Virus record (IMG/VR): IMGVR_UViG_2671180847_000008
Source of the DNA: a virus
Taxonomy: Duplodnaviria > Heunggongvirae > Uroviricota > Caudoviricetes
Reading direction: 5' to 3' (one strand)
Length of the DNA stretch: 46,714 bases
Part shown: in pieces, positions 1 through 46,714 of the stretch
Layout: each line of letters begins with the position of its first letter
Position numbering within the stretch: the stretch's first letter is position 1
Position numbers and translations under genes: made by a program
The notes under the pieces: generated by a model
What the model saw: the letters and a program-made list of their open reading frames with translations, nothing else
Databases searched by the model: none
Told to the model about the DNA's origin: nothing

Positions 1-708
1 ATGTGGGTCAATAAGTATATTGACGATTGCACTGATGAGGATTTAAACGATCGTGACTTTATTGCATCAGTTGTTGACCGGGCTATTTTTCATTTCGCGA
101 TTAATAGTATATGTAATCCTGGGGATAATAAAGATGCAATGCCCATTGAACAATGTACTTTTGATGTAGAAACTAAGAATGACCTTCCCTCCACGGTTCA
201 GCTATTTTATGAGGAATCTAAGGATAATGAACCTTTAGCGAATATACATTTTCAAGCAATAGGTTCTGGTTTTTTAACGTTTGTTAATGCCTGCCAGGAA
301 CATGATGACAACAGCTTAAAATTATTTGCTTCGCTGTTAATTTCACTTTCATATTCTAGTGCCTACGCAGATTTATCAGAAACAGTGTATATTAATGAAA
401 ATAATGAGAGCTACCTGAAAGCTCAGTTTGAAAAATTATCTCAACGTGATATGAAGAAGTACCTGGGAGAGATGAAGCGTCTGGCTGATGGGGGAGAAAT
501 GAATTTTGATGGCTATCTGGATAAGATGTCACATCTGGTGAATGAAGGAACGCTCGATCCTGATATTTTAAGCAAAATGCGAGATGCTGCACCACAATTA
601 ATTAGCTTCGCGAAGTCGTTTGACCCAACCTCAAAGGAAGAGATTAAAATACTTACAGACACTTCTAAATTAATTTATGATTTGTTCGGGGTTAAATCGG
701 AGAAATAA
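1..708 (+). CDS. yjbM: Host hypothetical protein, YjbM-like (235 aa); may be complete, begins at window edge
   Basis: Single long ORF directly upstream of the dusA promoter region, the position yjbM occupies in E. coli K-12; identity recalled from memory, not searched. AT-rich. Confidence 0.5.
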   Translation: MWVNKYIDDCTDEDLNDRDFIASVVDRAIFHFAINSICNPGDNKDAMPIEQCTFDVETKNDLPSTVQLFYEESKDNEPLANIHFQAIGSGFLTFVNACQEHDDNSLKLFASLLISLSYSSAYADLSETVYINENNESYLKAQFEKLSQRDMKKYLGEMKRLADGGEMNFDGYLDKMSHLVNEGTLDPDILSKMRDAAPQLISFAKSFDPTSKEEIKILTDTSKLIYDLFGVKSEK

Positions 709-750
709 TATGTGAAGTTCTTCGATAGTATGGAAGGCATTATATAAAAG

Positions 751-778
751 GACCCAATATTTATTGGGTTCTTTTTTC
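751..778 (+). terminator. Rho-independent terminator after the yjbM-like gene
   Basis: Hairpin GACCCAATA...TATTGGGTTC followed by a run of six T. Confidence 0.6.
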
Positions 779-1070
779 TCTATCAATGCTATTAGCAGGG
801 AGATATATCACCAGAGTTTAATGTGTGATTTTTTATTTATCGTCGAACCTGGATTGTTTATCATTGGCCTTAACAAAGTTAACGGCTAATAAGATTATTT
901 CCATCACTTCGTGAGAGCTTCATGCCTTGAGAGGATCTCAATTTTCTTTTGCAATGAGACAGGCGCTTCCTGTTGTTATGGTATAGTACCCCGCTATTGA
1001 GCCTCCTGAATAGTGATGCTGAATAACATAACCCCATGATATATCGATAAAATAATCTCTACATTTGAAA

Positions 1071-1180
1071 ATGCACGGTAATTCTGAAATGCAAAAAATC
1101 AACCAAACCAGCGCAATGCCTGAAAAAACTGACGTTCACTGGAGTGGTCGGTTTAGCGTTGCACCAATGCTCGATAGGAT
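1071..1180 (+). repeat. attL region: displaced native dusA 5' end (encodes MHGNSEMQKINQTSAMPEKTDVHWSGRFSVAPMLD, then diverges into phage DNA)
   Basis: About 80% identical direct repeat of 45301-45410 (the start of intact dusA); reading frame breaks after the shared ATGCTCGA (1167-1174). Confidence 0.8.
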
Positions 1181-1318
1181 GTACCGTTCTTGAAAAACAA
1201 GTAGTTATACACTTTGTGGGAGCCTATTGGGAACCCGGCGTTTTCATTTCAAGGTGTAATCCATACGCGGCTTAAGAATGAGATATAATGCGACTTTTAG
1301 TGTTCCGCTTGAGAGGCC

Positions 1319-1861
1319 ATGATGCTTACCCTGGACGAGATAGGTCAATCAGTACGTAACAATATCCAGTTGATTATTGATCATGTCGGCTTACCTCTTG
1401 CTGTTGGTCCGCTCAGTGATGATGATTACAAGATTCTGTGTGGTGGCTATGGTGAGCTTGAATGGGACTATGCGTTAAGTACCTATGGCAACTCCAGAGA
1501 AAAGTATGAGTTCTGCATAAAACTTGTTCAGCAAGGTCGGGTTCAGGGAATACCATCAGGAGCAGCAATTTGTGTTTATGGGGTTGAAGAAAACATCTTT
1601 CGTATCCATATGATCGAAAGGTTTTCTAGAGAAGATGAATCTCACCCATTGAAAGGGCGCATGGTTTTACTCACTCTTATGAGTGCTTTTATATTTTGTA
1701 AAGCTGTTGAATGTAAAGTTGTCCACATTGTAGAGCCAGTACCAGAACTGGTGCAGTATTACGAGTCTTTTGGTTTCCGCATGGAACAGTGCGGTTATGT
1801 GATGTCGGCAGTCATTGATGAGCTGCAGGATATCTTTCTTAAATTTGCTCAGAAGGTATAG
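1319..1861 (+). CDS. Prophage cargo protein of unknown function, possibly GNAT-like acetyltransferase fold (start may be the second ATG at 1322)
   Basis: 180-aa ORF; RBS GAGAGG before tandem ATGs; perfect TATAAT at 1284-1289; AT-rich; C-terminal pattern GRMVLL...LVQYYESFGF loosely resembles GNAT motifs A/B. Confidence 0.6.
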   Translation: MMLTLDEIGQSVRNNIQLIIDHVGLPLAVGPLSDDDYKILCGGYGELEWDYALSTYGNSREKYEFCIKLVQQGRVQGIPSGAAICVYGVEENIFRIHMIERFSREDESHPLKGRMVLLTLMSAFIFCKAVECKVVHIVEPVPELVQYYESFGFRMEQCGYVMSAVIDELQDIFLKFAQKV

Positions 1862-1960
1862 ACGAGAAGGGTCTACAAATTGTAGGATACCCGTCCAGAT
1901 TACCTTAAAGGTACATCTATGGCAGTCGTTTTGTGCTTAAACTACTAAGAAACGATGTCA

Positions 1961-1981
1961 CCAATCGACATGATCGATTGG
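1961..1981. promoter_or_regulatory. Palindrome CCAATCGA-N5-TCGATTGG upstream of the 57-aa ORF; candidate operator
   Basis: Perfect 8-bp inverted arms with a 5-bp spacer, about 70 bp upstream of the ATG at 2052. Confidence 0.35.
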
Positions 1982-2051
1982 CATAAGTTAGCGAAACAAG
2001 CTAGCTTTAAAGAAAGGGTTAGAGACGCCTTTACTGTCTCGGGAGTTTTCT

Positions 2052-2225
2052 ATGAAAGATCAAAAAGCAACCAAGCCACAGGTTAAGTTCGACACAATGA
2101 AAGCATTCGCAGGTATGGGTGCTGCTGTTGAAGTTCTGATGAAGGCTGCTCCTAATGCGTTCACTCACGCTACTGTCTCTGGTAAAGAGCAGCAGGGTAA
2201 GCTTCGTCGTCGCAAAGCAGCATGA
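2052..2225 (+). CDS. Small basic protein, 57 aa, unknown function (below the ORF-track length cutoff)
   Basis: ATG with RBS GGGAG 6 nt upstream; ends just before a strong terminator; translation MKDQKATKPQVKFDTMKAFAGMGAAVEVLMKAAPNAFTHATVSGKEQQGKLRRRKAA. Confidence 0.55.
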   Translation: MKDQKATKPQVKFDTMKAFAGMGAAVEVLMKAAPNAFTHATVSGKEQQGKLRRRKAA

Positions 2226-2244
2226 TCATAGCTGGTGCTTTTTG

Positions 2245-2272
2245 AAAACCCGCCTTCAGGCGGGTTTTTTCT
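2245..2272. terminator. Bidirectional rho-independent terminator
   Basis: CCCGCC-TTCA-GGCGGG hairpin flanked by an A-tract on one side and six T on the other; lies between convergent genes. Confidence 0.8.
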
Positions 2273-2554
2273 TTAGTGATGTTCTTTGCCCTTCTGTTTG
2301 ACTGTTCTGACCTGTTCCCACTCGATACGTCCTTCTTCTCGCCTTTTGTCTATGTATTCCGCAAGATCCTGAATATTGATGCAACGTTTTGCTTTTTGTG
2401 ATGTGCCGATGCGATATGTTGGAACGGGCAACTTACAAGCGTTTGCTTTTGCTTCTGCCGTGGCTGGACTCATGCCAAAGTACTTTTGGCTAACTGCTGA
2501 GAGTTCAATGTTTGGGGTATTGAATTCAGCCATCAGTAAAAACAAGGTGTTCAT
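2273..2554 (-). CDS. Excisionase-like DNA-binding protein (PrtN/AlpA-type); start chosen at MNTLFLL
   Basis: ATG at 2554 with RBS GGAG 7 nt upstream; small basic protein; last gene of the leftward operon next to attL. Confidence 0.6.
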   Translation of the reverse strand: MNTLFLLMAEFNTPNIELSAVSQKYFGMSPATAEAKANACKLPVPTYRIGTSQKAKRCINIQDLAEYIDKRREEGRIEWEQVRTVKQKGKEHH

Positions 2555-2590
2555 AATTTTCTCCATCAAAACCGGCTGCACCCGGGAAAA

Positions 2591-3163
2591 TCATAATTCT
2601 GTGCTGGTGGCAGGAATTAATTTCTGCCAGATAGCGGAAACATATTTTGCCTGATGACGGGCATCAGCCAGGGCGTTGTGCCGTTCGCCATCGAAAGGCA
2701 TGTCCATTTTGGGGTCGAATCCGATGGAACGCCCAAGCGTAACGATCGTGCGTACATCGTGGTCATTCCAGTACGCCCACGGGCAGATTTGTCCTGCTCG
2801 CTCATAAGCTCCACGTAAAATTACGTTGTCGAAGGTGGCCCCGTTACCCCAGACTTTTAAATATTTCGTATTGTCTGCGTGCCGGTTAATGAAATGGTTT
2901 AGTTCTGAGAGAGCATCGCTGATCGACAAAGTATCATCAATACAGATTGCAGCTCGCGCTTCAGGGCTTTGTTTCAACCACCACAGGATGGTATCGCCGT
3001 CAGGTGTAGCTCCTTGCTTCATAGCACTGTCCAGGCTGACAACCGCATAAAATTCTTGTCCGATGTCTCCGGTTTCTGGAGTGAAGAACACCGCGCCAAT
3101 GGAAACGATCGGTGCATCCTTATTTTTCCCCATCGTCTCAAGGTCGATCATTAAGTTGTTCAT
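2591..3163 (-). CDS. DnaQ-like 3'-5' exonuclease
   Basis: Start MNNLMIDLETMG with RBS GGAGG; DLET and HNAL-D motifs of DEDDh exonucleases; start overlaps the upstream stop (TGATG). Confidence 0.8.
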   Translation of the reverse strand: MNNLMIDLETMGKNKDAPIVSIGAVFFTPETGDIGQEFYAVVSLDSAMKQGATPDGDTILWWLKQSPEARAAICIDDTLSISDALSELNHFINRHADNTKYLKVWGNGATFDNVILRGAYERAGQICPWAYWNDHDVRTIVTLGRSIGFDPKMDMPFDGERHNALADARHQAKYVSAIWQKLIPATSTEL

Positions 3164-3885
3164 CACTTCACCTCCTGCGGCGGTTCCGGTAGCGGCATCC
3201 AATTGATTACATCGCATTCAGGGATGCTGATATCATCACCAAGCCATCCTTGACCTTCAGACCAGCATTGCACGTAATACCCGTATTCTGTGTTCACTAC
3301 GCACCACTGCCCGTCATCCGGCATTCGCTCACTACAGCTTATCCAACTATCCGGAGTTACCGGAGAGTTGCCATTTACATCGAAGTTTGGCTCTGCGTCC
3401 TGAACCAGGAGGATGTAACCATTCTTGGCAGTATCAAGTTCTAACGCCTCGGTGACGGTGCCGAAATAGCGATTACCTAAATCAGCATCACAAGTGCTTA
3501 CATCAATGGAAACTTCCATGCCTTCGATTAATTCTGGCAAGTTGTAAGTTTGGTTTACAGGTTGGCCTCCCTGAAGCATGGCGGCGCGGTGACACCAGAT
3601 AATCCAGCCAAGCGCCATATCCCATGCCATGTATTCTCTATCACCATTTTTTGCCCTGCGGCGATCTACAGATTCCCCGAAACGCTTCTCCATAAATAAT
3701 TCATAGGCTGCCCGTTCATCCGATACTGCTGCCAGCGATGCCAGTGCAATTTTAAATGCGGTAAGTATGTTGTTAACCACACCTATTTCGAATGCTATTT
3801 CACTACATACAAACGATTTATCGTCTATTATCGACTCAATTCCGGTAATCGTGTTCTGTAACCATTCTTTGGTAAGAGTATTCAT
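3163..3885 (-). CDS. Early-left hypothetical protein with DUF551-like C-terminus
   Basis: 240-aa ORF; RBS AAGGTG; C-terminal W-rich motif DGQWCVV...WMPLPEPP. Confidence 0.7.
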   Translation of the reverse strand: MNTLTKEWLQNTITGIESIIDDKSFVCSEIAFEIGVVNNILTAFKIALASLAAVSDERAAYELFMEKRFGESVDRRRAKNGDREYMAWDMALGWIIWCHRAAMLQGGQPVNQTYNLPELIEGMEVSIDVSTCDADLGNRYFGTVTEALELDTAKNGYILLVQDAEPNFDVNGNSPVTPDSWISCSERMPDDGQWCVVNTEYGYYVQCWSEGQGWLGDDISIPECDVINWMPLPEPPQEVK

Positions 3886-3887
3886 AA

Positions 3888-4079
3888 CTATTTCACCTTA
3901 ATCTCAACATTTCGCAGCTTTAGCTCTACTGGCAGGTCTGACTTTCCGGTTAATGCTAATGCGAGATTTTCTGGAGTAATGAGAGCAGTTATTGTTTTCC
4001 CCCTCGCCAGACGAATAATCATTCGTATTTCGCGATCGTCACATGCTCCTGGTCGAACAATTGATATTTGTCCGTTCAC
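3888..4079 (-). CDS. Small hypothetical protein (63 aa)
   Basis: GTG start with RBS AAGGAG 7 nt upstream; tightly packed in the operon. Confidence 0.5.
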   Translation of the reverse strand: MNGQISIVRPGACDDREIRMIIRLARGKTITALITPENLALALTGKSDLPVELKLRNVEIKVK

Positions 4080-4080
4080 C

Positions 4081-4644
4081 TCACTCTCCTTTGATGCGAA
4101 TGCCAGCGTCAGACATCATATGCAGATACTCAACTGCATCCTGAACCCATTGACCGCCAATCCCGTAATAGCGATGCGTAATGATGTCGATAGTTACTAA
4201 CGGGTCTTGTTCGATTAACTTCCGCAGAAACTCTTCCAGGTCACCAGTGCAGTGCTTGATGACAGGAGTTTTCCCAGGATGGCGAACAACAAGAAACTGA
4301 TTTCCGACTTCACGGACTTCGTTGCTTTCCAGTTCTGCAATGCGCTTCTCTGCGGCTTCCAGCTCAACTCTCAGCTTCCCAACAGTAAGAGCAATATCCT
4401 CGTTCTCCTGATCGCGGCGTTTTATGTATTGCTGGTTTCTTTCCCGTTCATCCAGCAGCGCCAGCACGGTTTCTGGTCCGATCAGAAATTTGAAGGCGTT
4501 GAGCGCATCAATATCCACACCGTAATCTTTAAGTTCCTGTTCACTTAACAAATCATCATCAGCTGGCAACATTAACAGGCGTTCCATTGCTGGAATTGCA
4601 CGTTCCGCCGCCTCACGCAGTGCCTGGTAATTAATTTCGCTCAC
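4081..4644 (-). CDS. Ea22-like early protein (coiled-coil)
   Basis: GTG start with RBS AAGGAGG; N-terminus VSEINYQALREAAERA typical of the ead/Ea22 family; GTGA overlap with the upstream gene. Confidence 0.7.
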   Translation of the reverse strand: MSEINYQALREAAERAIPAMERLLMLPADDDLLSEQELKDYGVDIDALNAFKFLIGPETVLALLDERERNQQYIKRRDQENEDIALTVGKLRVELEAAEKRIAELESNEVREVGNQFLVVRHPGKTPVIKHCTGDLEEFLRKLIEQDPLVTIDIITHRYYGIGGQWVQDAVEYLHMMSDAGIRIKGE

Positions 4645-4880
4645 TGGTTGCCTCCTTTGCGGATCTGCGCTGCGATGCACGAAAAAAAAGACTCTCGCGT
4701 ATGACTGTTAAGAGCTGGCGCGAACGCCGCGCTAAGAACGGCAGCATCACAGCCGTCATCGATATAGAGCGCAATTTTTTTCTCCAGGCGTGCTTTAGCT
4801 TCCTGCAACTGCATACCCCGGCACGCACGCGGGATATACTCAGCAATTTGAGCGATAGATTTTTCGTTCTGTTTAAACAT
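4641..4880 (-). CDS. Small hypothetical early protein (79 aa)
   Basis: ATG with RBS GAGGTG; stop overlaps the Ea22-like start (translational coupling). Confidence 0.55.
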   Translation of the reverse strand: MFKQNEKSIAQIAEYIPRACRGMQLQEAKARLEKKIALYIDDGCDAAVLSAAFAPALNSHTRESFFSCIAAQIRKGGNQ

Positions 4881-5076
4881 GCTTCACCTCGATAGGCTTG
4901 ATGGTATCGATCAGCAGTCGGCGGCGAGTATTTTCTGCAAAGTGGCGGCGTCCGGTTTCTTTGTGGTAAAACTCGTTTTTTCCGACGACCCACATCCGCT
5001 TTGTCTGGTGCAGTTTTTTTACCTGCGGACCGTCTCGGGTGATAACAATTCCTGTATGAGTTTTTATCACGCTCAT
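4873..5076 (-). CDS. Small hypothetical early protein (67 aa)
   Basis: ATG start; ATGA-type overlaps with both neighbours. Confidence 0.5.
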   Translation of the reverse strand: MSVIKTHTGIVITRDGPQVKKLHQTKRMWVVGKNEFYHKETGRRHFAENTRRRLLIDTIKPIEVKHV

Positions 5077-5435
5077 TTCTTATTCTCCGGTGCTTTTGGC
5101 ATTACTGCCCAGTGAGTGATATTGACGTTTTCAAGGTCCCCGACCTGAAATGTCCACTGCCATTCTCCGGTTTCTTTTTGTCCCCAGGTGTACCAGAGAG
5201 AACGCCAGCCAATCAGCCAGCCTTCTCCGTTAGCATCAAATAACAGAACACTTTCATTTGCTGGCGGCAGTTCAGCTGACACTGGCATTATTTTGTTTTC
5301 CAGTGCCGCACATTTAGCTTCAAGCGCATCGAATTTACGTACCAGGTACTCAGCATTTGTTTCATTCACTTTCAGATCTCGCGGTACACATTTCCCGCGA
5401 AGAAACCCTTCCATTTCGAAAACATTCATGCGCAT
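5073..5435 (-). CDS. Small DUF551-like protein
   Basis: 120-aa ORF; C-terminal W-rich motif ITHWAVMPKAPE. Confidence 0.6.
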   Translation of the reverse strand: MRMNVFEMEGFLRGKCVPRDLKVNETNAEYLVRKFDALEAKCAALENKIMPVSAELPPANESVLLFDANGEGWLIGWRSLWYTWGQKETGEWQWTFQVGDLENVNITHWAVMPKAPENKK

Positions 5436-5962
5436 TTGCGTAACTCCGATAACTCGTTAAAACGTTCCATAAACATCCCGTAGGCATGGCCCGGTGCCAG
5501 TGGAACCACGTTGAACATCTCTGTTGCCGGGATGCCTTCCAGTACAGGCCAGAAAGAGCCATCATCAAGCCCGAGATCGCGGCGTTCGGTTGCCAGCATG
5601 ATGAGATCGGCATATTTCACAGGCGTGCTCATAACCGGGGGTAACCCGTATTTCTCACGGATTACGGCATCTATTTTTTCTTCCATCCGTTTATAGTCAG
5701 GAAGAAGGCGTTTCAGTGGAGCGGGGATGTCCTGGCAATATGCTTCTGTTGCATCATGCATTAACGCTTCAAAAGCAAATTCCTGCGGTACCAGCTGGCT
5801 GCAAAGCACCGCATGCTGGGCGACGCTGTAGAAGTGTGAAAGATGTCCTGCAAAGCGACAGATATTTGAAAGGGAAACTGCGATATCGTTAATCACGATG
5901 TCGTCTTTATTTATCTTGTCATAATAAAAATGCTTCCCGGAAAAAGTTTTAATAAATGACAT
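5426..5962 (-). CDS. HD-domain phosphohydrolase (YfdR-like 5'-deoxynucleotidase family)
   Basis: Start MSFIKTF with RBS GGAG; H...HD metal-binding motifs (AQHAVLCS, ALMHDATE). Confidence 0.75.
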   Translation of the reverse strand: MSFIKTFSGKHFYYDKINKDDIVINDIAVSLSNICRFAGHLSHFYSVAQHAVLCSQLVPQEFAFEALMHDATEAYCQDIPAPLKRLLPDYKRMEEKIDAVIREKYGLPPVMSTPVKYADLIMLATERRDLGLDDGSFWPVLEGIPATEMFNVVPLAPGHAYGMFMERFNELSELRKCA

Positions 5963-6090
5963 TTCGTTCTCCACTTTATATGCGCTGCACAGCGCTGAAT
6001 TCTGCTAAAAGGAAGCTCTCACCATCCGGTGATTATTGAGTTAATTACGTTTCCATAAATGCCCCCGCAGGGGCATTTGCAGTAATGAAA

Positions 6091-6915
6091 TCAGGCGGTG
6101 AAAGTACCAATAAAGGTTTCTACTTTGCTGTCTTTGAATTTCTCAACAAGCAGATCACGAAATTCGTTAGCCATTTCTTCCTGCATCGCTTCCAGCTGAA
6201 TAATGCGCAGAACCAGTACAGGACGATCGCCAGTGATAATGCTGAGGCGTAATTTAAACGGACGTTCTTTCAGACCTTCAAACGGAACGCATTTAAATTC
6301 AAATGCCACTGGCATAATGTCTTTGGTCTTCGCTTCGACAGACTCCATCAGGGAGCGTTTGCCGCTGAAGTCATTATCTTCAAAATCAGCGGTCTGGTTT
6401 GCTTCAATCGTGATTTTACGGACTGCCGCAGCCGCTTTTGTTGCCTGAATAGCGTCACCATTGGCATCAAAGCCCACAAGGTAGTCGGCCCAGTCTTCAA
6501 TCCATTCTGCCAGTGACTTCTGGGAGTTACGCTCGCCGTTAACAGACAACAGGGCAGAGAACGGTGCTGTCTTTTTCAGTTTGAGAGTGGCGGTGTTATC
6601 TGCGTGACCTGGTTCATCAATAGTACCCAGGTTAAGCACACTGACGGCTCGCATATTATCGGCATCGATAAAGCAGCGGGTGCCTTCATCTGCAAGATCT
6701 TTAGAATAACGGGTAAAGTCATCGATGCTGGCAGTGGAAAGCGCACCACGGAAACGGAAGCGATTTAAATTAAATTTTTCCAGATCATGAATGCGGAAAT
6801 TCTCAGGCAATGCCACAGCATCGGCACCAATATTACTGATAATTTCATTAACACCCTGAGCAGAAATAAGGGCATGGATTTGATTAATTGCGGTTGCGTC
6901 TAAGTTCTGAGACAT
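6091..6915 (-). CDS. YfdQ-like protein (DUF2303)
   Basis: 274-aa ORF; ATG with RBS GAGGA; family recalled from the CPS-53 prophage early region. Confidence 0.7.
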
Positions 6916-6980
6916 AATAAGTCCTCACTATATAAAGATATTCAGTGATGAGATAAATAATCAGTTTATTAAGAACGATA

Positions 6981-7343
6981 TTAACGACCTGCTGCGCGGA
7001 GTTTTCCGTCAGGCTCACCGGCAAGAGTCAGTAATTGTCCCTGGTCTTCCTGCAGAATAGTCAGGCGACCACCGCGATTGACATACATCGGCGTTTCGGT
7101 GGTGTCTTCTTCGGAAATTTTCCCGCGGTTAGTCGGACGAACATATGAGAGTTTGTGTTTTATTTTCACACGGTTCTCATCAAACGGTTCGATTTCCAGG
7201 TTGAGCGAGACCTTACCTTTGGTTTTCGTGTTCATCACACCGGAAGCGACTTCACTGAGAACTGCGCCGATTTTGGTTTCAAATACGCCGCCGTCCAGCT
7301 CCCCGATAAATTCCTGCACGTTGGTACTGCGTTCGCTAGCCAT
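6981..7343 (-). CDS. YfdP-like early protein; start at MASERSTNV
   Basis: ATG at 7343 with RBS AGGAG 7 nt upstream; the 77 codons of track ORF upstream of this start are R/S/C-rich and look non-coding. Confidence 0.65.
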   Translation of the reverse strand: MASERSTNVQEFIGELDGGVFETKIGAVLSEVASGVMNTKTKGKVSLNLEIEPFDENRVKIKHKLSYVRPTNRGKISEEDTTETPMYVNRGGRLTILQEDQGQLLTLAGEPDGKLRAAGR

Positions 7344-7950
7344 TTTGCTGCTCCTCATCATATCGACCCTGCAAGGTCGGTTGGTTTCTCCACAAAACAG
7401 AGAAGAACACCTGCGGTGACTGCCGCCCGGATGGATTGGGTTATGAGCCCGTCGTCCGGTGATGCTCTTCTCTGTTTTGTAAAAAGAGCGGTACCAGCCG
7501 GAAGCAAGTGTACAAACTGGTACCGCCAAAGCAGTGGCTGTTGTGGTGGGGTTGTCACTCAGGCGTATGGTCAACCTGACAATCCGGTGTCCTCAACGGG
7601 GAAAGAGTAACCCCGCCATACTTACCGCCGCGCCATTTCGCGGATTACCACAACGCTGAGAGCACTTAGCCAGTTACGGCACCACACTTTGTCGCGGTTC
7701 CATAAATGCCCTCATCGTTGCACCCTGGTCTCTTCCCAGGCGTCAAACCGGATCGCCGCGCTGGTTAGGCGTCTTATCAGCATCATCATTGACTTGCACA
7801 TTCCGGCTACCTGGTTTGTTTGCCCGAGCAGGAGTGGATTGTCCCCTTTAACGTCCCCAGACCGCTAACGACGCATGTGCCATACGCCGTGTTACAACCA
7901 AATTTTGTTAGTACCTTGTTTGTAGGTCTGGAAAGAAAGATAAAATGAAG

Positions 7951-7989
7951 TTGCGCATTATGCAAGTGTTTTTATTGCGAGATATGCAA
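7951..7989. promoter_or_regulatory. Candidate OL/pL: two 15-bp operator-like sites
   Basis: TTGCGCATTATGCAA (7951-7965) and TTGCGAGATATGCAA (7975-7989) share the TTGC-N7-GCAA pattern with the site in the cI-cro intergenic region; they overlap a possible leftward promoter. Confidence 0.45.
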
Positions 7990-8000
7990 TTTGGTGGGTA

Positions 8001-8023
8001 ATGAAAAGCCACCTTCTGGTGGC
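8001..8023 (-). terminator. Terminator of the repressor transcript
   Basis: GCCACC-TTCT-GGTGGC hairpin followed on the minus strand by TTTTCAT, just past the repressor stop. Confidence 0.6.
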
Positions 8024-8045
8024 TAATTGATGTTGAGGTAGGAGG

Positions 8046-8738
8046 TTAATTGTGTCGCTTAAGGGTTTGTGACTGACTGATTAAGACCTTTCCAAAGACC
8101 ATAAACCGGTGTTCGTTTTCGCTGGTAATTCCCCATTCGCGGTAAATCTGATTATCAGAAATTACCAGCAGTTTATCAGGTATCATTTGCAGTCGTTTGA
8201 CGTAAATTTTATCATCAAAACCAAATACATATATACCATCCCCATCAAACTGATTGATACTGATATCAACGAAGATGAGATCTCCTGGCTCAATGGTTGG
8301 ACACATACTGTCCCCACGAACGTTGATAACTTTAATGTGATTTGCTGGTCGTCCACCAAACATCGATACAGCATTATCAGTTCTGTATTCAATGGCATGA
8401 ATCACATCAATGACATCACCGCCCTGGATAAGGCCATTTCCCGCACTGGCACTGACATCCAGCATTTCAATACGGAATACATCCTTCACCTGCGCAACAT
8501 CCTCACTAATACTGTTTTTACATACAGTATTACTTTTGAAGTCTGAGGTAAAGAGATCAGCAATATCAACACCTAAGCTCCTGGCAATATTACTCAGGGC
8601 TTGTTCAGTGAATTGTTTCTGCTTACCTGTTTCCAGGCGTGAGATATTCGCCGCATCCACTCCTATTGCTTCAGCGAGATCGGCGATTTTCATGTTCTTC
8701 GCCTGGCGAAGTTGTCTGACTCGATTTCCTATGTTCAT
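8046..8738 (-). CDS. cI: CI-like prophage repressor (HTH plus S24/LexA-like peptidase domain)
   Basis: N-terminal HTH (KIADLAEAIGVDAANISRLETG); C-terminal GDSM Ser and VKRL Lys autocleavage motifs; ATG with almost no leader, as for lambda cI. Confidence 0.9.
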   Translation of the reverse strand: MNIGNRVRQLRQAKNMKIADLAEAIGVDAANISRLETGKQKQFTEQALSNIARSLGVDIADLFTSDFKSNTVCKNSISEDVAQVKDVFRIEMLDVSASAGNGLIQGGDVIDVIHAIEYRTDNAVSMFGGRPANHIKVINVRGDSMCPTIEPGDLIFVDISINQFDGDGIYVFGFDDKIYVKRLQMIPDKLLVISDNQIYREWGITSENEHRFMVFGKVLISQSQTLKRHN

Positions 8739-8744
8739 GCGTTT

Positions 8745-8821
8745 ATTACATTTCTTTATTGCGCGTTAAGCAAATCAACTTGCGCAAAATATTTGCGTGA
8801 AATAATATGCTCATCACGCAA
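8745..8821. promoter_or_regulatory. Divergent immunity promoters with operator-like repeats (candidate pRM/pR/OR)
   Basis: Rightward TTGCGC-N17-TAATAT (8780-8808) ahead of cro; leftward TTGCTT-N17-TGTAAT (8773-8745) ahead of cI; TTGCGCGTTAAGCAA (8759-8773) plus inverted TTGCGTGA...TCACGCAA (8793-8821). Confidence 0.55.
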
Positions 8822-8835
8822 TATGTGGAGGTCAT

Positions 8836-9096
8836 ATGCAATCACCATTACGGAATGTGCGTAAGGCGCACGGATTTACTTTGCAGCATGTTGCTGCGGG
8901 CGTTCAGGTCAATCCAGCGACGCTGAGTCGTATTGAAAGACTGGAACAAATTCCATCTATCGATCTTGCAGAACGTCTGGCCAATTTTTTTAAGGGTGAA
9001 ATCAGCGAAATGCAGATTCTTTATCCGGCACGTTTTCAATCTAGCCAAAACCAGAATGGGTTTAAACCACAGGAACAGGAGGTAAGCCGTGGGTAA
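8836..9096 (+). CDS. cro: Cro-like HTH repressor
   Basis: ATG with RBS GGAGG; HTH FTLQHVAAGVQVNPATLSRIE; divergent from cI. Confidence 0.85.
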   Translation: MQSPLRNVRKAHGFTLQHVAAGVQVNPATLSRIERLEQIPSIDLAERLANFFKGEISEMQILYPARFQSSQNQNGFKPQEQEVSRG

Positions 9097-9640
9097 GCAT
9101 CACTGGAAAGTGGAAAAACAGCCTGAGTGGTACGTGAAAGCTGTCAGAAAAACTATCGCGGCGTTGCCGGGGGGTTACGCTGAAGCTGCTGACTGGCTGG
9201 ATGTAACAGAGAACGCTTTATTCAACCGCCTTCGTGCAGATGGCGATCAGATTTTCCCGCTGGGATGGGCAATGGTTTTACAGCGCGCGGCTGGCACTCA
9301 CTACATTGCGGATGCTGTCGCACAGTCTGCTGGTGGGGTGTTCGTATCGCTTCCTGAAATTGAGGAAGTAGAGAACGCCGATATAAACCAGCGCCTGCTG
9401 GAAGTCATCGAACAGATCGGGAATTACTCAAAGCAGATTCGTTCGGCAATCGAAGATGGGGTCGTGGAGCCACACGAGCAGACAGCAATTAATGATGAGT
9501 TGTATCTGTCAATTTCGAAGCTCCAGGAACATGCAGCACTGGTCTACAAAATCTTCTGCGCTCCAGAAAAGAGTGACGCCCGCGAGTGTGCAGCTCCGGG
9601 CGTCGTGGCGTTTTGTGTCTGTGGAGAAACTAACGCATGA
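9089..9640 (+). CDS. Early regulatory protein of uncertain function, in the position of cII
   Basis: GTG start with RBS AGGAGG 8 nt upstream; 183 aa; immediately downstream of cro. Confidence 0.6.
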   Translation: MGKHHWKVEKQPEWYVKAVRKTIAALPGGYAEAADWLDVTENALFNRLRADGDQIFPLGWAMVLQRAAGTHYIADAVAQSAGGVFVSLPEIEEVENADINQRLLEVIEQIGNYSKQIRSAIEDGVVEPHEQTAINDELYLSISKLQEHAALVYKIFCAPEKSDARECAAPGVVAFCVCGETNA

Positions 9641-9785
9641 ACAGTTTAACGGCAAATAACCGTTTGTCGCAACAGCTGGTGGTCAGTGTCGCTGAACACC
9701 TGTTGTTACGGCATGAATGCAGATTACCAAATCACCTGGCTGTAAGTAACCACAGAGAACTTTACCTGACTGTGGGGGGCGAGTT

Positions 9786-9965
9786 GTGCAGGAACTTAAC
9801 CGCTGGTTTCGTGACGGAAGAGGGCTTTATGTCCATGTTATTCGTTGGGAACCAGAAACACAGCGCGTTATCTATCTTCGCAAAGACTACCCGCATGAGT
9901 GCTTTAGTCCTTTGTGGAAATTCAGGCGTGATTTTGTTGAGTGTGAAGGACCACCAGCACATTGA
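9786..9965 (+). CDS. Candidate small ORF (59 aa) in a different frame from the 383-aa track ORF
   Basis: GTG start preceded by a G-rich RBS; protein-like translation (NRWFRDGRGLYVHVIRWEPETQRVIYLRKDYPHECFSPLWKFRRDFVECEGPPAH); followed by a terminator. Confidence 0.3.
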   Translation: MQELNRWFRDGRGLYVHVIRWEPETQRVIYLRKDYPHECFSPLWKFRRDFVECEGPPAH

Positions 9966-10050
9966 TTCTGCCATTCCGGGACGTTACACTGTTCAGGCAC
10001 CTTATAAAACGGGTGCCGGGCGTGGAAACCCGGAATTCACCAAAGCGCAC

Positions 10051-10074
10051 AACCGCGCTCTTGCGGTTTTTTTG
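10051..10074 (+). terminator. Rho-independent terminator inside the early-right operon (tR1-like)
   Basis: AACCGC-GCTCTT-GCGGTT hairpin followed by TTTTTTT. Confidence 0.65.
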
Positions 10075-10242
10075 TGTCATGAGCAGCATTACGCCCAAAT
10101 TATGGTGGGGCGTGCAGGGCCAACTTCGGTTGGGCCGGGTTCTTTGGTGACCGGTATTTCCACCCCTGTACGTCTCACCACCAATAAGGTCGTGGAAAGC
10201 CTTGGTGGTGAGTTATTAAAAATCACCAAAGAGGCTGCCATC

Positions 10243-10788
10243 ATGGCTACGATCCCAACCCTCACTCAACCTGAAATTGCCATCGTTGATGGTCAGGCTG
10301 TTACTTCATCCCTGGCTGTTGCCAACTTCTTCTCCAAACGTCATGACGATGTACTGAAAAAGATCCGCACGCTTGAATGCTCAGCATCATTCACTGCCCG
10401 CAATTTTTCGGTGAGTGATTACACTGATTGCACAGGTCGCAAACTTCCTTGCTACCAAATAACCCGCGACGGCTTTGCGTTTCTTGCTATGGGTTTCACG
10501 GGTAAACGTGCTGCCCAGTTCAAAGAGGCATACATCAATGCCTTTAACCAGATGGAGAAACAGCTTTCAAATCCCTCTGTACTGAGCGACGTTGCACATA
10601 ACGCCAGCGTTCTCTATTCCTACATTTCATCAATTCATCAGGTCTGGCTGCAGCAGCTTTATCCTATGTTGGCAAAAGCCGAATCTCCGCTGGCTGTTAG
10701 CTTGTATGACTATATTAATGATGCTTCGGCACTGGCCTGCCTCATAAATTTGTCGCTGAACCCTTCAGAGGTAAGGGGGCGCAAATGA
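10243..10788 (+). CDS. Rha-family phage regulatory protein (antirepressor-like)
   Basis: ATG with RBS AAAGAGG; Rha-domain-like N-terminus (TIPTLTQPEIAIVDGQAVTSSLAVANFFSKRHDDVLKKIR); the upstream 200 codons of the track ORF are judged non-coding. Confidence 0.75.
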   Translation: MATIPTLTQPEIAIVDGQAVTSSLAVANFFSKRHDDVLKKIRTLECSASFTARNFSVSDYTDCTGRKLPCYQITRDGFAFLAMGFTGKRAAQFKEAYINAFNQMEKQLSNPSVLSDVAHNASVLYSYISSIHQVWLQQLYPMLAKAESPLAVSLYDYINDASALACLINLSLNPSEVRGRK

Positions 10789-11009
10789 TCCGGAATATTT
10801 TCAAACGGTTTACCAATCAGACTTTCCGTTGTCCTCGTCCGGGTCAGTGGTACACCACACCTGCAGGGCATGTTCTACGTGTTAGCCTGGTTGACCGTGA
10901 ATGTCAGAAGGTGATTTGTGAACCGCTGGGCCGTAATTACCGCGTCAGTATGCCGCTTATAGCCTTTCGCTCCGGAAAAAACATGAAGCATCTCGGAGGT
11001 GCAGCATGA
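10785..11009 (+). CDS. Small hypothetical protein (74 aa)
   Basis: ATGA overlaps at both ends (translational coupling). Confidence 0.55.
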   Translation: MIRNIFKRFTNQTFRCPRPGQWYTTPAGHVLRVSLVDRECQKVICEPLGRNYRVSMPLIAFRSGKNMKHLGGAA

Positions 11010-11824
11010 GTATGGAGCTGATGGTTAAAGCGATGAAAATTCGAGTGGGTAATCCATTGCGAAAACTGGTTCTGATCAAGCTGGCTGATAATGCCAGCGA
11101 TCAGGGTGAGTGCTGGCCCAGCTACCAGCATATTGCTGACCAGTGCGAGATTAGCAAACGTTCTGTGATGAATCATATTGCGGCCCTTTGTGAGTCCGGG
11201 CTGGTAAAAAAAGTCACCCGGAAAGGTGAAAAAGGTAACTCAAGTAATATCTATCTCCTTCATCTGGATGGTGCAGGAGATTCACTAGGGGGTAGTGCAA
11301 ATAATTCACTATCTGGTGCAGCAAATTCACCAGGTAGTGCAGGAGTTGCACCAGGGGGTAGTGCAGGAGATTCACCCAGAACCAGTCACTCTTTTGAACC
11401 AGTCAAAGAACCAGTCAATGAACCAATAGCTGTTGGTGCATCAGTTGATGAGTCCGTGCGAGTTCGTTCAAACCGACCGGAATACTCTCCGGAGTTTGAG
11501 CAGGCATGGCTGGCATATCCCAAACGTGCTGGTGGCAATTCAAAATCTGCAGCCTTCAAAGCCTGGAAAGCCCGTTTGAATGAGGGGGTAAACCCCGAAA
11601 CCATGCTGGAAGGTGTGAAACGCTACGCGGGCTGGGTATCTGCGATGGGTAACAGCGGCACACAATTTGTGAAACAGGCTGTCACGTTCTTTGGTCCGGA
11701 TCGTCATTTCGAAGAATTCTGGGAAGTTCCTGCGGTATCTGCAGCCAGACGCGAGGACCCGTACTTCAAAGCCAGTTACGACAACGTGGACTACAGCCAG
11801 ATCCCGGCAGGATTCAGGGGGTGA
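11006..11824 (+). CDS. Replication initiator-like protein (N-terminal winged HTH)
   Basis: HTH region CWPSYQHIADQCEISKRSVMNHIAALCESGLVKK; internal iteron-like repeats; position equivalent to lambda O. Confidence 0.7.
   Translation: MSMELMVKAMKIRVGNPLRKLVLIKLADNASDQGECWPSYQHIADQCEISKRSVMNHIAALCESGLVKKVTRKGEKGNSSNIYLLHLDGAGDSLGGSANNSLSGAANSPGSAGVAPGGSAGDSPRTSHSFEPVKEPVNEPIAVGASVDESVRVRSNRPEYSPEFEQAWLAYPKRAGGNSKSAAFKAWKARLNEGVNPETMLEGVKRYAGWVSAMGNSGTQFVKQAVTFFGPDRHFEEFWEVPAVSAARREDPYFKASYDNVDYSQIPAGFRG
11270..11430. repeat. Iteron-like direct repeats inside the replication gene (candidate ori)
   Basis: Four to five ~21-24 bp repeats GGTGCAGGAGATTCAC / GGTAGTGCA..., then three to four GAACCAGTCA repeats at 11381-11430. 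Confidence 0.6.
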
Positions 11825-11826
11825 TC

Positions 11827-12315
11827 ATGAGTCTTTTGAATGAAGTTCAGAAATTCATTGAAGCCCATCCGGGGTGTACTTCCGGAGACATTGCGGATGC
11901 TTTTGCAGGTTACTCACGGCAGCGCGTTCTGCAGTCAGCAAGCAAGTTACGTCAGAGTGGGCGTGTGGCTCACCGTTGTGAAGGAGATACACGCAGACAT
12001 TTCCCACGCCTGACTGAGAGAGCGCAGGAGCCGGAACCACAACCAGTTCGTGAAACCAGACCTGTGCGCAATTTCTATGTCGGCACTAACGACCCGCGGG
12101 TGATTTTGTGCCTGACCCGCCAGGCGGAAGAACTGGAGTCCAGGGGCTTATACCGTCGTGCTGCAACGGTGTGGATGGCGGCATTCCGTGAAAGCCACTC
12201 CCAGCCAGAACGAAACAATTTTCTGGCGCGTCGTGAGCAGTGTTTACGGAAAAGCAGCAAGCGCGCTGCATCGGGTGAAGAGTGGTATCTGTCAGGGAAT
12301 TACGTGGGGGCTTAA
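11827..12315 (+). CDS. PerC-like transcriptional activator family protein
   Basis: C-terminal GLYRRAATVWMAAFRE resembles the PerC motif; RBS AGGGGG; start at the second Met. Confidence 0.5.
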   Translation: MSLLNEVQKFIEAHPGCTSGDIADAFAGYSRQRVLQSASKLRQSGRVAHRCEGDTRRHFPRLTERAQEPEPQPVRETRPVRNFYVGTNDPRVILCLTRQAEELESRGLYRRAATVWMAAFRESHSQPERNNFLARREQCLRKSSKRAASGEEWYLSGNYVGA

Positions 12316-12968
12316 TGAGTAATAAATATTGCCAGGCGCTGGTGGAACTGCGGAATAAACCAGCCCATGAACTGAAGGAAGTGGGCGATCAGTGGCGCAC
12401 GCCGGATAACATTTTCTGGGGAATTAACACCCTGTTTGGTCCGTTTGTTCTGGATCTGTTCACTGACGGTGATAACGCCAAATGTGCCGCGTATTACACG
12501 GCGGAAGACAACGCGCTGGCGCATGACTGGTCAGAACGTCTTGCGGAGCTTAAAGGTGCTGCCTTTGGTAATCCCCCATACAGCCGCGCCAGTCAGCATG
12601 AGGGGCAATACATCACCGGCATGCGTTACATCATGAAGCATGCCAGTGCCATGCGTGATAAAGGCGGGCGCTATGTTTTCCTGATCAAAGCTGCCACCAG
12701 CGAAGTGTGGTGGCCGGAAGATGCAGATCATATTGCTTTTATTCGCGGGCGTATTGGTTTTGAACTGCCTGCCTGGTTTATCCCGAAGGATGAGAAGCAG
12801 GTGCCGACAGGTGCGTTCTTCGCTGGTGCTATTGCTGTTTTCGACAAGACCTGGAAGGGACCGGCAATCAGCTACATCGGGCGCGATGAACTTGAGGCAT
12901 GTGGTGAGGCCTTTCTGGCGCAGGTTCGCCAGCAGGCAGAAAAACTGGTCAGGGAGATGGCGGCATGA
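12315..12968 (+). CDS. Phage Dam-like N6-adenine DNA methyltransferase
   Basis: NPPY catalytic motif (GNPPYS); TAATG overlap with the upstream gene. Confidence 0.8.
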   Translation: MSNKYCQALVELRNKPAHELKEVGDQWRTPDNIFWGINTLFGPFVLDLFTDGDNAKCAAYYTAEDNALAHDWSERLAELKGAAFGNPPYSRASQHEGQYITGMRYIMKHASAMRDKGGRYVFLIKAATSEVWWPEDADHIAFIRGRIGFELPAWFIPKDEKQVPTGAFFAGAIAVFDKTWKGPAISYIGRDELEACGEAFLAQVRQQAEKLVREMAA

Positions 12969-13291
12969 CGACGTTAACTCAATGCCAGCAGCAGGTGCTG
13001 GATATGCTGATTTCTTATCAGAAAGAACGTGGCTTCCCGCCAACCAATCAGGAGGTGGCAACCATGCTGGGATACCGTTCAGTGAATGCAGCGGTGGAGC
13101 ATCTTCGCGCACTGGAGAAAAAAGGCGTCATCACGATAAAGCGTGGCGTGGCCCGGGGGATAACGCTTCATACCGCGGTGAAGGACGACGACAGCGAGGC
13201 GGTCGGGATTATCCGCGCACTGCTTGCCGGTGAGGAAAACGCAAGGCTGCGTGCAACCCACTGGTTACATGAGAGGGACCTGAAAGTATGA
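12965..13291 (+). CDS. LexA N-terminal DNA-binding-domain homologue lacking the peptidase domain
   Basis: Aligns with E. coli LexA residues 1-70 (MKALTARQQEVFDLI...[34 protein letters not shown]); only 108 aa, no S24 domain. Confidence 0.75.
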   Translation: MTTLTQCQQQVLDMLISYQKERGFPPTNQEVATMLGYRSVNAAVEHLRALEKKGVITIKRGVARGITLHTAVKDDDSEAVGIIRALLAGEENARLRATHWLHERDLKV

Positions 13292-13677
13292 AGCTGATCC
13301 TGCCTTTTCCGCCCAGCGTGAACACGTATTGGCGACACCCCAACAAAGGGGCGTTTGCTGGTAAGAGCCTGATAAGCTCGGCGGGGCGAAAATTCCAGAG
13401 CGCGGCGTGCGCAGCAATAGTTGAGCAGTTACGTCGTCTGCCGAAACCAACGTCGGCACCTGCTTCAGTGGAGATCGTGTTGTTTCCTCCGGATAACCGG
13501 ATCCGCGATCTGGACAACTATAACAAGGCGCTGTTTGACGCCCTGACCCATGCGGGTGTGTGGGAAGACGACAGTCAGGTGAAAAGAATGCTGGTGGAGT
13601 GGGGACCGGTTATCCCGAAAGGGAAGGTCGAGATCACTATCAGTAAGTACGAGAAAACGGCGGGTGCAGCCGCCTGA
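13288..13677 (+). CDS. rusA: RusA Holliday-junction resolvase
   Basis: MKLILPFPPSVNTYWR N-terminus and DLDNYNKALFDALTHAGVWEDD catalytic region; ATGA overlap. Confidence 0.9.
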   Translation: MKLILPFPPSVNTYWRHPNKGAFAGKSLISSAGRKFQSAACAAIVEQLRRLPKPTSAPASVEIVLFPPDNRIRDLDNYNKALFDALTHAGVWEDDSQVKRMLVEWGPVIPKGKVEITISKYEKTAGAAA

Positions 13678-13696
13678 TCAAGAGGAGAAACGAAGT

Positions 13697-14506
13697 ATGA
13701 ATAATCTGATGGTCATTGATGGTATTGAAGTTCGTCGTGATGCTTATGGGCGTTACAGCCTGAACGATCTGCATCGCGCAGCAGTAGCATCTGGTGCAAA
13801 TGCCAGAACCAAGGAGCCGGGAAAGTTTCTTTCCAGCCAACAAACTGTTGAGCTTGTTCATGAATTGACCAACACCCAGAATTTGGGTGTTGACCCGGTG
13901 AGTGTGATTCATGGGGGAAATGAACGGGGAACGTATGTCTGCAAGGAACTGGTGTATGCCTATGCAATGTGGATCAGCCCGTCATTCCATCTGAAGGTGA
14001 TCCGTACTTTCGATATGGTAACCAGCGCACCGGAAAAATTATCCGGACAGGCTGCTGACAAGATGCAGGCTGGCGTGATCCTGCTGGACTTTATGCGCCG
14101 GGAGTTAAACCTGTCTAACTCTTCAGTGCTTGGTGCTTGTCAGAAACTCCAGGAGGCTGTTGGCTTACCGAATCTGGCACCGCGCTATGCCATTGATGCT
14201 CCTGCTGATGCACACGATGGCTCAAGTCGCCCGACACTGTCACTGAGCGCACTGCTGAAACAGTATGGTATACGCCTGACGGCTAATCAGGCATATCACC
14301 AGATGGTGAAACTGGGGATCGTCGAGCAGCGCGAACGATACAGCCGTACCGCGATTAACAACATCAAAAAATTCTGGTCGCTGACAGCGAAAGGTTGCAT
14401 GTTCGGCAAGAACATCACCAGTCCCGCAAATCCGCGCGAGACGCAGCCGCATTTCTTCGAATCCCGATTCCCTGAGCTGTTAAAGCTGCTCGATACCGTT
14501 CATTGA
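13697..14506 (+). CDS. KilA-N domain protein (antirepressor-like)
   Basis: Start MNNLMVIDG with RBS GAGGAG; KilA-N-like N-terminus (VRRDAYGRYSLNDLHRAA...KELVYAYAMWISPSFHLKV). Confidence 0.75.
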   Translation: MNNLMVIDGIEVRRDAYGRYSLNDLHRAAVASGANARTKEPGKFLSSQQTVELVHELTNTQNLGVDPVSVIHGGNERGTYVCKELVYAYAMWISPSFHLKVIRTFDMVTSAPEKLSGQAADKMQAGVILLDFMRRELNLSNSSVLGACQKLQEAVGLPNLAPRYAIDAPADAHDGSSRPTLSLSALLKQYGIRLTANQAYHQMVKLGIVEQRERYSRTAINNIKKFWSLTAKGCMFGKNITSPANPRETQPHFFESRFPELLKLLDTVH

Positions 14507-14507
14507 G

Positions 14508-15503
14508 GTGACCGTGAGAGCGCTACTGACCCCTGAAATTGCCCCGCGTATGGGGATCGTATTGTTCAGGCCAGGTTCAGAGCTGATGCCCCTGTTTATG
14601 CAGGGGCGTGTCCTGCTGGAGCCTGAGCCGGAGCGTTATTCATCTTTCGCCAGTGGTGCCGTTCCGGCGGCATCACAACCGCTGGCGGATGATCTTGCCG
14701 TTCGGGCCGTGTTCCGCAATGAGGCAGTGATCCGTCGTGCTGGTGGCGTGGAATGTCTTGAAAGCTGGTTACTTCGTGAAAAAGGCTGCCAGTGGCCTCA
14801 TTCCGACTGGCACAGCGAGAACATGACCACAATGCGACACGCTCCGGGTGCAATCCGTCTGTGCTGGCACTGCGATAACCAGCTGCGCGATCAGTTCACG
14901 GAACGGCTGGAATCAATGGCAACGGATAACTGTGCCCGCTGGGTGTTGTCTGTTGTGCGTCGGGATCTCGGTTTTGATGACAGTCACGTTGTGACAATGC
15001 CGGAACTGTGCTGGTGGCTGATTCGTAATGATCTGGCGGATGCCTTACCGGAAAGTGCAGCCCGTAAGGCACTGAGATTACCGAAGCCTGTTGTGCCGTC
15101 TGTTACCCGGGAAAGTGACCTTGTGCCTTCGGTTCCTGCCACCAGCATCATCCAGGATAAGGCGAAAAAGGTGCTGGCGCTGAAAGTGGATCCGGAGTCG
15201 CCGGAGTCTTTTATGTTACGCCCAAAACGTCGCCGCTGGGTTAATGAAAAGTACACGCGCTGGGTTAAGACACAGCCGTGTGCATGTTGTGGAAAGCCCG
15301 CTGATGATCCCCACCACCTGATAGGTCACGGTCAGGGTGGAATGGGAACAAAAGCGCATGACCTTTTTGTGTTGCCTTTGTGCAGAAAGCATCACGACGA
15401 GCTGCATGCGGATACCGTGGCATTTGAAGAGAAGTATGGCTCCCAGCTGGAGCTGATATTTCGTTTTATCGATCGTGCGCTGGCAATTGGCGTGCTGGCC
15501 TGA
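14508..15503 (+). CDS. DUF968-family protein with HNH-like Cys/His motif
   Basis: [21 protein letters not shown]...CRKHHDELH near the C-terminus; start codon uncertain (GTG at 14508). Confidence 0.65.
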
Positions 15504-15520
15504 TTTTGTGGAGAAAGTTG

Positions 15521-15886
15521 ATGCGTGATATTCAAATGGTTCTTGAACGTTGGGGGGCATGGGTGGCAAATAATCACGAGGATGTCACTTGGTCGTCTAT
15601 TGCTGCAGGATTTAAAGGACTAATCCCTTCAAAAGTAAAATCCCGCCCGCAATGTTGTGACGATGACGCGATGATCATTTGTGGATGCATGGCTCGCCTG
15701 AAAAAGAACAACAGCGATTTGCACGATTTATTAGTGGATTATTATGTAGGTGGTATGACGTTTATGGCGCTTGCCCGTAAACATGGGCGTTCTGATTGCT
15801 GGGTTGGGCGTTTATTGCAAAAGGCTGAAGGTGTAGTTGATGGCATGTTAATGATGTTAGAAATTGAGCTAGAGATGGATCGTTAG
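15521..15886 (+). CDS. quuD: Late-gene antiterminator Q (QuuD-like)
   Basis: [22 protein letters not shown]...[16 protein letters not shown] recalled as the DLP12 QuuD family; RBS GGAG. Confidence 0.8.
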
Positions 15887-15928
15887 AAGACCTCTTATTG
15901 AGAGGGTAATTGAATCAGTTTAATGTGT

Positions 15929-15958
15929 GGGGAGTCGATTTATTCTCCCCATTTTATT
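15929..15958 (+). terminator. Terminator hairpin just downstream of Q
   Basis: GGGGAG-N10-CTCCCC followed by ATTTTATTT. Confidence 0.55.
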
Positions 15959-15970
15959 TAATTAATTTAC

Positions 15971-16417
15971 TTAAGGTTTTAATTCATCAAGACGTTGTTG
16001 GATAGTGTTTTTGCTTGCGTTGTCTGTTATAGCCATTTGTTGTACTTGCCCCATTGCCATTTGAGTTTCCATCCACATATCGGCCCACACTTTTGTATCG
16101 TTATTAACTTGAGCGATAGTAAATCTGACTTTTGATACCGGGGTTGTTGAATAGGCATTGCCGATTAACATTTGTCCAAAAACAGCAGACCCGCCTTCCA
16201 GTTCTTTACCACATATAACACTGCTGTTATCCGCGTTGTAAATTATCAACCCTCTACTATTGCAGTAATTCACAAGGGCATCTTTGACTTTATCTTTTGT
16301 CGTATTTTGATAAACCCCCTCAGGTTTTCCTGATTGAGTTTTCTTTATCAATGGTACGGAAGAAGTACAACCTGAAATGATAGTTGCGCTAAGTAATAGT
16401 ACAGTCATTTTATTCAT
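15971..16417 (-). CDS. Lipoprotein of unknown function (moron), antisense to the late operon
   Basis: Signal peptide with lipobox LLSATIISGC; AT-rich; candidate promoter TTGATT-N17-ATAATT on the minus strand (16479-16451). Confidence 0.7.
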   Translation of the reverse strand: MNKMTVLLLSATIISGCTSSVPLIKKTQSGKPEGVYQNTTKDKVKDALVNYCNSRGLIIYNADNSSVICGKELEGGSAVFGQMLIGNAYSTTPVSKVRFTIAQVNNDTKVWADMWMETQMAMGQVQQMAITDNASKNTIQQRLDELKP

Positions 16418-16482
16418 GTTTCTTATCCATTGTTAAGGGCATACCTACACAATTATTTTTATTGGAGATGAATAATCAACCG

Positions 16483-16510
16483 TTTACAATCGTAAAAAAT
16501 CAAATATGCT
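16483..16510 (+). promoter_or_regulatory. Candidate rightward sigma70 promoter (possible late promoter); speculative
   Basis: TTTACA-N16-TATGCT, about 35 nt upstream of a hairpin/T-tract. Confidence 0.25.
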
Positions 16511-16543
16511 GTTAAGAGTGGTTACTTCGCCACACAACTTAAA

Positions 16544-16566
16544 CCCGCCGCTGAGCGGTTTTTTTG
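16544..16566 (+). terminator. Weak rho-independent terminator
   Basis: Short GC stem (GCCGC-TGA-GCGGT) followed by seven T. Confidence 0.4.
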
Positions 16567-16687
16567 TACCTGTAAACTTGGTGCAGTACAGTAAACACGC
16601 TGGTGGTCGTGAATACTGACTTTTTATCTTGCTGGCTTTTTAGACAAGAGTTATTGGTATGTCATGTTAACCAGAAGGGAAAAAGAC

Positions 16688-16891
16688 ATGCTAAAACAGC
16701 AAGATATGACAGAAACCGCCGCCGCAGTCCTTCATTTCTTACCTGCTGACAAGTGGGTAACGCCACGCATGATGACGAGAACTACCGGAGTAAGCGAAGC
16801 CCGGTGCCAGTTAATACTGACTCAGTTAGTTCTGGCGGGTCTGGCGAAGGATAACGGTGGGTACGGGAATAAATTCAGACGCTGCCAGTAA
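16688..16891 (+). CDS. Small hypothetical protein, possibly winged-helix DNA-binding
   Basis: ATG at 16688 (MLKQQDM) with a purine-rich RBS; the track ORF begins 24 nt earlier. Confidence 0.45.
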   Translation: MLKQQDMTETAAAVLHFLPADKWVTPRMMTRTTGVSEARCQLILTQLVLAGLAKDNGGYGNKFRRCQ

Positions 16892-17041
16892 TGGCGGTTT
16901 CCTGCTGTGAAAATGGGCGGCTGGTGGGTGTTGGTAGCACCTGCCAGCCATTCGCTCATGCTTACTGGTCACAAGCGAACCACGGCCCACTGCTTTAGCG
17001 CAAAAGCAGAGTGAGCCTACCAGAGTTACGCTTACTGATCC

Positions 17042-18094
17042 ATGAAAAATACTGTAAAAATAAACAGTGTTGATTTAATCAACGCTGATTGCCTGCATTT
17101 TATTCAGTCCCTGCCTGATGATTCCATTGACCTGATTGTTACCGATCCGCCGTACTTCAAGGTGAAACCCAACGGCTGGGACAATCAGTGGAAAGGGGAC
17201 GAAGATTACCTTAAGTGGCTGGACCACTGTCTGGCCCAGTTCTGGCGGGTGTTAAAACCTGCCGGAAGCCTTTACCTGTTCTGTGGGCATCGCCTGGCAT
17301 CTGATATTGAGATCATGATGCGCGAACGTTTCAACGTGCTTAACCATATCATCTGGGCGAAGCCGTCCGGACGTTGGAATGGGTGTAATAAAGAAAGTCT
17401 GCGCGCATATTTTCCTGCCACAGAGCGCGTTCTGTTTGCTGAACATTACCAGGGGCCATATCGCGGCAAAAGTGACGGCTATGCGGCAAAAGAAAGGGAA
17501 CTCAAACAGCACATAATGGCACCGCTGATATCGTATTTCAGGGATGCTCGTGCCGCACTGGGTATAACGGCAAAACAAATTGCCGAAGCCACAGGTAAGA
17601 AAAATATGGTTTCCCACTGGTTTGGTGCCAGTCAGTGGCAGTTGCCGAATGAGGCTGACTATCGGAAGTTACAGGCACTGTTTTCCCGTATAGCGGCAGA
17701 GAAGTTTCAGGAACAACAACTGGAACAACCACACCACCAGCTGGTGGCATCTTATGATTCACTGAATCGTAAATATTCTGAATTGCTGGATGAGTTTAAA
17801 TCTCTCCGGCGTTATTTCTCCGTATCAGTCTCCGTGCCTTATACCGATGTCTGGATGCATAAACCCGTTCAGTTCTACCCGGGTAAACATCCGTGTGAGA
17901 AACCGGCGGATATGCTCAGGCAAATAATCAATGCCAGTAGTCGACCTGGTGATCTGGTTGCTGATTTTTTTATGGGATCCGGTTCCACAATAAAAGCAGC
18001 AATGGCGCTGGGGCGTCGGGCCTTAGGTGTTGAGCTTGAGTCAGAGCGGTTTAACCAGACAGTGAAAGAGATAAACGAGCTGGTGGGGAAATAA
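17042..18094 (+). CDS. Orphan DNA methyltransferase (N6-adenine or N4-cytosine class)
   Basis: DPPY motif (VTDPPYF) and AdoMet-binding FxGxG (FFMGSGST); no adjacent endonuclease gene. Confidence 0.85.
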
Positions 18095-18100
18095 TCTGGT

Positions 18101-18125
18101 GGCCACGTCAGGTGGCCTTTTTATT
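18101..18125 (+). terminator. Terminator immediately upstream of the lysis cassette
   Basis: GGCCAC-GTCAG-GTGGCC hairpin followed by TTTTTATTT. Confidence 0.6.
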
Positions 18126-18161
18126 TCCATTACACAGCACCCGCATCTGCGAGGTGGGGTT

Positions 18162-18377
18162 ATGAAATCCATGGATAAGTTAACAACGGGTGTCGCCTAT
18201 GGCACCTCAGCAGGTAGTGCCGGGTACTGGTTTTTACAGTTGCTCGATAAAGTCACGCCCTCACAGTGGGCGGCAATAGGTGTGCTGGGTAGTCTGGTGT
18301 TTGGCCTGCTGACGTATCTGACAAATCTTTATTTCAAGATTAAAGAAGACAAGCGTAAGGCTGCACGGGGAGAGTAA
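18162..18377 (+). CDS. Pinholin, phage-21 S-like, with dual-start motif
   Basis: [29 protein letters not shown]...[11 protein letters not shown]; two Met starts (M1, M4) as in S21; RBS GAGGTGGGG. Confidence 0.9.
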
Positions 18378-18381
18378 TTCA

Positions 18382-18732
18382 ATGACTCAAAACTATGAAC
18401 TGATTGTGAAAGGGATCCGCAATTTTGAGAATAAAGTTACGGTAACTTTAGCGTTACGGGACAAAAACCGCTTTGACGGTGAAATTTTTGACCTGGACAT
18501 CTCGCTGGACCGTGTTGAAGGTGCCGCGCTGGAGTTTTATGAGGCAGCAGCCAGAAGGAGCATCAGACAGGTCTTCCTGGATGTTGCTGCCGGGTTATGT
18601 GAAGGGGATGAGCAGTCGCCGGAAAAGCGCCCCGTAATTTTAGATGCGCAGAATGTGTGGATAACCTACAAAGGAAAGCTACCAGGAAGAATTACTGATT
18701 CTCTGAAGACTCCTCCGGAATCACAACCTTAA
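18382..18732 (+). CDS. Hypothetical soluble protein inserted between holin and endolysin
   Basis: ATG with RBS GGAGAG; 116 aa; no transmembrane segment evident. Confidence 0.6.
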   Translation: MTQNYELIVKGIRNFENKVTVTLALRDKNRFDGEIFDLDISLDRVEGAALEFYEAAARRSIRQVFLDVAAGLCEGDEQSPEKRPVILDAQNVWITYKGKLPGRITDSLKTPPESQP

Positions 18733-18795
18733 GTCACTGACCGGAACAGATAAACCTGTCCGTGGGCAGAAACCGATAAATCCTGATAAATATCC

Positions 18796-19329
18796 ATGAA
18801 CGCAAAAATCAGATACGGCCTGTCGGCTGCCGTTCTGGCACTGATTGCCGTCGGTGCGCCCGCGCCTGATATTCTCGACCAGTTTCTGAATGAAAAGGAA
18901 GGTAACCACACCACGGCATACCGTGATGGTGCGGGTATCTGGACCATCTGTCGTGGTGCCACCATGGTGGATGGTAAGCCCGTCATACCGGGAATGAAAC
19001 TGTCGAAGGAAAAATGCAATCAGGTTAATGCCATTGAACGTGATAAGGCGCTGGCATGGGTGGAGAAAAACATCCGGGTATCACTGACGGAACCACAGAA
19101 AGCGGGTATCGCGTCATTTTGTCCCTATAACATTGGCCCCGGTAAGTGTTTTCCGTCGACGTTTTATAAGCGGCTGAATGCTGGTGATCGTAAAGGTGCA
19201 TGCGAGGCGATTCGCTGGTGGATAAAAGATGGTGGGCGCGATTGCCGCATACGTTCAAATAACTGCTATGGACAGGTTATTCGTCGTGACCAGGAAAGCG
19301 CATTAGCCTGTTGGGGGATAGATCAGTGA
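18796..19329 (+). CDS. SAR endolysin (T4-lysozyme-like muramidase)
   Basis: N-terminal signal-anchor-release segment ([18 protein letters not shown]) and E-x8-D-x5-T catalytic triad ([16 protein letters not shown]). Confidence 0.9.
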
Positions 19330-19763
19330 GCAGAGTCGCCGCGATTATTTATGCTTTGGTTATCTGCATCATCGTCTGCCTGTCGTGGGCGGTCAATCAT
19401 TACCGTGATAACGCCATCGCCTACAAAGAACAGCGTGATAAAGCCACATCCATCATCGCTGATATGCAGAAGCGTCAACGTGATGTAGCAGAACTCGACG
19501 CCAGATACACAAAGGAGCTTGCTGATGCTAACGCGACTATCGAAAGTCTCCGTGCTGATGTTTCTGCTGGGCGTAAGCGCCTGCAAGTCGCCGCCACCTG
19601 TGCAAAGTCAACGACCAGAGCCAGCGGCATGGGCGATGGAGAAAGCCCAAGACTTACAGCAGATGCTGAACTCAATTATTACCGTCTCCGAAGCGGAATC
19701 GACAGGATAACCGCGCAGGTTAACTACCTGCAGGAATACATCAGGACGCAATGCCTTCGATGA
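19326..19763 (+). CDS. Rz i-spanin
   Basis: GTG start overlapping the endolysin stop (GTGA); N-terminal TM helix then coiled coil. Confidence 0.8.
19525..19710 (+). CDS. Rz1 o-spanin lipoprotein, embedded in Rz in the +1 frame
   Basis: RBS AAAGGAG; signal peptide with lipobox LLGVSAC; proline-rich mature part; entirely inside Rz. Confidence 0.75.
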
Positions 19764-19936
19764 TAGCGATAATTTTACTCATCATCCTTCACATCTGGCT
19801 CTGTAGACAGGGTGGTGATCACTTCTGGAGTGAATCCAGATTAAACATCTCATTGCTGATGCTTGAAGTTGAGCATCTGGCGCGCGGTAAGGGGCTGCGT
19901 TGAAATAAGAGCCAGTCATTAAAAATACCTGGATTT

Positions 19937-19961
19937 AGCCTCGCATTCGCGGGGCTTTTTA
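19937..19961 (+). terminator. Terminator after the lysis cassette
   Basis: AGCCTCGC-ATTC-GCGGGGCT hairpin followed by TTTTT; a second hairpin lies at 19973-19998. Confidence 0.55.
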
Positions 19962-20389
19962 TTGCCATTACAAAAGCCACTCCCTACAGAGTGGCTTTGA
20001 TAATGACTTATACCCTACACGGGATAACTTAACTGATATCCCTTTTAACGGATAAAGGTATTCAAGCCTGACACATCATGCGCTGTATCGTCGCCGTATT
20101 CCCGTATTAACAGAGACCGTAGCCCGACGGGGAACTCCTTCTGCGAGAGTGTGCGGGAATAATCAAAAACGATGCACACCGGGTTTTTACCGCGTTTATG
20201 GTTCGCGGGTTTGTCCCTCATGCTCGCCAGTCCTGTGCGGGGGTGGAAGAAACAGGATACTCACACAGATTCTTGTGGGCACGATGCTATTCCTTTCTGG
20301 ATTATCCCGATGCCATTCATGCAAGGCGCTGTATCAGACGTTCGTCATGGCTGTCAGGCTGACGGGTCCTCCCGGTGGGGTGGCCTGCC

Positions 20390-20409
20390 ACGGGGCGGGA
20401 GCGTCGCGG
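20390..20409. other. Candidate cosN (cohesive-end site)
   Basis: ACG-GGGCGGGAGCGT-CGCGG versus lambda ACG-GGGCGGCGACCT-CGCGG (recalled from memory); 186 bp upstream of the Nu1-like start (191 bp in lambda). Confidence 0.6.
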
Positions 20410-20578
20410 AAAAAGGCTAGTTTTTGCATTTTTATCGGCCACCATCATCTTTGCATCTTATTGATTATTAATGGTTATTTGTTTTTTGTATGTCGAATTG
20501 AGCGGTTTTTGTTCGACATCGAACGCGTTTTCTTAAAGTTGTTCGCACGATGCATGTTTAAAGCTCTCCGGAGGAAAT

Positions 20579-21070
20579 ATGGATCATGAGTTGAAAAACC
20601 TGGTGCTGAATATTAATCAACTGGCGGCTTTATCTGGTCTGCACCGCCAGACTGTCGTGGCAAGACTGAAAAACATTCGTCCCGCTGGTGGACATGACAA
20701 ACTCAAGCTATATCGGTTGACCGATATTCTGACTGAATTTATGGGGTTACCACCGCCGGTTGCTGAGGGCGAAATGGATCCACATGAACGCAAAGCCTGG
20801 TATCAGTCTGAACGTGAGCGTCTTAAGTTCGAACAGGAAACGGCACAACTCATTCCGGCCAGTGATGTCAGACGGGAGTTTGCCATCTGGGCAAAAGCGG
20901 TCGTGCAGGTGCTGGAGACATTACCGGATATTCTGGAACGTGACTGCGGCCTGCAGCCTGCCGCTGTGAGCCGTGTTCAGTCCATTATTGATGATCTGCG
21001 CGATCAGATAGCCCTGCGGGTGACCGAAGCAGGTGCGGATGATGAGGAGGAATTACAGCAGGAGGAGTAA
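20579..21070 (+). CDS. Terminase small subunit (Nu1-like)
   Basis: N-terminal HTH (NINQLAALSGLHRQTV); RBS GGAGG; directly precedes the large subunit. Confidence 0.8.
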   Translation: MDHELKNLVLNINQLAALSGLHRQTVVARLKNIRPAGGHDKLKLYRLTDILTEFMGLPPPVAEGEMDPHERKAWYQSERERLKFEQETAQLIPASDVRREFAIWAKAVVQVLETLPDILERDCGLQPAAVSRVQSIIDDLRDQIALRVTEAGADDEEELQQEE

Positions 21071-23172
21071 TGCTGAATCAGGAAACCGCAAAGGCAGCAC
21101 GAACCGATTCAGGTTATATCCTTCGCGCACCGAGACGAATGCTGGTTGCTGATGCCGTTGCTCAGTATATGCGGGTGCCCATGGGGGCCGGGAATTCAGT
21201 CCCGTGGGATCCGCTGGTGGCACCGTATGTTATTGAGCCGATGAACTGCCTGGCCTCGCGTGAATACGACGCAGTGATATTTGTTGGCCCGGCACGAACT
21301 GGCAAGACTATCGGCCTGATTGACGGCTGGGTGATTTACAATGTGATTTGCGATCCTGCTGATATGCTGATCATTCAGATGACGGAGGAAAAAGCCCGCG
21401 AACACTCCAAAAAACGACTTGCCAGAACGTTTCGCGTCAGCCCGGAAGTGGTCAGTCGCCTGAGTCCGAACAAAAATGACAACAACGTTTATGACAGAAC
21501 ATTCCTTGCTGGCAACTACCTGAAAATCGGCTGGCCGTCAGTCAATATCATGTCCTCATCAGATTATAAATGCGTGGCGCTGACGGATTATGACCGTTTT
21601 CCGGAAGATATTGATGGCGAGGGGGATGCCTTCTCTCTTGCCTCAAAACGTACCACCACATTTATGTCCAGTGGTATGACGCTGGTGGAGAGTTCCCCCG
21701 GCAGGGATGTGAAGGATGTGAAATGGCGACGGACTTCACCGCATGAGGCTCCACCAACCACGGGGATACTGTCGCTCTATAACCGTGGCGATCGCCGTCG
21801 CTGGTACTGGCCCTGTCCACACTGTGGTGAGTATTTTCAGCCCTGCGGCGATGTGGTTGCTGGTTTCCGTGATATTGCCGATCCCGTGCTGGCAAGTGAG
21901 GCGGCTTATATTCAGTGTCCTTCCTGTTCAGGACGGATTATGCCTGAACAAAAACGTGAGCTGAACGGACGTGGGGTCTGGTTGCGGGATGGTGAATCCA
22001 TCAATGCGGATGGCAGTCGTTATGGTGATCCCCGACGCTCACGTATTGCGTCATTCTGGATGGAGGGGCCGGCAGCTGCTTACCAGACACTCTCGCAACT
22101 CGTTTACAAACTGCTTACTGCAGAACAGGAATACGAGACAACCGGAAGTGAAGAAACACTCAAGACGGTTATCAATACCGACTGGGGATTACCTTATCTT
22201 CCCCGTGCCAGCATGGAGCAACGAAAAAGTGAACTGCTTGAGCAGCGGGCAGAGCCAGTTCCTTCCCGCAGTGTGCCGGATGGCGTTAATTTTCTTGTGG
22301 CGACAGTGGATGTGCAGGCGGGACGTCATCGCCGTTTTGTGGTTCAGGTAACGGGCTATGGCAGCCGTGGCGAACGCTGGATTATTGATCGTTACAACAT
22401 CACGCAGTCATTGCGCGGTGACAGCGACGGTGAGAGCCAGCGAATTGATCCGGCCAGCTATCCGGAAGACTGGGATGTCCTGCTGACGGATGTTTTTCAT
22501 AAAAGCTGGCCGCTGGCCTCCGATCCTTCTCAACAAATGCGACTGATGGCAATGGCGGTGGACTCCGGCGGTGAAGACGGGGTCACTGATAATGCCTATA
22601 AATTCTGGCGTCGTTGCCGTCGTGATGGCCTTGGTAAACGTATTTACCTGTTTAAGGGCGACAGCATCCGGCGCGCAAAACTGATCACCCGTACATTCCC
22701 TGATAACACCGGACGAACGGGCCGACGGGCGCAGGCCGCAGGTGATGTGCCGCTCTGGCTTCTTCAGACGGATGCACTGAAAGACCGGGTGAATAACGCG
22801 TTATGGCGTGACTCGCCAGGTCCCGGCTATGTGCATTTCCCTGACTGGCTGGGGAGCTGGTTTTACGACGAACTGACGTATGAAGAGCGGAGCAGTGACG
22901 GGAAATGGAGTAAGCCGGGTCGCGGTGCCAACGAAGCTTTTGACCTGATGGTGTATGCCGAGGCTCTGGTCATTCTGCATGGATACGAAAAGATCCGCTG
23001 GCCGGATGCACCGGAGTGGGCGAGCCGGGAAACCTGGCTGGAGTGTGTCCCGGACAGTACCGAACCGTCACCCTCACCGGAACCGGTATCCACGCCTGTT
23101 AAAAAACAAAAACGGAAGAAAACAGTAACTGACGATGTTAACCCCTGGCTGACTTCCGGAGGATGGTTATGA
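21070..23172 (+). CDS. Terminase large subunit (lambda gpA family)
   Basis: Walker A GPARTGKT; Cys/His cluster CPHCGEYF like lambda gpA CPHCGEE; 700 aa. Confidence 0.9.
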   Translation: MLNQETAKAARTDSGYILRAPRRMLVADAVAQYMRVPMGAGNSVPWDPLVAPYVIEPMNCLASREYDAVIFVGPARTGKTIGLIDGWVIYNVICDPADMLIIQMTEEKAREHSKKRLARTFRVSPEVVSRLSPNKNDNNVYDRTFLAGNYLKIGWPSVNIMSSSDYKCVALTDYDRFPEDIDGEGDAFSLASKRTTTFMSSGMTLVESSPGRDVKDVKWRRTSPHEAPPTTGILSLYNRGDRRRWYWPCPHCGEYFQPCGDVVAGFRDIADPVLASEAAYIQCPSCSGRIMPEQKRELNGRGVWLRDGESINADGSRYGDPRRSRIASFWMEGPAAAYQTLSQLVYKLLTAEQEYETTGSEETLKTVINTDWGLPYLPRASMEQRKSELLEQRAEPVPSRSVPDGVNFLVATVDVQAGRHRRFVVQVTGYGSRGERWIIDRYNITQSLRGDSDGESQRIDPASYPEDWDVLLTDVFHKSWPLASDPSQQMRLMAMAVDSGGEDGVTDNAYKFWRRCRRDGLGKRIYLFKGDSIRRAKLITRTFPDNTGRTGRRAQAAGDVPLWLLQTDALKDRVNNALWRDSPGPGYVHFPDWLGSWFYDELTYEERSSDGKWSKPGRGANEAFDLMVYAEALVILHGYEKIRWPDAPEWASRETWLECVPDSTEPSPSPEPVSTPVKKQKRKKTVTDDVNPWLTSGGWL

Positions 23173-23381
23173 ATCAGAATGATATTGAAGCCATGATTCA
23201 GCGTTATACGGAAGCTGAAATGGCGGTGCTGGACGGAAAATCCGTCACTTTTAATGGTCAGCAGATGACCATGGAAAACTTATCTGAGATCCGGCAGGGG
23301 CGGCAGGAGTGGGAGCGCCGCCTTGCGGCTCTGATTACACGACGACGGGGGCATCCCGGGTACCGGCTGGCGAGGTTCTGA
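23169..23381 (+). CDS. Head-tail joining protein (gpW-like)
   Basis: About 70 aa; C-terminal RRRGHPGY resembles lambda W RRRGPAGF; RBS GGAGG. Confidence 0.7.
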   Translation: MNQNDIEAMIQRYTEAEMAVLDGKSVTFNGQQMTMENLSEIRQGRQEWERRLAALITRRRGHPGYRLARF

Positions 23382-24889
23382 TGGCAATTCTTGATGATGT
23401 GATTGGCGTTTTTTCACCAGGATGGAAAGCGGCAAGGCTGCGTTCCCGTGCGGTGATCCAGGCTTATGAGGCCGTAAAAACGACGCGGACACACAAAGCC
23501 CGGCGGGAAAACCGAACTGCCGACCAGTTAAGCCAGTACGGGGCCGTGTCGTTACGTGAGCAGGCCCGTTACCTTGATAACAACCACGATCTGGTTATTG
23601 GTGTATTTGACAAGCTGGAAGAACGGGTGGTGGGGAAAAACGGGATTATTGTCGAGCCACATCCGGTATTACGCAATGGGGCCATTGCCCGTGACCTGGC
23701 TGCGGAGATTCGCACCCGATGGAGTGAATGGTCTGTCAGCCCGGAAGTCACCGGGCAGTTTACCCGTCCGATGCTGGAACGTCTGATGCTGCGTACCTGG
23801 CTGCGCGATGGTGAGGTGTTTGCCCAGATGGTTTCCGGGCGCATAAACAGCCTGGCGCCTTCTGCCGGTGTTCATTTCTGGCTGGAGGCGCTCGAGCCGG
23901 ACTTTATTCCCATGACCAGTGATGAGAGCAACAGGCTGAATCAGGGCGTGTTTGTTGATGACTGGGGGCGTCCCGAAAAATATCTGGTGTATAAAAGCCG
24001 TCCCGTATCCGGACGGCAGATGGAAACCAAAGAAGTGGATGCAGAGCGAATGCTGCATCTTAAATTTGTTCGCCGTCTGCACCAGATGCGCGGGACGTCT
24101 TTATTGTCCGGTGTGCTGATCCGCCTCAGTGCCCTGAAAGAATATGAAGATTCTGAGCTGACTGCAGCAAGGATCGCCGCTGCTCTGGGGATGTACATCC
24201 GCAAAGGCGACGGACAGAGCTATGAACCGGATGGTAATGGCAGAAAGGAGAATGAACGTGAGCTTACCATTCAGCCAGGCATTATTTACGACGATCTGAA
24301 ACCCGGCGAAGAAATCGGAATGGTGAAGTCGGATCGCCCCAATCCTAATCTTGAAACTTTTCGTAATGGTCAGTTGCGTGCCGTGGCGGCGGGCAGTCGT
24401 CTGAGTTTTTCCAGTACGGCACGCAACTATAACGGCACTTACAGCGCCCAGCGTCAGGAACTGGTTGAGTCTACTGATGGCTACCTGATCCTGCAGGACT
24501 GGTTTATTGGTGCCGTCACCCGCCCGATGTATCGTGCCTGGCTGAAACAGGCTGTGGCATCCGGTGTTATCAGGCTACCCCGCGATCTTGACCGTTCTTC
24601 ACTGTATACCGCGGTGTATTCCGGACCGGTGATGCCGTGGATTGACCCTGTTAAGGAGGCTGAGGCCTGGAAAATCCAGATTCGTGGTGGAGCGGCGACA
24701 GAATCAGACTGGGTACGTGCTGGTGGTCGTAATCCGGATGATGTCAAACGTCGGCGCAAGGCCGAAATTGATGAAAACCGCAAGCTGGATCTGGTATTTG
24801 ATACCGATCCAGCCAGTGATAAAGGAGGCAGCAGTGCCGCAACGAAACGACAGGATCCGCAGCACACCGACGACCAGTCCGAAGAATAA
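23381..24889 (+). CDS. Portal protein
   Basis: About 500 aa, between W and the capsid gene; TGATG overlap with W. Confidence 0.85.
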   Translation: MAILDDVIGVFSPGWKAARLRSRAVIQAYEAVKTTRTHKARRENRTADQLSQYGAVSLREQARYLDNNHDLVIGVFDKLEERVVGKNGIIVEPHPVLRNGAIARDLAAEIRTRWSEWSVSPEVTGQFTRPMLERLMLRTWLRDGEVFAQMVSGRINSLAPSAGVHFWLEALEPDFIPMTSDESNRLNQGVFVDDWGRPEKYLVYKSRPVSGRQMETKEVDAERMLHLKFVRRLHQMRGTSLLSGVLIRLSALKEYEDSELTAARIAAALGMYIRKGDGQSYEPDGNGRKENERELTIQPGIIYDDLKPGEEIGMVKSDRPNPNLETFRNGQLRAVAAGSRLSFSSTARNYNGTYSAQRQELVESTDGYLILQDWFIGAVTRPMYRAWLKQAVASGVIRLPRDLDRSSLYTAVYSGPVMPWIDPVKEAEAWKIQIRGGAATESDWVRAGGRNPDDVKRRRKAEIDENRKLDLVFDTDPASDKGGSSAATKRQDPQHTDDQSEE

Positions 24890-24902
24890 TTCCTGGTTCA
24901 GG

Positions 24903-26861
24903 ATGCAGGCTGGTCACCAGAGTGACGCGGATATTTATATTTATGACGAGATTGGTTTCTGGGGTGTTACAGCGAAGCAGTTTATCAGTGATCTGAATGC
25001 ACTGGGCGATATCACCCACATTAATCTCCATATTAATTCACCGGGTGGCGATGTCTTTGAAGGCATCGCCATTTTTAATGCGCTGAAAACACATGGTGCG
25101 TCCATTACCGTTTATGTCGACGGTGTGGCGGCGTCAATGGCGTCGGTCATTGCGATGGTGGGAAACCCGGTCATTATGCCGGAAAACACCTTCATGATGA
25201 TTCATAAACCATTTGGCTTTACGGGCGGTGATGCGGAGGACATGCGCACCTATGCCGACCTGCTCGATAAGGTTGAGGCGGTTCTGTTACCCGCTTATGC
25301 ACAGAAAACCGGGAAAACCACCGATGAAATTGCTGCCATGCTGGCGGATGAGACCTGGATGTCAGGTGCCGAATGTCTGGAACATGGATTTGCTGATCAG
25401 GTAACGCCAGCCGTTAAGGCAATGGCATGTATTCAGTCAAAACGTACAGAGGAATTTAAAAAGATGCCGGAATCCATTCGAAACATGATTACTCCGCCAC
25501 GCAACAGTGCTCCACGCGTACAGGATGATGAACCTGCTGCCTCCCGGACGCCAGTGCAGGCAGCAGCACCCGTGGTGGATGAAAACAGTATCCGTGCGCA
25601 GGTACTGGCAGAGCAAAAAGCGCGTGTAAACGGTATTAATGATCTGTTTGCCATGTTTGGCGGGCGTTATCAGACGCTGCAGGCTCAGTGTCTTGCCGAT
25701 CCTGAATGTTCGCTGGAGCAGGCCCGCGAAAAGCTGTTGAACGAGATGGGGCGCGAGTCCACGCCATCCAATAAAAATACCCCGGCTCATATTTATGCCG
25801 GTAACGGTAATTTTGTGGGGGACGGGATCCGCCAGGCGCTGATGGCGCGTGCCGGATTTGAAAAACCCGAACGTGATAATGTCTACAACGGGATGACCCT
25901 GCGTGAATATGCCCGTATGTCACTGACTGAACGGGGTATTGGGGTTTCCGGTTATAACCCGATGCAGATGGTCGGTGCGGCGTTCACACACAGTACGTCT
26001 GACTTCGGTAATATTCTGCTGGATGTTGCGAACAAAGCCATTCTGCAGGGCTGGGAAGATGCCCCTGAAACCTATGAACAGTGGACGCGGAAAGGTCAGT
26101 TGTCTGATTTTAAAATTGCCCATCGTGTGGGTATGGGGGGCTTCAGTGCTCTGCGTCAGGTGCGTGAAGGGGCGGAATATAAATACGTCACCACCGGAGA
26201 TAAACAGGCCACTATTGCACTGGCGACCTATGGCGAGCTGTTCAGTATCACCCGTCAGGCCATTATCAATGATGATCTGAATATGCTGACCGATGTCCCG
26301 ATGAAACTGGGCCGTGCGGCGAAATCCACTATTGCCGATCTGGTTTATGCCATTCTGACGTCTAACCCGAAAATCTCCACAGATAATGTAAGTCTGTTCG
26401 ATAAAGCGAAACATGCAAACGTACTGGAGAGCGCTGCAATGGACGTGGCATCGCTGGATAAAGCCCGCCAGTTGATGCGCGTTCAGAAAGAGGGGGAGCG
26501 TCATCTGAATATTCGTCCTGCGTTCGTACTGGTACCGACGGCGATGGAGTCTGTTGCTAACCAGGTCATTCGCTCCTCAAGTGTCAAGGGGGCTGACATT
26601 AACGCCGGTATTATTAACCCGGTGAAAGATTTTGCGACCGTTATTGCAGAGCCTCGTCTTGATGATAACAGCCAGACCACTTTCTACCTGGCTGCGTCCA
26701 AAGGCTCCGATACGATTGAAGTGGCTTATCTCAACGGTGTGGATACGCCATATATTGATCAGATGGAGGGCTTCAGTGTGGATGGCGTGACAACGAAAGT
26801 GCGTATTGACGCCGGTGTCGCGCCAGTTGATCACCGCGGTCTGGTGAAATGTACGGCGTAA
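24903..26861 (+). CDS. Prohead protease (ClpP/S49-like) - scaffold - major capsid protein fusion
   Basis: N-terminal serine-protease region (INSPGGDVFEGIAIFNAL, VAASMASVIAMVG); central coiled-coil; large C-terminal capsid-sized domain; single 652-aa ORF. Confidence 0.8.
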   Translation: MQAGHQSDADIYIYDEIGFWGVTAKQFISDLNALGDITHINLHINSPGGDVFEGIAIFNALKTHGASITVYVDGVAASMASVIAMVGNPVIMPENTFMMIHKPFGFTGGDAEDMRTYADLLDKVEAVLLPAYAQKTGKTTDEIAAMLADETWMSGAECLEHGFADQVTPAVKAMACIQSKRTEEFKKMPESIRNMITPPRNSAPRVQDDEPAASRTPVQAAAPVVDENSIRAQVLAEQKARVNGINDLFAMFGGRYQTLQAQCLADPECSLEQAREKLLNEMGRESTPSNKNTPAHIYAGNGNFVGDGIRQALMARAGFEKPERDNVYNGMTLREYARMSLTERGIGVSGYNPMQMVGAAFTHSTSDFGNILLDVANKAILQGWEDAPETYEQWTRKGQLSDFKIAHRVGMGGFSALRQVREGAEYKYVTTGDKQATIALATYGELFSITRQAIINDDLNMLTDVPMKLGRAAKSTIADLVYAILTSNPKISTDNVSLFDKAKHANVLESAAMDVASLDKARQLMRVQKEGERHLNIRPAFVLVPTAMESVANQVIRSSSVKGADINAGIINPVKDFATVIAEPRLDDNSQTTFYLAASKGSDTIEVAYLNGVDTPYIDQMEGFSVDGVTTKVRIDAGVAPVDHRGLVKCTA

Positions 26862-26947
26862 ACGTCGCAGACAACAATTCTGATGGCCCGTAAGGGCTTT
26901 TTTTGTACCTGAAATCAGCCCCTGAACGGGGCTGTGCGGAGACAGTT

Positions 26948-27271
26948 ATGGCAAAGAATTTTGTAGAAGAAGGAAAAACGGTGGCGATTATTGCCAGTGC
27001 AGCCATCAGCAGCGGAGATCTGGTGCAGGTGGGCGATGTTTTTGCGGTGGCGCTGACCGATATTCCACAGGGTGAAACAGGCGACGGCATGACCGAAGGT
27101 GTGTTTATGCTGCCTAAGCTGAAAACGGATGACATGAAAACGGGTAAGAAGGTTTATCTGAAGTCCGGAAAAGTTCAGCTGACTAACAGCGGCTCTGATC
27201 CGCTGGTCGGGGTTGTCTGGGCAGATGCCGGAACCAGTGCAGAAGAAGTGCCGGTAAAACTCAATGTCTGA
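26948..27271 (+). CDS. Small head-associated protein (possible decoration/FI-position protein)
   Basis: 107 aa immediately after the capsid gene; RBS GGAG. Confidence 0.5.
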   Translation: MAKNFVEEGKTVAIIASAAISSGDLVQVGDVFAVALTDIPQGETGDGMTEGVFMLPKLKTDDMKTGKKVYLKSGKVQLTNSGSDPLVGVVWADAGTSAEEVPVKLNV

Positions 27272-27539
27272 TCCCTTTTCCCGGCTGGCAGCGCGTATGG
27301 ATGCGATCACGGTCAGAAAGATGGGAAAGACAGCCTCGATTAATGATGTCGATATGACTGTGATCCCGGGAGAAACACTGGCAGAGCTGAATGCTCTGTC
27401 CGGACCTGCGGTCTCTCTGGTGGTGTTTTCTTCGGGATACCGCCCACGGCGCGGGGATCGCGTTGTTTATGACGGACAACAATGGACGGTCACACGGCAT
27501 GAACGCTTTAACGGTAAGCCAATGATCTTTATTGAGTAA
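27264..27539 (+). CDS. Head-tail connector (FII-position protein)
   Basis: 91 aa; position before Z/U/V; RRGDRVVYDGQQW motif. Confidence 0.55.
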   Translation: MSDPFSRLAARMDAITVRKMGKTASINDVDMTVIPGETLAELNALSGPAVSLVVFSSGYRPRRGDRVVYDGQQWTVTRHERFNGKPMIFIE

Positions 27540-27550
27540 AGAGGTGTGGG

Positions 27551-28141
27551 ATGAAGGGGCTTGAGAATGCCATCCGCAATCTGAACAGCCTTGATACCCG
27601 TATGGTGCCACAGGCCAGCGCATGGGCGATAAACCGTGTGGCACAGAAAGCGGTCTCGGTTGCCACCCGGCAGGTTGCCGGGAATACCGTTGCGGGAGAT
27701 AACCAGGTGAAAGGGATCCCCCTGAAACTGGTACGTCAGCGTGTCCGGGTGTTTAAAGCCAGTCCGTCAGGAAAAATGACGGCCAGGATCCGCGTTAACC
27801 GGGGCAATCTGCCCGCCATCAAACTGAACACAACACGGCGGCGTGCTGGTGAAGGACTGAGAGTGGGAAAATACTTTTTCCGGGGGGCATTTGTTCAGCA
27901 ACTGGCGAATGGCCGCTGGCATGTTCTGAGGCGTCTTCCTGAAGCGCGTTTTGCAACAGGGCATGACCATCAGGGCAGGCCAAGAAAAAATCGTCTTCCT
28001 GTGGAGGTAGTGAAAATCCCGCTGTCCGGACCGCTGACACAGGCATTTGAAGATGCCCGCGATCGCATCATTGCTGCGGAAATGCCGAAACAGCTGGGGT
28101 ATGCACTGAAACAACAACTGAGGTTATGGCTGACCCGATGA
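27551..28141 (+). CDS. Z: Minor tail protein Z-like
   Basis: 196 aa (lambda gpZ is 192 aa); position; RBS GAGGTG. Confidence 0.7.
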   Translation: MKGLENAIRNLNSLDTRMVPQASAWAINRVAQKAVSVATRQVAGNTVAGDNQVKGIPLKLVRQRVRVFKASPSGKMTARIRVNRGNLPAIKLNTTRRRAGEGLRVGKYFFRGAFVQQLANGRWHVLRRLPEARFATGHDHQGRPRKNRLPVEVVKIPLSGPLTQAFEDARDRIIAAEMPKQLGYALKQQLRLWLTR

Positions 28142-28539
28142 ACCGACATACACAAATCCGCCAGGTCGTACTGGCACGCCTTCGGGAACAGTGTGGGGAC
28201 AGCGCCACGTTTTTTGACGGACTTCCGGCATTTATTGATGCGCAGGAACTGCCTGCCGTGGCGGTGTGGCTGAGTGATGCTCAGTACACCGGAAAAATGA
28301 CGGATGAAGATGACTGGCAGGCTGTTCTGCATATTGCCGTCTTCATCCGGGCACAGGCACCGGATTCAGAGCTGGATATGTGGATGGAGAGCACCATTTT
28401 CCCGGCCCTGAATGATGTACCGGCACTTTCCGGACTCATCGACACCCTGAACCCACTCGGTTTTAACTATCAACGTGATAATGAGATGGCCACCTGGGCG
28501 ATGGCGGAAATCACGTACCAGATCACGTACACGAATTAA
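28138..28539 (+). CDS. U: Tail terminator protein U
   Basis: Strong similarity to lambda gpU as recalled (TFFDGLPAFIDAQELPAVAVWLSDAQYTG, DSELDMWMES, ITYQITY). Confidence 0.9.
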   Translation: MNRHTQIRQVVLARLREQCGDSATFFDGLPAFIDAQELPAVAVWLSDAQYTGKMTDEDDWQAVLHIAVFIRAQAPDSELDMWMESTIFPALNDVPALSGLIDTLNPLGFNYQRDNEMATWAMAEITYQITYTN

Positions 28540-28549
28540 GGAGGTGGTA

Positions 28550-29293
28550 ATGACCACACCAAATCCACTGGCAAAGACGAAAGGTGCGGGGACGACGTTC
28601 TGGATGTATACCGGCAACGGCGACGCATTTGCGAACCCTTTGTCGGACACTGACTGGCTGCGTCTTGCGATGGTGAAGGATCTGCAACCTGGCGAAATGA
28701 CCGCTGATGCAGAAGATGATACTTATCTCGATGATGAAGATGCAGACTGGAAAACGACAACCCAGGGGCAGAAATCAGTCGGTGATACTTCGGCGACGCT
28801 GGCCTGGCGTCCGGGTGACAGCGGGCAGAAAAAACTGGTTCAGTTGTTCGACTCCGGTGAAGTCTGCGCGTTTCGTATCAAATATCCCAACGGTACTGTT
28901 GATGTTTTCCGTGGCTGGCTGAGTTCACTGGGTAAAACCATTGCCTCAAAAGACGTGATGACCCGCACTGTGAAAATCAGCGGTGTGGGGCGTCCGTATC
29001 TGGCAGAGGAAGGCACTGAAACAGTGAGCGTTACCGGGCTGACGGTGGCACCGGCATCTGCCAGTGTAAAAGTGGGAGCAACCACCACGCTGACCTTTAC
29101 AGTAAAACCTGACGGAGCCAGTGACAAAGCGATCAGTGTGCATTCGTCAGATCCACAGACTGCCACGGTGACCCTGAACGGGCTTGTGGCCACGGTGAAA
29201 GGCGTGAAGCAGGGCAGTGTCAGCATTGTGGGCATGACTTCTGACGGCGATTTTGTGGCAGTGGCTGCGGTGACTGTCAGCGCCGCAGGTTAA
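28550..29293 (+). CDS. V: Major tail protein V with C-terminal Ig-like domain
   Basis: Near-identity to lambda gpV motifs (KGAGTT, ANPLSDTDW, SYLDDEDADW, FPNGTVDVFRGW); RBS AAGGAGG. Confidence 0.95.
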   Translation: MTTPNPLAKTKGAGTTFWMYTGNGDAFANPLSDTDWLRLAMVKDLQPGEMTADAEDDTYLDDEDADWKTTTQGQKSVGDTSATLAWRPGDSGQKKLVQLFDSGEVCAFRIKYPNGTVDVFRGWLSSLGKTIASKDVMTRTVKISGVGRPYLAEEGTETVSVTGLTVAPASASVKVGATTTLTFTVKPDGASDKAISVHSSDPQTATVTLNGLVATVKGVKQGSVSIVGMTSDGDFVAVAAVTVSAAG

Positions 29294-29350
29294 CAGGACG
29301 ATACTCATCATTTGCCCCGGTTATCCGGGGCTTTTTTGCAGGTGGAGAAC

Positions 29351-29740
29351 ATGATGTTTCTGAAACAGGGCACGTTTAATTATGAAAAACAGTCCGTGGT
29401 GCTCAGTGAGCTGTCCGGGCTGCAGAGAATTGAATATCTGGCGTTTGTTCAGCAGCGAACGGCAAAGTTTGATGCCGGTGAGGGAGAACTGCCGGAGGCT
29501 GAACGACAGATTGCTTTTCTGCGGATGGGGATGGATATCAATGCCTGGCTGGTTTCCCGCTCACTGTGGAATGCGGATCAGTCTAAGGATGTAGAGACGC
29601 TTTGCGCATCCGTTATTACAACATGGTCGTATGATGCCCTGGGTGCGGGGGCGGAGATGGTTCTGTCGCTGAGCGGTATGGGGGCCATTGATAATGCCGG
29701 GGATGATGAGCATGAGGCGCTGACGCCGGAAAAGTCCTGA
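29351..29740 (+). CDS. G: Tail assembly chaperone G
   Basis: Similar to lambda gpG (LSELSGLQRIEYLA, TTWSYDA). Confidence 0.9.
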   Translation: MMFLKQGTFNYEKQSVVLSELSGLQRIEYLAFVQQRTAKFDAGEGELPEAERQIAFLRMGMDINAWLVSRSLWNADQSKDVETLCASVITTWSYDALGAGAEMVLSLSGMGAIDNAGDDEHEALTPEKS

Positions 29741-30078
29741 CGCGGGAAATGCAGTTTGTCATGCGGCTTGCCCGGGAGTTCCGGCGGGCAGACTGGCGGC
29801 GGATGCTGTCGGAAATGTCGGCCACTGAGCTTGGTGAGTGGGGCGATTATTTCCGGATGCAGAGCTTCAGTGATGTGTGGATGGATGCGCAGTTTGCCTC
29901 GCTGAAGGCATTGATCGTGAGAATGGTGTCCGGCAGCAGTGATGCTGCGGTGGCTGATTTCAGCCTTTTACCGGAAGAGAACGGGATACCGGAGCGAACG
30001 GACGAAGAACTGATGCATCTTGGGGAAGGTATTTCCGGAGGTGTGCGTTATGGACCAGATAGCCAACCTGGTCATTGA
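29351..30078 (+). CDS. T: Tail assembly chaperone G-T, made by programmed -1 frameshift
   Basis: T frame (open 29716-30078) is -1 relative to G; slippery-type run CCGGAAAAG at 29726-29734 just before the G stop. Confidence 0.75.
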
Positions 30079-33000
30079 TTTGGGGATTGATGCGGCAGAG
30101 TTTAAAAATGAAATCCCCCGTATCAAAAACCTTCTGAATGGTGCAGCCAGCGATGCAGAACGGTCTTCTGCCCGTATGCAGCGTTTTATGGAGCGTCAAA
30201 CTCAGGCCGCCCGGCAGACAACGCAGGCGGCGTCTTCGGCTGCAACAGCCGCATCCGTCCATGCGCAGACAGTGGAGAAGAACGCACAGGCTCATGAACG
30301 CATGGCCCGCGAGGTGGAGAAAACCCGCCAGCGCATGGAGGCGCTGAGCCAGAAAATGCGCGAGGAACAGGCGCAGGCCATGGCTCTGGCGGAGGCTCAG
30401 GATAAAGCGGCTGCTGCGTTTTATCGTCAGATTGACAGTGTGAAACAGGCCAGTGCGGGGCTGCAGGAATTACAGCGTATTCAGCAGCAGATCCGACAGG
30501 CCAGAAGCAGTGGCGGGATTGGTCAGCAGGATTATCTGGCGCTGATTTCTGAGGTTACGGCGAAAACCCGTGTTCTTACACAGGCTGAGGAAGAGGCTAC
30601 CCGACAGAAAGTGGCGTTTATCCGTCAGCTTAAAGAGCAGGCAACCCGCCAGAATCTTTCTTCTTCTGAGTTGCTTCGTGCTAAGGCTGCCCAGCTGGGG
30701 GTAAGCAGTGCTGCAGAAGTGTATATCCGCAAAATGGAGCAGGCAGGAAAAGCCACGCATTCGCTGGGTCTGAAAAGTGCAGCGGCCCGTCAGGAGATAG
30801 GCGTTCTGATAGGTGAACTGGCCCGCGGAAATTTAGGTGCGCTGAGGGGATCCGGAATAACGCTGGCTAACCGTGCCGGGTGGATAGACACACTGATGTC
30901 ACCGAAAGGCATGATGCTTGGCGGGGTTATTGGCGGTATTGCCGCGGCTGTCTATGGTCTGGGTAAAGCCTGGTATGACGGTCAGAAGGAGGGGGAAGAA
31001 TTTAACCGCCAGCTGTCGCTGACGGGGCATTATGCCGGAGTCACTGCCGGGCAGCTGTGGACGCTCAGTCGTGCTATTTCCGGGAATGGTATCACGCAAC
31101 ATGCTGCAGCCGGTGCGCTGGCTCAGGTGGTGGGGAGTGGTGCATTTCGTGGAAACGATATCGGTATGGTGGCGAGAGCTGCCGCACAGATGGAGCGATC
31201 TGTTGGCCAGTCGGTCAGCGATACCATAAATCAGTTTAAGCGGCTGAAGGATGATCCTGTAAATGCCGCGAAGGCTCTGGACAATGAGCTGCATTTTCTT
31301 ACTGCCACTCAGCTTGAGCAGATACGTGTCCTTGGGGATCAGGGACGGTCCAGTGATGCTGCACGGATAGCCATGTCTGCACTGGCAGAGGAAACCGGTC
31401 GGCGTACTGCGGATATTGATAATAACCTCAATGCGCTTGGTAGTACGCTGAAGTATCTGTCTGATTTGTGGAGTCGTTTCTGGGATGCGGCCATGAATAT
31501 TGGTCGTGAAGACTCGCTGGATGAACAGATTGCCGCTTTACAGGAGAAAGTGTCGCGGGCGAAAAGACTCCCCTGGACGGCATCATCTTCTCAGGTTGAA
31601 TACGATCAGCAGCGTCTTAACGATCTTCAGGAGAAAAAACGCCAGAAGGATTTGCAGGATGCAAAAGAGCAGGCAGAGCGGAATTATCAGGAGCAACAGA
31701 AACGCCGTAATGCTGAAAATGCTGCACTGAACCGGATGAATGAAACGGAAGCAGCACGGCATCAGCGTGAAATTGCGCGTATTAATGCCATGCAGTACGC
31801 CGATCAGGCTGTCAGGGATGCGGCGATACAACGTGAAAATGAACGTTACGAGAAAGCCCTGGCATCTGGTAAGAAAAAAACACGCGAAACCCGTAATGAT
31901 GAGGCCACCCGGTTATTGCTGCAGTACAGTCAGCAACAGGCACAGGTGGAAGGGCAGATTGCTGCTGCAAGACAGTCAGCAGGCATTGCCACTGACAGGA
32001 TGACAGAAGCGCATAAACAGCTTCTGGCTCTGCAGCAGCGCATCAGCGACCTGGACGGGAAAAAACTGACGGCAGATGAAAAGAGTGTGCTTGCCCGTAA
32101 AGATGAACTGATTCAGGCATTGACGCTGCTGGATGTAAAACAGCAGGAGCTTCAGAAACAGACGGCACTCAACGAGCTGAAGAAAAAAACAATTCAGCTG
32201 ACCAGCCAACTGGCTGAAGAAGAGCGCGCTCAGCGTCAGCAACATGACCTGGATATCGCCACGGTGGGTATGGGTGATCAGCAGCGGCAGCGATATCAGG
32301 TACAACTGAGTCTTCGCCAGAAATACCAGCAACAGCTGGAGCAGTTGAGGCGGGATAGTGAGCAGAAAGGGACATATAACACGGATGACTACAGAAAGGC
32401 CGAGCAGGCGCTGACGGAGAGCCTGAACCGACAACTGAATGAGAATCGCCGTTACTGGCAACAGCTTGAAATTGCTCAGGGTGACTGGAAAAACGGAGTC
32501 CTGCGTGCACTCCAGAATGTCACTGAGAATGCGGATAACACAGCCGGGACAGTGGAACAGTTGTTCACGTCTGCGTTCAGTAGCATGAGTGACTGGCTGG
32601 CGACATTCTGTACTACAGGCAAACTCAATTTCAAATCCTTCACCTCTTCTGTGCTGTCAGATATGTCCAGAATCATGGCTCAGATAGCTTTAATGAAAGC
32701 GGTAAAAGGCATTGCTTCCGCGCTGCCTTTTGATTTTGTAGCTAATGCTGATGGCGGTGTTTATCAGTCGGCTGATTTGAGTCGCTACAGTGGCACGGTG
32801 GTTAACCGTCCGACGTTTTTTGCTTTTGCAAAAGGCGCGGGTGTGATGGGGGAAGCGGGACCTGAAGCCATTCTGCCTCTGCGTCGTGGTGCTGACGGTA
32901 AGCTGGGGGTTGTGGCGGATATTGGTGGTTCAGGTATGGCGATGTTTGCCCCGCAGTACAACATCGAGATCAATAACGATGGCACGAACGGGCAGATAGG

Positions 33001-33106
33001 TCCGGCTGCCCTGAAGGTGGTTTATGACCTTGGGAAAAAAGCGGCAGCGGACTTTATGCAACAGCAGGCCCGTGATGGTGGTCGGTTAAGTGGAGCATAT
33101 CGGTAA
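30050..33106 (+). CDS. H: Tail tape measure protein (gpH-like)
   Basis: 1018 aa; coiled-coil rich; between G-T and M. Confidence 0.9.
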   Translation: MDQIANLVIDLGIDAAEFKNEIPRIKNLLNGAASDAERSSARMQRFMERQTQAARQTTQAASSAATAASVHAQTVEKNAQAHERMAREVEKTRQRMEALSQKMREEQAQAMALAEAQDKAAAAFYRQIDSVKQASAGLQELQRIQQQIRQARSSGGIGQQDYLALISEVTAKTRVLTQAEEEATRQKVAFIRQLKEQATRQNLSSSELLRAKAAQLGVSSAAEVYIRKMEQAGKATHSLGLKSAAARQEIGVLIGELARGNLGALRGSGITLANRAGWIDTLMSPKGMMLGGVIGGIAAAVYGLGKAWYDGQKEGEEFNRQLSLTGHYAGVTAGQLWTLSRAISGNGITQHAAAGALAQVVGSGAFRGNDIGMVARAAAQMERSVGQSVSDTINQFKRLKDDPVNAAKALDNELHFLTATQLEQIRVLGDQGRSSDAARIAMSALAEETGRRTADIDNNLNALGSTLKYLSDLWSRFWDAAMNIGREDSLDEQIAALQEKVSRAKRLPWTASSSQVEYDQQRLNDLQEKKRQKDLQDAKEQAERNYQEQQKRRNAENAALNRMNETEAARHQREIARINAMQYADQAVRDAAIQRENERYEKALASGKKKTRETRNDEATRLLLQYSQQQAQVEGQIAAARQSAGIATDRMTEAHKQLLALQQRISDLDGKKLTADEKSVLARKDELIQALTLLDVKQQELQKQTALNELKKKTIQLTSQLAEEERAQRQQHDLDIATVGMGDQQRQRYQVQLSLRQKYQQQLEQLRRDSEQKGTYNTDDYRKAEQALTESLNRQLNENRRYWQQLEIAQGDWKNGVLRALQNVTENADNTAGTVEQLFTSAFSSMSDWLATFCTTGKLNFKSFTSSVLSDMSRIMAQIALMKAVKGIASALPFDFVANADGGVYQSADLSRYSGTVVNRPTFFAFAKGAGVMGEAGPEAILPLRRGADGKLGVVADIGGSGMAMFAPQYNIEINNDGTNGQIGPAALKVVYDLGKKAAADFMQQQARDGGRLSGAYR

Positions 33107-33435
33107 TGGAGACGTTTCACTGGAAAGTGCGCCCGGATATGAATGTGGTATCAGAGCCGAAAGTGGTGACAGTGAAGCTGGGCGATGGTTATGAACAGCG
33201 TCGTGCGGCGGGACTGAATAACCAGTTGTCGACTTACAGCGTGACGATACGTGTTCGTAAATGTGAACACCCATCTTTAAAAGCCTTTCTGGAACGGCAC
33301 GGTGGCGTCCGCGCATTTCAGTGGACGCCACCTTATGACTGGAAACCGATTAGGGTGGTTTGTCGTAAATGGTCGGCAAGCGTGGGGGCGCTGTGGGTAA
33401 CCATAACGGCAGATTTTGAACAGGTCGTGGCATAG
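33106..33435 (+). CDS. M: Minor tail protein M
   Basis: 109 aa, lambda gpM-like (FHWKVRPDM..., WTPPYDW). Confidence 0.9.
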   Translation: METFHWKVRPDMNVVSEPKVVTVKLGDGYEQRRAAGLNNQLSTYSVTIRVRKCEHPSLKAFLERHGGVRAFQWTPPYDWKPIRVVCRKWSASVGALWVTITADFEQVVA

Positions 33436-33444
33436 GAGGCTCTG

Positions 33445-34143
33445 ATGCAGGATATTCCACAGGAAACACATCATGAGACGACACGCCTCACTCAGTCAGC
33501 CCAGGTGGTGCTCTGGGAAATCGATCTGACAGAGGTCGGTGGTGAACGTTATTTTTTCTGTAATGAGCAGAACGAAAAAGGTGAGCCGGTTATCTGGCAG
33601 GGGCGGCAGTATCAGGTATACCCCATTCAGGGGACGGGATTTGAACTGAACGGCAAGGGCAGTGCTGCCCGTCCGACACTGACGGTTTCTAACCTGTACG
33701 GTATGGTCACCGGGATGGCGGAAGATCTGCAGAGTCTGGTCGGCGGAACGGTGGTCCGGCGTAAGGTTTACGCCCGTTTTCTGGATGCGGTGAACTTCGT
33801 CAACGGAAACAGTGACGCCGATCCGGAGCAGGAGGTGATCAGCCGCTGGCGCATTGAGCAGTGCAGCGAACTGAGCGCGGTGAGTGCCTCTTTTGTACTG
33901 TCCACGCCGACGGAAACGGACGGCGCTGTTTTTCCGGGACGTATCATGCTGGCCAACACCTGCACCTGGACCTATCGCGGTGATGAGTGCGGTTATCACG
34001 GTCCGGCAGTCGCGGATGAATATGACCAGCCGACGTCCGATATCACGAAGGATAAATGCAGCAAATGCCTGAGCGGCTGTAAGTTTCGCAATAACGTCGG
34101 CAACTTTGGCGGCTTCCTTTCCATTAACAAACTTTCGCAGTAA
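33445..34143 (+). CDS. L: Minor tail protein L
   Basis: 232 aa as in lambda gpL; conserved Cys cluster at the C-terminus; RBS AGGAGG. Confidence 0.9.
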   Translation: MQDIPQETHHETTRLTQSAQVVLWEIDLTEVGGERYFFCNEQNEKGEPVIWQGRQYQVYPIQGTGFELNGKGSAARPTLTVSNLYGMVTGMAEDLQSLVGGTVVRRKVYARFLDAVNFVNGNSDADPEQEVISRWRIEQCSELSAVSASFVLSTPTETDGAVFPGRIMLANTCTWTYRGDECGYHGPAVADEYDQPTSDITKDKCSKCLSGCKFRNNVGNFGGFLSINKLSQ

Positions 34144-34147
34144 TCCC

Positions 34148-34891
34148 ATGACAGAGACAGAATCAGCGATTCTGGCACACGCCCGGCGATGTGCGCCAGC
34201 GGAGTCGTGCGGCTTCGTGGTGAGAGCGCCGGAGGGGGAAAGATATTTTCCCTGCGTGAATATTTCCGGTGAGCCGGAGGATTATTTCCGGATGGCTCCG
34301 GAGGACTGGCTGCAGGCAGAGATGCAGGGTGAGATTGTGGCACTGGTCCACAGTCATCCCGGTGGTCTGCCCTGGCTGAGTGAGGCTGACCGGCGGCTGC
34401 AGGTGCAGAGTGATTTGCCGTGGTGGCTGGTCTCCCGGGGGGCGATTCACAAGTTCCGCTGTGTGCCGCATCTCACCGGGCGGCGCTTTGAGCACGGGGT
34501 GACGGACTGTTACACGCTGTTCCGGGATGCTTATCATCTGGCGGGGATTGAGATGCCGGATTTTCATCGCGGGGATGACTGGTGGCGTAACGGTCAGAAT
34601 CTCTATCTGGATAATCTGGAGGCCACAGGGCTGTATCAGGTGGCGTTGTCATCAGCACAACCGGGCGATGTGCTGCTGTGCTGTTTTGGTTCATCGGTGC
34701 CGAATCATGCCGCCATTTACTGCGGCGACGGTGAGCTGCTGCACCATATTCCTGAACAACTGAGTAAACGAGAGAGGTATACCGACAAATGGCAGCGACG
34801 CACACACTCCCTCTGGCGTCACCGGGCATGGCACGCATCTGCCTTTACGGGGATTTACAACGATTTGGCCGCCGCATCGACCTTCGAGTGA
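34148..34891 (+). CDS. K: Tail assembly protein K (JAB/MPN plus NlpC/P60-like)
   Basis: HSHP metal motif and a C/H catalytic region; position. Confidence 0.85.
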   Translation: MTETESAILAHARRCAPAESCGFVVRAPEGERYFPCVNISGEPEDYFRMAPEDWLQAEMQGEIVALVHSHPGGLPWLSEADRRLQVQSDLPWWLVSRGAIHKFRCVPHLTGRRFEHGVTDCYTLFRDAYHLAGIEMPDFHRGDDWWRNGQNLYLDNLEATGLYQVALSSAQPGDVLLCCFGSSVPNHAAIYCGDGELLHHIPEQLSKRERYTDKWQRRTHSLWRHRAWHASAFTGIYNDLAAASTFE

Positions 34892-35436
34892 AAACGGGGT
34901 CCGAAGCCATCCGGGCGCTGGCCATGCAGATCCCGGCGTTTCGTCAGAAACTGAGCGACGGCTGGTACCAGGTACGCATTGCCGGGCGTGATGCAGGTGA
35001 AACCGAATTGTCTGCCCGTCTTAATGAGCCGCTAGCAAATGGTGCCGTGATCCACATCGTGCCGCGTCTGGCGGGAGCTAAAAGTGGCGGTGTGTTTCAG
35101 GTGGTGCTGGGGGCGGCGCTGATTGCGGTGGCATGGTGGAACCCTGTGGGCTGGCTGGGTGCCGCGGCTGTATCGGGCATGTATGCGGCAGGGGCCAGTA
35201 TGATCCTGGGCGGAGTGGCGCAGATGCTGGCACCGAAAGCCAGGACGCCCACGGCAGCAAGTACAGATAACGGCAAACAGAACACCTATTTCTCCTCACT
35301 GGATAACATGGTTGCCCAGGGCAATGTTCTGCCGGTTCTGTACGGTGAAATGCGCGTGGGGTCGCGGGTGGTCTCTCAGGAGATCAGCACGGCAGACGAA
35401 GGGGATGGTGGTCAGGTTGTGGTGATTGGTCGCTGA
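34789..35436 (+). CDS. I: Tail assembly protein I
   Basis: Close to lambda gpI as recalled (MAATHTLPLASPGMARICLYGDLQRFGRRIDLRVKTG..., C-terminal GEMRVGSRVVSQEISTADEGDGGQVVVIGR); overlaps K. Confidence 0.9.
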   Translation: MAATHTLPLASPGMARICLYGDLQRFGRRIDLRVKTGSEAIRALAMQIPAFRQKLSDGWYQVRIAGRDAGETELSARLNEPLANGAVIHIVPRLAGAKSGGVFQVVLGAALIAVAWWNPVGWLGAAAVSGMYAAGASMILGGVAQMLAPKARTPTAASTDNGKQNTYFSSLDNMVAQGNVLPVLYGEMRVGSRVVSQEISTADEGDGGQVVVIGR

Positions 35437-35452
35437 TGAAAAACGTTTATGT

Positions 35453-35476
35453 GAAACCGCCTCCGGGCGGTTTTGT
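35453..35476 (+). promoter_or_regulatory. Short hairpin between I and J (possible attenuator); weak
   Basis: CCGCC-TCCG-GGCGG followed by TTTTG. Confidence 0.2.
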
Positions 35477-35495
35477 CGTTTATGGAGCGTGAGGA

Positions 35496-38400
35496 ATGGG
35501 TAAAGGCAGCAGTAAGGGGCATACCCCGCGCGAAGCGAAGGACAACCTGAAATCCACGCAGCTGCTGAGTGTGATTGATGCCATCAGCGAAGGGCCGATT
35601 GAAGGTCCGGTGGATGGATTAAAAAGCGTGCTGCTGAACAGTACGCCGGTGCTGGACAGTGAGGGGAATACCAATATATCCGGCGTCACGGTGGTGTTCC
35701 GGGCCGGTGAGCAGGAGCAGACACCGCCGGAGGGATTTGAATCCTCCGGCTCCGAGACGGTGCTGGGTACGGAAGTGAAATATGACACGCCGATCACCCG
35801 CACCATTACGTCTGCAAACATCGACCGTCTGCGCTTTACCTTCGGTGTGCAGGCACTGGTGGAAACCACCTCAAAGGGGGACAGGAATCCGTCGGAAGTT
35901 CGCCTGCTGGTTCAGATACAACGTAACGGTGGCTGGGTGACGGAAAAAGACATCACCATTAAGGGCAAAACCACCTCGCAGTATCTGGCCTCGGTAGTGG
36001 TGGATAATCTGCCGCCGCGCCCGTTCAACATCCGGATGCGCAGGATGACGCCGGACAGCACCACAGACCAGCTGCAGAACAAAACGCTCTGGTCGTCATA
36101 CACCGAAATCATCGATGTGAAACAGTGCTACCCGAACACGGCACTGGTCGGCGTACAGGTGGATTCGGAGCAGTTCGGCAGCCAGCAGGTGAGCCGTAAT
36201 TATCATCTTCGCGGGCGTATTCTGCAGGTGCCGTCGAACTATAACCCGCAGACGCGGCAATACAGCGGTATCTGGGACGGAACGTTTAAGCCAGCATACA
36301 GCAACAACATGGCCTGGTGTCTGTGGGATATGCTGACCCACCCGCGCTACGGCATGGGTAAACGTCTTGGTGCGGCAGATGTGGATAAATGGGCGCTGTA
36401 TGTCATCGGCCAGTGTTGCGACCAGTCGGTGCCGGACGGTTTTGGCGGCACGGAGCCGCGCATCACCTGTAATGCCTGGCTGACCACACAGCGTAAGGCG
36501 TGGGATGTTCTCAGTGATTTCTGCTCGGCGATGCGCTGTATGCCGGTATGGAACGGGCAGACGCTGACGTTCGTGCAGGACCGACCATCAGATAAGGTGT
36601 GGACCTATAACCGCAGTAATGTGGTGATGCCGGATGATGGCGCGCCGTTCCGCTACAGCTTCAGCGCCCTGAAGGACCGCCATAATGCCGTTGAGGTGAA
36701 CTGGATTGACCCGGATAACGGCTGGGAGACGGCGACAGAGCTTGTGGAGGACACGCAGGCCATTGCCCGTTACGGTCGTAACGTCACGAAGATGGATGCC
36801 TTTGGCTGTACCAGGCGGGGGCAGGCGCACCGCGCCGGGCTGTGGCTGATTAAAACGGAACTGCTGGAAACGCAGACCGTGGACTTCAGCGTGGGCGCAG
36901 AAGGGCTTCGCCATGTACCGGGCGATGTTATTGAAATCTGTGATGATGACTATGCCGGTATCAGCACCGGTGGTCGTGTGCTGGCGGTGAACAGCCAGAC
37001 CCGGACGCTGACGCTCGACCGTGAAATCACGCTGCCATCCTCCGGTACCACGCTGATAAGCCTGGTTGACGGAAGTGGCAATCCGGTCAGCGTGGAGGTT
37101 CAGTCCGTCACCGACGGCGTGAAGGTAAAAGTGAGCCGTGTTCCTGACGGTGTTGCCGAGTACAGCGTGTGGGGGCTGAAGCTGCCGACGCTGCGCCAGC
37201 GCCTGTTCCGCTGTGTGAGTATCCGTGAGAACGACGACGGTACGTATGCCATCACTGCAGTGCAGCATGTACCGGAGAAAGAAGCCATCGTGGATAACGG
37301 GGCGCACTTTGACGGTAACCAGAGCGGCACGGTGAATGGTGTCACGCCGCCAGCAGTGCAGCATCTGACCGCCGAAGTCACCGCAGACAGCGGGGAATAC
37401 CAGGTGCTGGCCCGCTGGGACACGCCGAAGGTGGTGAAGGGCGTGAGCTTCCTGCTTCGCCTGACCGTGGCAGCGGATGACGGCAGTGAGCGGCTGGTCA
37501 GCACGGCCCGGACGACGGAAACCACTTACCGCTTCACACAACTGGCTCTGGGGAACTACAGGCTGACAGTCCGGGCAGTAAATGCGTGGGGGCAGCAGGG
37601 CGATCCGGCGTCGGTATCGTTCCGGATTGCCGCACCGGCAGCGCCGTCGCGGATTGAGCTGACGCCGGGCTATTTTCAGATAACCACCACGCCGCATCTT
37701 GCGGTTTATGATCCGACGGTACAGTTTGAGTTCTGGTTCTCGGAAAAGCGGATTGCGGATATCAGGCAGGTTGAAACCACAGCACGCTATCTTGGCACGG
37801 CGCTGTACTGGATAGCCGCCAGTATCAATATCAGGCCGGGCCATAATTATTATTTTTACGTTCGCAGTGTGAACACCGTTGGCAAATCGGCATTCGTGGA
37901 GGCTGTTGGTCAGCCGAGTGATGACGCATCCGGCTATCTGGATTTTTTCAAAGGCGAGATAGGGAAAACCCATCTGGCTCAGGAGCTGTGGACGCAGATT
38001 GATAACGGTCAGCTTGCGCCTGACCTGGCTGAAATCAGGACATCCATTACGGATGTCAGCAATGAAATCACACAGACCGTCAATAAGAAACTGGAAGACC
38101 AGAGTGCGGCAATTCAGCAGATACAGAAGGTTCAGGTTGATACAAATAATAACCTGAACAGCATGTGGGCTGTGAAGCTGCAGCAGATGCAGGACGGACG
38201 CCTTTATATCGCGGGTATTGGTGCCGGTATTGAGAACACCCCTGACGGCATGCAGAGTCAGGTGCTGCTGGCGGCAGACAGGATTGCGATGATTAATCCT
38301 GCGAATGGCAACACAAAGCCGATGTTTGTTGGGCAGGGCGATCAGATATTCATGAACGAAGTGTTCCTGAAACGCCTGACGGCTCCCACCATTACCAGCG

Positions 38401-38993
38401 GCGGTAATCCTCCGGTATTTTCCCTGACACCGGACGGGCGGCTGACGGCGAAAAATGCCGATATCAGCGGTAACGTGAATGCGAACGCCGGGACGCTCAA
38501 CAATGTCACGGTAAATGAAAACTGTACGATTAAGGGCATGCTGGAGGCGACTCAGGTCAGAGGTGACTTCGTTAAAGCTGTATCCAAATCATTTCCGAAA
38601 CAGGCTGGTACGTGGGGTAACACGGAAACACCAAACGGGACGGTTACAGTCACCATCAGCGATGATCATAACTTTGACCGTCAAATCATTATTCCGCCCA
38701 TTATCTTTAACGGAATAGCGTATAGCGATCCGGGAAGTGGTAATAACCCGGGAGGTACAAGATACACGGGTTATGGTTTTGAAGTTCGCAAAAACGGTGT
38801 ATTAATCGCATCCAGAGAAACTAAAGGGGCCATTCCCGGTAGCTACAGTGCGGTTATTGATATGCCGAGTGGCAGGGGAAGCGTCACTCTGGAGTTTAAG
38901 GTTTTCCATAAAGGCAATCAGTGGGCAGGTAATATCACCGACTGTACGGTGATTGTGACCAAAAAAGCTGCTTCCGGCATCAGTATTCGTTGA
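35496..38993 (+). CDS. J: Host-specificity / central tail fibre protein J
   Basis: 1165 aa; extensive similarity to lambda gpJ through most of its length as recalled. Confidence 0.95.
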
Positions 38994-39013
38994 AGTTGTT
39001 ATAACCCATATAA

Positions 39014-39039
39014 GGGCACCAGAAATGGTGCCTTTTTTA
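39014..39039 (+). terminator. Terminator after J
   Basis: GGCACC-AGAAAT-GGTGCC followed by TTTTTT. Confidence 0.8.
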
Positions 39040-39062
39040 TTGCAGAAAAGCGAGAGGTAATT

Positions 39063-39662
39063 ATGCGTAAACTTTATGCCGCCATTTTGTCCGCAGCCAT
39101 TTGTCTGGCCGTATCCGGTGCGCCTGCATGGGCATCTGAACATCAGTCCACGCTGAGCGCGGGGTATCTTCATGCCCGGACCAACGTTCCCGGCAGCGAT
39201 GATCTGAACGGGATTAACGTGAAATACCGTTATGAGTTTACGGACACACTGGGGCTGGTGACGTCATTCAGCTATGCAGGAGACAAGAATCGCCAGCTTA
39301 CCCGTTACAGCGATACCCGCTGGCATGAAGATTCCGTTCGTAACCGCTGGTTCAGCGTAATGGCGGGGCCGTCTGTGCGCGTGAATGAATGGTTCAGCGC
39401 GTATGCGATGGCGGGTGTGGCTTACAGCCGTGTGTCGACTTTCTCCGGGGATTATCTCCGCGTAACTGACAACAAGGGGAAAACGCACGACGTGCTGACC
39501 GGAAGTGATGACGGTCGCCACAGCAACACGTCTCTGGCGTGGGGGGCTGGCGTGCAGTTTAACCCGACCGAATCCGTGGCCATTGATATTGCTTATGAAG
39601 GCTCCGGCAGTGGCGACTGGCGCACTGACGGTTTCATCGTGGGTGTCGGTTATAAGTTCTGA
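39063..39662 (+). CDS. lom: Lom outer-membrane protein (Ail/OmpX family)
   Basis: Signal peptide; C-terminal [25 protein letters not shown] matches lambda Lom as recalled; RBS GAGAGG. Confidence 0.9.
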
Positions 39663-39688
39663 TTAGCCAGGTAACACAGTGTTATGAC

Positions 39689-39716
39689 AGCCCGCCGGTT
39701 CAGGCGGGCTTTTTTG
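39689..39716 (+). terminator. Terminator after lom
   Basis: AGCCCGCC-GGTTCA-GGCGGGCT followed by TTTTT. Confidence 0.85.
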
Positions 39717-39726
39717 TGGGGTGAAT

Positions 39727-42700
39727 ATGGCAGTAAAGATTTCAGGTGTACTGAAAGACGGCGCAGGTAAACCGGTACAGAACTGCACAATCCAGCTGAA
39801 AGCAAAACGTAACAGCACCACGGTGGTGGCGAACACGGTGGCCTCAGAAAATCCGGATGAAGCCGGGCGTTACAGCATGGACGTTGAGTACGGTCAGTAC
39901 AGCGTTATTCTGTTGGTGGAAGGCTTCCCGCCATCGCATGCCGGGACCATCACCGTGTATGAAGACTCACAACCGGGTACGCTGAATGATTTTCTCGGTG
40001 CCATGACGGAGGATGATGTCCGTCCGGAGGCACTGCGCCGCTTTGAACTGATGGTGGAAGAGGTGGCGCGTAACGCGTCCGCAGTGGCGCAGAACACAGC
40101 AGCCGCGAAGAAGTCAGCCAGCGATGCCAGCACATCAGCCCGTGAGGCGGCAACCCATGCGACTGATGCTGCAGGCTCAGCACGTGCAGCCAGCACGTCA
40201 GCCGGACAGGCCGCTTCGTCGGCTCAGTCAGCGTCTTCCAGCGCAGGAACGGCATCAACAAAGGCTACTGAAGCATCAAAAAGTGCTGCCGCTGCAGAGT
40301 CTTCAAAAAGCGCGGCAGCCACCAGTGCCGGTGCAGCGAAAACGTCAGAAACGAATGCCGCAGCATCACAAAAATCTGCGGCCACTTCTGCATCCACCGC
40401 GACCACGAAAGCGTCAGAAGCTGCCACCTCAGCCCGGGATGCGTCGGCTTCAAAAGTGGCGGCAAAATCATCAGAAACGAGCGCAGCCTCGAGCGCCGGC
40501 AGTGCAGCTTCCTCGGCAACGGCGGCAGGAAATTCCGCGAAGGCCGCAAAAACGTCTGAGACGAATGCGGATAACAGCGCACAGGCGGCAGCAGACTCAC
40601 AAACTGCATCGGCAAACTCCGCGACAGCAGCCAAAAAATCAGAAACCAACGCGAAAAATAGTGAGGCAGCAGCAAAGGTCAGCGAAACCAACGCTAAAGC
40701 GTCAGAGAACAAGGCGAAAGAATATCTCGACAAGGTCGGGGGACTCGTCAGCCCGATGACGCAATACGATTGGCCTGTTGTTACTGCTAGTGAGTCTCTT
40801 TACATCAAGATCGCGAAACTTTCCGATCCTGGAGCCAGCAGAAGTCATGTAACGCTAATGGTTACTAACGCTGGTAACTACGGCTCCCCTTACGGAAACA
40901 TTGACTTTATCGAGATCTCGGCGCGCGGTCTGCCTTCTTTGCTTAGTGCGGATAATGTTTCTCGTCATCTGAGTATACGCCGCTTAGGGTCAACCGGGCT
41001 GACCGATAACAACCAGATGCGTTACGGCCTGGTTAAAGGTGACGGCTTTATTGAGGTTTGGGCATTCCAGGGTGCGTTTATTAACGACGCAAAGGTTGCG
41101 GTGCTGGCGCAGACAACACTAAACACAGAATTATACATTCCAGACGGATTTGTTAAGCAAACCGCCGCGCCTTCTGGATATATTGAAGGCAACGTTGTAA
41201 GGATTTACGACCAGGTAAACAAGCCGACTAAAGCAGATTTGGGTCTTTCTAATGCTATGCTTACAGGCGCTTTCGGTCTTGGCGGTAGCGGGATATCAAC
41301 AAACGGCAAGATGAGCGATGTAGAGATCTTAAAAGCTCTGCGTGACAAAGGTGGTCATTTCTGGCGCGGTGATAAGCCGACCGGAAGCACGGCGACCATT
41401 TATAGCCACGGTTCTGGTATATTCTCGCGGTGCGGCGATACGTGGTCAGCGATCAATATCGACTACTCAACCGCGAAGATTAAGATCTATGCCGGCAACG
41501 ATGCCCGGCTTAACAACGGGACTTTTAGCGTCAATGAGCTATACGGCTCGGCAAACAAGCCGTCGAAATCGGATGTTGGACTTGGCAACGTAACGAACGA
41601 TGCGCAGGTAAAAAAAACCGGTGATACAATGACCGGTGACTTGACAATCAAAAAAGGTACACCGTCAGTCTTCCTGCGGGCAGACAGTGGAGTCACCGCT
41701 TTGCGGTTTTATACTGGCGATAACACAGAGCGCGGCATAATCTATGCTGGTCCTAACACTGATTCGCTTGGCGAAGTTCGCATCAGGGCAAAGACAGCAG
41801 GGGGGACATCAGGAGGGGATCTTGTTGTTCGTCACGACGGGAGGGTTGAAGTCCGTGATCTCACAGTAGCGTATAAAATTAAAAGCAGAACGATTGAGAT
41901 TGCAAATACCGACACTGACTCATCGGCAACTACGCTAAGCATCTATGGAGTACAGCACACGCCGTTGGTTTTAACGCGTTCTGGTTCTTCTGAAAATGTG
42001 TCCATTGGGTTTAAGTTAGACAACGTGAACCCAAAGTATCTTGGAATTGATACTAATGGGGATCTGGCTTTTGGTGAGAGTCCTGATCAGAAACAAAACA
42101 GCAAATTGATCACGCAAGCGAAACTCGACAAGGGATTAACGATTGGTGGTCAACTGGCTTTCAAAGGTACGACAGCGTTTTCAGCCGTTGCTACGTTCAG
42201 TGCCGGGATAGCAGGAGCCATCGAGCCGGAAAACATTGACGGCCAGACGGTTAATCTTAACAACCTGACCATCATCAAGTCAGATGCCGGGGCAGTTAAA
42301 TACTATATTTGTCCATCCTCTGCAGGTGGTGCAAATATCACCAACAAGCCTGACGGCGTAACAGGTAACTTTTTGCTCCGTGTTGAATCGACTCGTAAGG
42401 TTAGGGATTCAGATTATGCGAACATACAAACGCTGATTAACAGCGACACAAAACGTATATACGTTCGCTTTGTTGTTAATGGAAACTGGACAGCGTGGAG
42501 TCAGGTTGTTGTTTCCGGATGGAATCAGGATGTAACCGTCAGGTCGTTAACCTCGACGACTCCATCAAAATTAGGTGGCGGGCGGATTGATGTGCTTGGA
42601 AGTACGTCAGATTATGGCAGCATGAATTGTACCGTTCGTGGTGTTGATAGCACTGGAACCAATTCGGCGTGGTCGGTAGGCACATCAGAAAGCACAGGCA

Positions 42701-43506
42701 AAAAGTTGTTCCTGAAAAACCACAGAAGCAGCGCTCAAGTGCTGTTAAATGGCGATGATGGAGCGGTTCAACTACTAAGTGGCACTGTTAACGGTGCTAC
42801 AGCGCAGGCGCTAACCATCAACAAAGATGAGGTTAACTCAACTGCCGATTTAGTAATTAGAAAACAAACAGGGACTGGCAATCGTTTTGCTTTACTTAAT
42901 TCAGGTAATTCAGAACTGCCAGTTAGCATCGCGGTCTGGGGGTCAAGTGATCGACAAAACGTTTTTGAGGTTGCAACGTCTGCTGCGTATCTGTTTTATG
43001 CGCAAAGAACACCAGCAGGCCAGTTGTTTGATGTAAATGGCGCTATTAATTGCACAACGCTGAATCAGTCATCAGACCGCGACCTTAAAGACGATATTCG
43101 CGTTATCAGCGACGCGACGAAAGCAATCCGCAAAATGAACGGTTACACCTACACGCTCAAGGAAAACGGCCTGCCTTATGCTGGCGTTATTGCACAGGAA
43201 GTAATGGAGGCGATACCAGAAGCTGTGGGATCGTTTACTCATTATGGTGAAGAGTTGCAAGGTCCGACCGTTGACGGCAACAAGCTACGCGAAGAAACGC
43301 GCTATCTTAATGTTGACTACGCCGCCGTGACGGGTTTACTTGTTCAGGTCGCCCGTGAAACAGATGATCGCGTTACCGCGCTGGAAGAGGAAAATACAAC
43401 GTTACGTGAAAATCTGGCAACAGCAGGCACCCGGATCACCACTCTGGAAAATCAGGTAAGCGAACTGGTTGCACTTGTCCGGCAGTTAACAGGAAGCGAA
43501 CATTGA
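39727..43506 (+). CDS. stf: Side tail fibre protein with lambda-Stf-like N-terminus and C-terminal intramolecular chaperone domain
   Basis: N-terminus MAVKISGVLKDGAGKPVQNCTIQLKAKRNSTTVV as in lambda Stf; Ala/Ser-rich repeats (40080-40740); C-terminal region NGYTYTLKENGLPYAGVIAQEV plus coiled coil resembles the peptidase-S74 self-cleaving chaperone. Confidence 0.85.
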   Translation: MAVKISGVLKDGAGKPVQNCTIQLKAKRNSTTVVANTVASENPDEAGRYSMDVEYGQYSVILLVEGFPPSHAGTITVYEDSQPGTLNDFLGAMTEDDVRPEALRRFELMVEEVARNASAVAQNTAAAKKSASDASTSAREAATHATDAAGSARAASTSAGQAASSAQSASSSAGTASTKATEASKSAAAAESSKSAAATSAGAAKTSETNAAASQKSAATSASTATTKASEAATSARDASASKVAAKSSETSAASSAGSAASSATAAGNSAKAAKTSETNADNSAQAAADSQTASANSATAAKKSETNAKNSEAAAKVSETNAKASENKAKEYLDKVGGLVSPMTQYDWPVVTASESLYIKIAKLSDPGASRSHVTLMVTNAGNYGSPYGNIDFIEISARGLPSLLSADNVSRHLSIRRLGSTGLTDNNQMRYGLVKGDGFIEVWAFQGAFINDAKVAVLAQTTLNTELYIPDGFVKQTAAPSGYIEGNVVRIYDQVNKPTKADLGLSNAMLTGAFGLGGSGISTNGKMSDVEILKALRDKGGHFWRGDKPTGSTATIYSHGSGIFSRCGDTWSAINIDYSTAKIKIYAGNDARLNNGTFSVNELYGSANKPSKSDVGLGNVTNDAQVKKTGDTMTGDLTIKKGTPSVFLRADSGVTALRFYTGDNTERGIIYAGPNTDSLGEVRIRAKTAGGTSGGDLVVRHDGRVEVRDLTVAYKIKSRTIEIANTDTDSSATTLSIYGVQHTPLVLTRSGSSENVSIGFKLDNVNPKYLGIDTNGDLAFGESPDQKQNSKLITQAKLDKGLTIGGQLAFKGTTAFSAVATFSAGIAGAIEPENIDGQTVNLNNLTIIKSDAGAVKYYICPSSAGGANITNKPDGVTGNFLLRVESTRKVRDSDYANIQTLINSDTKRIYVRFVVNGNWTAWSQVVVSGWNQDVTVRSLTSTTPSKLGGGRIDVLGSTSDYGSMNCTVRGVDSTGTNSAWSVGTSESTGKKLFLKNHRSSAQVLLNGDDGAVQLLSGTVNGATAQALTINKDEVNSTADLVIRKQTGTGNRFALLNSGNSELPVSIAVWGSSDRQNVFEVATSAAYLFYAQRTPAGQLFDVNGAINCTTLNQSSDRDLKDDIRVISDATKAIRKMNGYTYTLKENGLPYAGVIAQEVMEAIPEAVGSFTHYGEELQGPTVDGNKLREETRYLNVDYAAVTGLLVQVARETDDRVTALEEENTTLRENLATAGTRITTLENQVSELVALVRQLTGSEH

Positions 43507-43689
43507 TATCTTTCAAGACCTGAAGGAGGCTGTTCCTGGTACGTTCTGACTGTTGTTGATCTGGAAATTGCAACGGAGGAAGAGAAATCGTTACTGGCCG
43601 CATGGAAGACATATCGGGTGTTGTTGAATCGTGTTGATACATCAACTGCACCTGATATTGAGTGGCCGGAAGAACCAGACACAATGTAA
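43507..43689 (+). pseudogene. 3' remnant of a tail-fibre assembly (tfa) gene
   Basis: No start codon; the last ~45 codons ([42 protein letters not shown]) resemble Tfa C-termini; in frame directly after the stf stop. Confidence 0.55.
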
Positions 43690-43691
43690 GC

Positions 43692-43737
43692 GAAAAAGAA
43701 AAACCGCAGACACGACGTATGCAGGACGTGCTGCGGT
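43692..43737 (-). terminator. Terminator of the dinI-like gene
   Basis: ACCGCAG...CTGCGGT hairpin followed on the minus strand by TTTTTCTTTTT. Confidence 0.65.
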
Positions 43738-43804
43738 TGGCTGGTGAACTTTCGATAGTGCGAGTATTGAATGATTTCCAGCCGTTACCGATTTTACGTG
43801 TTTA

Positions 43805-44053
43805 TTAGTGAACAAACCACTCGTCAGCAGACTCCCAGGTATCTTTCAGAGTCTCCTGAACAAATGTTTTTGCAGAATCTTTATCTGCGGTGCGTGTAAC
43901 AGAAAGCCCATCGTTGCTGGTGGCTTTTACGATCACCTCTACATCGTCATAACGTTTACTGATGCGTCGGGTTAATTCTTCCTTTAACGCATCCACAGCA
44001 CCGTTTGGCATTTTAGTTATTTTTTCTTTGGCTATGCAGATCTCAATACGCAT
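43805..44053 (-). CDS. dinI: DinI-like DNA-damage-inducible protein
   Basis: 82 aa; [11 protein letters not shown]...[16 protein letters not shown] resembles the DinI family; LexA boxes in its promoter. Confidence 0.85.
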
Positions 44054-44066
44054 AAAAGTCCCTCTA

Positions 44067-44114
44067 TACTGTGTTTGTATACAGTATTATTTTTAACTGT
44101 ATGGATAAACAGTG
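44067..44114. promoter_or_regulatory. Two tandem LexA (SOS) boxes in the dinI-like promoter
   Basis: taCTGTgtttgtatACAGta (44067-44086) and aaCTGTatggataaACAGtg (44095-44114); both fit CTGT-N8-ACAG exactly. Confidence 0.85.
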
Positions 44115-45212
44115 TCAAGAGGTCTTATTTCTGCTCCTTTGGAGCTCTTCAAAACGATTATGTAAAGATTTCGGATACAGTTCGGTATATACCTGCCATA
44201 GCACGTTTAATGAACGATGCCCTGTAACCTGAGCGACTTCCTCAATACTAAAACCAGCCTCAAATAAGCGACTTGCCCCTTCTCTACGCAAATCATGGTA
44301 TCGCAGATCTTTAATACCTAATTTGCTTCTTACCCTCTGAAATCCTGCAGTAACAGAAGTGCTGTTATATGGAAAAATGAATTCCGATTTTTTGGGCTGT
44401 CGTTGGACGATATCCCAGGCTTCCCCAAGCAAGGCTACTTTCATGTGGTTGCCTTCCTTTTTGCGTGGATCTTTCCTGTCTCTTACGAGTATAGATTTTT
44501 GTTCCTGGTCGAGATCTTCCCATCGTAACCGGCATACTTCTCCGATCCGCATACAGGACCACACAGAAAATTTGAGGATATCAACGAACGGAATTTTTGA
44601 GCATTTATGAGTAGATCGTTGTTGAAGGCCTTCAATGAGCATGTCCAGTTCATCAGATGCTGGTCTACGATTACGACGGTTTGATTTACCAATCAAACCA
44701 AGTTTAAGTAGATATGGGCGAGCGCTTTTCGCCGGGTTTGATGTGTAATTAATTCCGTATACAGGTTTGGCCGCATCCAGAACACTGCCAAGATAACTAA
44801 CATCGTGGCTGACTGTTGCTGGACCTGCACCAGCGTTGTTTCTTAGCCTGCAATGTTCAATTACGTCATTTTCTGTCAGTTCAGATAGTTTGATCGCGGA
44901 GATGTCACTATCCATAAGCAGTTCCAGCACATATCTTTTAGTACGGCCTGCTTTACCTCCGGCATTTGGGTCATTTAAATATTTGTGTAGTAAGTCACGG
45001 ACTGTAAGTCCGTCAACTGCATTTGATGATGGAATGCCATATAGATCTAATTCCATCACTTTCTGTGTTCCCCATGTTTTGGCATGAGCATGTTTAGGGA
45101 ATGTTTTGCTTTCCCTGTAAGTGATAACACCTTTTTCTTTGATAATCACATTACAGCGATAGCGTGGTGTGCCATCGGATTTTAGTCGTTTCTCTATGTT
45201 ATAGTACGCCAT
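44115..45212 (-). CDS. int: Tyrosine integrase (dusA-targeting type)
   Basis: C-terminal catalytic region with HDLRREGASRLFEAG and VTGHRSLNVLWQVYTELY (His-x-x-Arg, Tyr nucleophile); adjacent to the attachment site in dusA. Confidence 0.9.
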   Translation of the reverse strand: MAYYNIEKRLKSDGTPRYRCNVIIKEKGVITYRESKTFPKHAHAKTWGTQKVMELDLYGIPSSNAVDGLTVRDLLHKYLNDPNAGGKAGRTKRYVLELLMDSDISAIKLSELTENDVIEHCRLRNNAGAGPATVSHDVSYLGSVLDAAKPVYGINYTSNPAKSARPYLLKLGLIGKSNRRNRRPASDELDMLIEGLQQRSTHKCSKIPFVDILKFSVWSCMRIGEVCRLRWEDLDQEQKSILVRDRKDPRKKEGNHMKVALLGEAWDIVQRQPKKSEFIFPYNSTSVTAGFQRVRSKLGIKDLRYHDLRREGASRLFEAGFSIEEVAQVTGHRSLNVLWQVYTELYPKSLHNRFEELQRSRNKTS

Positions 45213-45231
45213 TACACGACCTCGTTATTTC

Positions 45232-45267
45232 GGGTTCCCAGAAAACGTGGGAACCTGTGCGGGAACC
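45232..45267. repeat. GGGAACC repeats between int and the att core (candidate arm-type sites)
   Basis: GGGTTCCC (45232-45239), GGGAACC (45249-45255), GGGAACC (45261-45267); a further GGGAACCC at 1229-1236 lies on the phage side of attL. Confidence 0.4.
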
Positions 45268-45300
45268 TAACGCGAGAAAAATAGCCTGAAATGTTCAAAA

Positions 45301-45410
45301 ATGCACGATAATCCTGAAACACAGAAAACTAATCAAACCAGCGTGATGCCTGAAAAAACTGGCGCTTACTGGAGTTCTCGGTTTAGCATTGCTCCTATGC
45401 TCGACTGGAC
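45301..45410 (+). repeat. attR region: prophage-supplied replacement 5' end of dusA
   Basis: About 80% identical to 1071-1180; encodes a diverged N-terminus ([35 protein letters not shown]) fused in frame to the rest of dusA. Confidence 0.8.
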
Positions 45411-46338
45411 GGACAGACATTGCCGCTATTTCTTGCGTCTGCTTTCCCGCAATACGTTGCTGTATACCGAAATGGTGACCACAGGGGCGATTATTCACGG
45501 TAAAGGTGATTATCTGGCGTACAGTGAAGAAGAACATCCGGTAGCGTTGCAACTGGGCGGTAGCGATCCGGCGGCGCTGGCGCAGTGTGCAAAGCTGGCA
45601 GAAGCGCGCGGATATGATGAGATCAACCTGAATGTCGGCTGCCCGTCTGACCGGGTGCAGAACGGCATGTTTGGTGCGTGTCTGATGGGTAATGCGCAGC
45701 TGGTTGCCGACTGCGTGAAAGCGATGCGCGATGTGGTGTCGATTCCGGTGACGGTGAAAACGCGTATTGGCATCGACGACCAGGACAGCTATGAATTTCT
45801 CTGCGATTTCATCAATACCGTTTCCGGCAAAGGCGAGTGTGAGATGTTCATCATCCACGCACGTAAAGCCTGGCTTTCGGGGTTAAGCCCGAAAGAAAAC
45901 CGTGAAATCCCGCCGCTCGATTATCCGCGTGTGTATCAACTGAAGCGTGACTTTCCGCATCTGACAATGTCGATTAACGGTGGTATCAAGTCGCTGGAAG
46001 AGGCCAAAGCACACCTGCAACATATGGATGGCGTGATGGTCGGGCGCGAGGCGTATCAGAATCCGGGTATTCTGGCGGCGGTAGACCGGGAGATCTTTGG
46101 TTCCTCGGATACCGATGCCGATCCGGTGGCGGTAGTGCGCGCCATGTATCCGTACATTGAGCGTGAACTCAGCCAGGGGACGTATCTCGGCCATATTACC
46201 CGGCATATGTTGGGCTTGTTCCAGGGTATTCCTGGCGCGCGGCAGTGGCGGCGTTATTTAAGTGAAAATGCCCATAAAGCGGGTGCAGACATTAATGTGC
46301 TGGAACACGCGCTCAAACTGGTGGCGGATAAGCGTTAA
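45301..46338 (+). CDS. dusA: tRNA-dihydrouridine synthase A (chimeric: phage-derived first ~35 codons)
   Basis: Full-length 345-aa ORF of the Dus family with catalytic Cys region (NLNVGCPS); promoter and 5' end lie in prophage DNA. Confidence 0.9.
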
Positions 46339-46420
46339 CTTTTCACCAAAAAGTAGTCAAATTCACCACGCCCTGCGCACCGTCGCGGGGCGTTTTGCTG
46401 TTAAATCAATAGATTATTTT

Positions 46421-46436
46421 TGGCATGATTCTTGTA
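46421..46436 (+). promoter_or_regulatory. Possible sigma54-type promoter element upstream of pspG
   Basis: TGGCATG-N4-TTGT resembles the -24/-12 consensus TGGCAC-N5-TTGC, with an imperfect -12. Confidence 0.3.
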
Positions 46437-46471
46437 ATGCCAGCAAGAGATTTCATATTTGGGAGAGCATC

Positions 46472-46714
46472 ATGCTGGAACTACTTTTTGTGATTGGCTT
46501 TTTTGTCATGCTGATGGTCACCGGCGTTTCGTTGCTGGGCATTATCGCCGCGCTGGTTGTGGCGACGGCCATTATGTTCCTCGGCGGTATGCTGGCATTG
46601 ATGATTAAGTTGCTGCCGTGGTTACTACTGGCGATTGCGGTGGTGTGGGTTATTAAGGCGATTAAAGCACCAAAAGTGCCGAAATATCAGCGTTATGACC
46701 GCTGGCGTTACTAA
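46472..46714 (+). CDS. pspG: Phage shock protein G (small inner-membrane protein)
   Basis: 80 aa, two hydrophobic helices; MLELLFVIGFFVMLMVTGVSLLGIIAALVV...QRYDRWRY; directly downstream of dusA as in E. coli K-12. Confidence 0.85.
   Translation: MLELLFVIGFFVMLMVTGVSLLGIIAALVVATAIMFLGGMLALMIKLLPWLLLAIAVVWVIKAIKAPKVPKYQRYDRWRY

Follow-up and report, generated by a model that had tools for sequence, protein, structure and literature searches.

Induction of SOS is a driver of mutagenesis, antibiotic tolerance, prophage induction and the release of Shiga toxin. The SOS modulators known from mobile elements act on RecA or on the LexA protein; DinI and PsiB bind RecA filaments, and gp7 of phage GIL01 binds LexA. 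In 186 Tum, N15 AntC, the Gifsy antirepressors and CTXphi, prophage switches are placed under LexA control. The closest described system is gp6 of GIL01, a tectivirus of Bacillus thuringiensis. This truncated LexA homologue of 66 aa binds a non-LexA palindrome (GaCACAnnTGTGaC) that overlaps the −35 element of the late promoter P3, and it activates that promoter (Fornelos et al. 2018, PMC6182141). As for LexA itself, DNA contacts are reported for S39, N41, A42, E44, E45, R52 and K53 (PMC3091678; PMC4807011, citing Zhang 2010).

We analyzed a stretch of 46,714 nucleotides of viral DNA (the window), which contains a lambdoid prophage integrated at dusA. The nin region of this prophage encodes a 108-aa protein with a LexA-type DNA-binding domain (the LexA-DBD protein). 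A previous reading of the letters alone (the sequence-only reading) had recognised no described system of this form. This view could not be kept, because gp6 is a characterised phage truncated LexA homologue, and because the gene is routinely annotated as 'LexA family transcriptional regulator' in SfV, mEp460 and Stx2 phages (Stx2a/Stx2c) and is found in 41% of complete E. coli genomes (2233 of 5426). Similar to gp6, the 108-aa protein is a phage-encoded LexA winged helix without S24, its gene belongs to an early operon, and the biology of the phage is tied to SOS. However, gp6 is a bare domain with no tail and has a K38 recognition helix, whereas the 108-aa protein has a conserved helical hairpin and keeps LexA-type contact residues. 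The 108-aa protein also differs in that it is derived from a gammaproteobacterial LexA and is encoded by a lambdoid phage under cI control, with an activity that is a predicted one. Profile searches further separated the two: gp6 matched PHROG 3502 (E 1.8e-21) and PHROG 362 only at E 2.8e-5, whereas the best match of the 108-aa protein was PHROG 362, a family of phage 'transcriptional repressor' proteins of ~106 aa (residues 1-108 to profile 1-106/106, E 3.8e-59), with PHROG 3502 matched over the domain only (E 4.3e-15). BLASTP gave no alignment between gp6 and the 108-aa protein, and membership of the gp6 family was therefore rejected.

The features of the locus are listed in Table 1. The 108-aa reading frame was real, exactly as the sequence-only reading had given it. 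Its start codon overlaps the stop codon of the Dam gene, and its TGA overlaps the start codon of rusA, through the sequence ATGA in both cases. Across 83 loci, 43 nucleotide alleles encoding 14 proteins were observed, and no internal stop was present in any of them. The pN/pS of the 43 alleles was 0.073 overall, 0.011 for the DNA-binding domain and 0.19 for the tail; the DNA-binding domain is almost frozen by purifying selection. Within Enterobacterales, homologues down to 40% identity are still short and still have the C-terminal tail. When E. coli LexA was compared with the window by tblastn, only LexA residues 1-86 aligned at this locus (12965-13234), no LexA C-terminal or S24 remnant was detected near the gene in any frame, and the sole S24-like signal in the window was the separate cI gene. 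The concern that the gene might be a sequencing or frameshift artefact of a full-length LexA or cI was thus excluded by the absent S24 remnant, the overlapping starts and stops, the pN/pS values and the conserved family length.

Table 1. Features of the prophage discussed in the text, in window coordinates; PSSM scores are approximate.
Feature	Position	Strand	Basis and remarks
Complete cI-type repressor (HTH_3 + Peptidase_S24)	8046..8738	-	Pfam
SOS box TACTGTTTTTACATACAGTA within cI linker codons	8510..8529	.	PSSM 25.8; candidate target
Dam-type N6-adenine methyltransferase gene, 5' of the LexA-DBD gene	12315..12968	+	Pfam Dam E 9.7e-46; annotation of identical region
LexA-DBD gene	12965..13291	+	ATG start, 108 aa; PHROG 362; identical to WP_000210155.1 ('LexA family transcriptional regulator')
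LexA-type winged helix-turn-helix, residues 1-70	12965..13174	+	PF01726, AF2, Foldseek; helices 6-22, 28-35, 40-52; strands 56-58, 66-68
Recognition helix, residues 39-52, SVNAAVEHLRALEK	13079..13120	+	Alignment to E. coli LexA
Family-specific C-terminal helical hairpin, residues 75-103	13187..13273	+	AF2; helices 75-88, 93-103; candidate dimerisation element
RusA Holliday-junction resolvase gene, 3' of the LexA-DBD gene	13288..13677	+	Pfam RusA
Antiterminator Q	15506..15886	+	Pfam Phage_antitermQ E 1.8e-51; ends the early-right (nin) operon containing the LexA-DBD gene
SOS box TACTGTAAAAATAAACAGTG, codons 3-9 of late-region N6/N4 DNA methyltransferase gene	17050..17069	.	PSSM 22.3; candidate target
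dinI-like gene, 82 aa	43805..44053	-	Pfam DinI E 1.2e-19; PHROG 189
Two SOS boxes before the dinI-like gene	44067-44086, 44095-44114	.	PSSM; candidate targets

A Pfam profile search matched LexA_DNA_bind (PF01726) to the 108-aa protein from end to end (residues 1-65 to profile 1-65/65, E 2.9e-19, 69 bits against a cut-off of 23.7) and gave no match to Peptidase_S24, indicating a LexA N-terminal domain that ends before the peptidase and dimerisation domain, as had been read from the sequence. The NCBIfam lexA model (TIGR00498) was matched over profile positions 1-91 of 203 only, and its 70.6 bits were below the cut-off of 110.95, indicating that the protein is not LexA proper. The Ser/Lys catalytic dyad (LexA Ser119/Lys156) is also absent. 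Because the protein has neither the S24 domain nor the dyad, RecA-stimulated self-cleavage is impossible, in agreement with the sequence-only reading. The same reading had the protein stop where the autocleavage domain would begin; this was correct for the missing S24 domain, but a conserved helical hairpin of ~35 aa follows. The protein resembles LexA(Ind-) variants such as lexA3, which RecA* likewise does not inactivate, and the LexA 1-84 fragment, which also has no dimerisation domain. The natural N-terminal fragment of LexA reportedly ends in a ClpXP degradation signal, whereas the 108-aa protein ends in ...ERDLKV.

The AF2 model of the protein (mean pLDDT 82) was superposed on LexA of the LexA-DNA crystal complex 3jso, the best Foldseek match, with an rmsd of 1.0 Å over 68 columns at 50% identity. 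This structure prediction, which the sequence-only reading had proposed as a check, supported the domain assignment. Residues 1-70 aligned with E. coli LexA without gaps and were 50% identical. As observed in this alignment, S39, N41, A42, E45, H46, L47, K53, R64, G65 and I66 are identical, and the recognition helix shares 9 of its 14 residues with E. coli LexA. Four of the five reported helix-3 contact residues are kept, in addition to K53 and R64-G65-I66 of the wing, and S39 and N41 are invariant across the family. From these residues, we infer that residues 1-70 would recognise the enterobacterial SOS box CTGT-N8-ACAG. The protein thus shares with host LexA the fold and the key contact residues; however, it differs from host LexA in having a novel C-terminal hairpin and in being encoded by a prophage rather than the lexA locus.

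The hairpin had no structural match in PDB or BFVD. Throughout the family, hydrophobic positions in it are conserved; neither alignment of the family shows variation at A97 or L101, and L86/L87 are conserved only among close relatives. The LexA N-terminal domain in isolation is a weak operator binder. We conjecture that the hairpin could stand in for the lost dimerisation domain. Residues 81-90, GIIRALLAGE, align with LVGRVAAGE of the hinge and cleavage region of LexA, giving a hint of descent from a truncated lexA. Within this segment, A88-G89-E90 aligns with LexA A84-G85-E86 and is predicted to be helical by AF2.

The prophage has its own complete cI/cro pair (8046-9096), with the LexA-DBD gene 4.2 kb downstream of cI; the LexA-DBD protein is therefore not the immunity repressor. 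The gene is located between the replication genes and Q, in the early-right operon, and the late genes of the prophage are under the Q antiterminator; no gp6-type palindrome at the −35 element of a late promoter was identified. In the window, no promoter-like site was found near the gene, and no SOS box was found upstream of it, with no PSSM match of at least 10 (scores being approximate) between 8510-8529 and 17050. Together with the nin-operon position, these results indicated that the protein is probably made in lytic growth, not in the quiescent lysogen.

The motif CTGT-N8-ACAG occurred five times in the window against 0.62 expected. Four strong SOS boxes were assigned to the prophage with a PSSM built from ~21 sites, the scores of which are approximate; the motif at 9740-9755 scored below 10 and was taken as chance. 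The arms of the box within cI are invariant in five cI lineages, whereas its flanks diverge. The box at the start of the methyltransferase gene (17042..18094; Pfam N6_N4_Mtase) recurs in many related loci. As in the LexA-controlled switches mentioned above, SOS-box phage genes here tie phage decisions to host LexA. However, those switches borrow host LexA, whereas this phage encodes its own LexA-like predicted DNA-binding protein. The dinI-like gene behind two LexA boxes, reported in the sequence-only reading, was also real. It is a moron under LexA control, flanked by the tail-fibre genes and the integrase, and dinI morons are common. It lies 30 kb from the LexA-DBD gene, on the opposite strand and as its own LexA-controlled unit; therefore, the claim that the prophage carries its own SOS-tuning module is not justified in the window.

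Carriers of the gene were found among prophages of E. coli, Shigella, Salmonella, Klebsiella, Cronobacter and Enterobacter. The IMG/VR scan gave only near-identical E. coli loci, and family diversity was taken from protein searches. Among 80 IMG/VR loci examined, rusA follows at +323 in 78, and roughly half of these 80 close E. coli loci lack a SOS box within 6 kb. A branch of 130-135 aa in Klebsiella and Enterobacter, of which the 130-aa Klebsiella homologue also matched PHROG 362 (E 4.3e-41), showed a different arrangement. In all four independent contexts sampled, a cassette orfA (phrog_1813) - LexA-DBD - orfC (phrog_1212) follows a high-scoring SOS box (L003 5385-5404, L010 5560-5579, L014 4536-4555 and L016 340-359). 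Between box and cassette, there is dinI in L003-5, a recA homologue in L014-16 and nothing in L010-11. In L014 and L010, the box comes after a terminator and overlaps a sigma-70-like promoter. Thus, in Klebsiella prophages, the homologous gene has dinI, which the window prophage also carries, directly upstream. The association with SOS boxes, dinI and recA in these relatives supports an SOS-directed role, which is plausible. ST64B has the same PerC-Dam-RusA-KilA-N synteny without the LexA-DBD gene, indicating that the phage core programme does not need it. Such dispensability is easier to reconcile with an accessory function directed at the host than with an activator that is essential for late genes.

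We favor, at a probability of roughly 45%, a role of the LexA-DBD protein as a RecA-proof SOS-box repressor. As a LexA surrogate, it would bind CTGT-N8-ACAG through the N-terminal winged helix of 70 residues, and the C-terminal hairpin would provide the dimer contact, a role that the peptidase domain normally has in LexA. In the absence of S24, RecA*-stimulated self-cleavage could not remove the protein. Translated from the early-right operon in coupling with Dam and RusA, the protein would appear once lytic growth begins; after induction, host LexA has by then been cleaved. SOS boxes would then be re-occupied and SOS-box promoters re-repressed, those of the host SOS regulon included; the phage's own sites at dinI, in cI and at the late methyltransferase gene would also be re-repressed. 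In the Klebsiella/Enterobacter branch, the protein would be made from its own SOS-box promoter and may act as a damage-induced brake on SOS. If this explanation is right, the 108-aa protein would join DinI, PsiB and gp7 as a means by which a mobile element damps or reshapes host SOS; however, those act on RecA or on LexA protein, whereas the LexA-DBD protein would act on operators as a substitute repressor. In the searchable literature, only annotations were found for the enterobacterial family. Several points weigh against this reading: the changes at positions 44 and 45 described below, the non-LexA palindrome and activating role of gp6, the weak operator binding of an isolated LexA N-terminal domain, and the lack of a SOS box upstream of the window gene and within 6 kb of roughly half of the close E. 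coli loci.

A wider form of this proposal is put forward only tentatively. The family may be a widespread, RecA-proof prophage substitute for LexA that rewrites SOS dynamics, by shutting off SOS from the lytic operon and silencing rivals (antirepressors of other prophages, colicins and SOS toxins) once the phage's own induction is under way, and by a negative-feedback brake with dinI or a phage recA in Klebsiella and Enterobacter. If true, it would be the first operator-level SOS inhibitor on a mobile element and would bear on mutagenesis, persistence, Shiga-toxin output and prophage competition. An uncleavable phage repressor on LexA operators would represent a different control point, in very common prophages including Stx2-converting phages.

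Alternatively, the protein may be a phage-specific transcription factor, diverged from LexA in its specificity, which binds an operator other than the SOS box and activates or represses phage genes, for example in the timing from delayed-early to late expression. The precedent of gp6 speaks for it, as does the position of the gene, which at the loci examined was always upstream of Q, within the regulatory or nin region. Furthermore, LexA E44 is replaced by V in the 108-aa protein, no family member has Glu at position 44, and E45 becomes D, L or T in several branches, those of Cronobacter and K. pneumoniae among them, suggesting a possible drift of specificity within part of the family. However, we consider this unlikely, given the 9 of 14 recognition-helix positions and the 4 of 5 contact residues shared with E. 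coli LexA. The gp6 helix, in contrast, reads SHKTAHRY with the critical K38, and gp6 belongs to another PHROG with no BLASTP alignment to the 108-aa protein. The syntenic ST64B argues against an essential phage regulator, and the SOS box, dinI and recA adjoining the gene in relatives point to SOS. If the protein were nevertheless a gp6-like regulator, the gp6 mechanism would extend from tectiviruses to lambdoid phages.

The protein could also bind SOS boxes but act only on those of the phage, in a hand-over from host LexA with no meaningful effect on the host regulon; dinI and the KilA-N or antirepressor-like genes would be turned off, or cI transcription would be blocked at the internal box. 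Strong boxes in cI, at the methyltransferase start and before dinI are consistent with this, and in some relatives rusA is directly followed by an additional SOS box, before a variant KilA-N gene. Similarly, all ten distinct sequenced phages with the cI type of the window carry the gene. However, ST64B and Klebsiella phage 1 LV-2017 retain the cI-internal box without the gene, and a strict link that would make this box a dedicated target of the LexA-DBD protein was accordingly rejected. Among the carriers, many have another cI type and lack a box within 6 kb, and a SOS-box binder would not tell phage boxes from host boxes. A restriction to phage sites is thus quite improbable.

It is very improbable that the protein is no transcription factor at all but a decaying host-derived LexA fragment or a DNA-targeting or partner subunit for RusA or Dam: the tight translational coupling to Dam and RusA, with RusA next in nearly every E. 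coli locus, and the resemblance of GIIRALLAGE to the LexA segment would suit it, but the gene is under strong purifying selection with all alleles intact, its length and tail are kept throughout Enterobacterales, Dam is missing at many loci and RusA in the Klebsiella cassettes, and distant members do not conserve the Ala-Gly motif.

Two further assignments were rejected from profile searches. PADLOC defence models gave just a weak, generic winged-helix match (E 3.6e-4), so the protein was not taken as part of a known defence system. Weak similarities to a replication initiator of the O/DnaD-like type (phrog_678, E 0.0087; DnaD_N, E 0.16) were taken as generic winged-helix similarity. In papers on Eru Stx phages, the name 'LexA family' refers to cI-type repressors.

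The LexA-DBD gene has 108 codons from an ATG start. Residues 1-65 of its product matched all 65 positions of the Pfam LexA_DNA_bind profile (PF01726; E 2.9e-19; 69 bits against a cut-off of 23.7 bits), and the Pfam search gave no Peptidase_S24 match in the 108-aa protein. The NCBIfam lexA equivalog covered it over profile positions 1-91 of 203 only, and its score of 70.6 bits was under the cut-off of 110.95. The protein is not LexA proper, because it has neither the S24 domain nor a family score at the LexA level. When E. coli LexA was searched against the whole window by tblastn, only LexA residues 1-86 aligned, at 12965-13234, and no S24-like signal was found in the window besides the separate cI gene. 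These results confirmed what the sequence-only reading had observed, a LexA DNA-binding domain with no peptidase domain. At each end the gene shares an ATGA with its neighbour, its ATG with the upstream TGA and its TGA with the next ATG, with a GGGAG Shine-Dalgarno ahead, indicating a discrete, translationally coupled cistron. A frameshift artefact hiding a full-length repressor, which had been named as a possible refutation, was ruled out by these overlaps and the Shine-Dalgarno. Among 83 loci, 43 nucleotide alleles encoded only 14 proteins and none was disrupted; pN/pS was 0.073 for the whole gene, 0.011 for the DNA-binding domain and 0.19 for the tail.

An AlphaFold2 model from a 30-sequence family alignment (mean pLDDT 82) showed helices at 6-22, 28-35 and 40-52 and strands at 56-58 and 66-68, followed after a lower-confidence linker by tail helices at 75-88 and 93-103. 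The predicted fold is LexA-type: Foldseek placed the first 68 residues on LexA of the LexA-DNA crystal complex 3jso with an rmsd of 1.0 Å and 50% identity. No structural match for the tail was found in PDB or BFVD by Foldseek. Residues 1-70 aligned with E. coli LexA without gaps (35/70 identical). The DNA-contacting residues of LexA helix 3 are cited as S39/N41/A42/E44/E45 (PMC3091678), and a statement in PMC4807011, citing Zhang et al. 2010, gives R52/K53 as important for binding. S39, N41, A42, E45, H46, L47, K53, R64, G65 and I66 are the same in the LexA-DBD protein; E44 is replaced by V and R52 by K. In family alignments the tail was conserved, with the consensus EAVxLLRALLxGExxARERAIxxLxxRG and with A97 and L101 invariant. 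We infer that this amphipathic hairpin stands in for the dimer contact that LexA takes from its peptidase domain.

The window comprises a ~44-kb lambdoid prophage inserted into dusA at its 5' end. The integrase adjoins the intact dusA at the right end and therefore sits by the tail-fibre/dinI end, not the early-left genes. The rightward operon encodes, in order, YmfL/CP76, Rha, an HTH replication protein, PerC (YfdN), Dam, LexA-DBD, RusA, KilA-N, DUF968 and Q; from its place there between cI/cro and Q, the LexA-DBD gene is a nin-region, delayed-early gene. A promoter scan found no promoter-like site near it, and a PSSM scan found no SOS box (LexA operator, CTGT-N8-ACAG) in the window between the cI-internal one and 17050. 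The protein would thus be expected in lytic development and not in the quiescent lysogen. In ST64B the PerC-Dam-RusA-KilA-N synteny is unchanged, with Dam followed directly by RusA and no LexA-DBD gene, which marks the latter as accessory. Between Q and the late genes lies a reverse-oriented, moron-like gene for a 148-aa putative lipoprotein (15971-16417, minus strand), whose signal peptide ends ...ISGC and which has promoter-like sites at 16436-16407. The 1261-aa tail-fibre protein (39721-43506, plus strand) is repetitive and Ala/Ser/Thr/Lys-rich at residues ~115-330, of the type AAxxSAxxAxxSAxAA.

Coordinates of features in the window and in loci of related prophages (L handles, each with its own coordinates)
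Feature	Coordinates	Strand	Remarks
dusA 5' fragment	~1071-1175		left end; from annotation of a 99% identical genome
cI, complete	8046-8738	minus	HTH + Peptidase_S24; cro-like gene also present
SOS box inside cI	8510-8529		linker between HTH and S24 domains; PSSM 25.8, near-consensus
Dam methyltransferase	12315-12968		directly upstream of LexA-DBD gene
LexA-DBD gene	12965-13291	plus	
RusA	13288-13677		directly downstream of LexA-DBD gene
Q	15506-15886		last in listed rightward operon
SOS box TACTGTAAAAATAAACAGTG	17050-17069		codons 3-9 of late N6/N4 DNA methyltransferase gene (17042..18094), downstream of Q; PSSM 22.3
dinI-like gene	43805-44053	minus	Pfam DinI E 1.2e-19; between tail-fibre genes and integrase, inside prophage
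Tyrosine integrase	44115-45212	minus	right end, beside intact dusA
dusA, intact	45301-46338	plus	right end of prophage
cI-internal SOS box, relatives	L001 16444-16463; L006 2190-2209; L012 7468-7487; L013 7461-7480		
L003-5 cassette	5385-6593		SOS box TACTGTTTATTTATACAGTA, then dinI
L014-15 cassette	4536-6593		SOS box TACTGTTTATTTGTACAGTA, then recA homologue
L016 cassette	340-2428		SOS box TACTGTTTTTATATCCAGTA, then recA homologue
L010-11 cassette	5560-6608		SOS box ACCTGTACATTCATACAGTA, then cassette directly

The 327-bp gene is carried at ≥95% identity by 2233 of 5426 complete E. coli genomes, and 50 phage records have it, among them SfV, SfII, SfIV, mEp460, cdtI, Ayreon and many Stx2a/Stx2c phages. 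Its product has the same sequence as WP_000210155.1 ('LexA family transcriptional regulator') and matched PHROG 362 ('transcriptional repressor') over the full length (E 3.8e-59); the SfV copy, orf42, is labelled 'unknown'. Being well annotated and very common, the gene is not new as a sequence; for the PHROG 362-type family the literature searched yielded annotations only and no functional study. Profile searches traced the family across Enterobacterales (E. coli, Shigella, Salmonella, Citrobacter, Cronobacter, Atlantibacter, Kosakonia, Hafnia, Klebsiella and Enterobacter). Complete members have ~104-135 aa, with PF01726 in nearly all among the matches listed; longer listed matches with extra Pfam domains look like gene-call fusions or fragments. 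A search of 1.8 billion proteins returned 4611 relatives, tandem two-domain forms included, and BFVD contains numerous further short phage proteins labelled 'LexA DNA-binding domain', so this kind is common and essentially unstudied. Tandem domain pairs occurred in many 140-350-aa proteins of the representative library (hits P0130, P0131, P0148, P0150, P0153, P0155, P0156, P0159 and others), which could be single-chain pseudo-dimers, also without the peptidase domain. The 106-111-aa branch, which includes the window, always lies in a cI-controlled rightward operon, ordered methyltransferase (Dam PF05869, D12 PF02086 or C5 PF00145) or PerC, LexA-DBD, RusA ... DUF968, then Q. In a Salmonella prophage with a 54%-identical gene (L009), Q is directly followed by a gene (9373-10098) for a Pertussis_S1-like ADP-ribosyltransferase subunit.

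The 130-135-aa branch, from Klebsiella, Enterobacter and relatives, has a ~25-aa low-complexity N-terminal extension and a conserved cassette of orfA (~80 aa, phrog_1813), LexA-DBD and orfC (67 aa, phrog_1212); orfA and orfC had no Pfam match. A high-scoring SOS box preceded the cassette in all four independent contexts sampled. In L014 and L010 the box lies behind an intrinsic terminator, overlapping a sigma-70-like promoter; that of L003 overlaps the -10 region upstream of dinI. With an SOS box ahead of the cassette, in some contexts together with dinI or a recA homologue, the gene looks SOS-inducible in this branch and is physically tied to two other SOS players. Among the computational results, this linkage argues most strongly that the business of the family is SOS, and it provides a specific, easily testable hypothesis for a candidate function. 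Just upstream of the cassette, the Enterobacter prophage L010 carries an RNAse_A_bac/CdiI_2-like toxin-immunity pair (3863-5232, minus strand), and a second strong SOS box (10164-10183) separates its lysozyme gene from a reverse-oriented 202-aa ORF.

We propose, with a probability of roughly 45%, a LexA surrogate that is RecA-proof: dimerised through its hairpin, the protein would bind SOS boxes and, once host LexA is gone, re-repress SOS-box promoters. The data show the domain content, the missing cleavage machinery, selection, the place in the operon and the linkage to SOS boxes, dinI and recA; DNA specificity, dimerisation, repression and any benefit are inferred from these. In the E. coli branch the lytic operon would supply the protein; in the Klebsiella/Enterobacter branch it would act as a feedback brake, expressed from an SOS-box promoter. 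Such activity could spare host energy from SOS toxins, limit mutagenic polymerases, silence LexA-controlled rival prophages or lower RecA levels. By analogy, its mode of action would come closest to that of a natural LexA(Ind-) allele. The interpretation in the sequence-only reading is partly supported, and its statement that no described system has this form is contradicted by GIL01 gp6, a truncated LexA homologue of a Bacillus thuringiensis tectivirus and the closest described case. However, gp6 represents a different family: it is tail-less, has 66 aa, belongs to PHROG 3502, gave no BLASTP alignment with the LexA-DBD protein, and has the recognition helix SHKTAHRY with an essential K38. A gp6-like regulator whose specificity has diverged is conceivable, if rather unlikely: gp6 acts as an activator and on another palindrome (PMC6182141), and the LexA-DBD family never has Glu at position 44 and in some branches carries D, L or T at position 45. 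That the protein acts only on the phage's own SOS-box sites is less probable still, and a non-regulatory role or relic is scarcely credible under such purifying selection.

The SOS boxes of the window itself are candidate targets of the protein. The PSSM was built from ~21 E. coli boxes, and its scores are approximate. It gave four strong boxes, two at dinI, one in cI and one at the N6/N4 methyltransferase gene; these are the credible four of five CTGT-N8-ACAG matches, and the fifth (9740-9755, inside the Rha gene) scored <10 and is probably due to chance. The dinI-like gene and the two boxes claimed for it are real and lie inside the prophage. However, a shared SOS-tuning module is unjustified, because dinI and the LexA-DBD gene are 30 kb apart on opposite strands, with dinI in a separate LexA-controlled unit; the idea is rescued in spirit by the Klebsiella/Enterobacter cassettes.

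The arms of the cI-internal box (TACTGTA...AACAGT) were invariant in five lineages (two of E. coli, Cronobacter, Salmonella ST64B and Klebsiella) whose cI genes share 69-100% nucleotide identity. Its spacer varies yet stays AT-rich, the flanking linker codons diverge, and 15/20 columns are invariant in the box versus 8/36 just downstream. ST64B and Klebsiella phage 1 LV-2017 keep the box without the LexA-DBD gene, which refutes a dedicated partnership and makes the box a trait of that cI family. It is presumably read by host LexA, and may serve as an internal sense promoter, an antisense promoter or a roadblock; we found no earlier description of it. The methyltransferase-start box recurs with the same gene in >20 related IMG/VR loci, which could reflect coding constraint as well as operator function. 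Finally, a box TACTGTATTTATGAACAGTG/A lies in the short gap between rusA and a variant KilA-N gene, +764 from the LexA-DBD start (L042, L054, L062, L071, L076, L083, L085, L090, L093 and L096), which suggests a LexA-controlled, perhaps antirepressor-like KilA-N gene right beside the LexA-DBD gene in these prophages.

Follow-up and report, generated by a model that had tools for sequence, protein, structure and literature searches.

The cosB segments of lambda, phi80, 21 and Gifsy-1 have a published order and orientation of R3-I1-R2(inverted)-R1 (PMC9026076), Gifsy-1 being listed among the lambda-like cos phages with this arrangement (PMC4669245, PMC9026076). R3 occupies bp 50-65 in lambda and bp 48-59 in N15 (PMC9026076, PMC4669245), the latter having a 'simple cosB' (PMC4669245). 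In the cohesive end itself, the half formed by bp 7-12 is naturally variable (PMC4669245), ends down to 7 nt are known, and the distant phage Cr-LKS3, which has a small terminase subunit (TerS) of the DUF1441 type, has experimentally determined 5' cohesive ends that start with GGGC (PMC9303873). Here we compare these systems with a 46,714-nt stretch of viral DNA (the window; IMG/VR record IMGVR_UViG_2671180847_000008), in which positions 20364-20578 are very probably a complete lambda-type cos packaging site (cosQ, cosN and cosB) of an mEp460-like lambdoid prophage that, judged by its sequence, most likely functions in the style of lambda. This E. coli prophage is lambda-like and intact, and its cos is of an ordinary, already known type.

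In lambda, cosQ is the signal for termination of packaging. The window carries the same heptamer, GGGTCCT, at 20364..20370 on the + strand (context ACGGGTCCTCCCGGTG; ACGGGTCCTTTCCGGTG in lambda), and both heptamer and flanks are identical to the lambda comparison sequence (ACGGGTCCT..CCGGTG). Lying in the interval of ~20-25 bp upstream of cosN, it is separated by 22 bp from the nick predicted in the top strand, 1 bp less than in lambda (23 bp). Among 66 close relatives this cosQ is nearly invariant and the sequence to its left has diverged in many, and in about half of the more distant relatives GGTACTCC replaces the heptamer. The lambda-like cosQ had been overlooked in the first-pass annotation of this DNA.

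The adjoining cosN spans 20391..20406 and contains the predicted 12-nt 5' end GGGCGGGAGCGT at 20393-20404 (bp 1-12), with a CG at each side. We infer that the top strand is nicked after 20392 and the bottom strand between 20404 and 20405, and the length and polarity of the overhang are predicted in the same way. The 12-mer is identical to that of lambda (GGGCGGCGACCT) at 8 of 12 positions; bp 1-6 are the same and bp 7, 8, 9 and 11 differ, three of these four (bp 8, 9 and 11) being the positions at which the cosN of Gifsy-1 also differs from lambda, and bp 7-12 vary among the relatives analyzed here as well. The flanks of cosN (...ACG and CGCGG...) are identical to those of lambda, and the CG pair that flanks both lambda nicks is spaced by exactly 12 bp in the window and in most relatives. 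Rotational symmetry extends to 8 of 16 bp, compared with 10 of 16 in lambda. A 20-mer with four mismatches to lambda (ACGGGGCGGGAGCGTCGCGG, 20390-20409) was equalled in one of 30 shuffles of the whole window searched on both strands; in a single sequence, neither this 20-mer nor the inverted repeat described below is convincing alone, and their weight comes from their position and from conservation in relatives. The best-conserved cos block across genera is the right flank of cosN, CGCGGAAAAAGGCTAGTTTTT (bp 13-33; 20405..20425, + strand), which is similar to lambda CGCGGGTTTTCGCTATTT, lies upstream of the TerS gene in 55 of the 64 related sequences examined, and is retained in phage cdtI and in the related loci L041 and L045 despite their differing TerS and R sites. 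This block is probably part of the region in which the large terminase subunit recognizes cosN. In addition, the deposited records of cdtI (AB285204) and Tritos (OV696610, linear) open with GGGCGGGAGCGT and close with ...CTGCCACG, and the window junction ...CTGCCACG|GGGCGGGAGCGTCGCGG... thus corresponds to the last and first bases of both, split at window base 20393; these record starts may be measured ends or may have been placed by analogy. The break in the cdtI and Tritos records supports the lambda-like cosN that the first-pass annotation had proposed.

Its prediction of lambda-type packaging likewise agrees with the placement of cosQ and with the genes downstream of cos, where the order of TerS, a large terminase subunit (TerL) of the gpA family, a gpW-like protein and a lambda-family portal forms a packaging module of the lambda type. 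TerL (700 aa; 21070..23172, + strand), which combines ATPase and endonuclease, matches the Pfam models GpA_ATPase (8.5e-72) and GpA_nuclease (1.1e-85), both at full length, and shares 25% identity with lambda gpA (E=6e-19). The TerS gene (163 aa; 20579..21070, + strand) is directly upstream, its stop codon overlapping the TerL start, with cosN in turn lying in the range of ~90-190 bp upstream of TerS. The first-pass annotation had described this small subunit as Nu1-like, a description that does not fit at the level of family: the only Pfam match of TerS is DUF1441 (4.6e-44), whereas lambda Nu1 matches Phage_Nu1 (PF07471) at 2.5e-100, and BLASTP of TerS against Nu1 detected no similarity. Assignment of TerS to Phage_Nu1 was rejected, as that family model is unmatched. 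TerS belongs to phrog_141 ('terminase small subunit', 2.7e-77), and at the level of profiles a relationship to Nu1 is apparent from reciprocal PHROG cross-matches (8e-9 for TerS to phrog_57 of Nu1, and 5.6e-8) and from an hhalign comparison in which the helix-turn-helix (HTH) is aligned (E=1.3e-4). TerS is a DUF1441 protein of the Gifsy type and, as seen in profile comparisons only, a remote homologue of Nu1. An AlphaFold2 model built from an alignment (pLDDT 80.7) has the order strand-helix-helix-strand-strand-helix, and the model from the single sequence is poor (pLDDT 53). The Nu1 structure was not among the results of a fold search with TerS, the PDB sequences searched with phmmer yielded no more than a marginal HTH match, and NCBIfam had no model for TerS or TerL.

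The distance between cosN and TerS had been given as 186 bp, the same as in lambda. The interval from 20393 to the ATG at 20579 is indeed 186 bp, but that of lambda is 190 bp, so the two are similar rather than equal, and because the distance is ~129 bp in most relatives, the likeness to lambda is a coincidence of subtype and not a conserved quantity.

Within this interval, cosB has three related R sequences in the lambda order, with R2 inverted. A candidate TerS site resembling R3, GCCACCATCATCTT (bp 46-59; 20438..20451, + strand), occupies the position of R3 in lambda and N15. It is followed, in an A/T-rich stretch between R3 and R2, by a sequence like the IHF consensus, AATCAATAAGATG (the equivalent of I1, bp 62-74; 20454..20466, - strand), with one mismatch to WATCAANNNNTTR; this is the only match in cosB with at most one mismatch, and judged from the window by itself it falls short of significance (P=0.22). 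Of 53 related loci, 38 have their best IHF match on this strand at bp 60-64, and a perfect match somewhere in bp 55-100 is present in 12 loci. An inverted R2-like sequence, GTATGTCGAATT (bp 96-107; 20488..20499, - strand; reverse complement AATTCGACATAC), and a direct R1-like sequence, TTGTTCGACATCGA (bp 117-130; 20509..20522, + strand), include the left (ATGTCGAA, 20490-97) and right (TTCGACAT, 20512-19) arms, respectively, of a perfect inverted repeat with a 14-nt spacer. At the R2 place, TCGACATC is found on the minus strand at bp 96-100 in ~30 Enterobacterales relatives, conservation across the ATGTCGAA columns being mostly 0.9-1.0 (0.7 in a single column) and that of the spacers adjoining R2 averaging 0.53-0.64, and at the R1 place relatives have GTTCA(C/T)CATCAT at bp 120-126 on the + strand. 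The motif TCRNCATC is located at bp 44-52 (+), 96-100 (-) and 120-126 (+) in ~30 relatives, and the window has it at bp 47/50 (+), 97 (-) and 121 (+). Since the R3 of the window (CCACCATCATC) only weakly resembles its own R1/R2 core (TTCGACATC), the link between them is made through the family consensus; every relative with the HRQT recognition helix has, on the + strand, (T)CATCATCAT(C) across bp 44-59. Over 37 distinct loci from different species, mean conservation was 0.81 for cosQ, 0.89 for bp 13-33, and 0.80, 0.85 and 0.86 for R3, R2 and R1, compared with 0.53-0.66 for the spacers, all of these measures being inflated by relatedness among the loci.

Between R1 and the ATG lies a further conserved block, TTAAAGTTGTTCGCACGATGCATGTTTAAA (20533..20562, + strand), which lambda does not have and which is specific to the subtype with 186-bp spacing. 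It is nearly invariant in this subtype and in a sister group (87% TerS identity) and absent from the relatives with 129-bp spacing, whose R1 abuts the ATG. Apart from TTGTTCG, the block agrees poorly with the R consensus; it may represent a degenerate fourth copy of the R1 type or what remains of an ancestral junction between R1 and the ATG, and it could act as a fourth terminase site or as a regulator of TerS expression. A promoter scan of 19700-20700 found no promoter.

Comparison across the family suggests which protein recognizes these sequences. Relatives with helices other than HRQT have a different triplet repeat at the R3 place (GTGCAGCAGCA, GGCGGCGGCA or GCAGCAGCAGCA), and within a given phage the R copies change in concert, tracking also the recognition helix of TerS (HRQT, NRN(M/L)V, HRDT or GRNT). 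For example, the R3/R2/R1 copies are TCAGCACTGAA / TTCGACACTGAA / TTCGACACTGAA in Gifsy-2 and TCATCACCA / TCGACACC / TCATCACTA in locus L006, and L041 and L045 have CGTGCAGCA at both R3 and R1 with an inverted R2 of CAGCA and GCAGCA, respectively. This co-variation supports the R sequences as putative binding sites of the small terminase. A more speculative extension, which we regard as possible but doubtful, is that the DUF1441 TerS family embodies a natural 'recognition code' for cosB in which the trinucleotide unit of R3 switches with the recognition helix; HRQT may pair with (CAT)n, NRN(M/L)V and GRNT with (CAG)n, and HRDT with either (GGC)n or (CAG)n. If true, the packaging specificity of these very common prophages would be predictable from sequence, and swaps of cosB and TerS on a constant cosN, as between the window and cdtI, would define cross-packaging and satellite mobilization. 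The family covers both the tripartite cosB, in Enterobacterales, and an R3-only cosB, in Pasteurellaceae.

The arrangement of these elements can be matched to several described phages. With lambda, the window shares the approximate position of R3 and the succession of candidate IHF site, inverted R2 and direct R1, and R2 and R1 of lambda also form an inverted pair, but the R sequences themselves are unrelated, those of the window (TTCRNCATCAT) being shorter than the lambda type (CGTTTCCTTTCT), and R2 and R1 are separated by ~23 bp rather than 42 bp. Gifsy-2 has a DUF1441 TerS 48% identical to that of the window, R3, R2 and R1 at the same bp, and a 12-bp inverted repeat where the window has one of 8 bp; the head modules of Gifsy-1 and Gifsy-2 contain the same protease-capsid fusion as the window. 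The Gifsy-2 R2 place reads TTCAGTGTCGAA, and its R1, at bp 121, is the reverse complement of its R2 and identical to its R3 at 9 of 12 positions. Gifsy-2 differs from the window in R sequence (TCGACACTGAA versus TCGACATC), in its cohesive end, in carrying GGTACTCC instead of the cosQ heptamer, and in the distance from cosN to the start codon (167 bp). The group of mEp213 and LLS (predicted end GGGCGGCGCGCT) has a DUF1441 TerS with the HRQT helix (62-63% identical) and resembles the window in both the sequence type and the positions of R3, R2 and R1 (PMC12315714), but its cosN-ATG distance is 129 bp, its R1 overlaps the start codon, and the right half of its cohesive end differs. Finally, cdtI and Tritos have an identical cosQ-cosN junction and 12-mer, nearly identical bp 1-33, and head and tail genes that are ~97% identical to those of the window, and yet their TerS (helix HRDTVKKR) is only 42% identical and their cosB diverges from ~bp 35, with GGCGGCGGCA at the R3 place and no ATGTCGAA/TTCGACAT pair. 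These differences in TerS and cosB imply that an identical cosN serves a packaging specificity distinct from that of the window.

The first-pass annotation had suggested that the inverted repeat could be a binding site of the small subunit. When the 174-bp cosB was shuffled with its dinucleotides preserved, 12% of the shuffled sequences contained a perfect inverted repeat of at least 8 bp (P ~0.12), which is not significant alone, and a generic search for the best inverted repeat in each relative was too noisy except for lambda, Gifsy-2 and the window; analyses of motif position and conservation were therefore used. The repeat arms coincide with the places of the inverted R2 and the direct R1 in Gifsy-2 and in ~35 relatives drawn from many species of Enterobacterales, which agrees with the suggestion and supports the repeat as the core of an R2/R1 pair, two of three conserved putative small-terminase sites. 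That only the R3-like site matters, the R2- and R1-like copies being dispensable or inherited, would make this cosB functionally like that of N15, which has a Nu1-type TerS and requires R3 alone, R1 being accessory even in lambda (PMC4669245). Besides the chance level of the repeat alone, this reading could draw on Pasteurellaceae relatives that have an HRQT helix and an R3-like site (CATCATCATC) with no R2 or R1, and on the sister group, in which the right arm is TTCATCAC and the perfect palindrome is lost. We nevertheless consider it unlikely, because R2 and R1 are conserved above the spacers across many Enterobacterales genera and change together with R3 in Gifsy-2, L006, L010, L013, L041 and L045, behavior not expected of neutral sequence; the cosB of the window appears complex and tripartite. 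The repeat might instead form a hairpin, in late mRNA or single-stranded DNA, that serves as a terminator, an attenuator or a regulator of TerS translation. A consensus scan made a weak terminator-like call at 20510-20525 (TGTTCG-ACAT-CGAACG followed by CGTTTTCTT), and the arm changes in Gifsy-2 (GTGTCGAA/TTCGACAC) look compensatory, but RNA of 20480-20535 is not predicted to fold better than shuffled sequences (z = -1.15; 25 of 200 fold as well), Rfam gave no family at the gathering score, the sister group is without the 6-bp stem, and a hairpin leaves unexplained the third, direct copy at the R3 place that co-varies with the arms. The probability of this reading is very small.

Acceptance of the R2/R1 pair leaves the cut itself to be considered, since the site might be cleaved with an overhang other than 12 nt or with nicks elsewhere, lambda-like relatives being able to carry shorter ends. 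Cr-LKS3, for example, has 9-nt 5' ends and a TerS of the DUF1441 type (PMC9303873), and in some relatives of the window the left junction differs (CACCGAGGGGGCG...), making the register ambiguous there. Against this, the two CGs that flank the lambda nicks recur at a spacing of exactly 12 bp in the window and in most of its relatives, window base 20393 corresponds to the first base of the cdtI and Tritos records, and the closely related LLS and mEp213 have been annotated with a 12-nt end, also inferred, by specialists in lambda packaging (PMC12315714); a different cut is accordingly given little credence. The Tritos paper does not discuss the genome ends, and a literature search with the 12-mer returned only an unrelated paper on a eukaryotic promoter. 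None of the viral and metagenome contigs searched opened exactly at the predicted nick, a result that is uninformative rather than negative because most of these contigs are prophage or bulk metagenome. Least credible of all is that cos is the relic of a defective prophage or that packaging is of the headful (pac) type. The window can be aligned with complete phage genomes from 1157 to 45406: in its first 24 kb, 82% is covered by PhiR40_1 and PhiR55_1 at 98.1% identity and 72% by mEp460, the values for the remainder being 73-77% (at 97.0% identity) and 84%, respectively. PhiR40_1, PhiR47_1 and PhiR55_1 share 99.3% identity with the window in the cos region and 100% in TerS; these phages form plaques and have been employed in infection assays (as PhiR40.1, PhiR47.1 and PhiR55.1; bioRxiv 10.1101/2025.11.03.685801). 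Moreover, all packaging proteins of the window are full length, and the gpA-family TerL, cosQ and cosN are conserved. To our knowledge, headful phages lack all three of these features.

From the observed elements, their conservation and co-variation, the protein families and the exact match to the termini of the cdtI and Tritos records, a route of packaging can be proposed. Dimers of TerS, through an N-terminal winged HTH, would bind R3 (bp 46-59), the inverted R2 (bp 96-107) and R1 (bp 117-130), and host IHF would bend the A/T-rich DNA between R3 and R2. This would anchor the gpA-type large subunit on cosN, where the large subunit would cut the top strand after 20392 and the bottom strand 12 bp further along, yielding 5' overhangs of GGGCGGGAGCGT; after rejoining of the cohesive ends, the junction would read ...CCACGGGGCGGGAGCGTCGCGG.... 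Packaging would presumably run rightward into the head genes and stop at the next cos, where the cosQ heptamer GGGTCCT would be required.

As this mechanism is that of textbook lambda and involves no new biology, the locus is of importance mainly for annotation. Exact coordinates of cos and the R sites would give the true ends of the virion genome and predict which lambdoid prophages have a common packaging specificity, which bears on cross-packaging, on mobilization of cos satellites (PICI) and on cosmid-type tools. Of 5426 complete E. coli genomes, 2168 (~40%) contain this cos region in some form. Several deposited phage genomes have no marked cos; the records of mEp460 and Ayreon were opened inside cosB, and in the PhiR40_1 record a CDS annotated as 'hypothetical protein' spans cos.

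Judged from its sequence, the element at 20380-20578 is an ordinary cos of lambda type, belongs to the Gifsy/mEp460 kind and lies in a lambdoid prophage of E. coli. The first-pass annotation was correct in calling it a lambda-type cos, as seen directly in the sequence anatomy, the family-wide conservation and co-variation, the protein families encoded nearby and the identity to the deposited ends of phages cdtI and Tritos. The 20-mer ACGGGGCGGGAGCGTCGCGG at 20390-20409 falls in the lambda register (...CCACG/GGGCGGGAGCGT/CGCGG...), which places the putative cohesive end at 20393-20404 (bp 1 of cos being 20393). This 12-mer is identical to that of lambda (GGGCGGCGACCT) at 8 of 12 positions, with bp 1-6 the same and changes at bp 7, 8, 9 and 11, and the dinucleotides beside both nick positions are also those of lambda; among 30 window shuffles, one produced a 20-mer equally close to lambda. 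A lambda-like cosQ (ACGGGTCCTCCCGGTG versus ACGGGTCCTTTCCGGTG in lambda), unmentioned in the first-pass annotation, lies 22 bp upstream of cosN. The GenBank records of cdtI (AB285204) and Tritos (OV696610, linear) begin with GGGCGGGAGCGTCGCGGAAAAAGGCTAG and end with ...CTGCCACG, exactly matching the window junction at 20392/20393, and a 12-nt 5' cohesive end, inferred with the help of lambda-packaging specialists, is annotated at the homologous place of the related phage LLS (PMC12315714). For Feiss and co-workers, a phage is 'lambda-like' if its 12-base 5' ends resemble those of lambda, and they noted natural variation at bp 7-12 and none in the flanking CG dinucleotides or cosQ (PMC4669245); the window, like the 30 different 12-mers at the cohesive-end place among relatives, fits this pattern. 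The experimentally determined 5' ends of Cr-LKS3, a distant phage with a DUF1441-type small terminase subunit (TerS), start with GGGC (PMC9303873). We found no measured DNA ends for the window phage or any identical cos, and the nick positions and 12-nt 5' overhang are predicted. At the cosQ place, ~27-30 bp to the left of where the nick is predicted, GGTACTCC replaces GGGTCCT in ~24 of 53 relatives (loci L009-L058); cosQ has been described in the literature as having no apparent natural variation.

Downstream of cosN, the perfect inverted repeat ATGTCGAA (20490-20497)/TTCGACAT (20512-20519), with a 14-nt spacer, had been proposed as a small-subunit binding site. When the 174-bp cosB was dinucleotide-shuffled, 12% of the shuffles contained a perfect inverted repeat of at least 8 bp; because such signals are weak when taken alone, the case rests on context and comparison. 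We compared 66 loci encoding TerS relatives (one genome per species), 80 close relatives (viral contigs) and Gifsy-2, with the conserved right flank of cosN as the anchor. The relatives have a common plan: cosQ, a spacer of ~22 bp, cosN, a strongly conserved block CGCGG(R)AAAMGGCTAGTTTTT (bp 13-33), a (T)CATCATCAT element (bp 44-59, plus strand), an A/T-rich stretch with a TTGAT core, GATGTCGAA (bp 96-106; TTCGACATC on the minus strand) and GTTCA(C/T)CATCAT (bp 118-130, plus strand). Since the three elements of the window sit at the plan positions (bp 47-57, plus; 97-104, minus; 121-128, plus), the two arms of the repeat are the cores of R2-like and R1-like sites. The window R3, CCACCATCATC, bears only a weak resemblance to the R1/R2 core of the window (TTCGACATC) and is linked to it through the family consensus. 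This order and orientation is the R3-I1-R2-R1 arrangement, with R2 inverted, published for lambda, 21, phi80 and Gifsy-1 (PMC9026076), and a repeat search run here likewise recovers lambda R2/R1 as a 16-bp inverted pair. Between R3 and R2, AATCAATAAGATG (20454-20466, bp 62-74, minus strand) is the sole cosB match to the IHF consensus WATCAANNNNTTR with at most one mismatch. In this sequence alone the match is not significant (P=0.22); the best match of 38 of 53 relatives lies at that place and strand, and IHF binding is predicted.

Mean conservation across 37 distinct loci, inflated because the loci are related, was 0.81 for cosQ, 0.63 for the cosQ-cosN spacer, 0.89 for bp 13-33, 0.80 for R3, 0.70 for I1 (bp 60-76), 0.53 for bp 77-95, 0.85 for R2, 0.64 for bp 107-117 and 0.86 for R1. 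The bp 13-33 block (CGCGGAAAAAGGCTAGTTTTT, 20405-20425) is thus the most conserved part of cos across genera, above the cohesive end; it also persists in loci with a different TerS and different R sites, which suggests contact with the large subunit or a host factor rather than the small subunit.

The three R copies change together within one phage. Gifsy-2 carries TCAGCACTGAA (R3), TTCGACACTGAA (R2, inverted) and TTCGACACTGAA (R1) at window-equivalent positions, forming a 12-bp inverted repeat, and the variants in L006, L010 and L013 match among R copies. Two loci, L041 and L045, encode the recognition helix NRN(M/L)VARR, not HRQTV; in both, CGTGCAGCA occupies the R3 and R1 places, and the R2 place holds, inverted, CAGCA and GCAGCA, respectively. 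In cdtI and its relatives, whose helix is HRDTVKKR, the R3 place holds GGCGGCGGCA. Because the direct third copy co-varies with both arms and with the protein helix, the comparison argues for protein-binding sites, not an RNA hairpin, the fold of which was no better than that of shuffles (z = -1.15). TerS binding at the R sites is a prediction; comparison supports the proposed small-subunit site, its arms corresponding to the conserved R2/R1 places. A small terminator-like stem at 20510-20525 is not preserved in the sister group (87% TerS identity). More broadly, R3 consists of a short trinucleotide repeat, and the repeated unit shifts with the recognition helix (loci L005-L069, Gifsy-2 and cdtI): (CAT)n with HRQT, GTG(CAG)n with NRN(M/L)V, (GGC)n or (CAG)n with HRDT..KKR, and (CAG)n with GRNTV. 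Pasteurellaceae loci (L040-L057, upstream of position 1201; Pasteurella, Haemophilus, Mannheimia, Actinobacillus, Rodentibacter) have an HRQTV helix and an R3-like CATCATCATC at bp 44-56 and lack R2/R1 copies, an arrangement like the 'simple cosB' of N15 inside the DUF1441 family. These helix-tracking repeats and the R3-only cosB, together with GGTACTCC at the cosQ place, may be worth the notice of specialists.

The small subunit, described earlier as Nu1-like, matches Pfam DUF1441 and not Phage_Nu1, and BLASTP found no match to Nu1. Nevertheless, TerS matches phrog_57, the PHROG of Nu1, at 8e-9 and Nu1 matches phrog_141 at 5.6e-8, both nearly full length, and an hhalign comparison of 21 aligned family sequences with Nu1 (E=1.3e-4) pairs LNINQLAALSGLHRQTVVARL...GGHDKLKLY with VNKKQLADIFGASIRTIQNWQ...GGKGNEVLY, the helix-turn-helix and wing. 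An AlphaFold2 model (38 homologues, pLDDT 80.7) has an N-terminal strand-helix-helix-strand-strand-helix domain followed by long helices. By these profile matches, TerS appears to be a remote homologue of Nu1 outside the Nu1 family. The claim of the same spacing as in lambda holds only as a similarity: the distance from 20393 to the TerS ATG (20579) is 186 bp versus 190 in lambda, a coincidence given that it is ~129 bp in most relatives, where R1 overlaps the start codon, and ~88-133 bp in Pasteurellaceae relatives. The window subtype has ~57 extra bp after R1, including a block, TTAAAGTTGTTCGCACGATGCATGTTTAAA (20533-20562), that lies between R1 and the ribosome-binding site of TerS, hardly varies within this subtype and its sister group and is absent in relatives with 129-bp spacing; it has TTGTTCG in common with R1 and looks like an R1-plus-ATG junction (AAAAGTGTTCACCATCATG).

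Lysis genes lie upstream of cos, and the genes downstream form a packaging module: the 163-aa TerS (PHROG 141 'terminase small subunit'), a 700-aa gpA-family large terminase with full-length GpA_ATPase and GpA_nuclease, a 72-aa gpW-like head-tail adaptor, a lambda-family portal and, in one long ORF (24642-26861; CLP_protease and Phage_capsid_4), a ClpP-protease/capsid fusion like the prohead protease-major capsid fusion described for Gifsy-2-type heads. Window positions 1157-45406 can be aligned to the complete genomes of phages. Over the first 24 kb, PhiR40_1 and PhiR55_1 account for 82% of the sequence (98.1% identity), and over the remainder for 73-77% (97.0%); the corresponding coverage by mEp460 is 72% and 84%. 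The cos region is 99.3% and TerS 100% identical in PhiR40_1, PhiR47_1 and PhiR55_1, which serve in infection assays (bioRxiv 10.1101/2025.11.03.685801); this near-identity makes it very probable that the module is functional. Of 5426 complete E. coli genomes, 2168 contain some version of the cos region.

The similarity shared with cdtI, Tritos and many E. coli prophages stops just before R2 (mosaic junction at ~20487/20488), and that of many close relatives starts abruptly at cosQ, with the junction left of 20364; cosQ-cosN therefore moves as a unit, recombined with differing cosB/TerS modules and upstream DNA. The records of mEp460 (JQ182728/NC_019716) and Ayreon (MF807953) were opened inside cosB, ~25 bp ahead of the TerS gene, which leaves one part of cos at each end of the record. 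In PhiR40_1 (PV340560; positions 2985-3290 of its locus, L152), a 'hypothetical protein' CDS, probably spurious, is annotated across cosQ-cosN-cosB and corresponds to the mechanical window ORFs 20149-20589 and 20172-20420. Between the lysis genes and cos, in a ~630-bp stretch without a convincing gene, lies a good intrinsic-terminator-like hairpin (19937-19956, plus strand; AGCCTCGC-ATTC-GCGGGGCT, then TTTTATT). Just upstream of the lysis cassette is a gene for a 350-aa DNA methyltransferase (17042-18094), annotated in PhiR40_1 as DNA adenine methylase.

Follow-up and report, generated by a model that had tools for sequence, protein, structure and literature searches.

The 46,714-nucleotide stretch of viral DNA analysed here (the window) carries, on its + strand, a head gene in which a ClpP-like prohead protease, a linker with a scaffold-like segment, and a major capsid protein are encoded in one frame. 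The gene and its immediate surroundings comprise the following features:

23381–24889, + strand: lambda-family portal gene (Pfam Phage_portal_2, E 7.6e-82; RefSeq annotation of a near-identical copy)
24822–24828, + strand: Shine–Dalgarno sequence AAGGAGG, 5 nt upstream of GTG 24834 (SD:anti-SD ΔG −11.6 kcal/mol)
24834–26861, + strand: full fusion gene, 675 aa, 73.6 kDa, with a GTG start and the stop codon at 26859–26861
26885–26905, + strand: terminator-like hairpin GGCCCGTAAGGGC followed by a T run, directly past the fusion gene (consensus scan and sequence)
26948–27271, + strand: head decoration (cement) protein gene (Pfam Phage_cement_2, E 1.1e-20; PHROG 122 "head decoration", E 2e-47)

The order of genes (terminase, W-like protein, portal, fusion gene, and cement protein) is that of a lambda-like head module, and the 3′ end of the portal gene, at 24889, overlaps the start of the fusion gene by 56 nt. 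From the portal gene to the tail genes, there is no separate gene for a protease, a scaffold, or a capsid protein. Both here and in annotated relatives, the lambdoid head module has the fusion as its sole capsid gene, placed between the portal gene and the small decoration gene. A terminator is also annotated at the equivalent relative place in the record of phage mEp213.

Reading frame and start codon

The original prediction placed a 652-aa open reading frame at 24903–26861. Translation of this interval on the + strand yields 652 codons with no internal stop, so the uninterrupted frame and its end at 26861 stand, but the start is most likely the GTG at 24834, 23 codons further upstream, which gives a long form of 675 aa instead of 652. 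The open frame itself extends from 24633. The gene is placed at 24834–26861 because a Shine–Dalgarno sequence precedes this GTG, because amino-acid conservation (NSW[FY]) in the alignment of homologues begins upstream of 24903, because Gifsy-2, Fels-1, and MD8 have no methionine where the window has ATG 24903, and because RefSeq gives the 675-aa extent to the fusion gene in an E. coli copy that is 99.9% identical. ATG 24903 has no Shine–Dalgarno sequence, and the arrangement AAGGAGG-N5-GTG is also kept in mEp213 and ASU11 (73–77% protein identity); Tritos has the AAGGAGG motif before the GTG start, too.

Public records of near-identical phage genes carry differing annotated starts (652–707 aa) and inconsistent product names, including such misleading ones as Clp protease, Nu3, protease C, and terminase. 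As a consequence of these inconsistent starts and misleading names, automated pipelines often miss the capsid gene.

Domains and family of the fusion protein

Four regions follow one another along the chain (residues in 675-aa numbering unless stated):

24969–25406, + strand: ClpP-family (S14) serine protease domain, aa 46–191 (Pfam CLP_protease, E 1.7e-36; aa 23–168 in 652-aa numbering)
25467–25580, + strand: variable Pro/Ala/Gln-rich linker, aa 212–249, whose length differs between homologues
25581–25943, + strand: middle segment conserved among homologues, aa 250–370, presumed scaffold or delta-like
25962–26849, + strand: major capsid protein domain, Mu gpT-like, aa 377–672 (Pfam Phage_capsid_4, E 4.5e-55; aa 354–649 in 652-aa numbering)

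The domain search thus bore out both the ClpP-like serine protease and the capsid-sized C-terminal domain that had been proposed, in the order and in the single frame foreseen, in contrast to lambda, in which C, nu3, and E are separate genes. The protease scores 216.9 bits against NF045542 (Clp_rel_HeadMat; cutoff 120), and its AASM, MIHKP, and GFAD segments match ClpP motifs in the alignment to solved ClpP chains. The putative catalytic triad consists of Ser101 (25134–25136), His124 (25203–25205), and Asp188 (25395–25397), all of which are unchanged across nine homologues. At the level of its sequence family, the N-terminal domain is a ClpP-related head maturation protease with a putative Ser–His–Asp triad.

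The capsid domain is also matched by Pfam Mu-like_gpT (E 3.7e-08), by the solved "Mu GpT domain" capsid chains 8rkc and 8rkx in a profile search (E 1.2e-13), and by Mu gpT itself in hhalign (probability 96%); it presumably adopts the HK97 fold. AlphaFold2 run on the single 675-aa sequence gave an unusable model (pLDDT 39.5, pTM 0.25).

Between the two domains, the conservation profile of homologues falls to an identity of 0.25 over aa 226–250. The middle segment is shared with fusions that carry a Peptidase_S78 protease and with gp39 of phage Epona, and no Pfam family covers aa 250–370 in the Pfam search. By analogy with Gifsy-2 and MD8, it is presumed to be a scaffold or delta-like region that is removed at maturation. 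Since hhalign of the scaffold-plus-capsid profile gave no significant similarity of this segment to lambda C/Nu3 (probability 0.9%) or Mu I/Z (0.2%), and likewise nothing significant for HK97 gp5 or its delta domain, homology of the segment to known scaffolds cannot be claimed. The coiled coil that had been proposed here found no support in a crude heptad scan (not a dedicated predictor), in which no 28-residue window had more than half of its a/d positions hydrophobic.

The whole protein scores 986.2 bits against NF045540 (scaf_prot_MCP1; cutoff 475), a curated NCBI family of ClpP-like prohead protease/major capsid protein fusions, with aa 9–651 aligned to profile positions 2–651 of 652, and it matches PHROG 133 end to end. 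In tblastn, the genes of mEp460, cdtI, Tritos, and Ayreon are 98.7–99.3% identical, that of Gifsy-2 69.5%, and those of Pseudomonas MD8/F10 56%; the gene of phi458, found in a phage collection record, is also about 99% identical. The sister family NF045541 (scaf_prot_MCP2) matches the scaffold and capsid parts only (aa 197–649 in 652-aa numbering), and since the score of 403 bits lies below the cutoff of 525, the gene is not a member. It is virtually certain that the gene is a protease/scaffold-like/capsid fusion of NF045540, of the Gifsy-2 type.

The fusion frame is uninterrupted at a coverage of at least 80% in 1974 E. coli records, and likewise in 77 phage records and in 80 loci that come from many genera and are 52–99% identical; no stop or frameshift separating the domains, of the kind against which the original prediction had cautioned, was found. 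Among 5426 complete E. coli genomes, 2125 (about 39%) carry the gene annotated as a protease/capsid fusion, in line with the expectation that such fusions occur in enterobacterial prophages. Because domains, family score, and distribution agree, the interpretation first offered was right, and the feature is one already known: an ordinary, very common, and already curated prophage head gene, the confirmation of which is in itself of little consequence.

A candidate internal start and the composition of the head shell

The junction between the protease and the linker contains two further features:

25450–25453, + strand: internal Shine–Dalgarno-like AGGA (codons 206–207, GAG GAA), 10 nt before ATG 25464 (ΔG −6.0 kcal/mol)
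25464–25466, + strand: in-frame ATG encoding Met211, with Pro212 next, some 15 residues beyond the ClpP fold; candidate start of a 465-aa, 50.7 kDa scaffold–capsid product

Met211–Pro212 is invariant in all 80 homologous loci, from diverse Gammaproteobacteria, and the flanking residues vary. In 47 of 52 distinct sequence contexts, codon −5 reads GAG, AAG, or CAG, and GAA, AAA, or CAA occurs there in none of the 52, so that all 47 of the Glu, Lys, or Gln codons have the form NAG, against a background NAG share of 0.448; the 80 loci are related by phylogeny, and these codon counts are therefore non-independent trials. The residue at codon −5 switches between Glu, Lys, and Gln while NAG stays, codon −4 is always GAN, and nearby synonymous sites vary freely. 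In the whole gene, only the column of ATG 25464 combines a start codon with a Shine–Dalgarno pairing that reaches −5.5 kcal/mol or better in each of the 52 non-redundant sequences.

The S78-protease sister family shows the same arrangement. A methionine occupies the junction at 74 of 74 loci, with a median Shine–Dalgarno ΔG of −7.7; values of −5 or better occur at 70 of the 74 loci, compared with 3–22 of 74 in control windows elsewhere in the gene, and many of these junctions read AAGGAGG-N5-ATG. In the Faecalibacterium phage Epona, the protease and the scaffold–capsid part are two separate genes, and the annotation of lambda C/nu3 and of Mu I/Z shows one gene nested in frame within the other. 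Because the candidate internal start at 25464 is conserved, the single ORF may encode more than one protein, and the comparison suggests a nested scaffold–capsid product that begins at ATG 25464, as in lambda C/Nu3.

We consider it reasonably probable that this gene encodes the head shell of a lambdoid E. coli prophage of the mEp460/cdtI/Tritos type and that it combines a ClpP-like protease/capsid fusion with a nested start at 25464. The long form from GTG 24834 would be a 73.6 kDa chain of a ClpP-fold protease, a flexible linker with the scaffold-like segment, and a Mu gpT-like capsid domain. A second in-frame initiation, at ATG 25464, would probably yield the 50.7 kDa scaffold–capsid protein that lacks the protease, and the long form would serve mainly as the vehicle that brings the protease into the procapsid, as lambda C does relative to Nu3 and Mu I relative to Z. 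Judging from the family, the capsid domains would form a T=7 procapsid that encloses the N-terminal parts; the protease would then cut out itself and the scaffold-like part to leave a mature capsid protein of about 33 kDa, whose N-terminus is expected at around aa 310–377, and the adjacent cement protein would decorate the expanded shell. Self-processing during head maturation, as originally proposed, is what the family leads one to expect.

With regard to the two products themselves, the balance tips slightly towards a nested pair, in which the internal ribosome-binding site and ATG would give an HK97 gp5-like scaffold–capsid protein as the main building block, and the full-length chain would be a minor species that carries the protease into the procapsid as a co-assembled capsid subunit; this design would be common to ClpP-type and S78-type fusions.

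The strongest alternative is a single product: every subunit would be the full 74 kDa chain, about 415 copies would process themselves, and Met–Pro and AGGA would be protein-level or incidental features. Annotations, NCBIfam, and the cited literature all present such genes in this way. The upstream start has by far the stronger Shine–Dalgarno sequence (−11.6 kcal/mol, compared with the moderate AGGA at −6.0), motifs of similar appearance that stem purely from amino-acid constraint are present at other places in the gene, such as near the SPGGD motif, and the invariance of Met–Pro could reflect a structural or cleavage role. However, a single product leaves unexplained why NAG is constant at codon −5 while the encoded residue varies, and why AAGGAGG-N5-ATG stands at the same junction of independent S78-type fusions. 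An internal cargo of 415 copies of about 40 kDa would, moreover, take up around half or more of the cavity of a T=7 procapsid, as a rough estimate from assumed dimensions. This would be about twice the internal load of P22 or HK97. Taken together, a single product is a serious possibility, if one that we would expect to prove wrong rather than right.

That the gene only looks intact and is in fact a remnant in a defective prophage, unexpressed or non-functional, is very improbable; many E. coli prophages are indeed cryptic, but neither the frame nor the catalytic residues are damaged, no part of the head module is missing, and mEp460, cdtI, Tritos, Ayreon, and phi458, all of which have phage records of their own, carry genes about 99% identical to it. 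The possibility that separate protease and capsid genes were merged by an error of assembly or sequencing, or by a recent frameshift or stop-loss mutation, is as good as ruled out by the intact frame in the E. coli records, the phage records, and the 80 loci.

No description of an internal start in protease–capsid fusions was found in the searchable literature, although the primary paper on Gifsy-2 may discuss one, and a search for N-terminal sequencing of protease–capsid fusion proteins found nothing relevant. A preprint on CBASS and prohead proteases was set aside, as it deals with protease–scaffold proteins of T1-like phages and not with a protease–capsid fusion.

Should the internal start be real, it would explain how the ratio of protease to capsid protein is set in these phages, and it would represent a third route for a maturation protease into the procapsid, through covalent attachment to a capsid subunit. 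A nested design in two families with unrelated proteases would amount to a general rule.

Comparison with known systems

The genes of mEp460, cdtI, Tritos, and Ayreon are essentially the same gene as that of the window, with no difference of substance. The prototype of the family is the "tripartite capsid gene" of the Salmonella phage Gifsy-2 (STM1034.3n, NC_010393), which has the same architecture and Pfam domains and is 69.5% identical across 97% of the length. Its neighbours also match, with the portal gene upstream and a homologue of the cement protein (about 108 aa) downstream, followed by the gpZ/gpU/gpV tail genes, and it shares the invariant Met–Pro, with GAGGAG upstream. It differs in about 30% sequence divergence, a longer linker, another N-terminal extension, and the lack of the AAGGAGG-GTG start. 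Passages on Gifsy-2 in PMC12315714 describe its protease and coat genes as fused, and both this source and the corresponding passage of PMC8538268 cite Effantin et al. 2010 for the tripartite capsid gene. The gp5 protein of the Pseudomonas phage MD8 is read by its authors as having three parts likewise (PMC8508860). MD8 gp5 is 56% identical, comes from another host clade, and has QEF instead of EEF at the junction, with the AGGA motif kept. The work on capsid structure and maturation concerns Gifsy-2 (reportedly Effantin et al. 2010, Virology 402:355), not the phage of the window.

The NF045541 fusions of the S78 type, found in Rhodobacter RcKvothe, Shewanella 1/44, Bordetella PY223, and Stenotrophomonas S1, have homologous scaffold-like and capsid parts, are also placed after the portal gene, and carry a methionine with a Shine–Dalgarno sequence at the junction, but their N-terminal protease is an HK97-like Peptidase_S78, whereas that of the window is ClpP-type.

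Portal, terminase, and tail genes of the lambda family surround the fusion gene, and lambda, too, joins a serine protease of the ClpP/SppA clan to its scaffold; Nu3 is made from an in-frame internal start within C, which provides the model for the proposed nested start. In contrast, lambda encodes its capsid protein E in a gene of its own, its protease C carries an S49 annotation while the protease of the window is ClpP-type, and the decoration protein is D in lambda and Phage_cement_2 in the window. In HK97 gp5, a scaffold-like part lies covalently ahead of the capsid domain, as in the window, but the protease (gp4) is a separate S78 gene, unlike the fused ClpP-type protease described here. 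Mu, finally, shares the related capsid domain of gpT, and its Z is nested within I.

Reading frame and head module

The original prediction described the fusion gene as a single 652-aa ORF at 24903–26861; the uninterrupted frame stands, and the start probably lies at 24834 instead. On the plus strand, 24903–26861 translates without interruption over 652 codons, up to the stop codon at 26859–26861. The frame remains open upstream to 24633, is conserved in thousands of genomes, and is of a length that cannot arise by chance. No Shine–Dalgarno (SD) sequence precedes ATG 24903, and AAGGAGG (24822–24828) lies 5 nt upstream of GTG 24834, an AAGGAGG-N5-GTG arrangement also found in mEp213 and ASU11, whose proteins are just 73–77% identical. 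Amino-acid conservation (NSW[FY]) already begins 5' of 24903, the position of ATG 24903 is Ile or another non-Met residue in Gifsy-2, Fels-1, and MD8, and the 675-aa form is the RefSeq annotation in an E. coli chromosome with a 99.9% identical copy. On these grounds, ATG 24903 is probably not the true start, and the gene is probably to be placed at 24834–26861, encoding 675 aa (73.6 kDa).

The portal gene ends at 24889; its final 68 nt contain both GTG 24834 and the accompanying SD sequence, and the portal and fusion frames share 56 nt. Annotations of Gifsy-2, MD8, mEp213, and Tritos show a comparable overlap, which suggests that the portal and capsid genes are translationally coupled. The head module of the window has the standard lambda-like arrangement; apart from the fusion gene, nothing between the portal and tail genes encodes a protease, scaffold, or capsid protein.

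Order of the head module in the window
1. DUF1441 small terminase
2. gpA-type large terminase
3. gpW-like adaptor
4. Lambda-family portal, ending at 24889
5. Fusion gene, 24834–26861 (+)
6. Decoration protein, Phage_cement_2, 26948–27271
7. PF13856 protein, 91 aa, 27264–27539
8–10. gpZ, gpU, gpV

A terminator-like hairpin, GGCCCGTAAGGGC (26885–26905), followed by a T run, lies directly behind the fusion stop codon, ahead of the decoration gene, and might reduce downstream gene expression relative to the capsid gene; a rho-independent terminator is annotated at the matching relative place in the mEp213 record, and a putative terminator is marked 3' of the capsid gene in the HK97 record. In Pfam, the 91-aa protein hits PF13856 'Gifsy-2', a family described as 'ATP-binding sugar transporter from pro-phage', which looks like a misnomer; it also matches PHROG 153, named minor tail protein, and its position suggests a head–tail joining protein.

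Domains and distribution of the fusion protein

The expected ClpP-like serine protease domain was recovered by domain search (Pfam CLP_protease, aa 23–168 of the 652-aa form, E 1.7e-36; NCBIfam domain model NF045542 'head maturation protease, ClpP-related', 217 bits vs a cutoff of 120). In an alignment to solved ClpP chains, AASM, MIHKP, and GFAD of the fusion protein fall on the Ser, His, and Asp motifs, and the predicted triad Ser101, His124, and Asp188 (675-aa numbering, used hereafter) is invariant in 9/9 homologues. The capsid-sized C-terminal domain likewise found support in Phage_capsid_4 (aa 354–649 of the 652-aa form, E 4.5e-55) and in a partial match to Pfam Mu-like_gpT, and a profile of the C-terminal two-thirds matched the solved 'Mu GpT domain' capsid chains 8rkc and 8rkx (E 1.2e-13) and Mu gpT itself (hhalign probability 96%). 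The whole protein matches PHROG 133 over its full length and NCBIfam NF045540 'ClpP-like prohead protease/major capsid protein fusion protein' from end to end (986 bits vs a cutoff of 475). AlphaFold run on the sequence alone gave no usable model (pLDDT 39.5).

Between these domains lie a Pro/Ala/Gln-rich linker (aa 212–249), variable in length and sequence among homologues, and a conserved middle segment (aa 250–370) covered by no Pfam family. The coiled coil proposed for this protein was not found by a crude heptad scan. As lambda Nu3, Mu Z, and the HK97 delta domain gave no significant match to the middle segment, we infer its scaffold role from its position and from the Gifsy-2 and MD8 literature. 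Read from the sequence, a single frame encodes a ClpP-type serine protease with a predicted intact triad, a linker, this middle segment, and then a capsid domain of the Mu gpT type; the gene lies in a complete lambda-like head module and adjoins the cement protein gene.

The suggestion that such fusions occur in enterobacterial prophages was borne out: the gene is present in 2125 of 5426 complete E. coli genomes, and among the matches listed, every E. coli match covering most of the gene carries a fusion-protein annotation. The products of mEp460, cdtI, Tritos, Ayreon, and phi458 are 98.7–99.3% identical, those of Stx-converting phages, mEp213, and LLS 73–77%, that of Gifsy-2 69.5%, and those of the Pseudomonas MD8/F10 group 56%; 80 loci were found in representative bacterial genomes of Enterobacterales, Pasteurellaceae, Shewanella, Pseudomonas, and others. 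Given the NF045540 match and the Gifsy-2 and MD8 literature, the interpretation first offered is correct, and the gene is already known, belonging to a curated family whose prototype has been studied.

Phage records name the gene variously 'head-tail preconnector protease C', 'Nu3', 'terminase protein', 'ATP-dependent Clp protease', 'putative protease/scaffold protein', and 'Major Capsid Protein', and depending on the start annotated, the product is 652 to 707 aa long; product-name searches for capsid genes will overlook it. In VT1-Sakai (AP000400.1), the homologue is cut in two by an IS629 insertion, the fragments being named 'scaffolding protein' and hypothetical proteins. MAG contigs labelled 'Bacillota bacterium' (L021, 99% identity), 'Proteobacteria bacterium' from soil (L023, 99%), and 'Geobacteraceae bacterium' (L025, 73%) also carry the gene, and look like mis-binned or contaminating contigs, not the true host range.

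A candidate start at the protease–linker junction

Met211–Pro212 (ATG 25464) lies ~15 residues past the end of the ClpP fold, and this Met–Pro pair is invariant in 80/80 loci (52–99% identity), where the flanking residues vary. AGGA is found 15 to 11 nt upstream of the ATG. Among 52 distinct, though related and hence non-independent, contexts, codon −5 is GAG in 31, AAG in 11, and CAG in 5, and never GAA, AAA, or CAA, against a background NAG share of 0.448 among Glu/Lys/Gln codons of the same genes (n=4812); the remaining 5 have GGAG or GAGGA displaced by one codon. Codon −4 is GAN throughout, with all four third bases seen, and nearby synonymous sites vary freely. As the nucleotides at codon −5 are kept while the charge of the residue changes, the pattern points to selection on the RNA. 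SD-like motifs driven by the amino-acid sequence are present elsewhere in the gene; in a gene-wide scan, the junction was the sole column in which SD:anti-SD pairing was at least as strong as −5.5 kcal/mol in 52/52, and the sole SD-conserved column with a start codon in 52/52. In 13 reference homologues, its SD strength ranks first to third among in-frame ATGs, and here it is moderate (−6.0 vs −11.6 kcal/mol at the upstream start).

The S78-type family of sister fusions was sampled as 74 viral-contig loci with a frame of at least 600 aa. The junction Met is present in 74/74, with a median SD dG of −7.7 kcal/mol and 70/74 at −5 or better, compared with medians of −1.7 to −4.2 and 3–22/74 for control windows tiled across other parts of the gene. 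AAGGAGG-N5-ATG occurs at many of these junctions. Six IMG/VR loci (L102, L103, L107, L111, L114, and L116) have AAGGAGG or similar 5–6 nt before an in-frame junction ATG near locus positions 935–1022; these signals match a normal gene start in strength, and the missing stop codon alone joins the two cistrons. Lambda C/nu3 and Mu I/Z, nested in-frame pairs by annotation, offer a precedent.

A nested start at ATG 25464 thus seems somewhat favoured. The full-length chain could instead be the sole product, but a rough estimate argues against this, as, at assumed procapsid dimensions, internal cargo of ~40 kDa on each of the 415 subunits of a T=7 shell would take up about half of the cavity or more; the internal load of P22 or HK97 is about half that estimated cargo. 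The simplest reading would be that the fusion genes yield two products, the full-length chain and a shorter scaffold–capsid chain, the latter here a putative 465-aa, 50.7-kDa protein analogous to HK97 gp5. This internal start is a modestly interesting hypothesis added by the present comparison, the fusion itself being already curated.

Maturation and comparison with known systems

By analogy with the family, HK97, lambda, and Gifsy-2, the capsid domains would assemble together on the portal as a T=7 procapsid enclosing the N-terminal parts, after which the protease would remove itself and the scaffold-like part; DNA packaging would lead to shell expansion, and trimers of the cement protein would stabilise the shell. 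Comparison of homologues suggests that the internal start may supply most subunits, with the long form bringing in the protease. As the Pfam capsid model starts near aa 377 and aa 309–326 comprise a variable linker and, behind it, an invariant N-G-N motif, the mature capsid N-terminus is expected between ~aa 310 and 377, giving a protein of ~33–40 kDa.

A 2010 study of Gifsy-2 reportedly described a ClpP-like N-terminus, a capsid protein at the C-terminus, and between them a domain of ~200 residues that might serve as scaffold; its T=7 capsids are said to have been modelled from the capsid protein of HK97 and gpD of lambda. PMC12315714 describes the protease and coat genes of Gifsy-2 as fused, PMC8538268 counts Gifsy-2 with the phages whose decoration protein sits as trimers at the three-fold axes, and MD8 gp5 has been read as the same three parts (PMC8508860). 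In Rhodobacter RcKvothe, Shewanella 1/44, Bordetella PY223, and Stenotrophomonas S1, scaffold-like and capsid parts are fused to an S78 protease, and these fusions seem to be members of NCBIfam NF045541 'prohead protease/major capsid protein fusion protein'. Against this model, the window protein reaches 403 bits, under the cutoff of 525, with the match confined to the scaffold and capsid parts. Faecalibacterium phage Epona, in contrast, has the two as separate genes, one for a 176-aa S78 protease and, behind it, one for a 530-aa scaffold–capsid protein. In its record (locus L008, FP_Epona, 1819–3955), gp38 (176 aa, Peptidase_S78) is named 'major head and protease protein' and gp39 (530 aa, Phage_capsid_4) 'head maturation protease', product names that look swapped. 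Since the scaffold-like and capsid unit is found with a ClpP-type protease, with an S78 protease, or as a separate gene, it forms the conserved core, in front of which two unrelated proteases have been joined.

Follow-up and report, generated by a model that had tools for sequence, protein, structure and literature searches.

Module exchange between phage tail fibres has been recognised since the early work on tail-fibre mosaicism and is a textbook mode of tail-fibre evolution. Complete Tfa-type assembly proteins consist of a variable N-terminal domain that binds the fibre and a conserved C-terminal domain. Peptidase_S74 chaperones are located at the C-terminus of trimeric fibres and spikes, where an S-D-x-x-x-K motif is followed by a coiled coil, and are released by autoproteolysis after the trimer has folded. 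Phage T5 pb1, K1F endosialidase and phage S16 gp37 end in such a domain, of ~130-145 residues and with its S-x4-K pair followed by a coiled coil, and in T5 pb1 Ser1264 and Lys1269 cut the Thr1263-Ser1264 bond to free a chaperone of 133 residues (PMC4690869). Phage lambda (stf-tfa of Ur-lambda) and the dusA prophage of Escherichia coli C311 pair a side tail fibre gene with a separate tfa. Truncated tfa pieces in cryptic prophages are catalogued as pseudogenes, among them tfaS of CPS-53, listed in E. coli K-12.

The 46,714-nt stretch of DNA analysed here (the window) is an mEp460-like lambdoid prophage adjoining dusA, and its right end is the tail-fibre end. Phage mEp460 (JQ182728 / NC_019716, mEp460_018-022) has the same order of J, lom, stf, a tfa stub that its record leaves unannotated, dinI and integrase, but exists as a free phage and not, like the window, integrated at dusA. 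The N-terminal 412 residues of mEp460 Stf are the same as in the window, residues 820-1261 are similar (66% identity) and the junction with the stub is 91% identical, but the central fibre segment (window 40701-42537, aa ~413-819) is unrelated. Compared with T5, K1F and S16, the window has its S74 domain, known here from sequence, grafted on a lambda Stf N-terminus in a temperate siphophage, and shows no homology to T5 or K1F in its receptor-binding part. With lambda and C311 it shares the N-terminal anchor, the Ala/Ser-rich stalk and the position after lom, and its stub equals the last ~45 codons of their tfa, but in place of the distal half of Stf and the whole N-terminal two-thirds of Tfa, the portion that binds the fibre, it has a cassette that includes a chaperone. 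Unlike tfaS-type fragments, the stub is tied to one partner, the S74 module with a 44-nt spacer, and is itself chimeric.

Composition of the side tail fibre

The genes at the right end of the window follow the order J, lom, stf, a short non-coding stretch, a dinI-like gene, integrase, dusA and pspG (Table 1). The integrase gene beside the 5' end of dusA marks the end of the prophage. The dinI region belongs to a right-hand backbone common to many lambdoid phages. A scan of 43300-44200 found no transcription terminators. The equivalent locus of E. coli EC25 is 98.4% identical across 42000-44110, and RefSeq names its fibre 'pyocin knob domain-containing S74 family peptidase' and its stub 'tail fiber assembly protein, incomplete, missing N-terminus'.

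Table 1. Coordinates of the features at the tail-fibre end of the window.
Feature	Position	Strand	Description and basis
J	35496-38993		ORF list and Pfam
lom	39063-39662		ORF list and Pfam
stf	39721-43506	+	One ORF of 1261 aa, GTG start, TGA stop
Lambda-type proximal module of stf	39727-40568	+	phage_tail_N and Ala/Ser-rich repeats; blastn with lambda and C311, blastp breakpoints
Non-lambda distal shaft and tip of stf	40569-43071	+	aa ~284-1117; without lambda or C311 match
Peptidase_S74 intramolecular chaperone of stf	43072-43503	+	aa 1118-1261; Pfam, alignment with S16 gp37
Spacer	43507-43550	+	44 nt; always travels with the S74 module
5' part of tfa stub, cassette-linked	43551-43629	+	No start codon; 14 mismatches in 79 nt against C311 tfa (~18%)
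3' part of tfa stub, backbone-derived	43630-43689	+	Includes the TAA stop; zero mismatches against C311
dinI-like gene	43805-44053	-	Pfam DinI, E = 1e-19; phage matches
Tyrosine integrase gene	44115-45212	-	Pfam Phage_integrase; adjoins the dusA 5' end; RefSeq annotation at the EC25 equivalent
dusA	45301-46338		Followed by pspG; prophage end

An initial annotation of this DNA had proposed that Stf begins like its lambda counterpart, and this agrees with a Pfam phage_tail_N domain (PF08400) at aa 3-136 (E = 1.1e-71), with the position of the gene directly 3' of lom and with a blastn match of 86.6% identity to lambda DNA over 39535-40568, which takes in the 3' end of lom and stf codons 1 to ~283. 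The match to C311 is longer (38955-40568; 92%, blastn) and stops at the same position, so that 40568, at ~aa 283 of Stf, is the left boundary of the swapped cassette. Past aa 337-350 there is no DNA or protein likeness to the Stf of lambda or C311, and the window Stf is therefore without a lambda-like, Tfa-dependent distal half. Stf was also assigned to PHROG tail fibre families; NCBIfam offered no useful family for either Stf or the stub.

The segment that follows, aa ~284-1117, is predicted to be the mature receptor-binding part, and the domain just before the putative cleavage site resembles the repeated domain of T4 gp34 (profile match 4uxe, E = 3e-9). From aa ~284 on, the fibre is 73% identical in protein to one encoded on an IMG/VR contig (L066), with 78% DNA identity over 40585-43406. 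The L066 fibre has an unrelated N-terminus, the same S74 domain at its end and 'SETNAK' Ala/Ser-rich repeats in common with the window; 3' of its gene lie a hairpin with a T-run and then an integrase gene, with no tfa stub. Stubs of tfa were likewise absent from all 20 of the more distant S74 loci checked (the L066-L086 group). Fibres of the L066 type thus appear to be relatives of the donor type and not the donor itself, L066 being only 78% identical, and transfer would have been from an S74-type fibre into a lambda-type Stf. The cassette is itself modular, since the mEp460 fibre departs from that of the window only in its central segment, and phage PhiR70_1 and strain B1W1 have only the S74 domain and the stub in common with the window, on much shorter fibres. 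Taken together, these breakpoints show stf to be a three-part mosaic, with a lambda-type anchor and stalk (aa 1 to ~283), a portion from another fibre family (~284-1117) and an S74 domain (1118-1261).

The initial annotation further held that Stf ends in a domain resembling S74-type chaperones. A domain search returned Peptidase_S74 (PF13884) at aa 1118-1169 (E = 3.4e-13), with 50.1 bits against a curated cut-off of 22, and the domain occupies the last 144 aa, at the extreme C-terminus. A Ser and a Lys stand five residues apart at its start (Ser1118, codon 43072-43074; Lys1123, codon 43087-43089), within S1118-D-R-D-L-K1123, which aligns with SSDRRIK of the chaperone region of phage S16 gp37 (PDB 6f45; motif SSDRxxK). 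Across 27 aligned homologues, 50-92% identical overall, Ser1118, Asp1119 and Lys1123 do not vary, nor do ~80 further positions of the chaperone domain, and the stf ORF is uninterrupted in relatives too (841-1282 codons between flanking stops). For the terminal coiled coil there are weak coiled-coil profile matches and one long helix, at model residues 261-319 (pLDDT 64-86 by 10-residue block), when AlphaFold2 is given the C-terminal 322 aa as a monomer together with the 27-sequence alignment. The model is poor overall (mean pLDDT 58, pTM 0.28), as is expected of an intertwined trimer.

By homology to T5 pb1, K1F endosialidase and S16 gp37, the chaperone domain would nucleate folding of the trimer from the C-terminus. 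Lys1123 would activate Ser1118, and the Ser1117-Ser1118 bond, which by analogy is the predicted scissile bond, would be cut, freeing the 144-residue chaperone and leaving a mature fibre of 1117 aa. Self-cleavage and independence from Tfa are thus suggested by likeness in sequence: with a built-in chaperone, a separate Tfa would be dispensable.

The tfa stub and the replaced stf-tfa pair

After the stf stop codon (TGA, 43504-43506) the same frame remains open for 60 codons, up to a TAA at 43687-43689. These 60 residues match the Caudo_TAP profile only at positions 90-130 of 131 (Pfam, E = 2.8e-20). Likeness to intact tfa begins at ~43551, giving ~45 codons plus the stop, a tfa fragment of 139 nt. 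Against lambda tfa, the fragment aligns with codons 152-188 at 89% DNA identity (43558-43667), and tblastn with lambda Tfa finds residues 152-191 of 194 only, at 43558-43677; this is the sole match, and the search hence detects no intact tfa in the window. Upstream of the Tfa-like part there is no in-frame ATG, GTG or TTG. The first in-frame start is a GTG at 43612, which leaves 25 codons, and no ORF of at least 30 aa is listed in the stub frame. What remains is a C-terminal piece that lacks both a start codon and the N-terminal domain with which Tfa binds the fibre, in keeping with the RefSeq label of its EC25 equivalent, and we conclude that it is a non-coding pseudogene stub. In these respects the locus is as the initial annotation had described it: ~45 codons for a Tfa C-terminus directly after stf, in the same frame and without a start codon of their own.

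Judged by their E-values, both the S74 and the Tfa similarities lie far beyond chance. That stub and stf share a frame carries no independent weight, because the prior expectation is one in three and one junction is common to all copies by descent.

The 44-nt spacer between the stf stop and the Tfa-like part is at least 88% conserved in 51 loci. We considered that it might be degraded tfa sequence and rejected this: aligned with the 5' part of tfa that the stub lacks, it reaches a local score of 8, no better than shuffled sequence (null 8.6 +/- 1.4, p = 0.78).

DNA homology to lambda, interrupted at 40568, resumes at 43558, and the ~3 kb between are without a counterpart. A search with both flanks joined as the query retrieved dusA prophages with both flanks but other cassettes. 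One of them, the dusA prophage of E. coli C311, has an intact Stf of 774 aa and an intact Tfa of 194 aa, followed by the same dinI, integrase and dusA, and from 43551 to the end of the window the two are 98.9% identical. The last 11 residues of C311 Tfa are exactly those at the end of the stub. The cassette measures 2982 nt in the window and 1928 nt in C311. The C311 prophage thus represents the 'before' state on the same backbone, which supports the reading of the window as a module swap.

Mismatches between the window and C311 are unevenly distributed: 14 fall in 43553-43629, none in 43630-44017 and 21 in 44018-46714 (~2.7 kb). The 5' part of the stub co-varies with the S74 cassette among relatives. 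By these patterns the stub is a chimera, its first 79 nt coming from the cassette and its last 60 nt from the resident backbone, with the latest right-hand crossover probably within 43630-43667, a near-invariant block that encodes a stretch of 13 residues.

Age, spread and reuse of the junction

Sixty IMG/VR loci carry an S74 domain at least 85% identical to that of the window, and 49 of these (36 unique sequences) have at least 148 nt downstream. The arrangement of S74 stop, 44-nt spacer and stub has an identical offset in 49/49 of these loci. A 221-nt junction probe (43400-43620) gave nearly full-length matches in 805 of the 5426 complete E. coli genomes, with a median of two copies and a maximum of five. 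Most of the copies in IMG/VR and RefSeq belong to E. coli prophages that share descent, and the counts are thus not of independent events. Three isolated phages (mEp460, Ayreon and PhiR70_1) have the junction as well, and its prophage sites include dusA, ssrA and a position beside prfC. The spacer being conserved and not recognisable as tfa, these copies point to one non-homologous junction, made once and inherited. In a search of the literature on side tail fibres with intramolecular chaperones, mEp460 and tfa remnants, we found no paper describing this junction.

On either side of the junction, the sequences have been reassorted. Six clusters of S74 alleles are combined with 16 C-terminal tails of the stub; one cluster occurs with 14 tails and another with 6, several tails are common to more than one cluster, and each tail runs into different downstream DNA, such that the identities of S74 domain, stub and downstream DNA are uncoupled. 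The stub frame is open in nearly all copies, which a sceptic could read as selection and not as the result of functional tfa genes having supplied sequence repeatedly.

The shared junction and the chimeric stub together imply that the cassette came with the stub already present. The scar would then not have been made in the prophage of the window; rather, the cassette probably arrived with the stub and recombined homologously inside it. The initial annotation had seen here a scar of recombination that replaced the distal fibre and its separate chaperone: the replacement is upheld by comparison with C311, with the refinement that the junction is old and shared. A crossover in the stub matches experiments in which stf-tfa was the site of recombination between lambda and two defective prophages, Rac and Qin (PMC3945230); in the Rac crosses, one third of the recombinants had their right-hand crossover in a tfa region of 95% identity (PMC3945230). 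Phage PhiR49_2 carries a different, non-S74 cassette followed by a tfa stub with another left end, starting ATEEE, which indicates that stranding of the 3' end of tfa is a recurrent outcome.

Origin and significance of the stub

Altogether, we consider it very probable that the window holds a mosaic stf with an S74 chaperone and an old, travelling tfa stub, and that a C311-type stf-tfa pair was replaced through a crossover in this stub. On this account, an S74 fibre gene with its 44-nt 3' flank would have been joined once, by a non-homologous event, to the last third of tfa, and the stub would have travelled with the S74 module since then. Since it is this last third of tfa that is conserved, transfer of the cassette between lambdoid phages and prophages could use the stub as its right-hand homology arm and the shared N-terminal and repeat region of stf as its left; the latest such right-hand crossover, in the stub at ~43630-43667, would have replaced a stf-tfa pair of the C311 kind. 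Direct observation covers the domain content, the catalytic motif and the breakpoints, the 'before' state, and how far the junction has spread and how mosaic it is. A changed receptor may be inferred, and a change of host range is a reasonable expectation given that over ~830 residues the mature fibre has no relationship to lambda Stf.

One extension of this account is that S74 domain and stub together form a portable cassette independent of a separate chaperone, in which the stub has been retained as the 3' homology arm through which the cassette could enter any Tfa-type lambdoid phage and be exchanged again, by second-order selection for a recombination landing pad. Such selection would account for a stub that is kept at full length, with an open frame, in essentially all copies, yet we regard it as a tentative proposal and not a very likely one.

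Much less probable is that the stub is a local scar, left when illegitimate recombination or deletion in this lineage truncated the phage's own tfa at the S74 insertion. The last 60 nt of the stub and all that lies downstream are indeed essentially identical to a resident-type tfa-dinI backbone, that of C311, as a local event would predict. The same junction is found, however, at dusA, at ssrA, beside prfC, in three isolated phages and in 805 genomes, and the 5' 79 nt of the stub are 18% off C311 while the rest is identical, as left by a homologous crossover inside a pre-existing stub. Independent events at a hotspot should have given spacers that differ between lineages, whereas the spacers are at least 88% identical.

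Expression of the stub is equally improbable, whether the TGA were read through and Stf extended or a small protein were made that comprises only the Tfa C-terminal domain. Its open 60 codons in frame with stf, a frame that is intact in 35/36 unique relatives, and the existence of short-protein PHROG families with just this domain (phrog_2341, 88 positions; phrog_3792, 78 positions) would fit such a product. Against this, no start codon precedes the conserved part, one relative (L018) is frameshifted and C-terminal ends differ in length (39-68 codons); conservation of the frame follows from one ancestral junction, without independent replicates, and the mosaic diversity of the stubs matches that of functional tfa tails, which accounts for an open frame without selection. 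Any extension of Stf, moreover, would be attached to the chaperone and lost with it on cleavage.

Finally, although E. coli has many tfa genes (a 2.1-kb query, 42000-44110, comprising the stf 3' end, stub and dinI, matched 5338/5426 genomes) and Stf is dispensable for plaque formation by lambda, so that a viable phage is no proof of a working fibre, it is most unlikely that the S74 domain is a decayed relic on a fibre that does not work or that relies on the Tfa of another prophage in the same cell, as the ORF is intact at 1261 aa and uninterrupted in relatives, the catalytic residues and ~80 chaperone positions are invariant among divergent homologues, and the stub lacks the domain with which Tfa binds fibres.

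An S74 fibre followed by a tfa remnant is a pattern already known: it is common in lambdoid prophages of E. coli and automatically annotated, both features being named in RefSeq. What our analysis adds is modest: one old junction links the stub to the S74 cassette, and the latest crossover fell within the stub itself. At this locus one can trace how temperate phages remodel their recognition of hosts: receptor-binding cassettes are exchanged between two homology arms, a conserved stalk and the conserved tail of a chaperone gene, and the built-in chaperone would make a separate helper gene redundant. This is also of practical interest for lambda-based particles with new fibres, for which such cassettes provide natural splice points and should need no accessory gene.

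Reading frames and hairpin around the fibre gene

In four RefSeq loci (L001, L005, L006 and L090), the PGAP annotation gives the equivalent of stf in two pieces, an N-terminal fragment labelled 'pseudo, missing C-terminus' and a distinct C-terminal CDS. In all four, a single open frame of 842-1282 codons runs from the N-terminus to the stop of the Peptidase_S74 (S74) domain, and the split looks like an annotation artefact caused by the protein's mosaicism rather than gene decay. The long antisense ORFs of stf, which can be likened to the annotated orf206b of lambda, most probably arise as an artefact of base composition in the GC-rich repeats.

The inverted repeat 3' of the tfa stub is preceded by a run of A on the plus strand and hence reads on the minus strand as a hairpin followed by a T-run; it is probably the dinI terminator. 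A consensus terminator scan did not report this repeat, because its loop is longer than the limit of the scan.

Coordinates of features in the window and in comparison loci (locus-internal)
Feature	Locus	Coordinates	Strand	Remarks
Antisense ORFs, 100-169 aa	Window	39894-40733	minus	Across Ala/Ser-rich repeat region of stf
Inverted repeat CCGCAG...CTGCGG	Window	43690-43740		
Equivalent of window 39721-43506	L001	731-4507		RefSeq
Equivalent of window 39721-43506	L005	731-4507		RefSeq
Equivalent of window 39721-43506	L006	577-4335		RefSeq
Equivalent of window 39721-43506	L090	2250-4739		RefSeq
Alternative fibre cassette	L091	4619-5431		E. coli E89 dusA prophage
Small ORFs and tfa stub behind Stf	L087	4401-5124		Phage PhiR49_2
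Methyltransferase-like gene and tfa 3' fragments	L020	4523-5718		
S74-linked tfa stub	L020	4523-4666		Left of methyltransferase-like gene
SAM-dependent methyltransferase-like gene	L020	4724-5392	minus	
89-aa ORF, other tfa 3' fragment	L020	5449-5718		
LEM-3-like GIY-YIG nuclease gene	L005	4760-5533	minus	E. coli 1506D011 prophage adjoining ssrA
Reverse transcriptase and SLATT_5 genes	L079	4867-6766	minus	Between S74-type fibre gene and dinI

Other fibre cassettes

The E. coli E89 prophage carries a different cassette in the same backbone as the window. A fibre tip resembling gp53 comes first, then one small ORF, and last a tfa fragment in the opposite orientation, a layout reminiscent of a relic of an invertible tail-fibre segment. 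In PhiR49_2, Stf (687 aa) lacks the S74 domain and is followed by ORFs of 92 and 97 aa, neither with a Pfam match, and then by a tfa stub that carries no annotation and differs at its left end from the S74-linked stub. The 97-aa product looks membrane-embedded, and a near homologue of its ORF, interrupted by a stop, lies downstream of the fibre gene of L079, a degraded prophage.

Possible cargo genes downstream of the fibre gene

In comparison locus L020, two tfa 3' fragments in direct repeat flank the methyltransferase-like gene, which suggests that recombination between tfa ends brought this gene in as cargo. Of the two fragments, the 89-aa ORF is similar to the short PHROG family phrog_2341. 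In L005, the nuclease gene lies directly downstream of the tfa stub, in the place of dinI.

L079 (IMG/VR contig IMGVR_UViG_2861043448_000004, whose span ends short of the dusA side) shares the dinI-integrase end of the window, and a truncated terminase gene directly adjoins its fibre gene. Its reverse transcriptase (RVT_1, E 8e-21) and two-transmembrane effector (SLATT_5, E 1e-28) genes probably entered this same hotspot as a defence-type insertion.

Follow-up and report, generated by a model that had tools for sequence, protein, structure and literature searches.

The locus considered here raises the question of whether two LexA-box-like motifs beside a prophage integrase gene form genuine operators, which gene they would serve and whether they belong to a wider LexA-responsive system of the phage. 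The window, by which we mean the whole 46,714-nt stretch of DNA that was analysed, is a piece of E. coli chromosome with a lambdoid prophage in the 5′ end of dusA. The right end of the window holds dusA itself (45301-46338; Pfam Dus, E 8e-105), and a tyrosine integrase gene of the dusA type, int, occupies 44115-45212 on the minus strand, its stop codon TGA lying at 44117-44115. At about 1078-1182 (an approximate position, derived by BLAST offset from L003 1933-2037) there is a short duplicate of the dusA 5′ end, which is a pseudogene in the annotation of the E. coli E189 prophage. This duplicated fragment marks the left prophage junction, which fits dusA-specific integration. The prophage is closely related to phage mEp460, with 98.3% identity at the dinI-int junction (43690-44330), 99.0% at cI-cro and 98.4% in the LexA-DBD region. 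Its segment from 43690 to 44330 is 100% identical to the prophage of E. coli E189, a mosaic relative of which the left half is not identical. The dinI cassette sits at the tail-fibre end of this mEp460-like lambdoid prophage. Between the gene for a 1261-aa side tail fibre and the dinI terminator, 43558-43689 on the plus strand encodes the C-terminal fragment only of a tail-fibre assembly gene.

Two LexA boxes on the dinI promoter

A preliminary description of the locus had reported two exact CTGT-N8-ACAG motifs between the end of int and the start of dinI, and both were confirmed, at 44069-44084 (CTGTGTTTGTATACAG) and at 44097-44112 (CTGTATGGATAAACAG). The corresponding 20-mers, which as palindromes occupy both strands, are the proximal box at 44067-44086 (TACTGTGTTTGTATACAGTA; TACTGTATACAAACACAGTA when read on the minus strand) and the distal box at 44095-44114 (AACTGTATGGATAAACAGTG; CACTGTTTATCCATACAGTT on the minus strand). 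Both boxes lie between the int stop codon (44115-44117) and the dinI start and, counted on the dinI strand from the ATG at 44053, the proximal core is located 16-31 nt and the distal core 44-59 nt upstream. We scored the window with a symmetrised weight matrix built from the 18 E. coli K-12 LexA operators tabulated in PMC3009722. Left out one at a time, these training operators scored between 4.3 and 28.3 bits, with 17 of the 18 at or above 12.6. The proximal dinI box reached 24.0 bits and the distal box 21.7 bits, so that the scoring called for in the preliminary description places both in the range of verified operators. First-order Markov simulation of the window, repeated 200 times, gave a top site of 10.8 bits on average (sd 2.6) and of 17.5 bits at most. 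The best site in the window is a box inside the phage cI gene (26.9 bits), followed by the proximal dinI box, a box at the start of a methylase gene (23.5 bits) and the distal dinI box, while the fifth-best site scores 8.6 bits. The bare motif CTGT-N8-ACAG occurs five times in the window against 0.62 expected, a count reached in none of 100 shuffles; the fifth exact match, at position 9740, scores 6.1 bits and is at chance level. As their scores fall in the verified-operator range and far above those of the simulations, both dinI boxes can be regarded as putative full-quality LexA operators.

The position of the boxes relative to the surrounding signals is just as regular. On the minus strand the region reads TC TTGACA CTGTTTATCCATACAG T TAAAAAT AATA CTGTATACAAACACAG TATA GAGGGA CTTTT ATG. 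A consensus promoter scan (10 of 12 positions matched) placed the −35 hexamer TTGACA at 44113-44118 and the −10 element TAAAAAT at 44089-44095, which can be read as TAAAAA with a 17-nt spacer or as AAAAAT with an 18-nt spacer. The promoter is thus a sigma-70 consensus match in which the −10 agrees at only 4 of 6 positions, and a scan over a 2-kb region returned fewer promoter-like sites than shuffled sequence did. The same position is annotated as a promoter in the records of mEp460 and VT1-Sakai. The distal box occupies the spacer between −35 and −10, and the proximal box starts 4 nt past the −10, covering about +1 to +20 of the predicted transcript, so that both LexA boxes overlap core elements of the predicted promoter. 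The boxes had been described as driving dinI. They do lie on its promoter, but as LexA operators they would repress rather than drive it.

Downstream of the boxes, a Shine-Dalgarno sequence, GAGGGA, can be read at 44059-44064 on the minus strand, 5 nt before the ATG, and the dinI-like coding sequence extends over 43805-44053 on the same strand, encoding 82 aa (supported by Pfam, PHROG and PDB alignments). An intrinsic terminator follows at 43690-43738 (minus strand), where a hairpin spanning 43738-43702, which begins 67 nt past the dinI stop codon, leads into the U-run UUUCUUUUU. Folding of the minus-strand RNA from 43690 to 43810 gave −31.3 kcal/mol (z = −3.3), with a terminal stem-loop followed by the U-run. 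The sole minus-strand ORF beyond dinI, 43645-43815, has a TTG start, encodes 57 aa, runs through the hairpin and gave no match to a PHROG family. An Rfam scan of the whole window placed no known RNA near 43.7-44.2 kb. As promoter, two operators, ribosome-binding site, one gene and terminator follow one another, the locus has the make-up of a self-contained one-gene unit. On the upstream side, the int stop codon TGA is embedded in the dinI −35 TTGACA, so that the int frame ends in the first bases of the cassette. This overlap marks the place where the dusA-type int module and the dinI cassette were joined by recombination.

A mobile cassette and its known relatives

To follow the cassette among relatives, we collected 58 IMG/VR and genome loci with enough upstream sequence, which reduced to 27 distinct variants of 130 nt, or 26 when taken as 72 nt. 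Every one of these 26-27 variants keeps two boxes, scoring 14-27 bits, with unchanged offsets. Most substitutions affect the central N8, and there is hardly any variation in the CTG/CAG arms, the −35 or the −10 (among the 25 variants that can be aligned there, the −35 is TTGACA, or TTGATA in some); as the relatives mostly share 98-99% protein identity, this pattern of invariant arms and variable centre rests on few independent changes. A scan of genome contigs with the DinI protein returned only 4 near-identical loci. We also compared 14 diverged phage DinI homologues (37-78% identity) from phages of Escherichia, Klebsiella, Citrobacter, Yersinia, Salmonella and Aeromonas. In 13 of the 14, a strong LexA box ends 13-19 nt before the ATG, and in the remaining one, Yersinia YeP2, the box stands in front of the upstream gene of the pair. 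A LexA box is thus conserved in the orthologous promoters. Tandem boxes are restricted to an E. coli/Citrobacter clade at the tail-fibre end of prophages, represented by 1720a-02, PhiR12_2 and Citrobacter phiNP (26-bp spacing), whereas only one box is present in Klebsiella phage P12620-1 (68% identity) and in a Gifsy-type clade. The Gifsy-type box overlaps the −10, and small ORFs lie downstream of dinI in that clade. In BP-4795 the distal box is degraded, so that some lineages at least can do without the second operator.

Upstream homology among the relatives stops at the −35 hexamer, beyond which at least five unrelated classes of sequence are found, namely the 3′ end of dusA-type int, the sequence that flanks the yehV attachment site of VT1-Sakai and three further classes. 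As the same cassette stands behind unrelated sequences, the −35 is the 5′ edge of a mobile cassette and the neighbourhood of int incidental. The preliminary description had stressed that dinI lies next to the integrase gene; the adjacency is real, but the functional meaning attached to it does not survive the comparison with these at least five upstream contexts. The distal box abuts the int stop codon and no terminator separates int from dinI, and one might therefore imagine that the boxes act on int, for example because bound LexA stops read-through or acts on the 3′ end of the int mRNA. This is highly improbable, as the cassette also occurs without dusA-type int, behind unrelated sequences, and the placing of the boxes follows the −35, the −10 and the dinI ATG rather than int. 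A functional coupling of dinI and int was rejected on the same grounds, the cassette edge at the −35 hexamer and the variable upstream neighbours.

Matches to the 641-bp region 43690-44330 are common in the species. Among 5426 complete E. coli genomes, the region is matched at least in part in 5245 and over most of its length in 709, with a median of 2 and a maximum of 9 matching places per genome. Many E. coli genomes carry, directly upstream of ykgJ, an unannotated remnant of the dinI 3′ end and the sequence downstream of it, which is 85-87% identical to 43716-43862; in the K-12-derived strain DH1 (L105) it spans 1501-1648. As a ykgJ-like gene follows dinI in VT1-Sakai, the K-12 ykgJ locus looks like the relic of a prophage dinI-ykgJ operon.

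A LexA-boxed prophage dinI is a real, common and already described arrangement of enterobacterial prophages. In mEp460 the homologous gene, mEp460_021 (JQ182728), is annotated as a DinI-like protein with a promoter, and in VT1-Sakai (AP000400) a 'putative SOS box' before H0001 stands at the position homologous to the proximal box and a 'putative promoter of H0001 and H0002' at the homologous promoter position. In both phages dinI is found at the prophage end, past the tail-fibre genes and on the opposite strand. Neither record, however, marks the distal box as a LexA site. VT1-Sakai differs further in that both of its boxes are weaker (16.3 and 14.1 bits) and that a ykgJ-like gene follows dinI, whereas the window has dusA-type int upstream and no gene after dinI. 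The sole small addition made here is that a stretch annotated just as 'promoter' holds a second operator, of full strength as judged by its score.

Beyond these records, the layout recurs in a Serratia phage, where a dinI-like gene follows the tail genes, runs in the opposite direction and has a LexA site 14 bp upstream (PMC7556043); the dinI-like gene of phiKO2 is reported to be LexA-regulated, as cited in that paper. For the Gifsy prophages there are experiments: Lemire et al. 2011 described dinI of Gifsy-1, -2 and -3 as the head of a LexA-controlled dinI-antirepressor-irsA operon, in which the LexA box before the dinI homologue is needed for induction by MitC and the Gifsy-2 DinI homologue accumulates after MitC (PMC3121763). 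In a study of the Salmonella SOS regulon, the three Gifsy dinI homologues were induced 4.6- to 23-fold by nalidixic acid (PMC8072944). In Gifsy, then, a prophage dinI homologue directly behind a LexA box is SOS- and LexA-dependent by experiment and, together with the earlier records, this marks the cassette of the window as an instance of a known arrangement. The proposal that the window's dinI is a LexA-controlled, SOS-induced phage copy agrees with what operators on a sigma-70 promoter would lead one to expect, with the Gifsy work and the second-hand account of phiKO2 serving as precedents by analogy.

The likeness to Gifsy has limits. Gifsy prophages have a single box over the −10, an operon whose antirepressor triggers induction and repressors that are not cleaved, whereas the window has two boxes, one gene and an S24-type CI, and the DinI proteins share only ~42% identity. 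Another LexA-controlled phage gene with DinI homology, tum of phage 186 (and its PSP3 counterpart), encodes an antirepressor fused to a DinI-like half (PMC3121763), and this antirepressor half is absent from the DinI of the window. Modelled on the Gifsy operon, on the Tum fusion and on the small ORFs downstream of the diverged single-box homologues, a module of the Gifsy/186 type would use the promoter mainly to express a small antirepressor encoded after dinI, which would inactivate the phage repressor. We give this reading very little credence for the window. A strong terminator hairpin closes the unit, the only downstream ORF crosses that hairpin and has no PHROG match, and no small antirepressor gene is thus seen to be co-transcribed after dinI. 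Unlike the non-cleaved Gifsy repressors, the phage CI (8046-8738, minus strand) consists of an HTH and a Peptidase_S24 domain (E 5.9e-19) and so has a self-cleavage domain, and an Ash/Rha-type ORF with isrK and C4 RNAs is placed elsewhere, at 9637-10788. A hidden antirepressor after dinI was rejected because of the terminator, the want of a credible ORF and the S24-type CI.

Host promoters offer a further comparison. Chromosomal E. coli dinI is likewise a LexA-repressed short one-gene unit, and its product belongs to the same family with alignment at the fold level. It differs in its single operator, ACCTGTATAAATAACCAGTA, which scores 21.5 bits against a matrix built without it, where the prophage has two, and in its protein, which has clearly diverged and is set apart by two small indels. 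Promoters with more than one LexA box are also found at lexA, recN, ydjM and Salmonella chromosomal dinI, which is listed with two boxes (PMC8072944 Table 1). The spacings that we computed from that table are ~18-23 bp, whereas in the prophage the centres of the boxes are 28 bp apart and each box lies on a different promoter element.

The DinI protein and its likely action on RecA

The preliminary description had named DinI-family similarity as a point to be settled by profile search, and the similarity proved strong. The 82-aa product matched Pfam PF06183 (DinI) with E 1.2e-19 and 70.8 bits against a cutoff of 24.2, over profile positions 1-63 of 63, and PHROG 189, 'RecA filament binding protein DinI', with E 4e-31, over positions 71-149 of a 151-position profile. 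In a phmmer search it aligned with E. coli DinI (PDB 1GHH and 7YWA, the latter being a RecA-DinI cryo-EM entry) from end to end, residues 1-81 to residues 1-79, with E 8e-13. This alignment of about 80 aa includes the C-terminal acidic helix, WESADxWF, of which the E. coli counterpart is TWESADDWFV.

In the cryo-EM structure, L13, L21, W71, W77 and F78 of E. coli DinI surround F203 of RecA, and the acidic residues E24, E69 and D76 also hold RecA (PMC9926225). Aligned to L13, L21, E24, E69, W71, D76, W77 and F78, the prophage protein has M, L, E, D, W, E, W and F, so that all RecA-contact residues are identical or conservative. From these conserved contacts we infer that prophage DinI binds RecA, and it most likely modulates the activity of RecA*. 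As LexA, UmuD and lambda CI engage RecA through the L2 loop and basic patch that DinI also uses (PMC9926225), the shared surface offers a structural basis for any competition between DinI and phage CI.

Taken together, the operators, the promoter and the protein argue for a LexA-repressed, SOS-inducible, one-gene dinI cassette that acts through host LexA, which we consider very probable. In an undamaged lysogen, host LexA dimers would occupy both operators of the one sigma-70 promoter and hold dinI tightly off. Upon DNA damage, RecA* would trigger self-cleavage of LexA and the promoter would open, allowing a short one-gene mRNA with ribosome-binding site, 82 codons and terminator to be made independently of the phage CI switch. 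Chromosomal dinI has a single operator, and neither of the two prophage operators is weaker than it; we would therefore expect the prophage gene to be repressed more tightly, and released later, than its host counterpart. The phage DinI would then lie in the RecA groove, where it would stabilise filaments and compete with UmuD and with the phage's own S24-type CI. The feedback on RecA-dependent CI cleavage that the preliminary description envisaged is in this sense mechanistically plausible.

The benefit might instead go mainly to the host, with added DinI dosage restraining UmuD processing and SOS as a form of lysogenic conversion and with no role in phage induction. DinI preferentially inhibits UmuD cleavage, and the multiple matching places per E. 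coli genome are typical of accessory genes. Non-polar dinI deletions in Gifsy-1 and Gifsy-3 caused no measurable change in induction (PMC3121763), which points in the same direction. We regard this as possible but somewhat unlikely, and it is compatible with, not exclusive of, a LexA-repressed cassette. That a phage DinI limits the induction of Stx phages is already a hypothesis in print (PMC8456039).

LexA boxes in cI and a methylase gene, and the LexA-DBD gene

The strongest LexA box of the window is not at dinI but inside cI, at 8510-8529 (TACTGTTTTTACATACAGTA; 26.9 bits), within the hypervariable linker that joins the HTH and S24 domains. SfII (28.4 bits), Salmonella ST64B (23.0 bits) and a Klebsiella phage (23.1 bits) keep this box at the same codons, although the linker amino acids differ. 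Within the box, 15 of 20 alignment columns are identical in all four sequences, against 6 of 30 in the next stretch, and the codons of its three invariant residues are identical in all four, whereas gene-wide only 25% of such codons are. In the 40-kb genome of ST64B, from which both dinI and the LexA-DBD gene are absent, the cI box is the only LexA box of at least 13 bits. A scan of viral contigs with the cI alignment gave 80 near-identical loci that added no diversity. A consensus scan of both strands found no promoter beside the box; by eye, TTTACC-N17-TACTGT is conserved on the cI sense strand, which may only reflect conserved LFTS codons. A promoter at the box for a CI fragment with the C-terminal domain only was considered and fails, because the in-frame ATG is not conserved in ST64B and the Klebsiella phage. 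In the literature on ST64B/LexA/repressor and on mEp460/LexA, judged by title and abstract, we found no description of a LexA box inside cI.

A further box of 23.5 bits, at 17050-17069, covers codons 3-9 of a DNA methylase gene (17042-18094, plus strand) that lies between Q and the lysis genes. This box is kept in the E189 prophage, mEp460, phiP27, Hafnia phage yong2 and phiKO2, and is absent in N15. In the comparison of phiP27, yong2 and phiKO2 it stands ~150 nt past the annotated late-promoter terminator. In this position, where the late operon begins, it may serve as a LexA checkpoint or roadblock.

The same phage encodes, at 12965-13291 on the plus strand, a 108-aa protein that aligns without gaps to LexA residues 2-70 (E 6e-16). 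It contains the N-terminal DNA-binding domain only, with no S24 or catalytic domain, although a 'LLAGEE' stretch resembles the cleavage-site region of LexA. In the alignment it keeps the residues at LexA positions 39, 41, 42 and 45, which we take to be the base-contacting residues of the LexA-DNA crystal structure. The gene, annotated 'LexA DNA binding domain protein' in mEp460 and SfII, lies between dam and rusA in the nin region, where it forms an insertion of ~320 bp by comparison with the E189 prophage. Homologues are widespread, with 2527 member sequences in the largest cluster and further examples in SfV, SfII, cdtI and Stx2c phages.

The preliminary description had combined dinI and the LexA-DBD gene into one SOS-interface module, which our comparison did not bear out. 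The two genes are 31 kb apart and show no linkage, their co-occurrence among phage records is partial, and the E189 prophage has the identical dinI/int region and no LexA-DBD gene; ST64B, in turn, has the cI box and neither gene. With this separation and the absence from E189, a shared function of dinI and the LexA-DBD gene is a doubtful possibility rather than a demonstrated module.

A related reading gives the protein, not the gene order, the leading part. The dinI operators would also, or even mainly, be bound by the phage's uncleavable LexA-DBD-only protein, which would re-repress dinI and the other boxes in lytic growth once host LexA is lost. The gapless match to LexA, the retained residues at positions 39, 41, 42 and 45 and four boxes of 21.7-26.9 bits in the same phage speak for such a role, but the affinity of an isolated LexA N-terminal domain for operators is far below that of the dimer. 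In the E189 prophage, moreover, which does not have the gene, both the dinI cassette and the methylase box are unchanged, ST64B keeps its cI box in the same situation, and the gene is remote from dinI. A precedent comes from GIL01, whose gp6, a LexA homologue without a C-terminal domain, regulates a late promoter (PMC6182141). On balance we consider it quite unlikely that the LexA-DBD protein acts at dinI in this way, and host LexA remains our preferred regulator of the cassette. Whether the dinI operators are one node of a phage-wide LexA regulon is a broader matter. Such a regulon, in which the uncleavable LexA-DBD protein could occupy all four boxes after host LexA has been destroyed, is a speculative idea that we hold to be unlikely.

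A separate observation concerns the ORF at 9637-10788, for which an 'Ash/Rha' call was made ('regulatory protein Rha' in mEp460). It contains isrK at 9997-10073 (plus strand; Rfam 67.9 bits) and a C4 antisense RNA at 10098-10185 (plus strand; 83.6 bits), and its Pfam Ash match, residues 117-213, covers exactly the isrK/C4 stretch. As the Ash match coincides with the two RNA genes, this suggests a P1-like c4/ant antirepressor module in which the ORF is possibly over-extended.

For the biology of these phages, the dinI finding itself adds little, as the gene described is the usual SOS-inducible dinI accessory gene, found widely in E. coli. The practical value lies in the precise map of promoter, two operators, ribosome-binding site, coding sequence and terminator. 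With this map, the effect of prophage DinI on RecA*-dependent repressor cleavage and on induction becomes testable, including in Stx phages that have the same cassette. More interesting than the dinI cassette are the conserved LexA boxes in cI and at the methylase start, which suggest direct inputs of LexA into lambdoid immunity and late regions. If a phage-wide regulon were true, LexA would act directly on these two regions, in parallel with CI cleavage.

Follow-up and report, generated by a model that had tools for sequence, protein, structure and literature searches.

Putative arm-type integrase sites on both arms of the attP of an mEp460-like prophage integrated at Escherichia coli dusA

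Five copies of a GGGAACC-type motif surround the attachment core of an mEp460-like prophage in the dusA gene of Escherichia coli. We consider it probable that they are the arm-type sites of the phage attP, read by the tyrosine integrase (Int) for integration at, and excision from, this gene. The copies keep their layout across a wide range of dusA-targeting elements, the letters of the motif change by clade together with the N-terminal residues of Int, and these residues are predicted to form a small separate domain upstream of the core-binding and catalytic domains.

Five motif copies surround the attachment core of a prophage in dusA

The window, by which we mean the whole stretch of 46,714 nucleotides that was analyzed, is E. 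coli chromosome carrying an mEp460-like lambdoid prophage of about 44 kb in the 5′ end of dusA. Its relevant features, in order along the sequence, are the following:

1073–1174: native 5′ fragment of dusA, ending at the attL core ATGCTCGA
1167–1174 (+): attL core ATGCTCGA, a block identical to that of attR, with the native dusA 5′ fragment to its left
1195–1207 (+): IHF-consensus-like sequence AAACAAGTAGTTA, with one mismatch to WATCAANNNNTTR, between the P′ sites and the core
1217–1224 (+): putative P′-arm site, core-proximal degenerate copy TGGGAGCC, in 11-bp phase with the other P′ copy
1228–1237 (+): putative P′-arm site, core-distal copy TGGGAACCCG, identical over all 10 bases of the 10-mer to the inverted P-arm copy
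2273–2581 (−): PrtN-family ORF, a probable RdfN-type excisionase (PF11112, E 4e-23), about 1.1 kb inside the attL end
44115–45212 (−): int, a tyrosine integrase of the dusA-specific family, 365 aa (PF00589)
45231–45240 (−): putative P-arm site, inverted copy TGGGAACCCG, 19–28 bp before the int ATG and immediately 5′ of its GAGG ribosome-binding site
45248–45255 (+): putative P-arm site, proximal tandem copy TGGGAACC, forming half of an 8-bp inverted repeat
45260–45267 (+): putative P-arm site, distal tandem copy CGGGAACC, at a 12-bp phase to its neighbor and some 130 bp away from the attR core
45268–45300 (no strand): spacer rich in A/T tracts, AGAAAAATAGCC..GAAATG..CAAAAA, separating the arm sites from the start of dusA′
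45301–45396, or to 45404 with the core (+): phage-supplied replacement 5′ coding end of dusA (dusA′), with its ATG at 45301, making up the main part of the P arm from its sites to the core
45397–45404 (+): attR core ATGCTCGA, within dusA

The int start codon at 45212 is separated from the dusA′ ATG by a divergent spacer of 88 bp. Where they can be aligned, native and phage-borne dusA 5′ ends show about 79% identity, and both have the ATGCTCGA core; the principle that the element replaces the 5′ coding end of its target has been described for dusA-integrated elements (Farrugia et al, 2015, PMC4482086; Durand et al, 2021, PMC8409611), which also supply a dusA promoter (PMC8409611). In the attP, the core is flanked by the inverted repeat TCCTAT/ATAGGA, which can be read directly from the sequence and is unrelated to GGGAACC. 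A PrtN-family protein, RdfN, was experimentally shown to be the excisionase of the Vibrio dusA element IMEVchUSA3 (PMC8409611). The int–dusA junction was found at a coverage of at least 80% in 726 of 5426 complete genomes (~13%). The int region is 97–99% identical to that of phage mEp460 and of several other E. coli phages, some of which are Stx-converting.

The original prediction, made from the sequence of the window, had described a GGGAACC motif on both sides of the att core, with three copies, one of them inverted, between int and the core and a fourth about 55 bp inside the other prophage end. All four are present: the 7-mer occurs at 45233–45239 (−), 45249–45255 (+) and 45261–45267 (+), between the int start codon and the attR core, and at 1229–1235 (+), where the left copy begins 55 bp past the attL core. 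The total of four was too low, however, since the degenerate copy TGGGAGCC had been missed; it became evident after comparison with relatives and brings the count to three sites on the P arm and two on the P′ arm. The attP that had been reconstituted from the two prophage ends is likewise real. The genome of the mEp460 virion contains one uninterrupted attP in which all five copies are contiguous, and the prophage ends thus join exactly as had been assumed.

The motif is distinct from the core-type sequence, and its copies lie on both attP arms outside the crossover region. Over the whole window, the 7-mer is not enriched (5 found against 4.95 expected), including one further, unrelated copy at 9847. 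Frequency is therefore no argument, and the signal lies in clustering and position. Three copies fall within 35 bp in the P-arm cluster, which contains a perfect 8-bp inverted repeat (GGTTCCCA-N7-TGGGAACC) as well as a direct repeat of GGGAACCT at 12-bp phase. The 46.7-kb window has only 3 independent clusters of three 7-mer copies within 40 bp; Markov simulations gave 0.23 on average. The 10-mer TGGGAACCCG has only two exact matches in the window, one on each arm.

Motif copies are spared by variation among close relatives

We compared 27 E. coli sequences from the clade with at least 99% Int identity, representing five haplotypes. Only four columns of the whole 88-bp spacer are polymorphic in this set, and all four lie in the spacers between motif copies; the 21 motif bases carry no polymorphism (P = 0.019 within the cluster). 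In the clade with 84–89% identity, the spacers are rewritten, while GGTTCCC/GGGAACC is kept, with the middle copy reading GGCCCCC in four of five loci. On the P′ arm, the window, mEp460 and one further locus (L022) differ only outside TGGGAGCCTATTGGGAACCCGG.

The layout is conserved among dusA-targeting elements, with a motif that changes by clade

Beyond these close relatives, the attPs of dusA-targeting elements carry two tandem copies on the P′ arm, about 45–65 bp from the core, and two tandem copies, usually joined by one inverted copy, on the P arm just upstream of int. A tandem pair equivalent to the P-arm pair of the window is found in relatives. The motif itself differs by clade (GGTTCCC, GCACCCC, GTACACC, GGACACC, GTGCTCC, TTGCTAC and others), and the motif of each clade appears on both of its arms. 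Representative attPs are given below, oriented as P′ arm, core, dusA′ (antisense), P arm and int, with positions relative to the int ATG:

mEp460: GGTTCCC at −253, −242 (degenerate), −55 and −43, inverted at −27
Yersinia YeP1: GCACCCC at −253, −242, −56 and −44, inverted at −29
EKP1: GTACACC at the same positions as in YeP1 (−253, −242, −56 and −44, inverted at −29)
Marinobacter AS1: GTGCTCC at −279, −268, −60 and −49, inverted at −30 and −8
Burkholderia BcepIL02: TTGCTAC on both arms
Pseudomonas E220: TTGCTAC on both arms
Morganella IME1369_02: GGACACC on the P arm; P′ pair of GGACACC and GCACCCC
Klebsiella Kp4884-1: GCACCCC (ACCCC-type) on the P arm; P′ pair of GGACCCC/GAACCCC

The phase of the P′ pair is always 11 bp, with an AATAG- or TATAG-type spacer, and that of the P pair is 11–12 bp. 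YeP1, EKP1, AS1, IME1369_02 and Kp4884-1 all have the 11-bp P′ pair with its AATAG-type spacer. In Ralstonia NK-7, the P-arm copies are clear and no clear P′ copy was found. Across 11 intact or reconstituted attPs, the same motif is present on both arms exactly in six and as a variant or in inverted form in four more. Intact attPs were judged by their flanking genes, because the regular expression for the core also matched host attR junctions; the attP of the GGACACC class was taken from both record ends of the Morganella phage IME1369_02. The motif conservation among dusA-integrated relatives to which the original prediction had looked therefore holds for the layout, but not for the motif letters in distant relatives.

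We then surveyed 81 non-redundant loci from gamma-, beta- and alphaproteobacteria, drawn from IMG/VR and from one genome per species, for tandem repeats at a phase of 10–13 bp, either perfect (8/8) or with at least seven of eight positions matching:

−90 to −6 upstream of int: 8/8 in 42%, at least 7/8 in 79% (81 loci)
Inside int (control): 8/8 in 0%, at least 7/8 in 6% (81 loci)
dusA region (control): 8/8 in 3%, at least 7/8 in 14% (81 loci)
Shuffled sequences (control): 8/8 in 0.7%, at least 7/8 in 8%

Chance origin of the copies is ruled out by this survey, together with the clustering in the window and the 10-mer shared between the arms.

The N-terminal segment of Int covaries with the motif

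The original prediction had proposed arm-type sites for either the integrase or the excisionase. The sites as such gain support from the two-arm architecture retained in relatives, and covariation with the N-terminus of Int favors the integrase. We classed 36 enterobacterial- and Vibrio-type integrases by motif and compared pairs within bands of identity over residues 63–345. Identity over residues 1–40 was higher for same-motif than for different-motif pairs in every band (0.67 versus 0.55, 0.69 versus 0.52, 0.86 versus 0.65, 0.88 versus 0.66 and 0.96 versus 0.75). Signature residues accompany individual motifs, for example S5, E7, Y30, Y32 and N35 with GCACCCC and N5, V7, H30, H32 and T35 with GTACACC. 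An exception is provided by two distant lineages (L094 and L105), which have GTACACC together with a different N-domain sequence.

The same association is apparent in mosaic pairs. Loci L040 (GCACCCC) and L041 (GGACACC) are 93–100% identical over about 1.5 kb outside a patch from −60 to +111, within which identity drops to 33–77%; this patch comprises exactly the site cluster and Int codons 1–37. Loci L088 and L050 show the same pattern, with a patch of sites and Int N-terminus. As the sites adjoin Int codons 1–40, the two would travel together in one recombination patch whatever their function, and their co-transfer may therefore be passive.

Structure prediction assigns these residues to a domain of their own. 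An AlphaFold model built on an 87-sequence alignment (pLDDT 87, compared with 41 for a single-sequence run) shows an N-terminal three-stranded antiparallel sheet (beta-strands 2–10, 16–26 and 29–38), followed by a helix (41–58) and a linker; the signature residues are located on the first and third strands. Int would accordingly comprise an N-terminal beta-beta-beta-alpha domain (1–58), a core-binding domain (71–171, with a weak match to PF24624) and a catalytic domain (186–364). In Foldseek comparisons, alignments to full-length lambda Int span 365–377 columns versus 289–307 for lambda Int 75–356, that is, about 70 more. At the sequence level, residues 1–65 have no significant match in Pfam (searched with residues 1–177) or in the PDB (phmmer and profile searches), and the only hint from Pfam searches with 30 N-domains was PF14657, in 2 of the 30 at E = 0.05. 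Taken together, the covariation of the motif with Int residues ~1–40 and the modeled fold make Int, rather than the excisionase, the likely reader of GGGAACC.

The competing candidate is the excisionase RdfN, which would oligomerize on the tandem repeats, bend the arm and drive excision, and which may repress int in the manner of TorI. RDFs typically bind short tandem direct repeats about one helical turn apart, and the tandem copies fit this mode of binding. RdfN is the demonstrated RDF of dusA-specific elements, with no mapped binding site (PMC8409611), and TorI provides a parallel, as it binds in attL and represses intS (PMC2951348). Furthermore, prtN lies directly across attP from int in YeP1, EKP1 and NK-7, and could thus be co-inherited with the sites. 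However, the motif is present on both arms in the same tandem format, as the outermost repeated element, whereas RDF sites in characterized systems (lambda Xis, P2 Cox, TorI) are confined to one arm. Both mosaic patches span only the P-arm sites and the Int N-terminus, and motif class follows Int residues 1–40 after controlling for the rest of Int. Moreover, the architecture is kept in AS1, BcepIL02, E220 and C5a, where the attP neighborhood has no prtN abutting attP. On balance, we regard RdfN as an unlikely reader of the motif.

A heterobivalent integrase would bridge arm and core sites

With Int as the reader, the five copies suggest the following mechanism. The integrase would be heterobivalent, its core-binding and catalytic domains acting at ATGCTCGA flanked by TCCTAT/ATAGGA, and its N-terminal three-stranded sheet domain (~1–58) reading (T/C)GGGAACC on the arms. 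On the P′ arm, Int is expected to occupy the tandem pair (11-bp phase), 43–63 bp from the core; the intervening DNA has an IHF-like bend site that IHF may use. On the P arm, it would bind the tandem pair (12-bp phase) and the inverted copy, 130–165 bp from the core, beyond the dusA 5′ segment and A/T-tract DNA. By bridging arm and core sites, Int would assemble integrative and excisive intasomes, a step presumably required for recombination, and the PrtN-family RdfN would give directionality.

The putative IHF site is found at an identical position in four diverged enterobacterial-type attPs, with 6% of shuffled arms containing a match, and is absent from the attPs of AS1, BcepIL02 and E220. 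Phased A/T tracts of the P arm, judged by eye, recur in relatives as TATTTTT-type blocks, and the spacer at 45268–45300 may be intrinsically bent.

The P-arm cluster lies upstream of int

The P-arm cluster occupies positions −19 to −55 from the int ATG, inside the 88-bp spacer between int and dusA′, and 35–70 bp upstream of the dusA′ ATG. Given this position, arm-bound Int should repress its own gene. For IntS/TorI of KplE1 (CPS-53) and for Int of satellite P4, arm sites overlap Pint and result in negative autoregulation (PMC2951348); by analogy with these systems, Int of the dusA prophage probably represses itself through the P-arm sites, and it may also influence the dusA promoter that the phage brings along. 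For the related IMEVchUSA3, Pint was reported to be constitutively active when assayed in an Int-free reporter (PMC8409611). The A/T-tract-rich spacer at 45268–45300 must hold promoter signals for dusA′, int or both. We found no sigma-70 consensus promoter on either strand of the int–dusA′ spacer, and scans for sigma-70 promoters and terminators at both prophage ends yielded nothing usable; autoregulation is thus argued from position alone.

The same location raises the question of whether the cluster is purely an operator or promoter element of the int/dusA′ spacer, serving a phage or host regulator, with the P′ copies forming an unrelated second operator. Besides its distance from the int ATG, the 8-bp palindrome with a 7-bp spacer resembles the operator of a dimeric regulator, and the element has to supply a dusA promoter (PMC8409611). 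Several observations speak against this explanation, which we judge very unlikely. A host factor is improbable because elements of enterobacterial hosts use different motifs, and a phage immunity regulator is improbable because phages of different size and type (mEp460, an Stx2k phage, 1720a-02, Lys8385Vzw and SKA5) share an int–attP region that is 97–99% identical. In many relatives, the motif also recurs on the other arm with a constant spacing to the core, and it tracks the Int N-terminus. Nor is the palindrome the conserved unit: the inverted copy by the int ribosome-binding site is present in most loci, but a sizeable minority, including L047, L067, L093, L099 and others, has the direct pair only. 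If the regulator were Int itself, the operator explanation would largely merge with the arm-site one.

Alternatively, the inverted repeat could act as an RNA hairpin in the 5′ leader of int, affecting mRNA stability or translation, with the second GGUUCCC offering an alternative pairing. The centroid structure of the leader does contain an 8-bp stem with a 7-nt loop, and the stem arms change together between clades. Yet the leader folds no better than its shuffles (z = 0.05; 110 of 200 shuffles at least as good), the ribosome-binding site lies outside the hairpin, many relatives have only the direct pair, and the tandem direct copies and the P′ copies would be left unexplained. We therefore attach hardly any weight to an RNA hairpin, and arm-type sites read by Int remain our preferred interpretation.

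Arm sites and Int N-terminus as a possible specificity cassette

More tentatively, the Int N-terminal sheet and the arm sites might constitute a specificity cassette that can be exchanged between elements and that follows a simple code, legible for instance in the GCACCCC and GTACACC signatures; we put this forward as a possibility that we ourselves hold to be somewhat doubtful. All elements that target dusA compete for one core site and can sit in tandem. Through diversified arm codes, elements that reside together or compete would become recombinationally orthogonal, with each Int assembling intasomes on its own arms only. Such a cassette would account for a core that remains constant although the motif differs from clade to clade, and for the swapping of patches confined to sites and N-terminus between elements that are otherwise identical. 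Int occupancy of the P-arm cluster may, in addition, set expression from the phage-supplied dusA promoter.

Integrases specific for dusA drive prophages, including Stx-converting ones, as well as SGI1-like mobilizable islands and metal-resistance islands across proteobacteria. If the arm-site architecture is correct, it gives a minimal functional attP for this family, predicts which dusA elements cross-react or interfere, provides a natural set of orthogonal arm/N-domain pairs for engineering, and hints at the control of int, and perhaps of the rebuilt dusA, in the lysogen.

Comparison with known systems

The prophage agrees with the described dusA-specific elements (PMC4482086; PMC8409611) in that int is divergent to dusA, the PrtN/RdfN gene is located at the end opposite int, and the core matches the reported conserved att. 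These studies define core repeats of ~21 bp, the replacement dusA 5′ end with its promoter, and RdfN. Full-text literature searches revealed no description of arm-type sites, an Int N-terminal domain or an Int binding motif for dusA-specific integrases, nor did they turn up binding, footprint or recombination data for these enzymes. The putative arm architecture is an addition to this picture.

A close formal parallel is lambda attP with its P1, P2 and P′1–P′3 sites. As in lambda, a short non-core motif is present on both arms, the P′ tandem copies are spaced by about one helical turn and start ~45–55 bp from the core, more than 100 bp separate the distal P-arm copies from the core, and a candidate IHF-like site is located between the P′ sites and the core. 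Lambda Int also has a small N-terminal domain of a beta-sheet and a helix before its core-binding and catalytic domains, as predicted here for the dusA prophage Int, although the two N-domains have no detectable sequence relationship. The genetic organization differs. Lambda int follows xis and is transcribed from pL/pI, whereas int of the dusA prophage is directed away from attP, and 20 bp separate its start codon from the nearest site. Furthermore, functional coding sequence, in the form of the replacement 5′ end of dusA, is part of the P arm, and the probable RDF belongs to the PrtN family and is encoded on the opposite side of attP, instead of being an Xis beside int.

The prophage also resembles KplE1 and P4 in that int abuts att, the presumed promoter region falls within a recombination arm, the arm sites directly precede int, and int and the RDF are expressed separately. 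It differs from both in that the arm beside int is the attR at a protein-coding target, and not the attL at a tRNA gene. Functionally, the system is most likely a heterobivalent integrase of the lambda/KplE1 type, and the prophage an ordinary kind of element.

Genes flanking the attachment site

Close to the two prophage ends lie the following genes:

1319-1861, plus strand: 180-aa ORF without a Pfam match, between attL and the probable gene of the PrtN-family excisionase RdfN
2591-3217, minus strand: Rv2179c-like 3'-5' exoribonuclease-family protein, neighbour of the RdfN gene
43805-44053, minus strand: DinI-family gene (PF06183), directly downstream of the integrase gene int

The 180-aa ORF runs on the strand opposite to the early-left genes. 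Because prtN directly adjoins attP in the related phages YeP1, EKP1 and NK-7, this ORF looks like a moron that was inserted beside the attachment site. At the other end, the pairing of int with dinI recurs in EKP1 and throughout the E. coli matches to the int-dusA junction. Partial copies of int (query bases ~564-1093, 95-96% identity) are also present at other E. coli chromosomal sites and in phage cdtI, where they are annotated as 'hypothetical proteins'; these fragments suggest that int has been copied to further places and has since decayed or recombined there.

Additional repeats on the attachment site arms

On the P arm, the interval between the proposed integrase arm sites and the core contains three copies of CCTGAAA (45285-45291, 45313-45319 and 45349-45355). 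Two of the three fall in the phage-borne 5' coding segment of dusA, and the native dusA 5' end has near-equivalents of both. The triplet could be a candidate site for RdfN, or a coincidence that stems from homology to dusA.

Further repeats were noted in related elements. In the Pseudoalteromonas/Vibrio-type loci L065, L066 and L289, a 10-bp repeat (GAATTGCCTT) occurs three times in tandem at about -101 to -74 from int, directly upstream of the arm-site pair, and the loci L091 and L100, from Grimontia and Psychromonas, have similar GAATTxCxT repeats. The GAATTGCCTT-type repeats are a second repeat family on the P arm, besides the arm sites. The Morganella phage IME1369_02 (locus L291, at a record end) features a mixed P' arm, with one copy of its own motif, GGACACC, and one of the GCACCCC class; its P arm carries GGACACC copies exclusively (L291 compared with L290). 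The mixed arm looks like a half-converted one, the remnant of a swap of N-terminal integrase domain and arm sites.

Repeat clusters and regulatory genes elsewhere in the window

A 7-mer cluster scan of the whole window left a single non-trivial triplet cluster besides those described here, namely CAGCACA/TGTGCTG, present three times within 31 bp at 34653-34683 (CAGCACAACCGGGCGATGTGCTGCTGTGCTG). The remaining features concern regulatory and replication-related ORFs:

9637-10788: 383-aa ORF with both an Ash and a Rha regulatory domain
11006-11824: ORF matching HTH_36 and DnaD_N in the domain search
11821-12315: PerC-like activator ORF

Within the second of these, GAACCAGTCA is repeated three times in tandem (11379-11417, with spacings of 17 and 12 bp). 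These copies resemble replication-origin iterons inside the initiator gene, the same arrangement as in lambda O.
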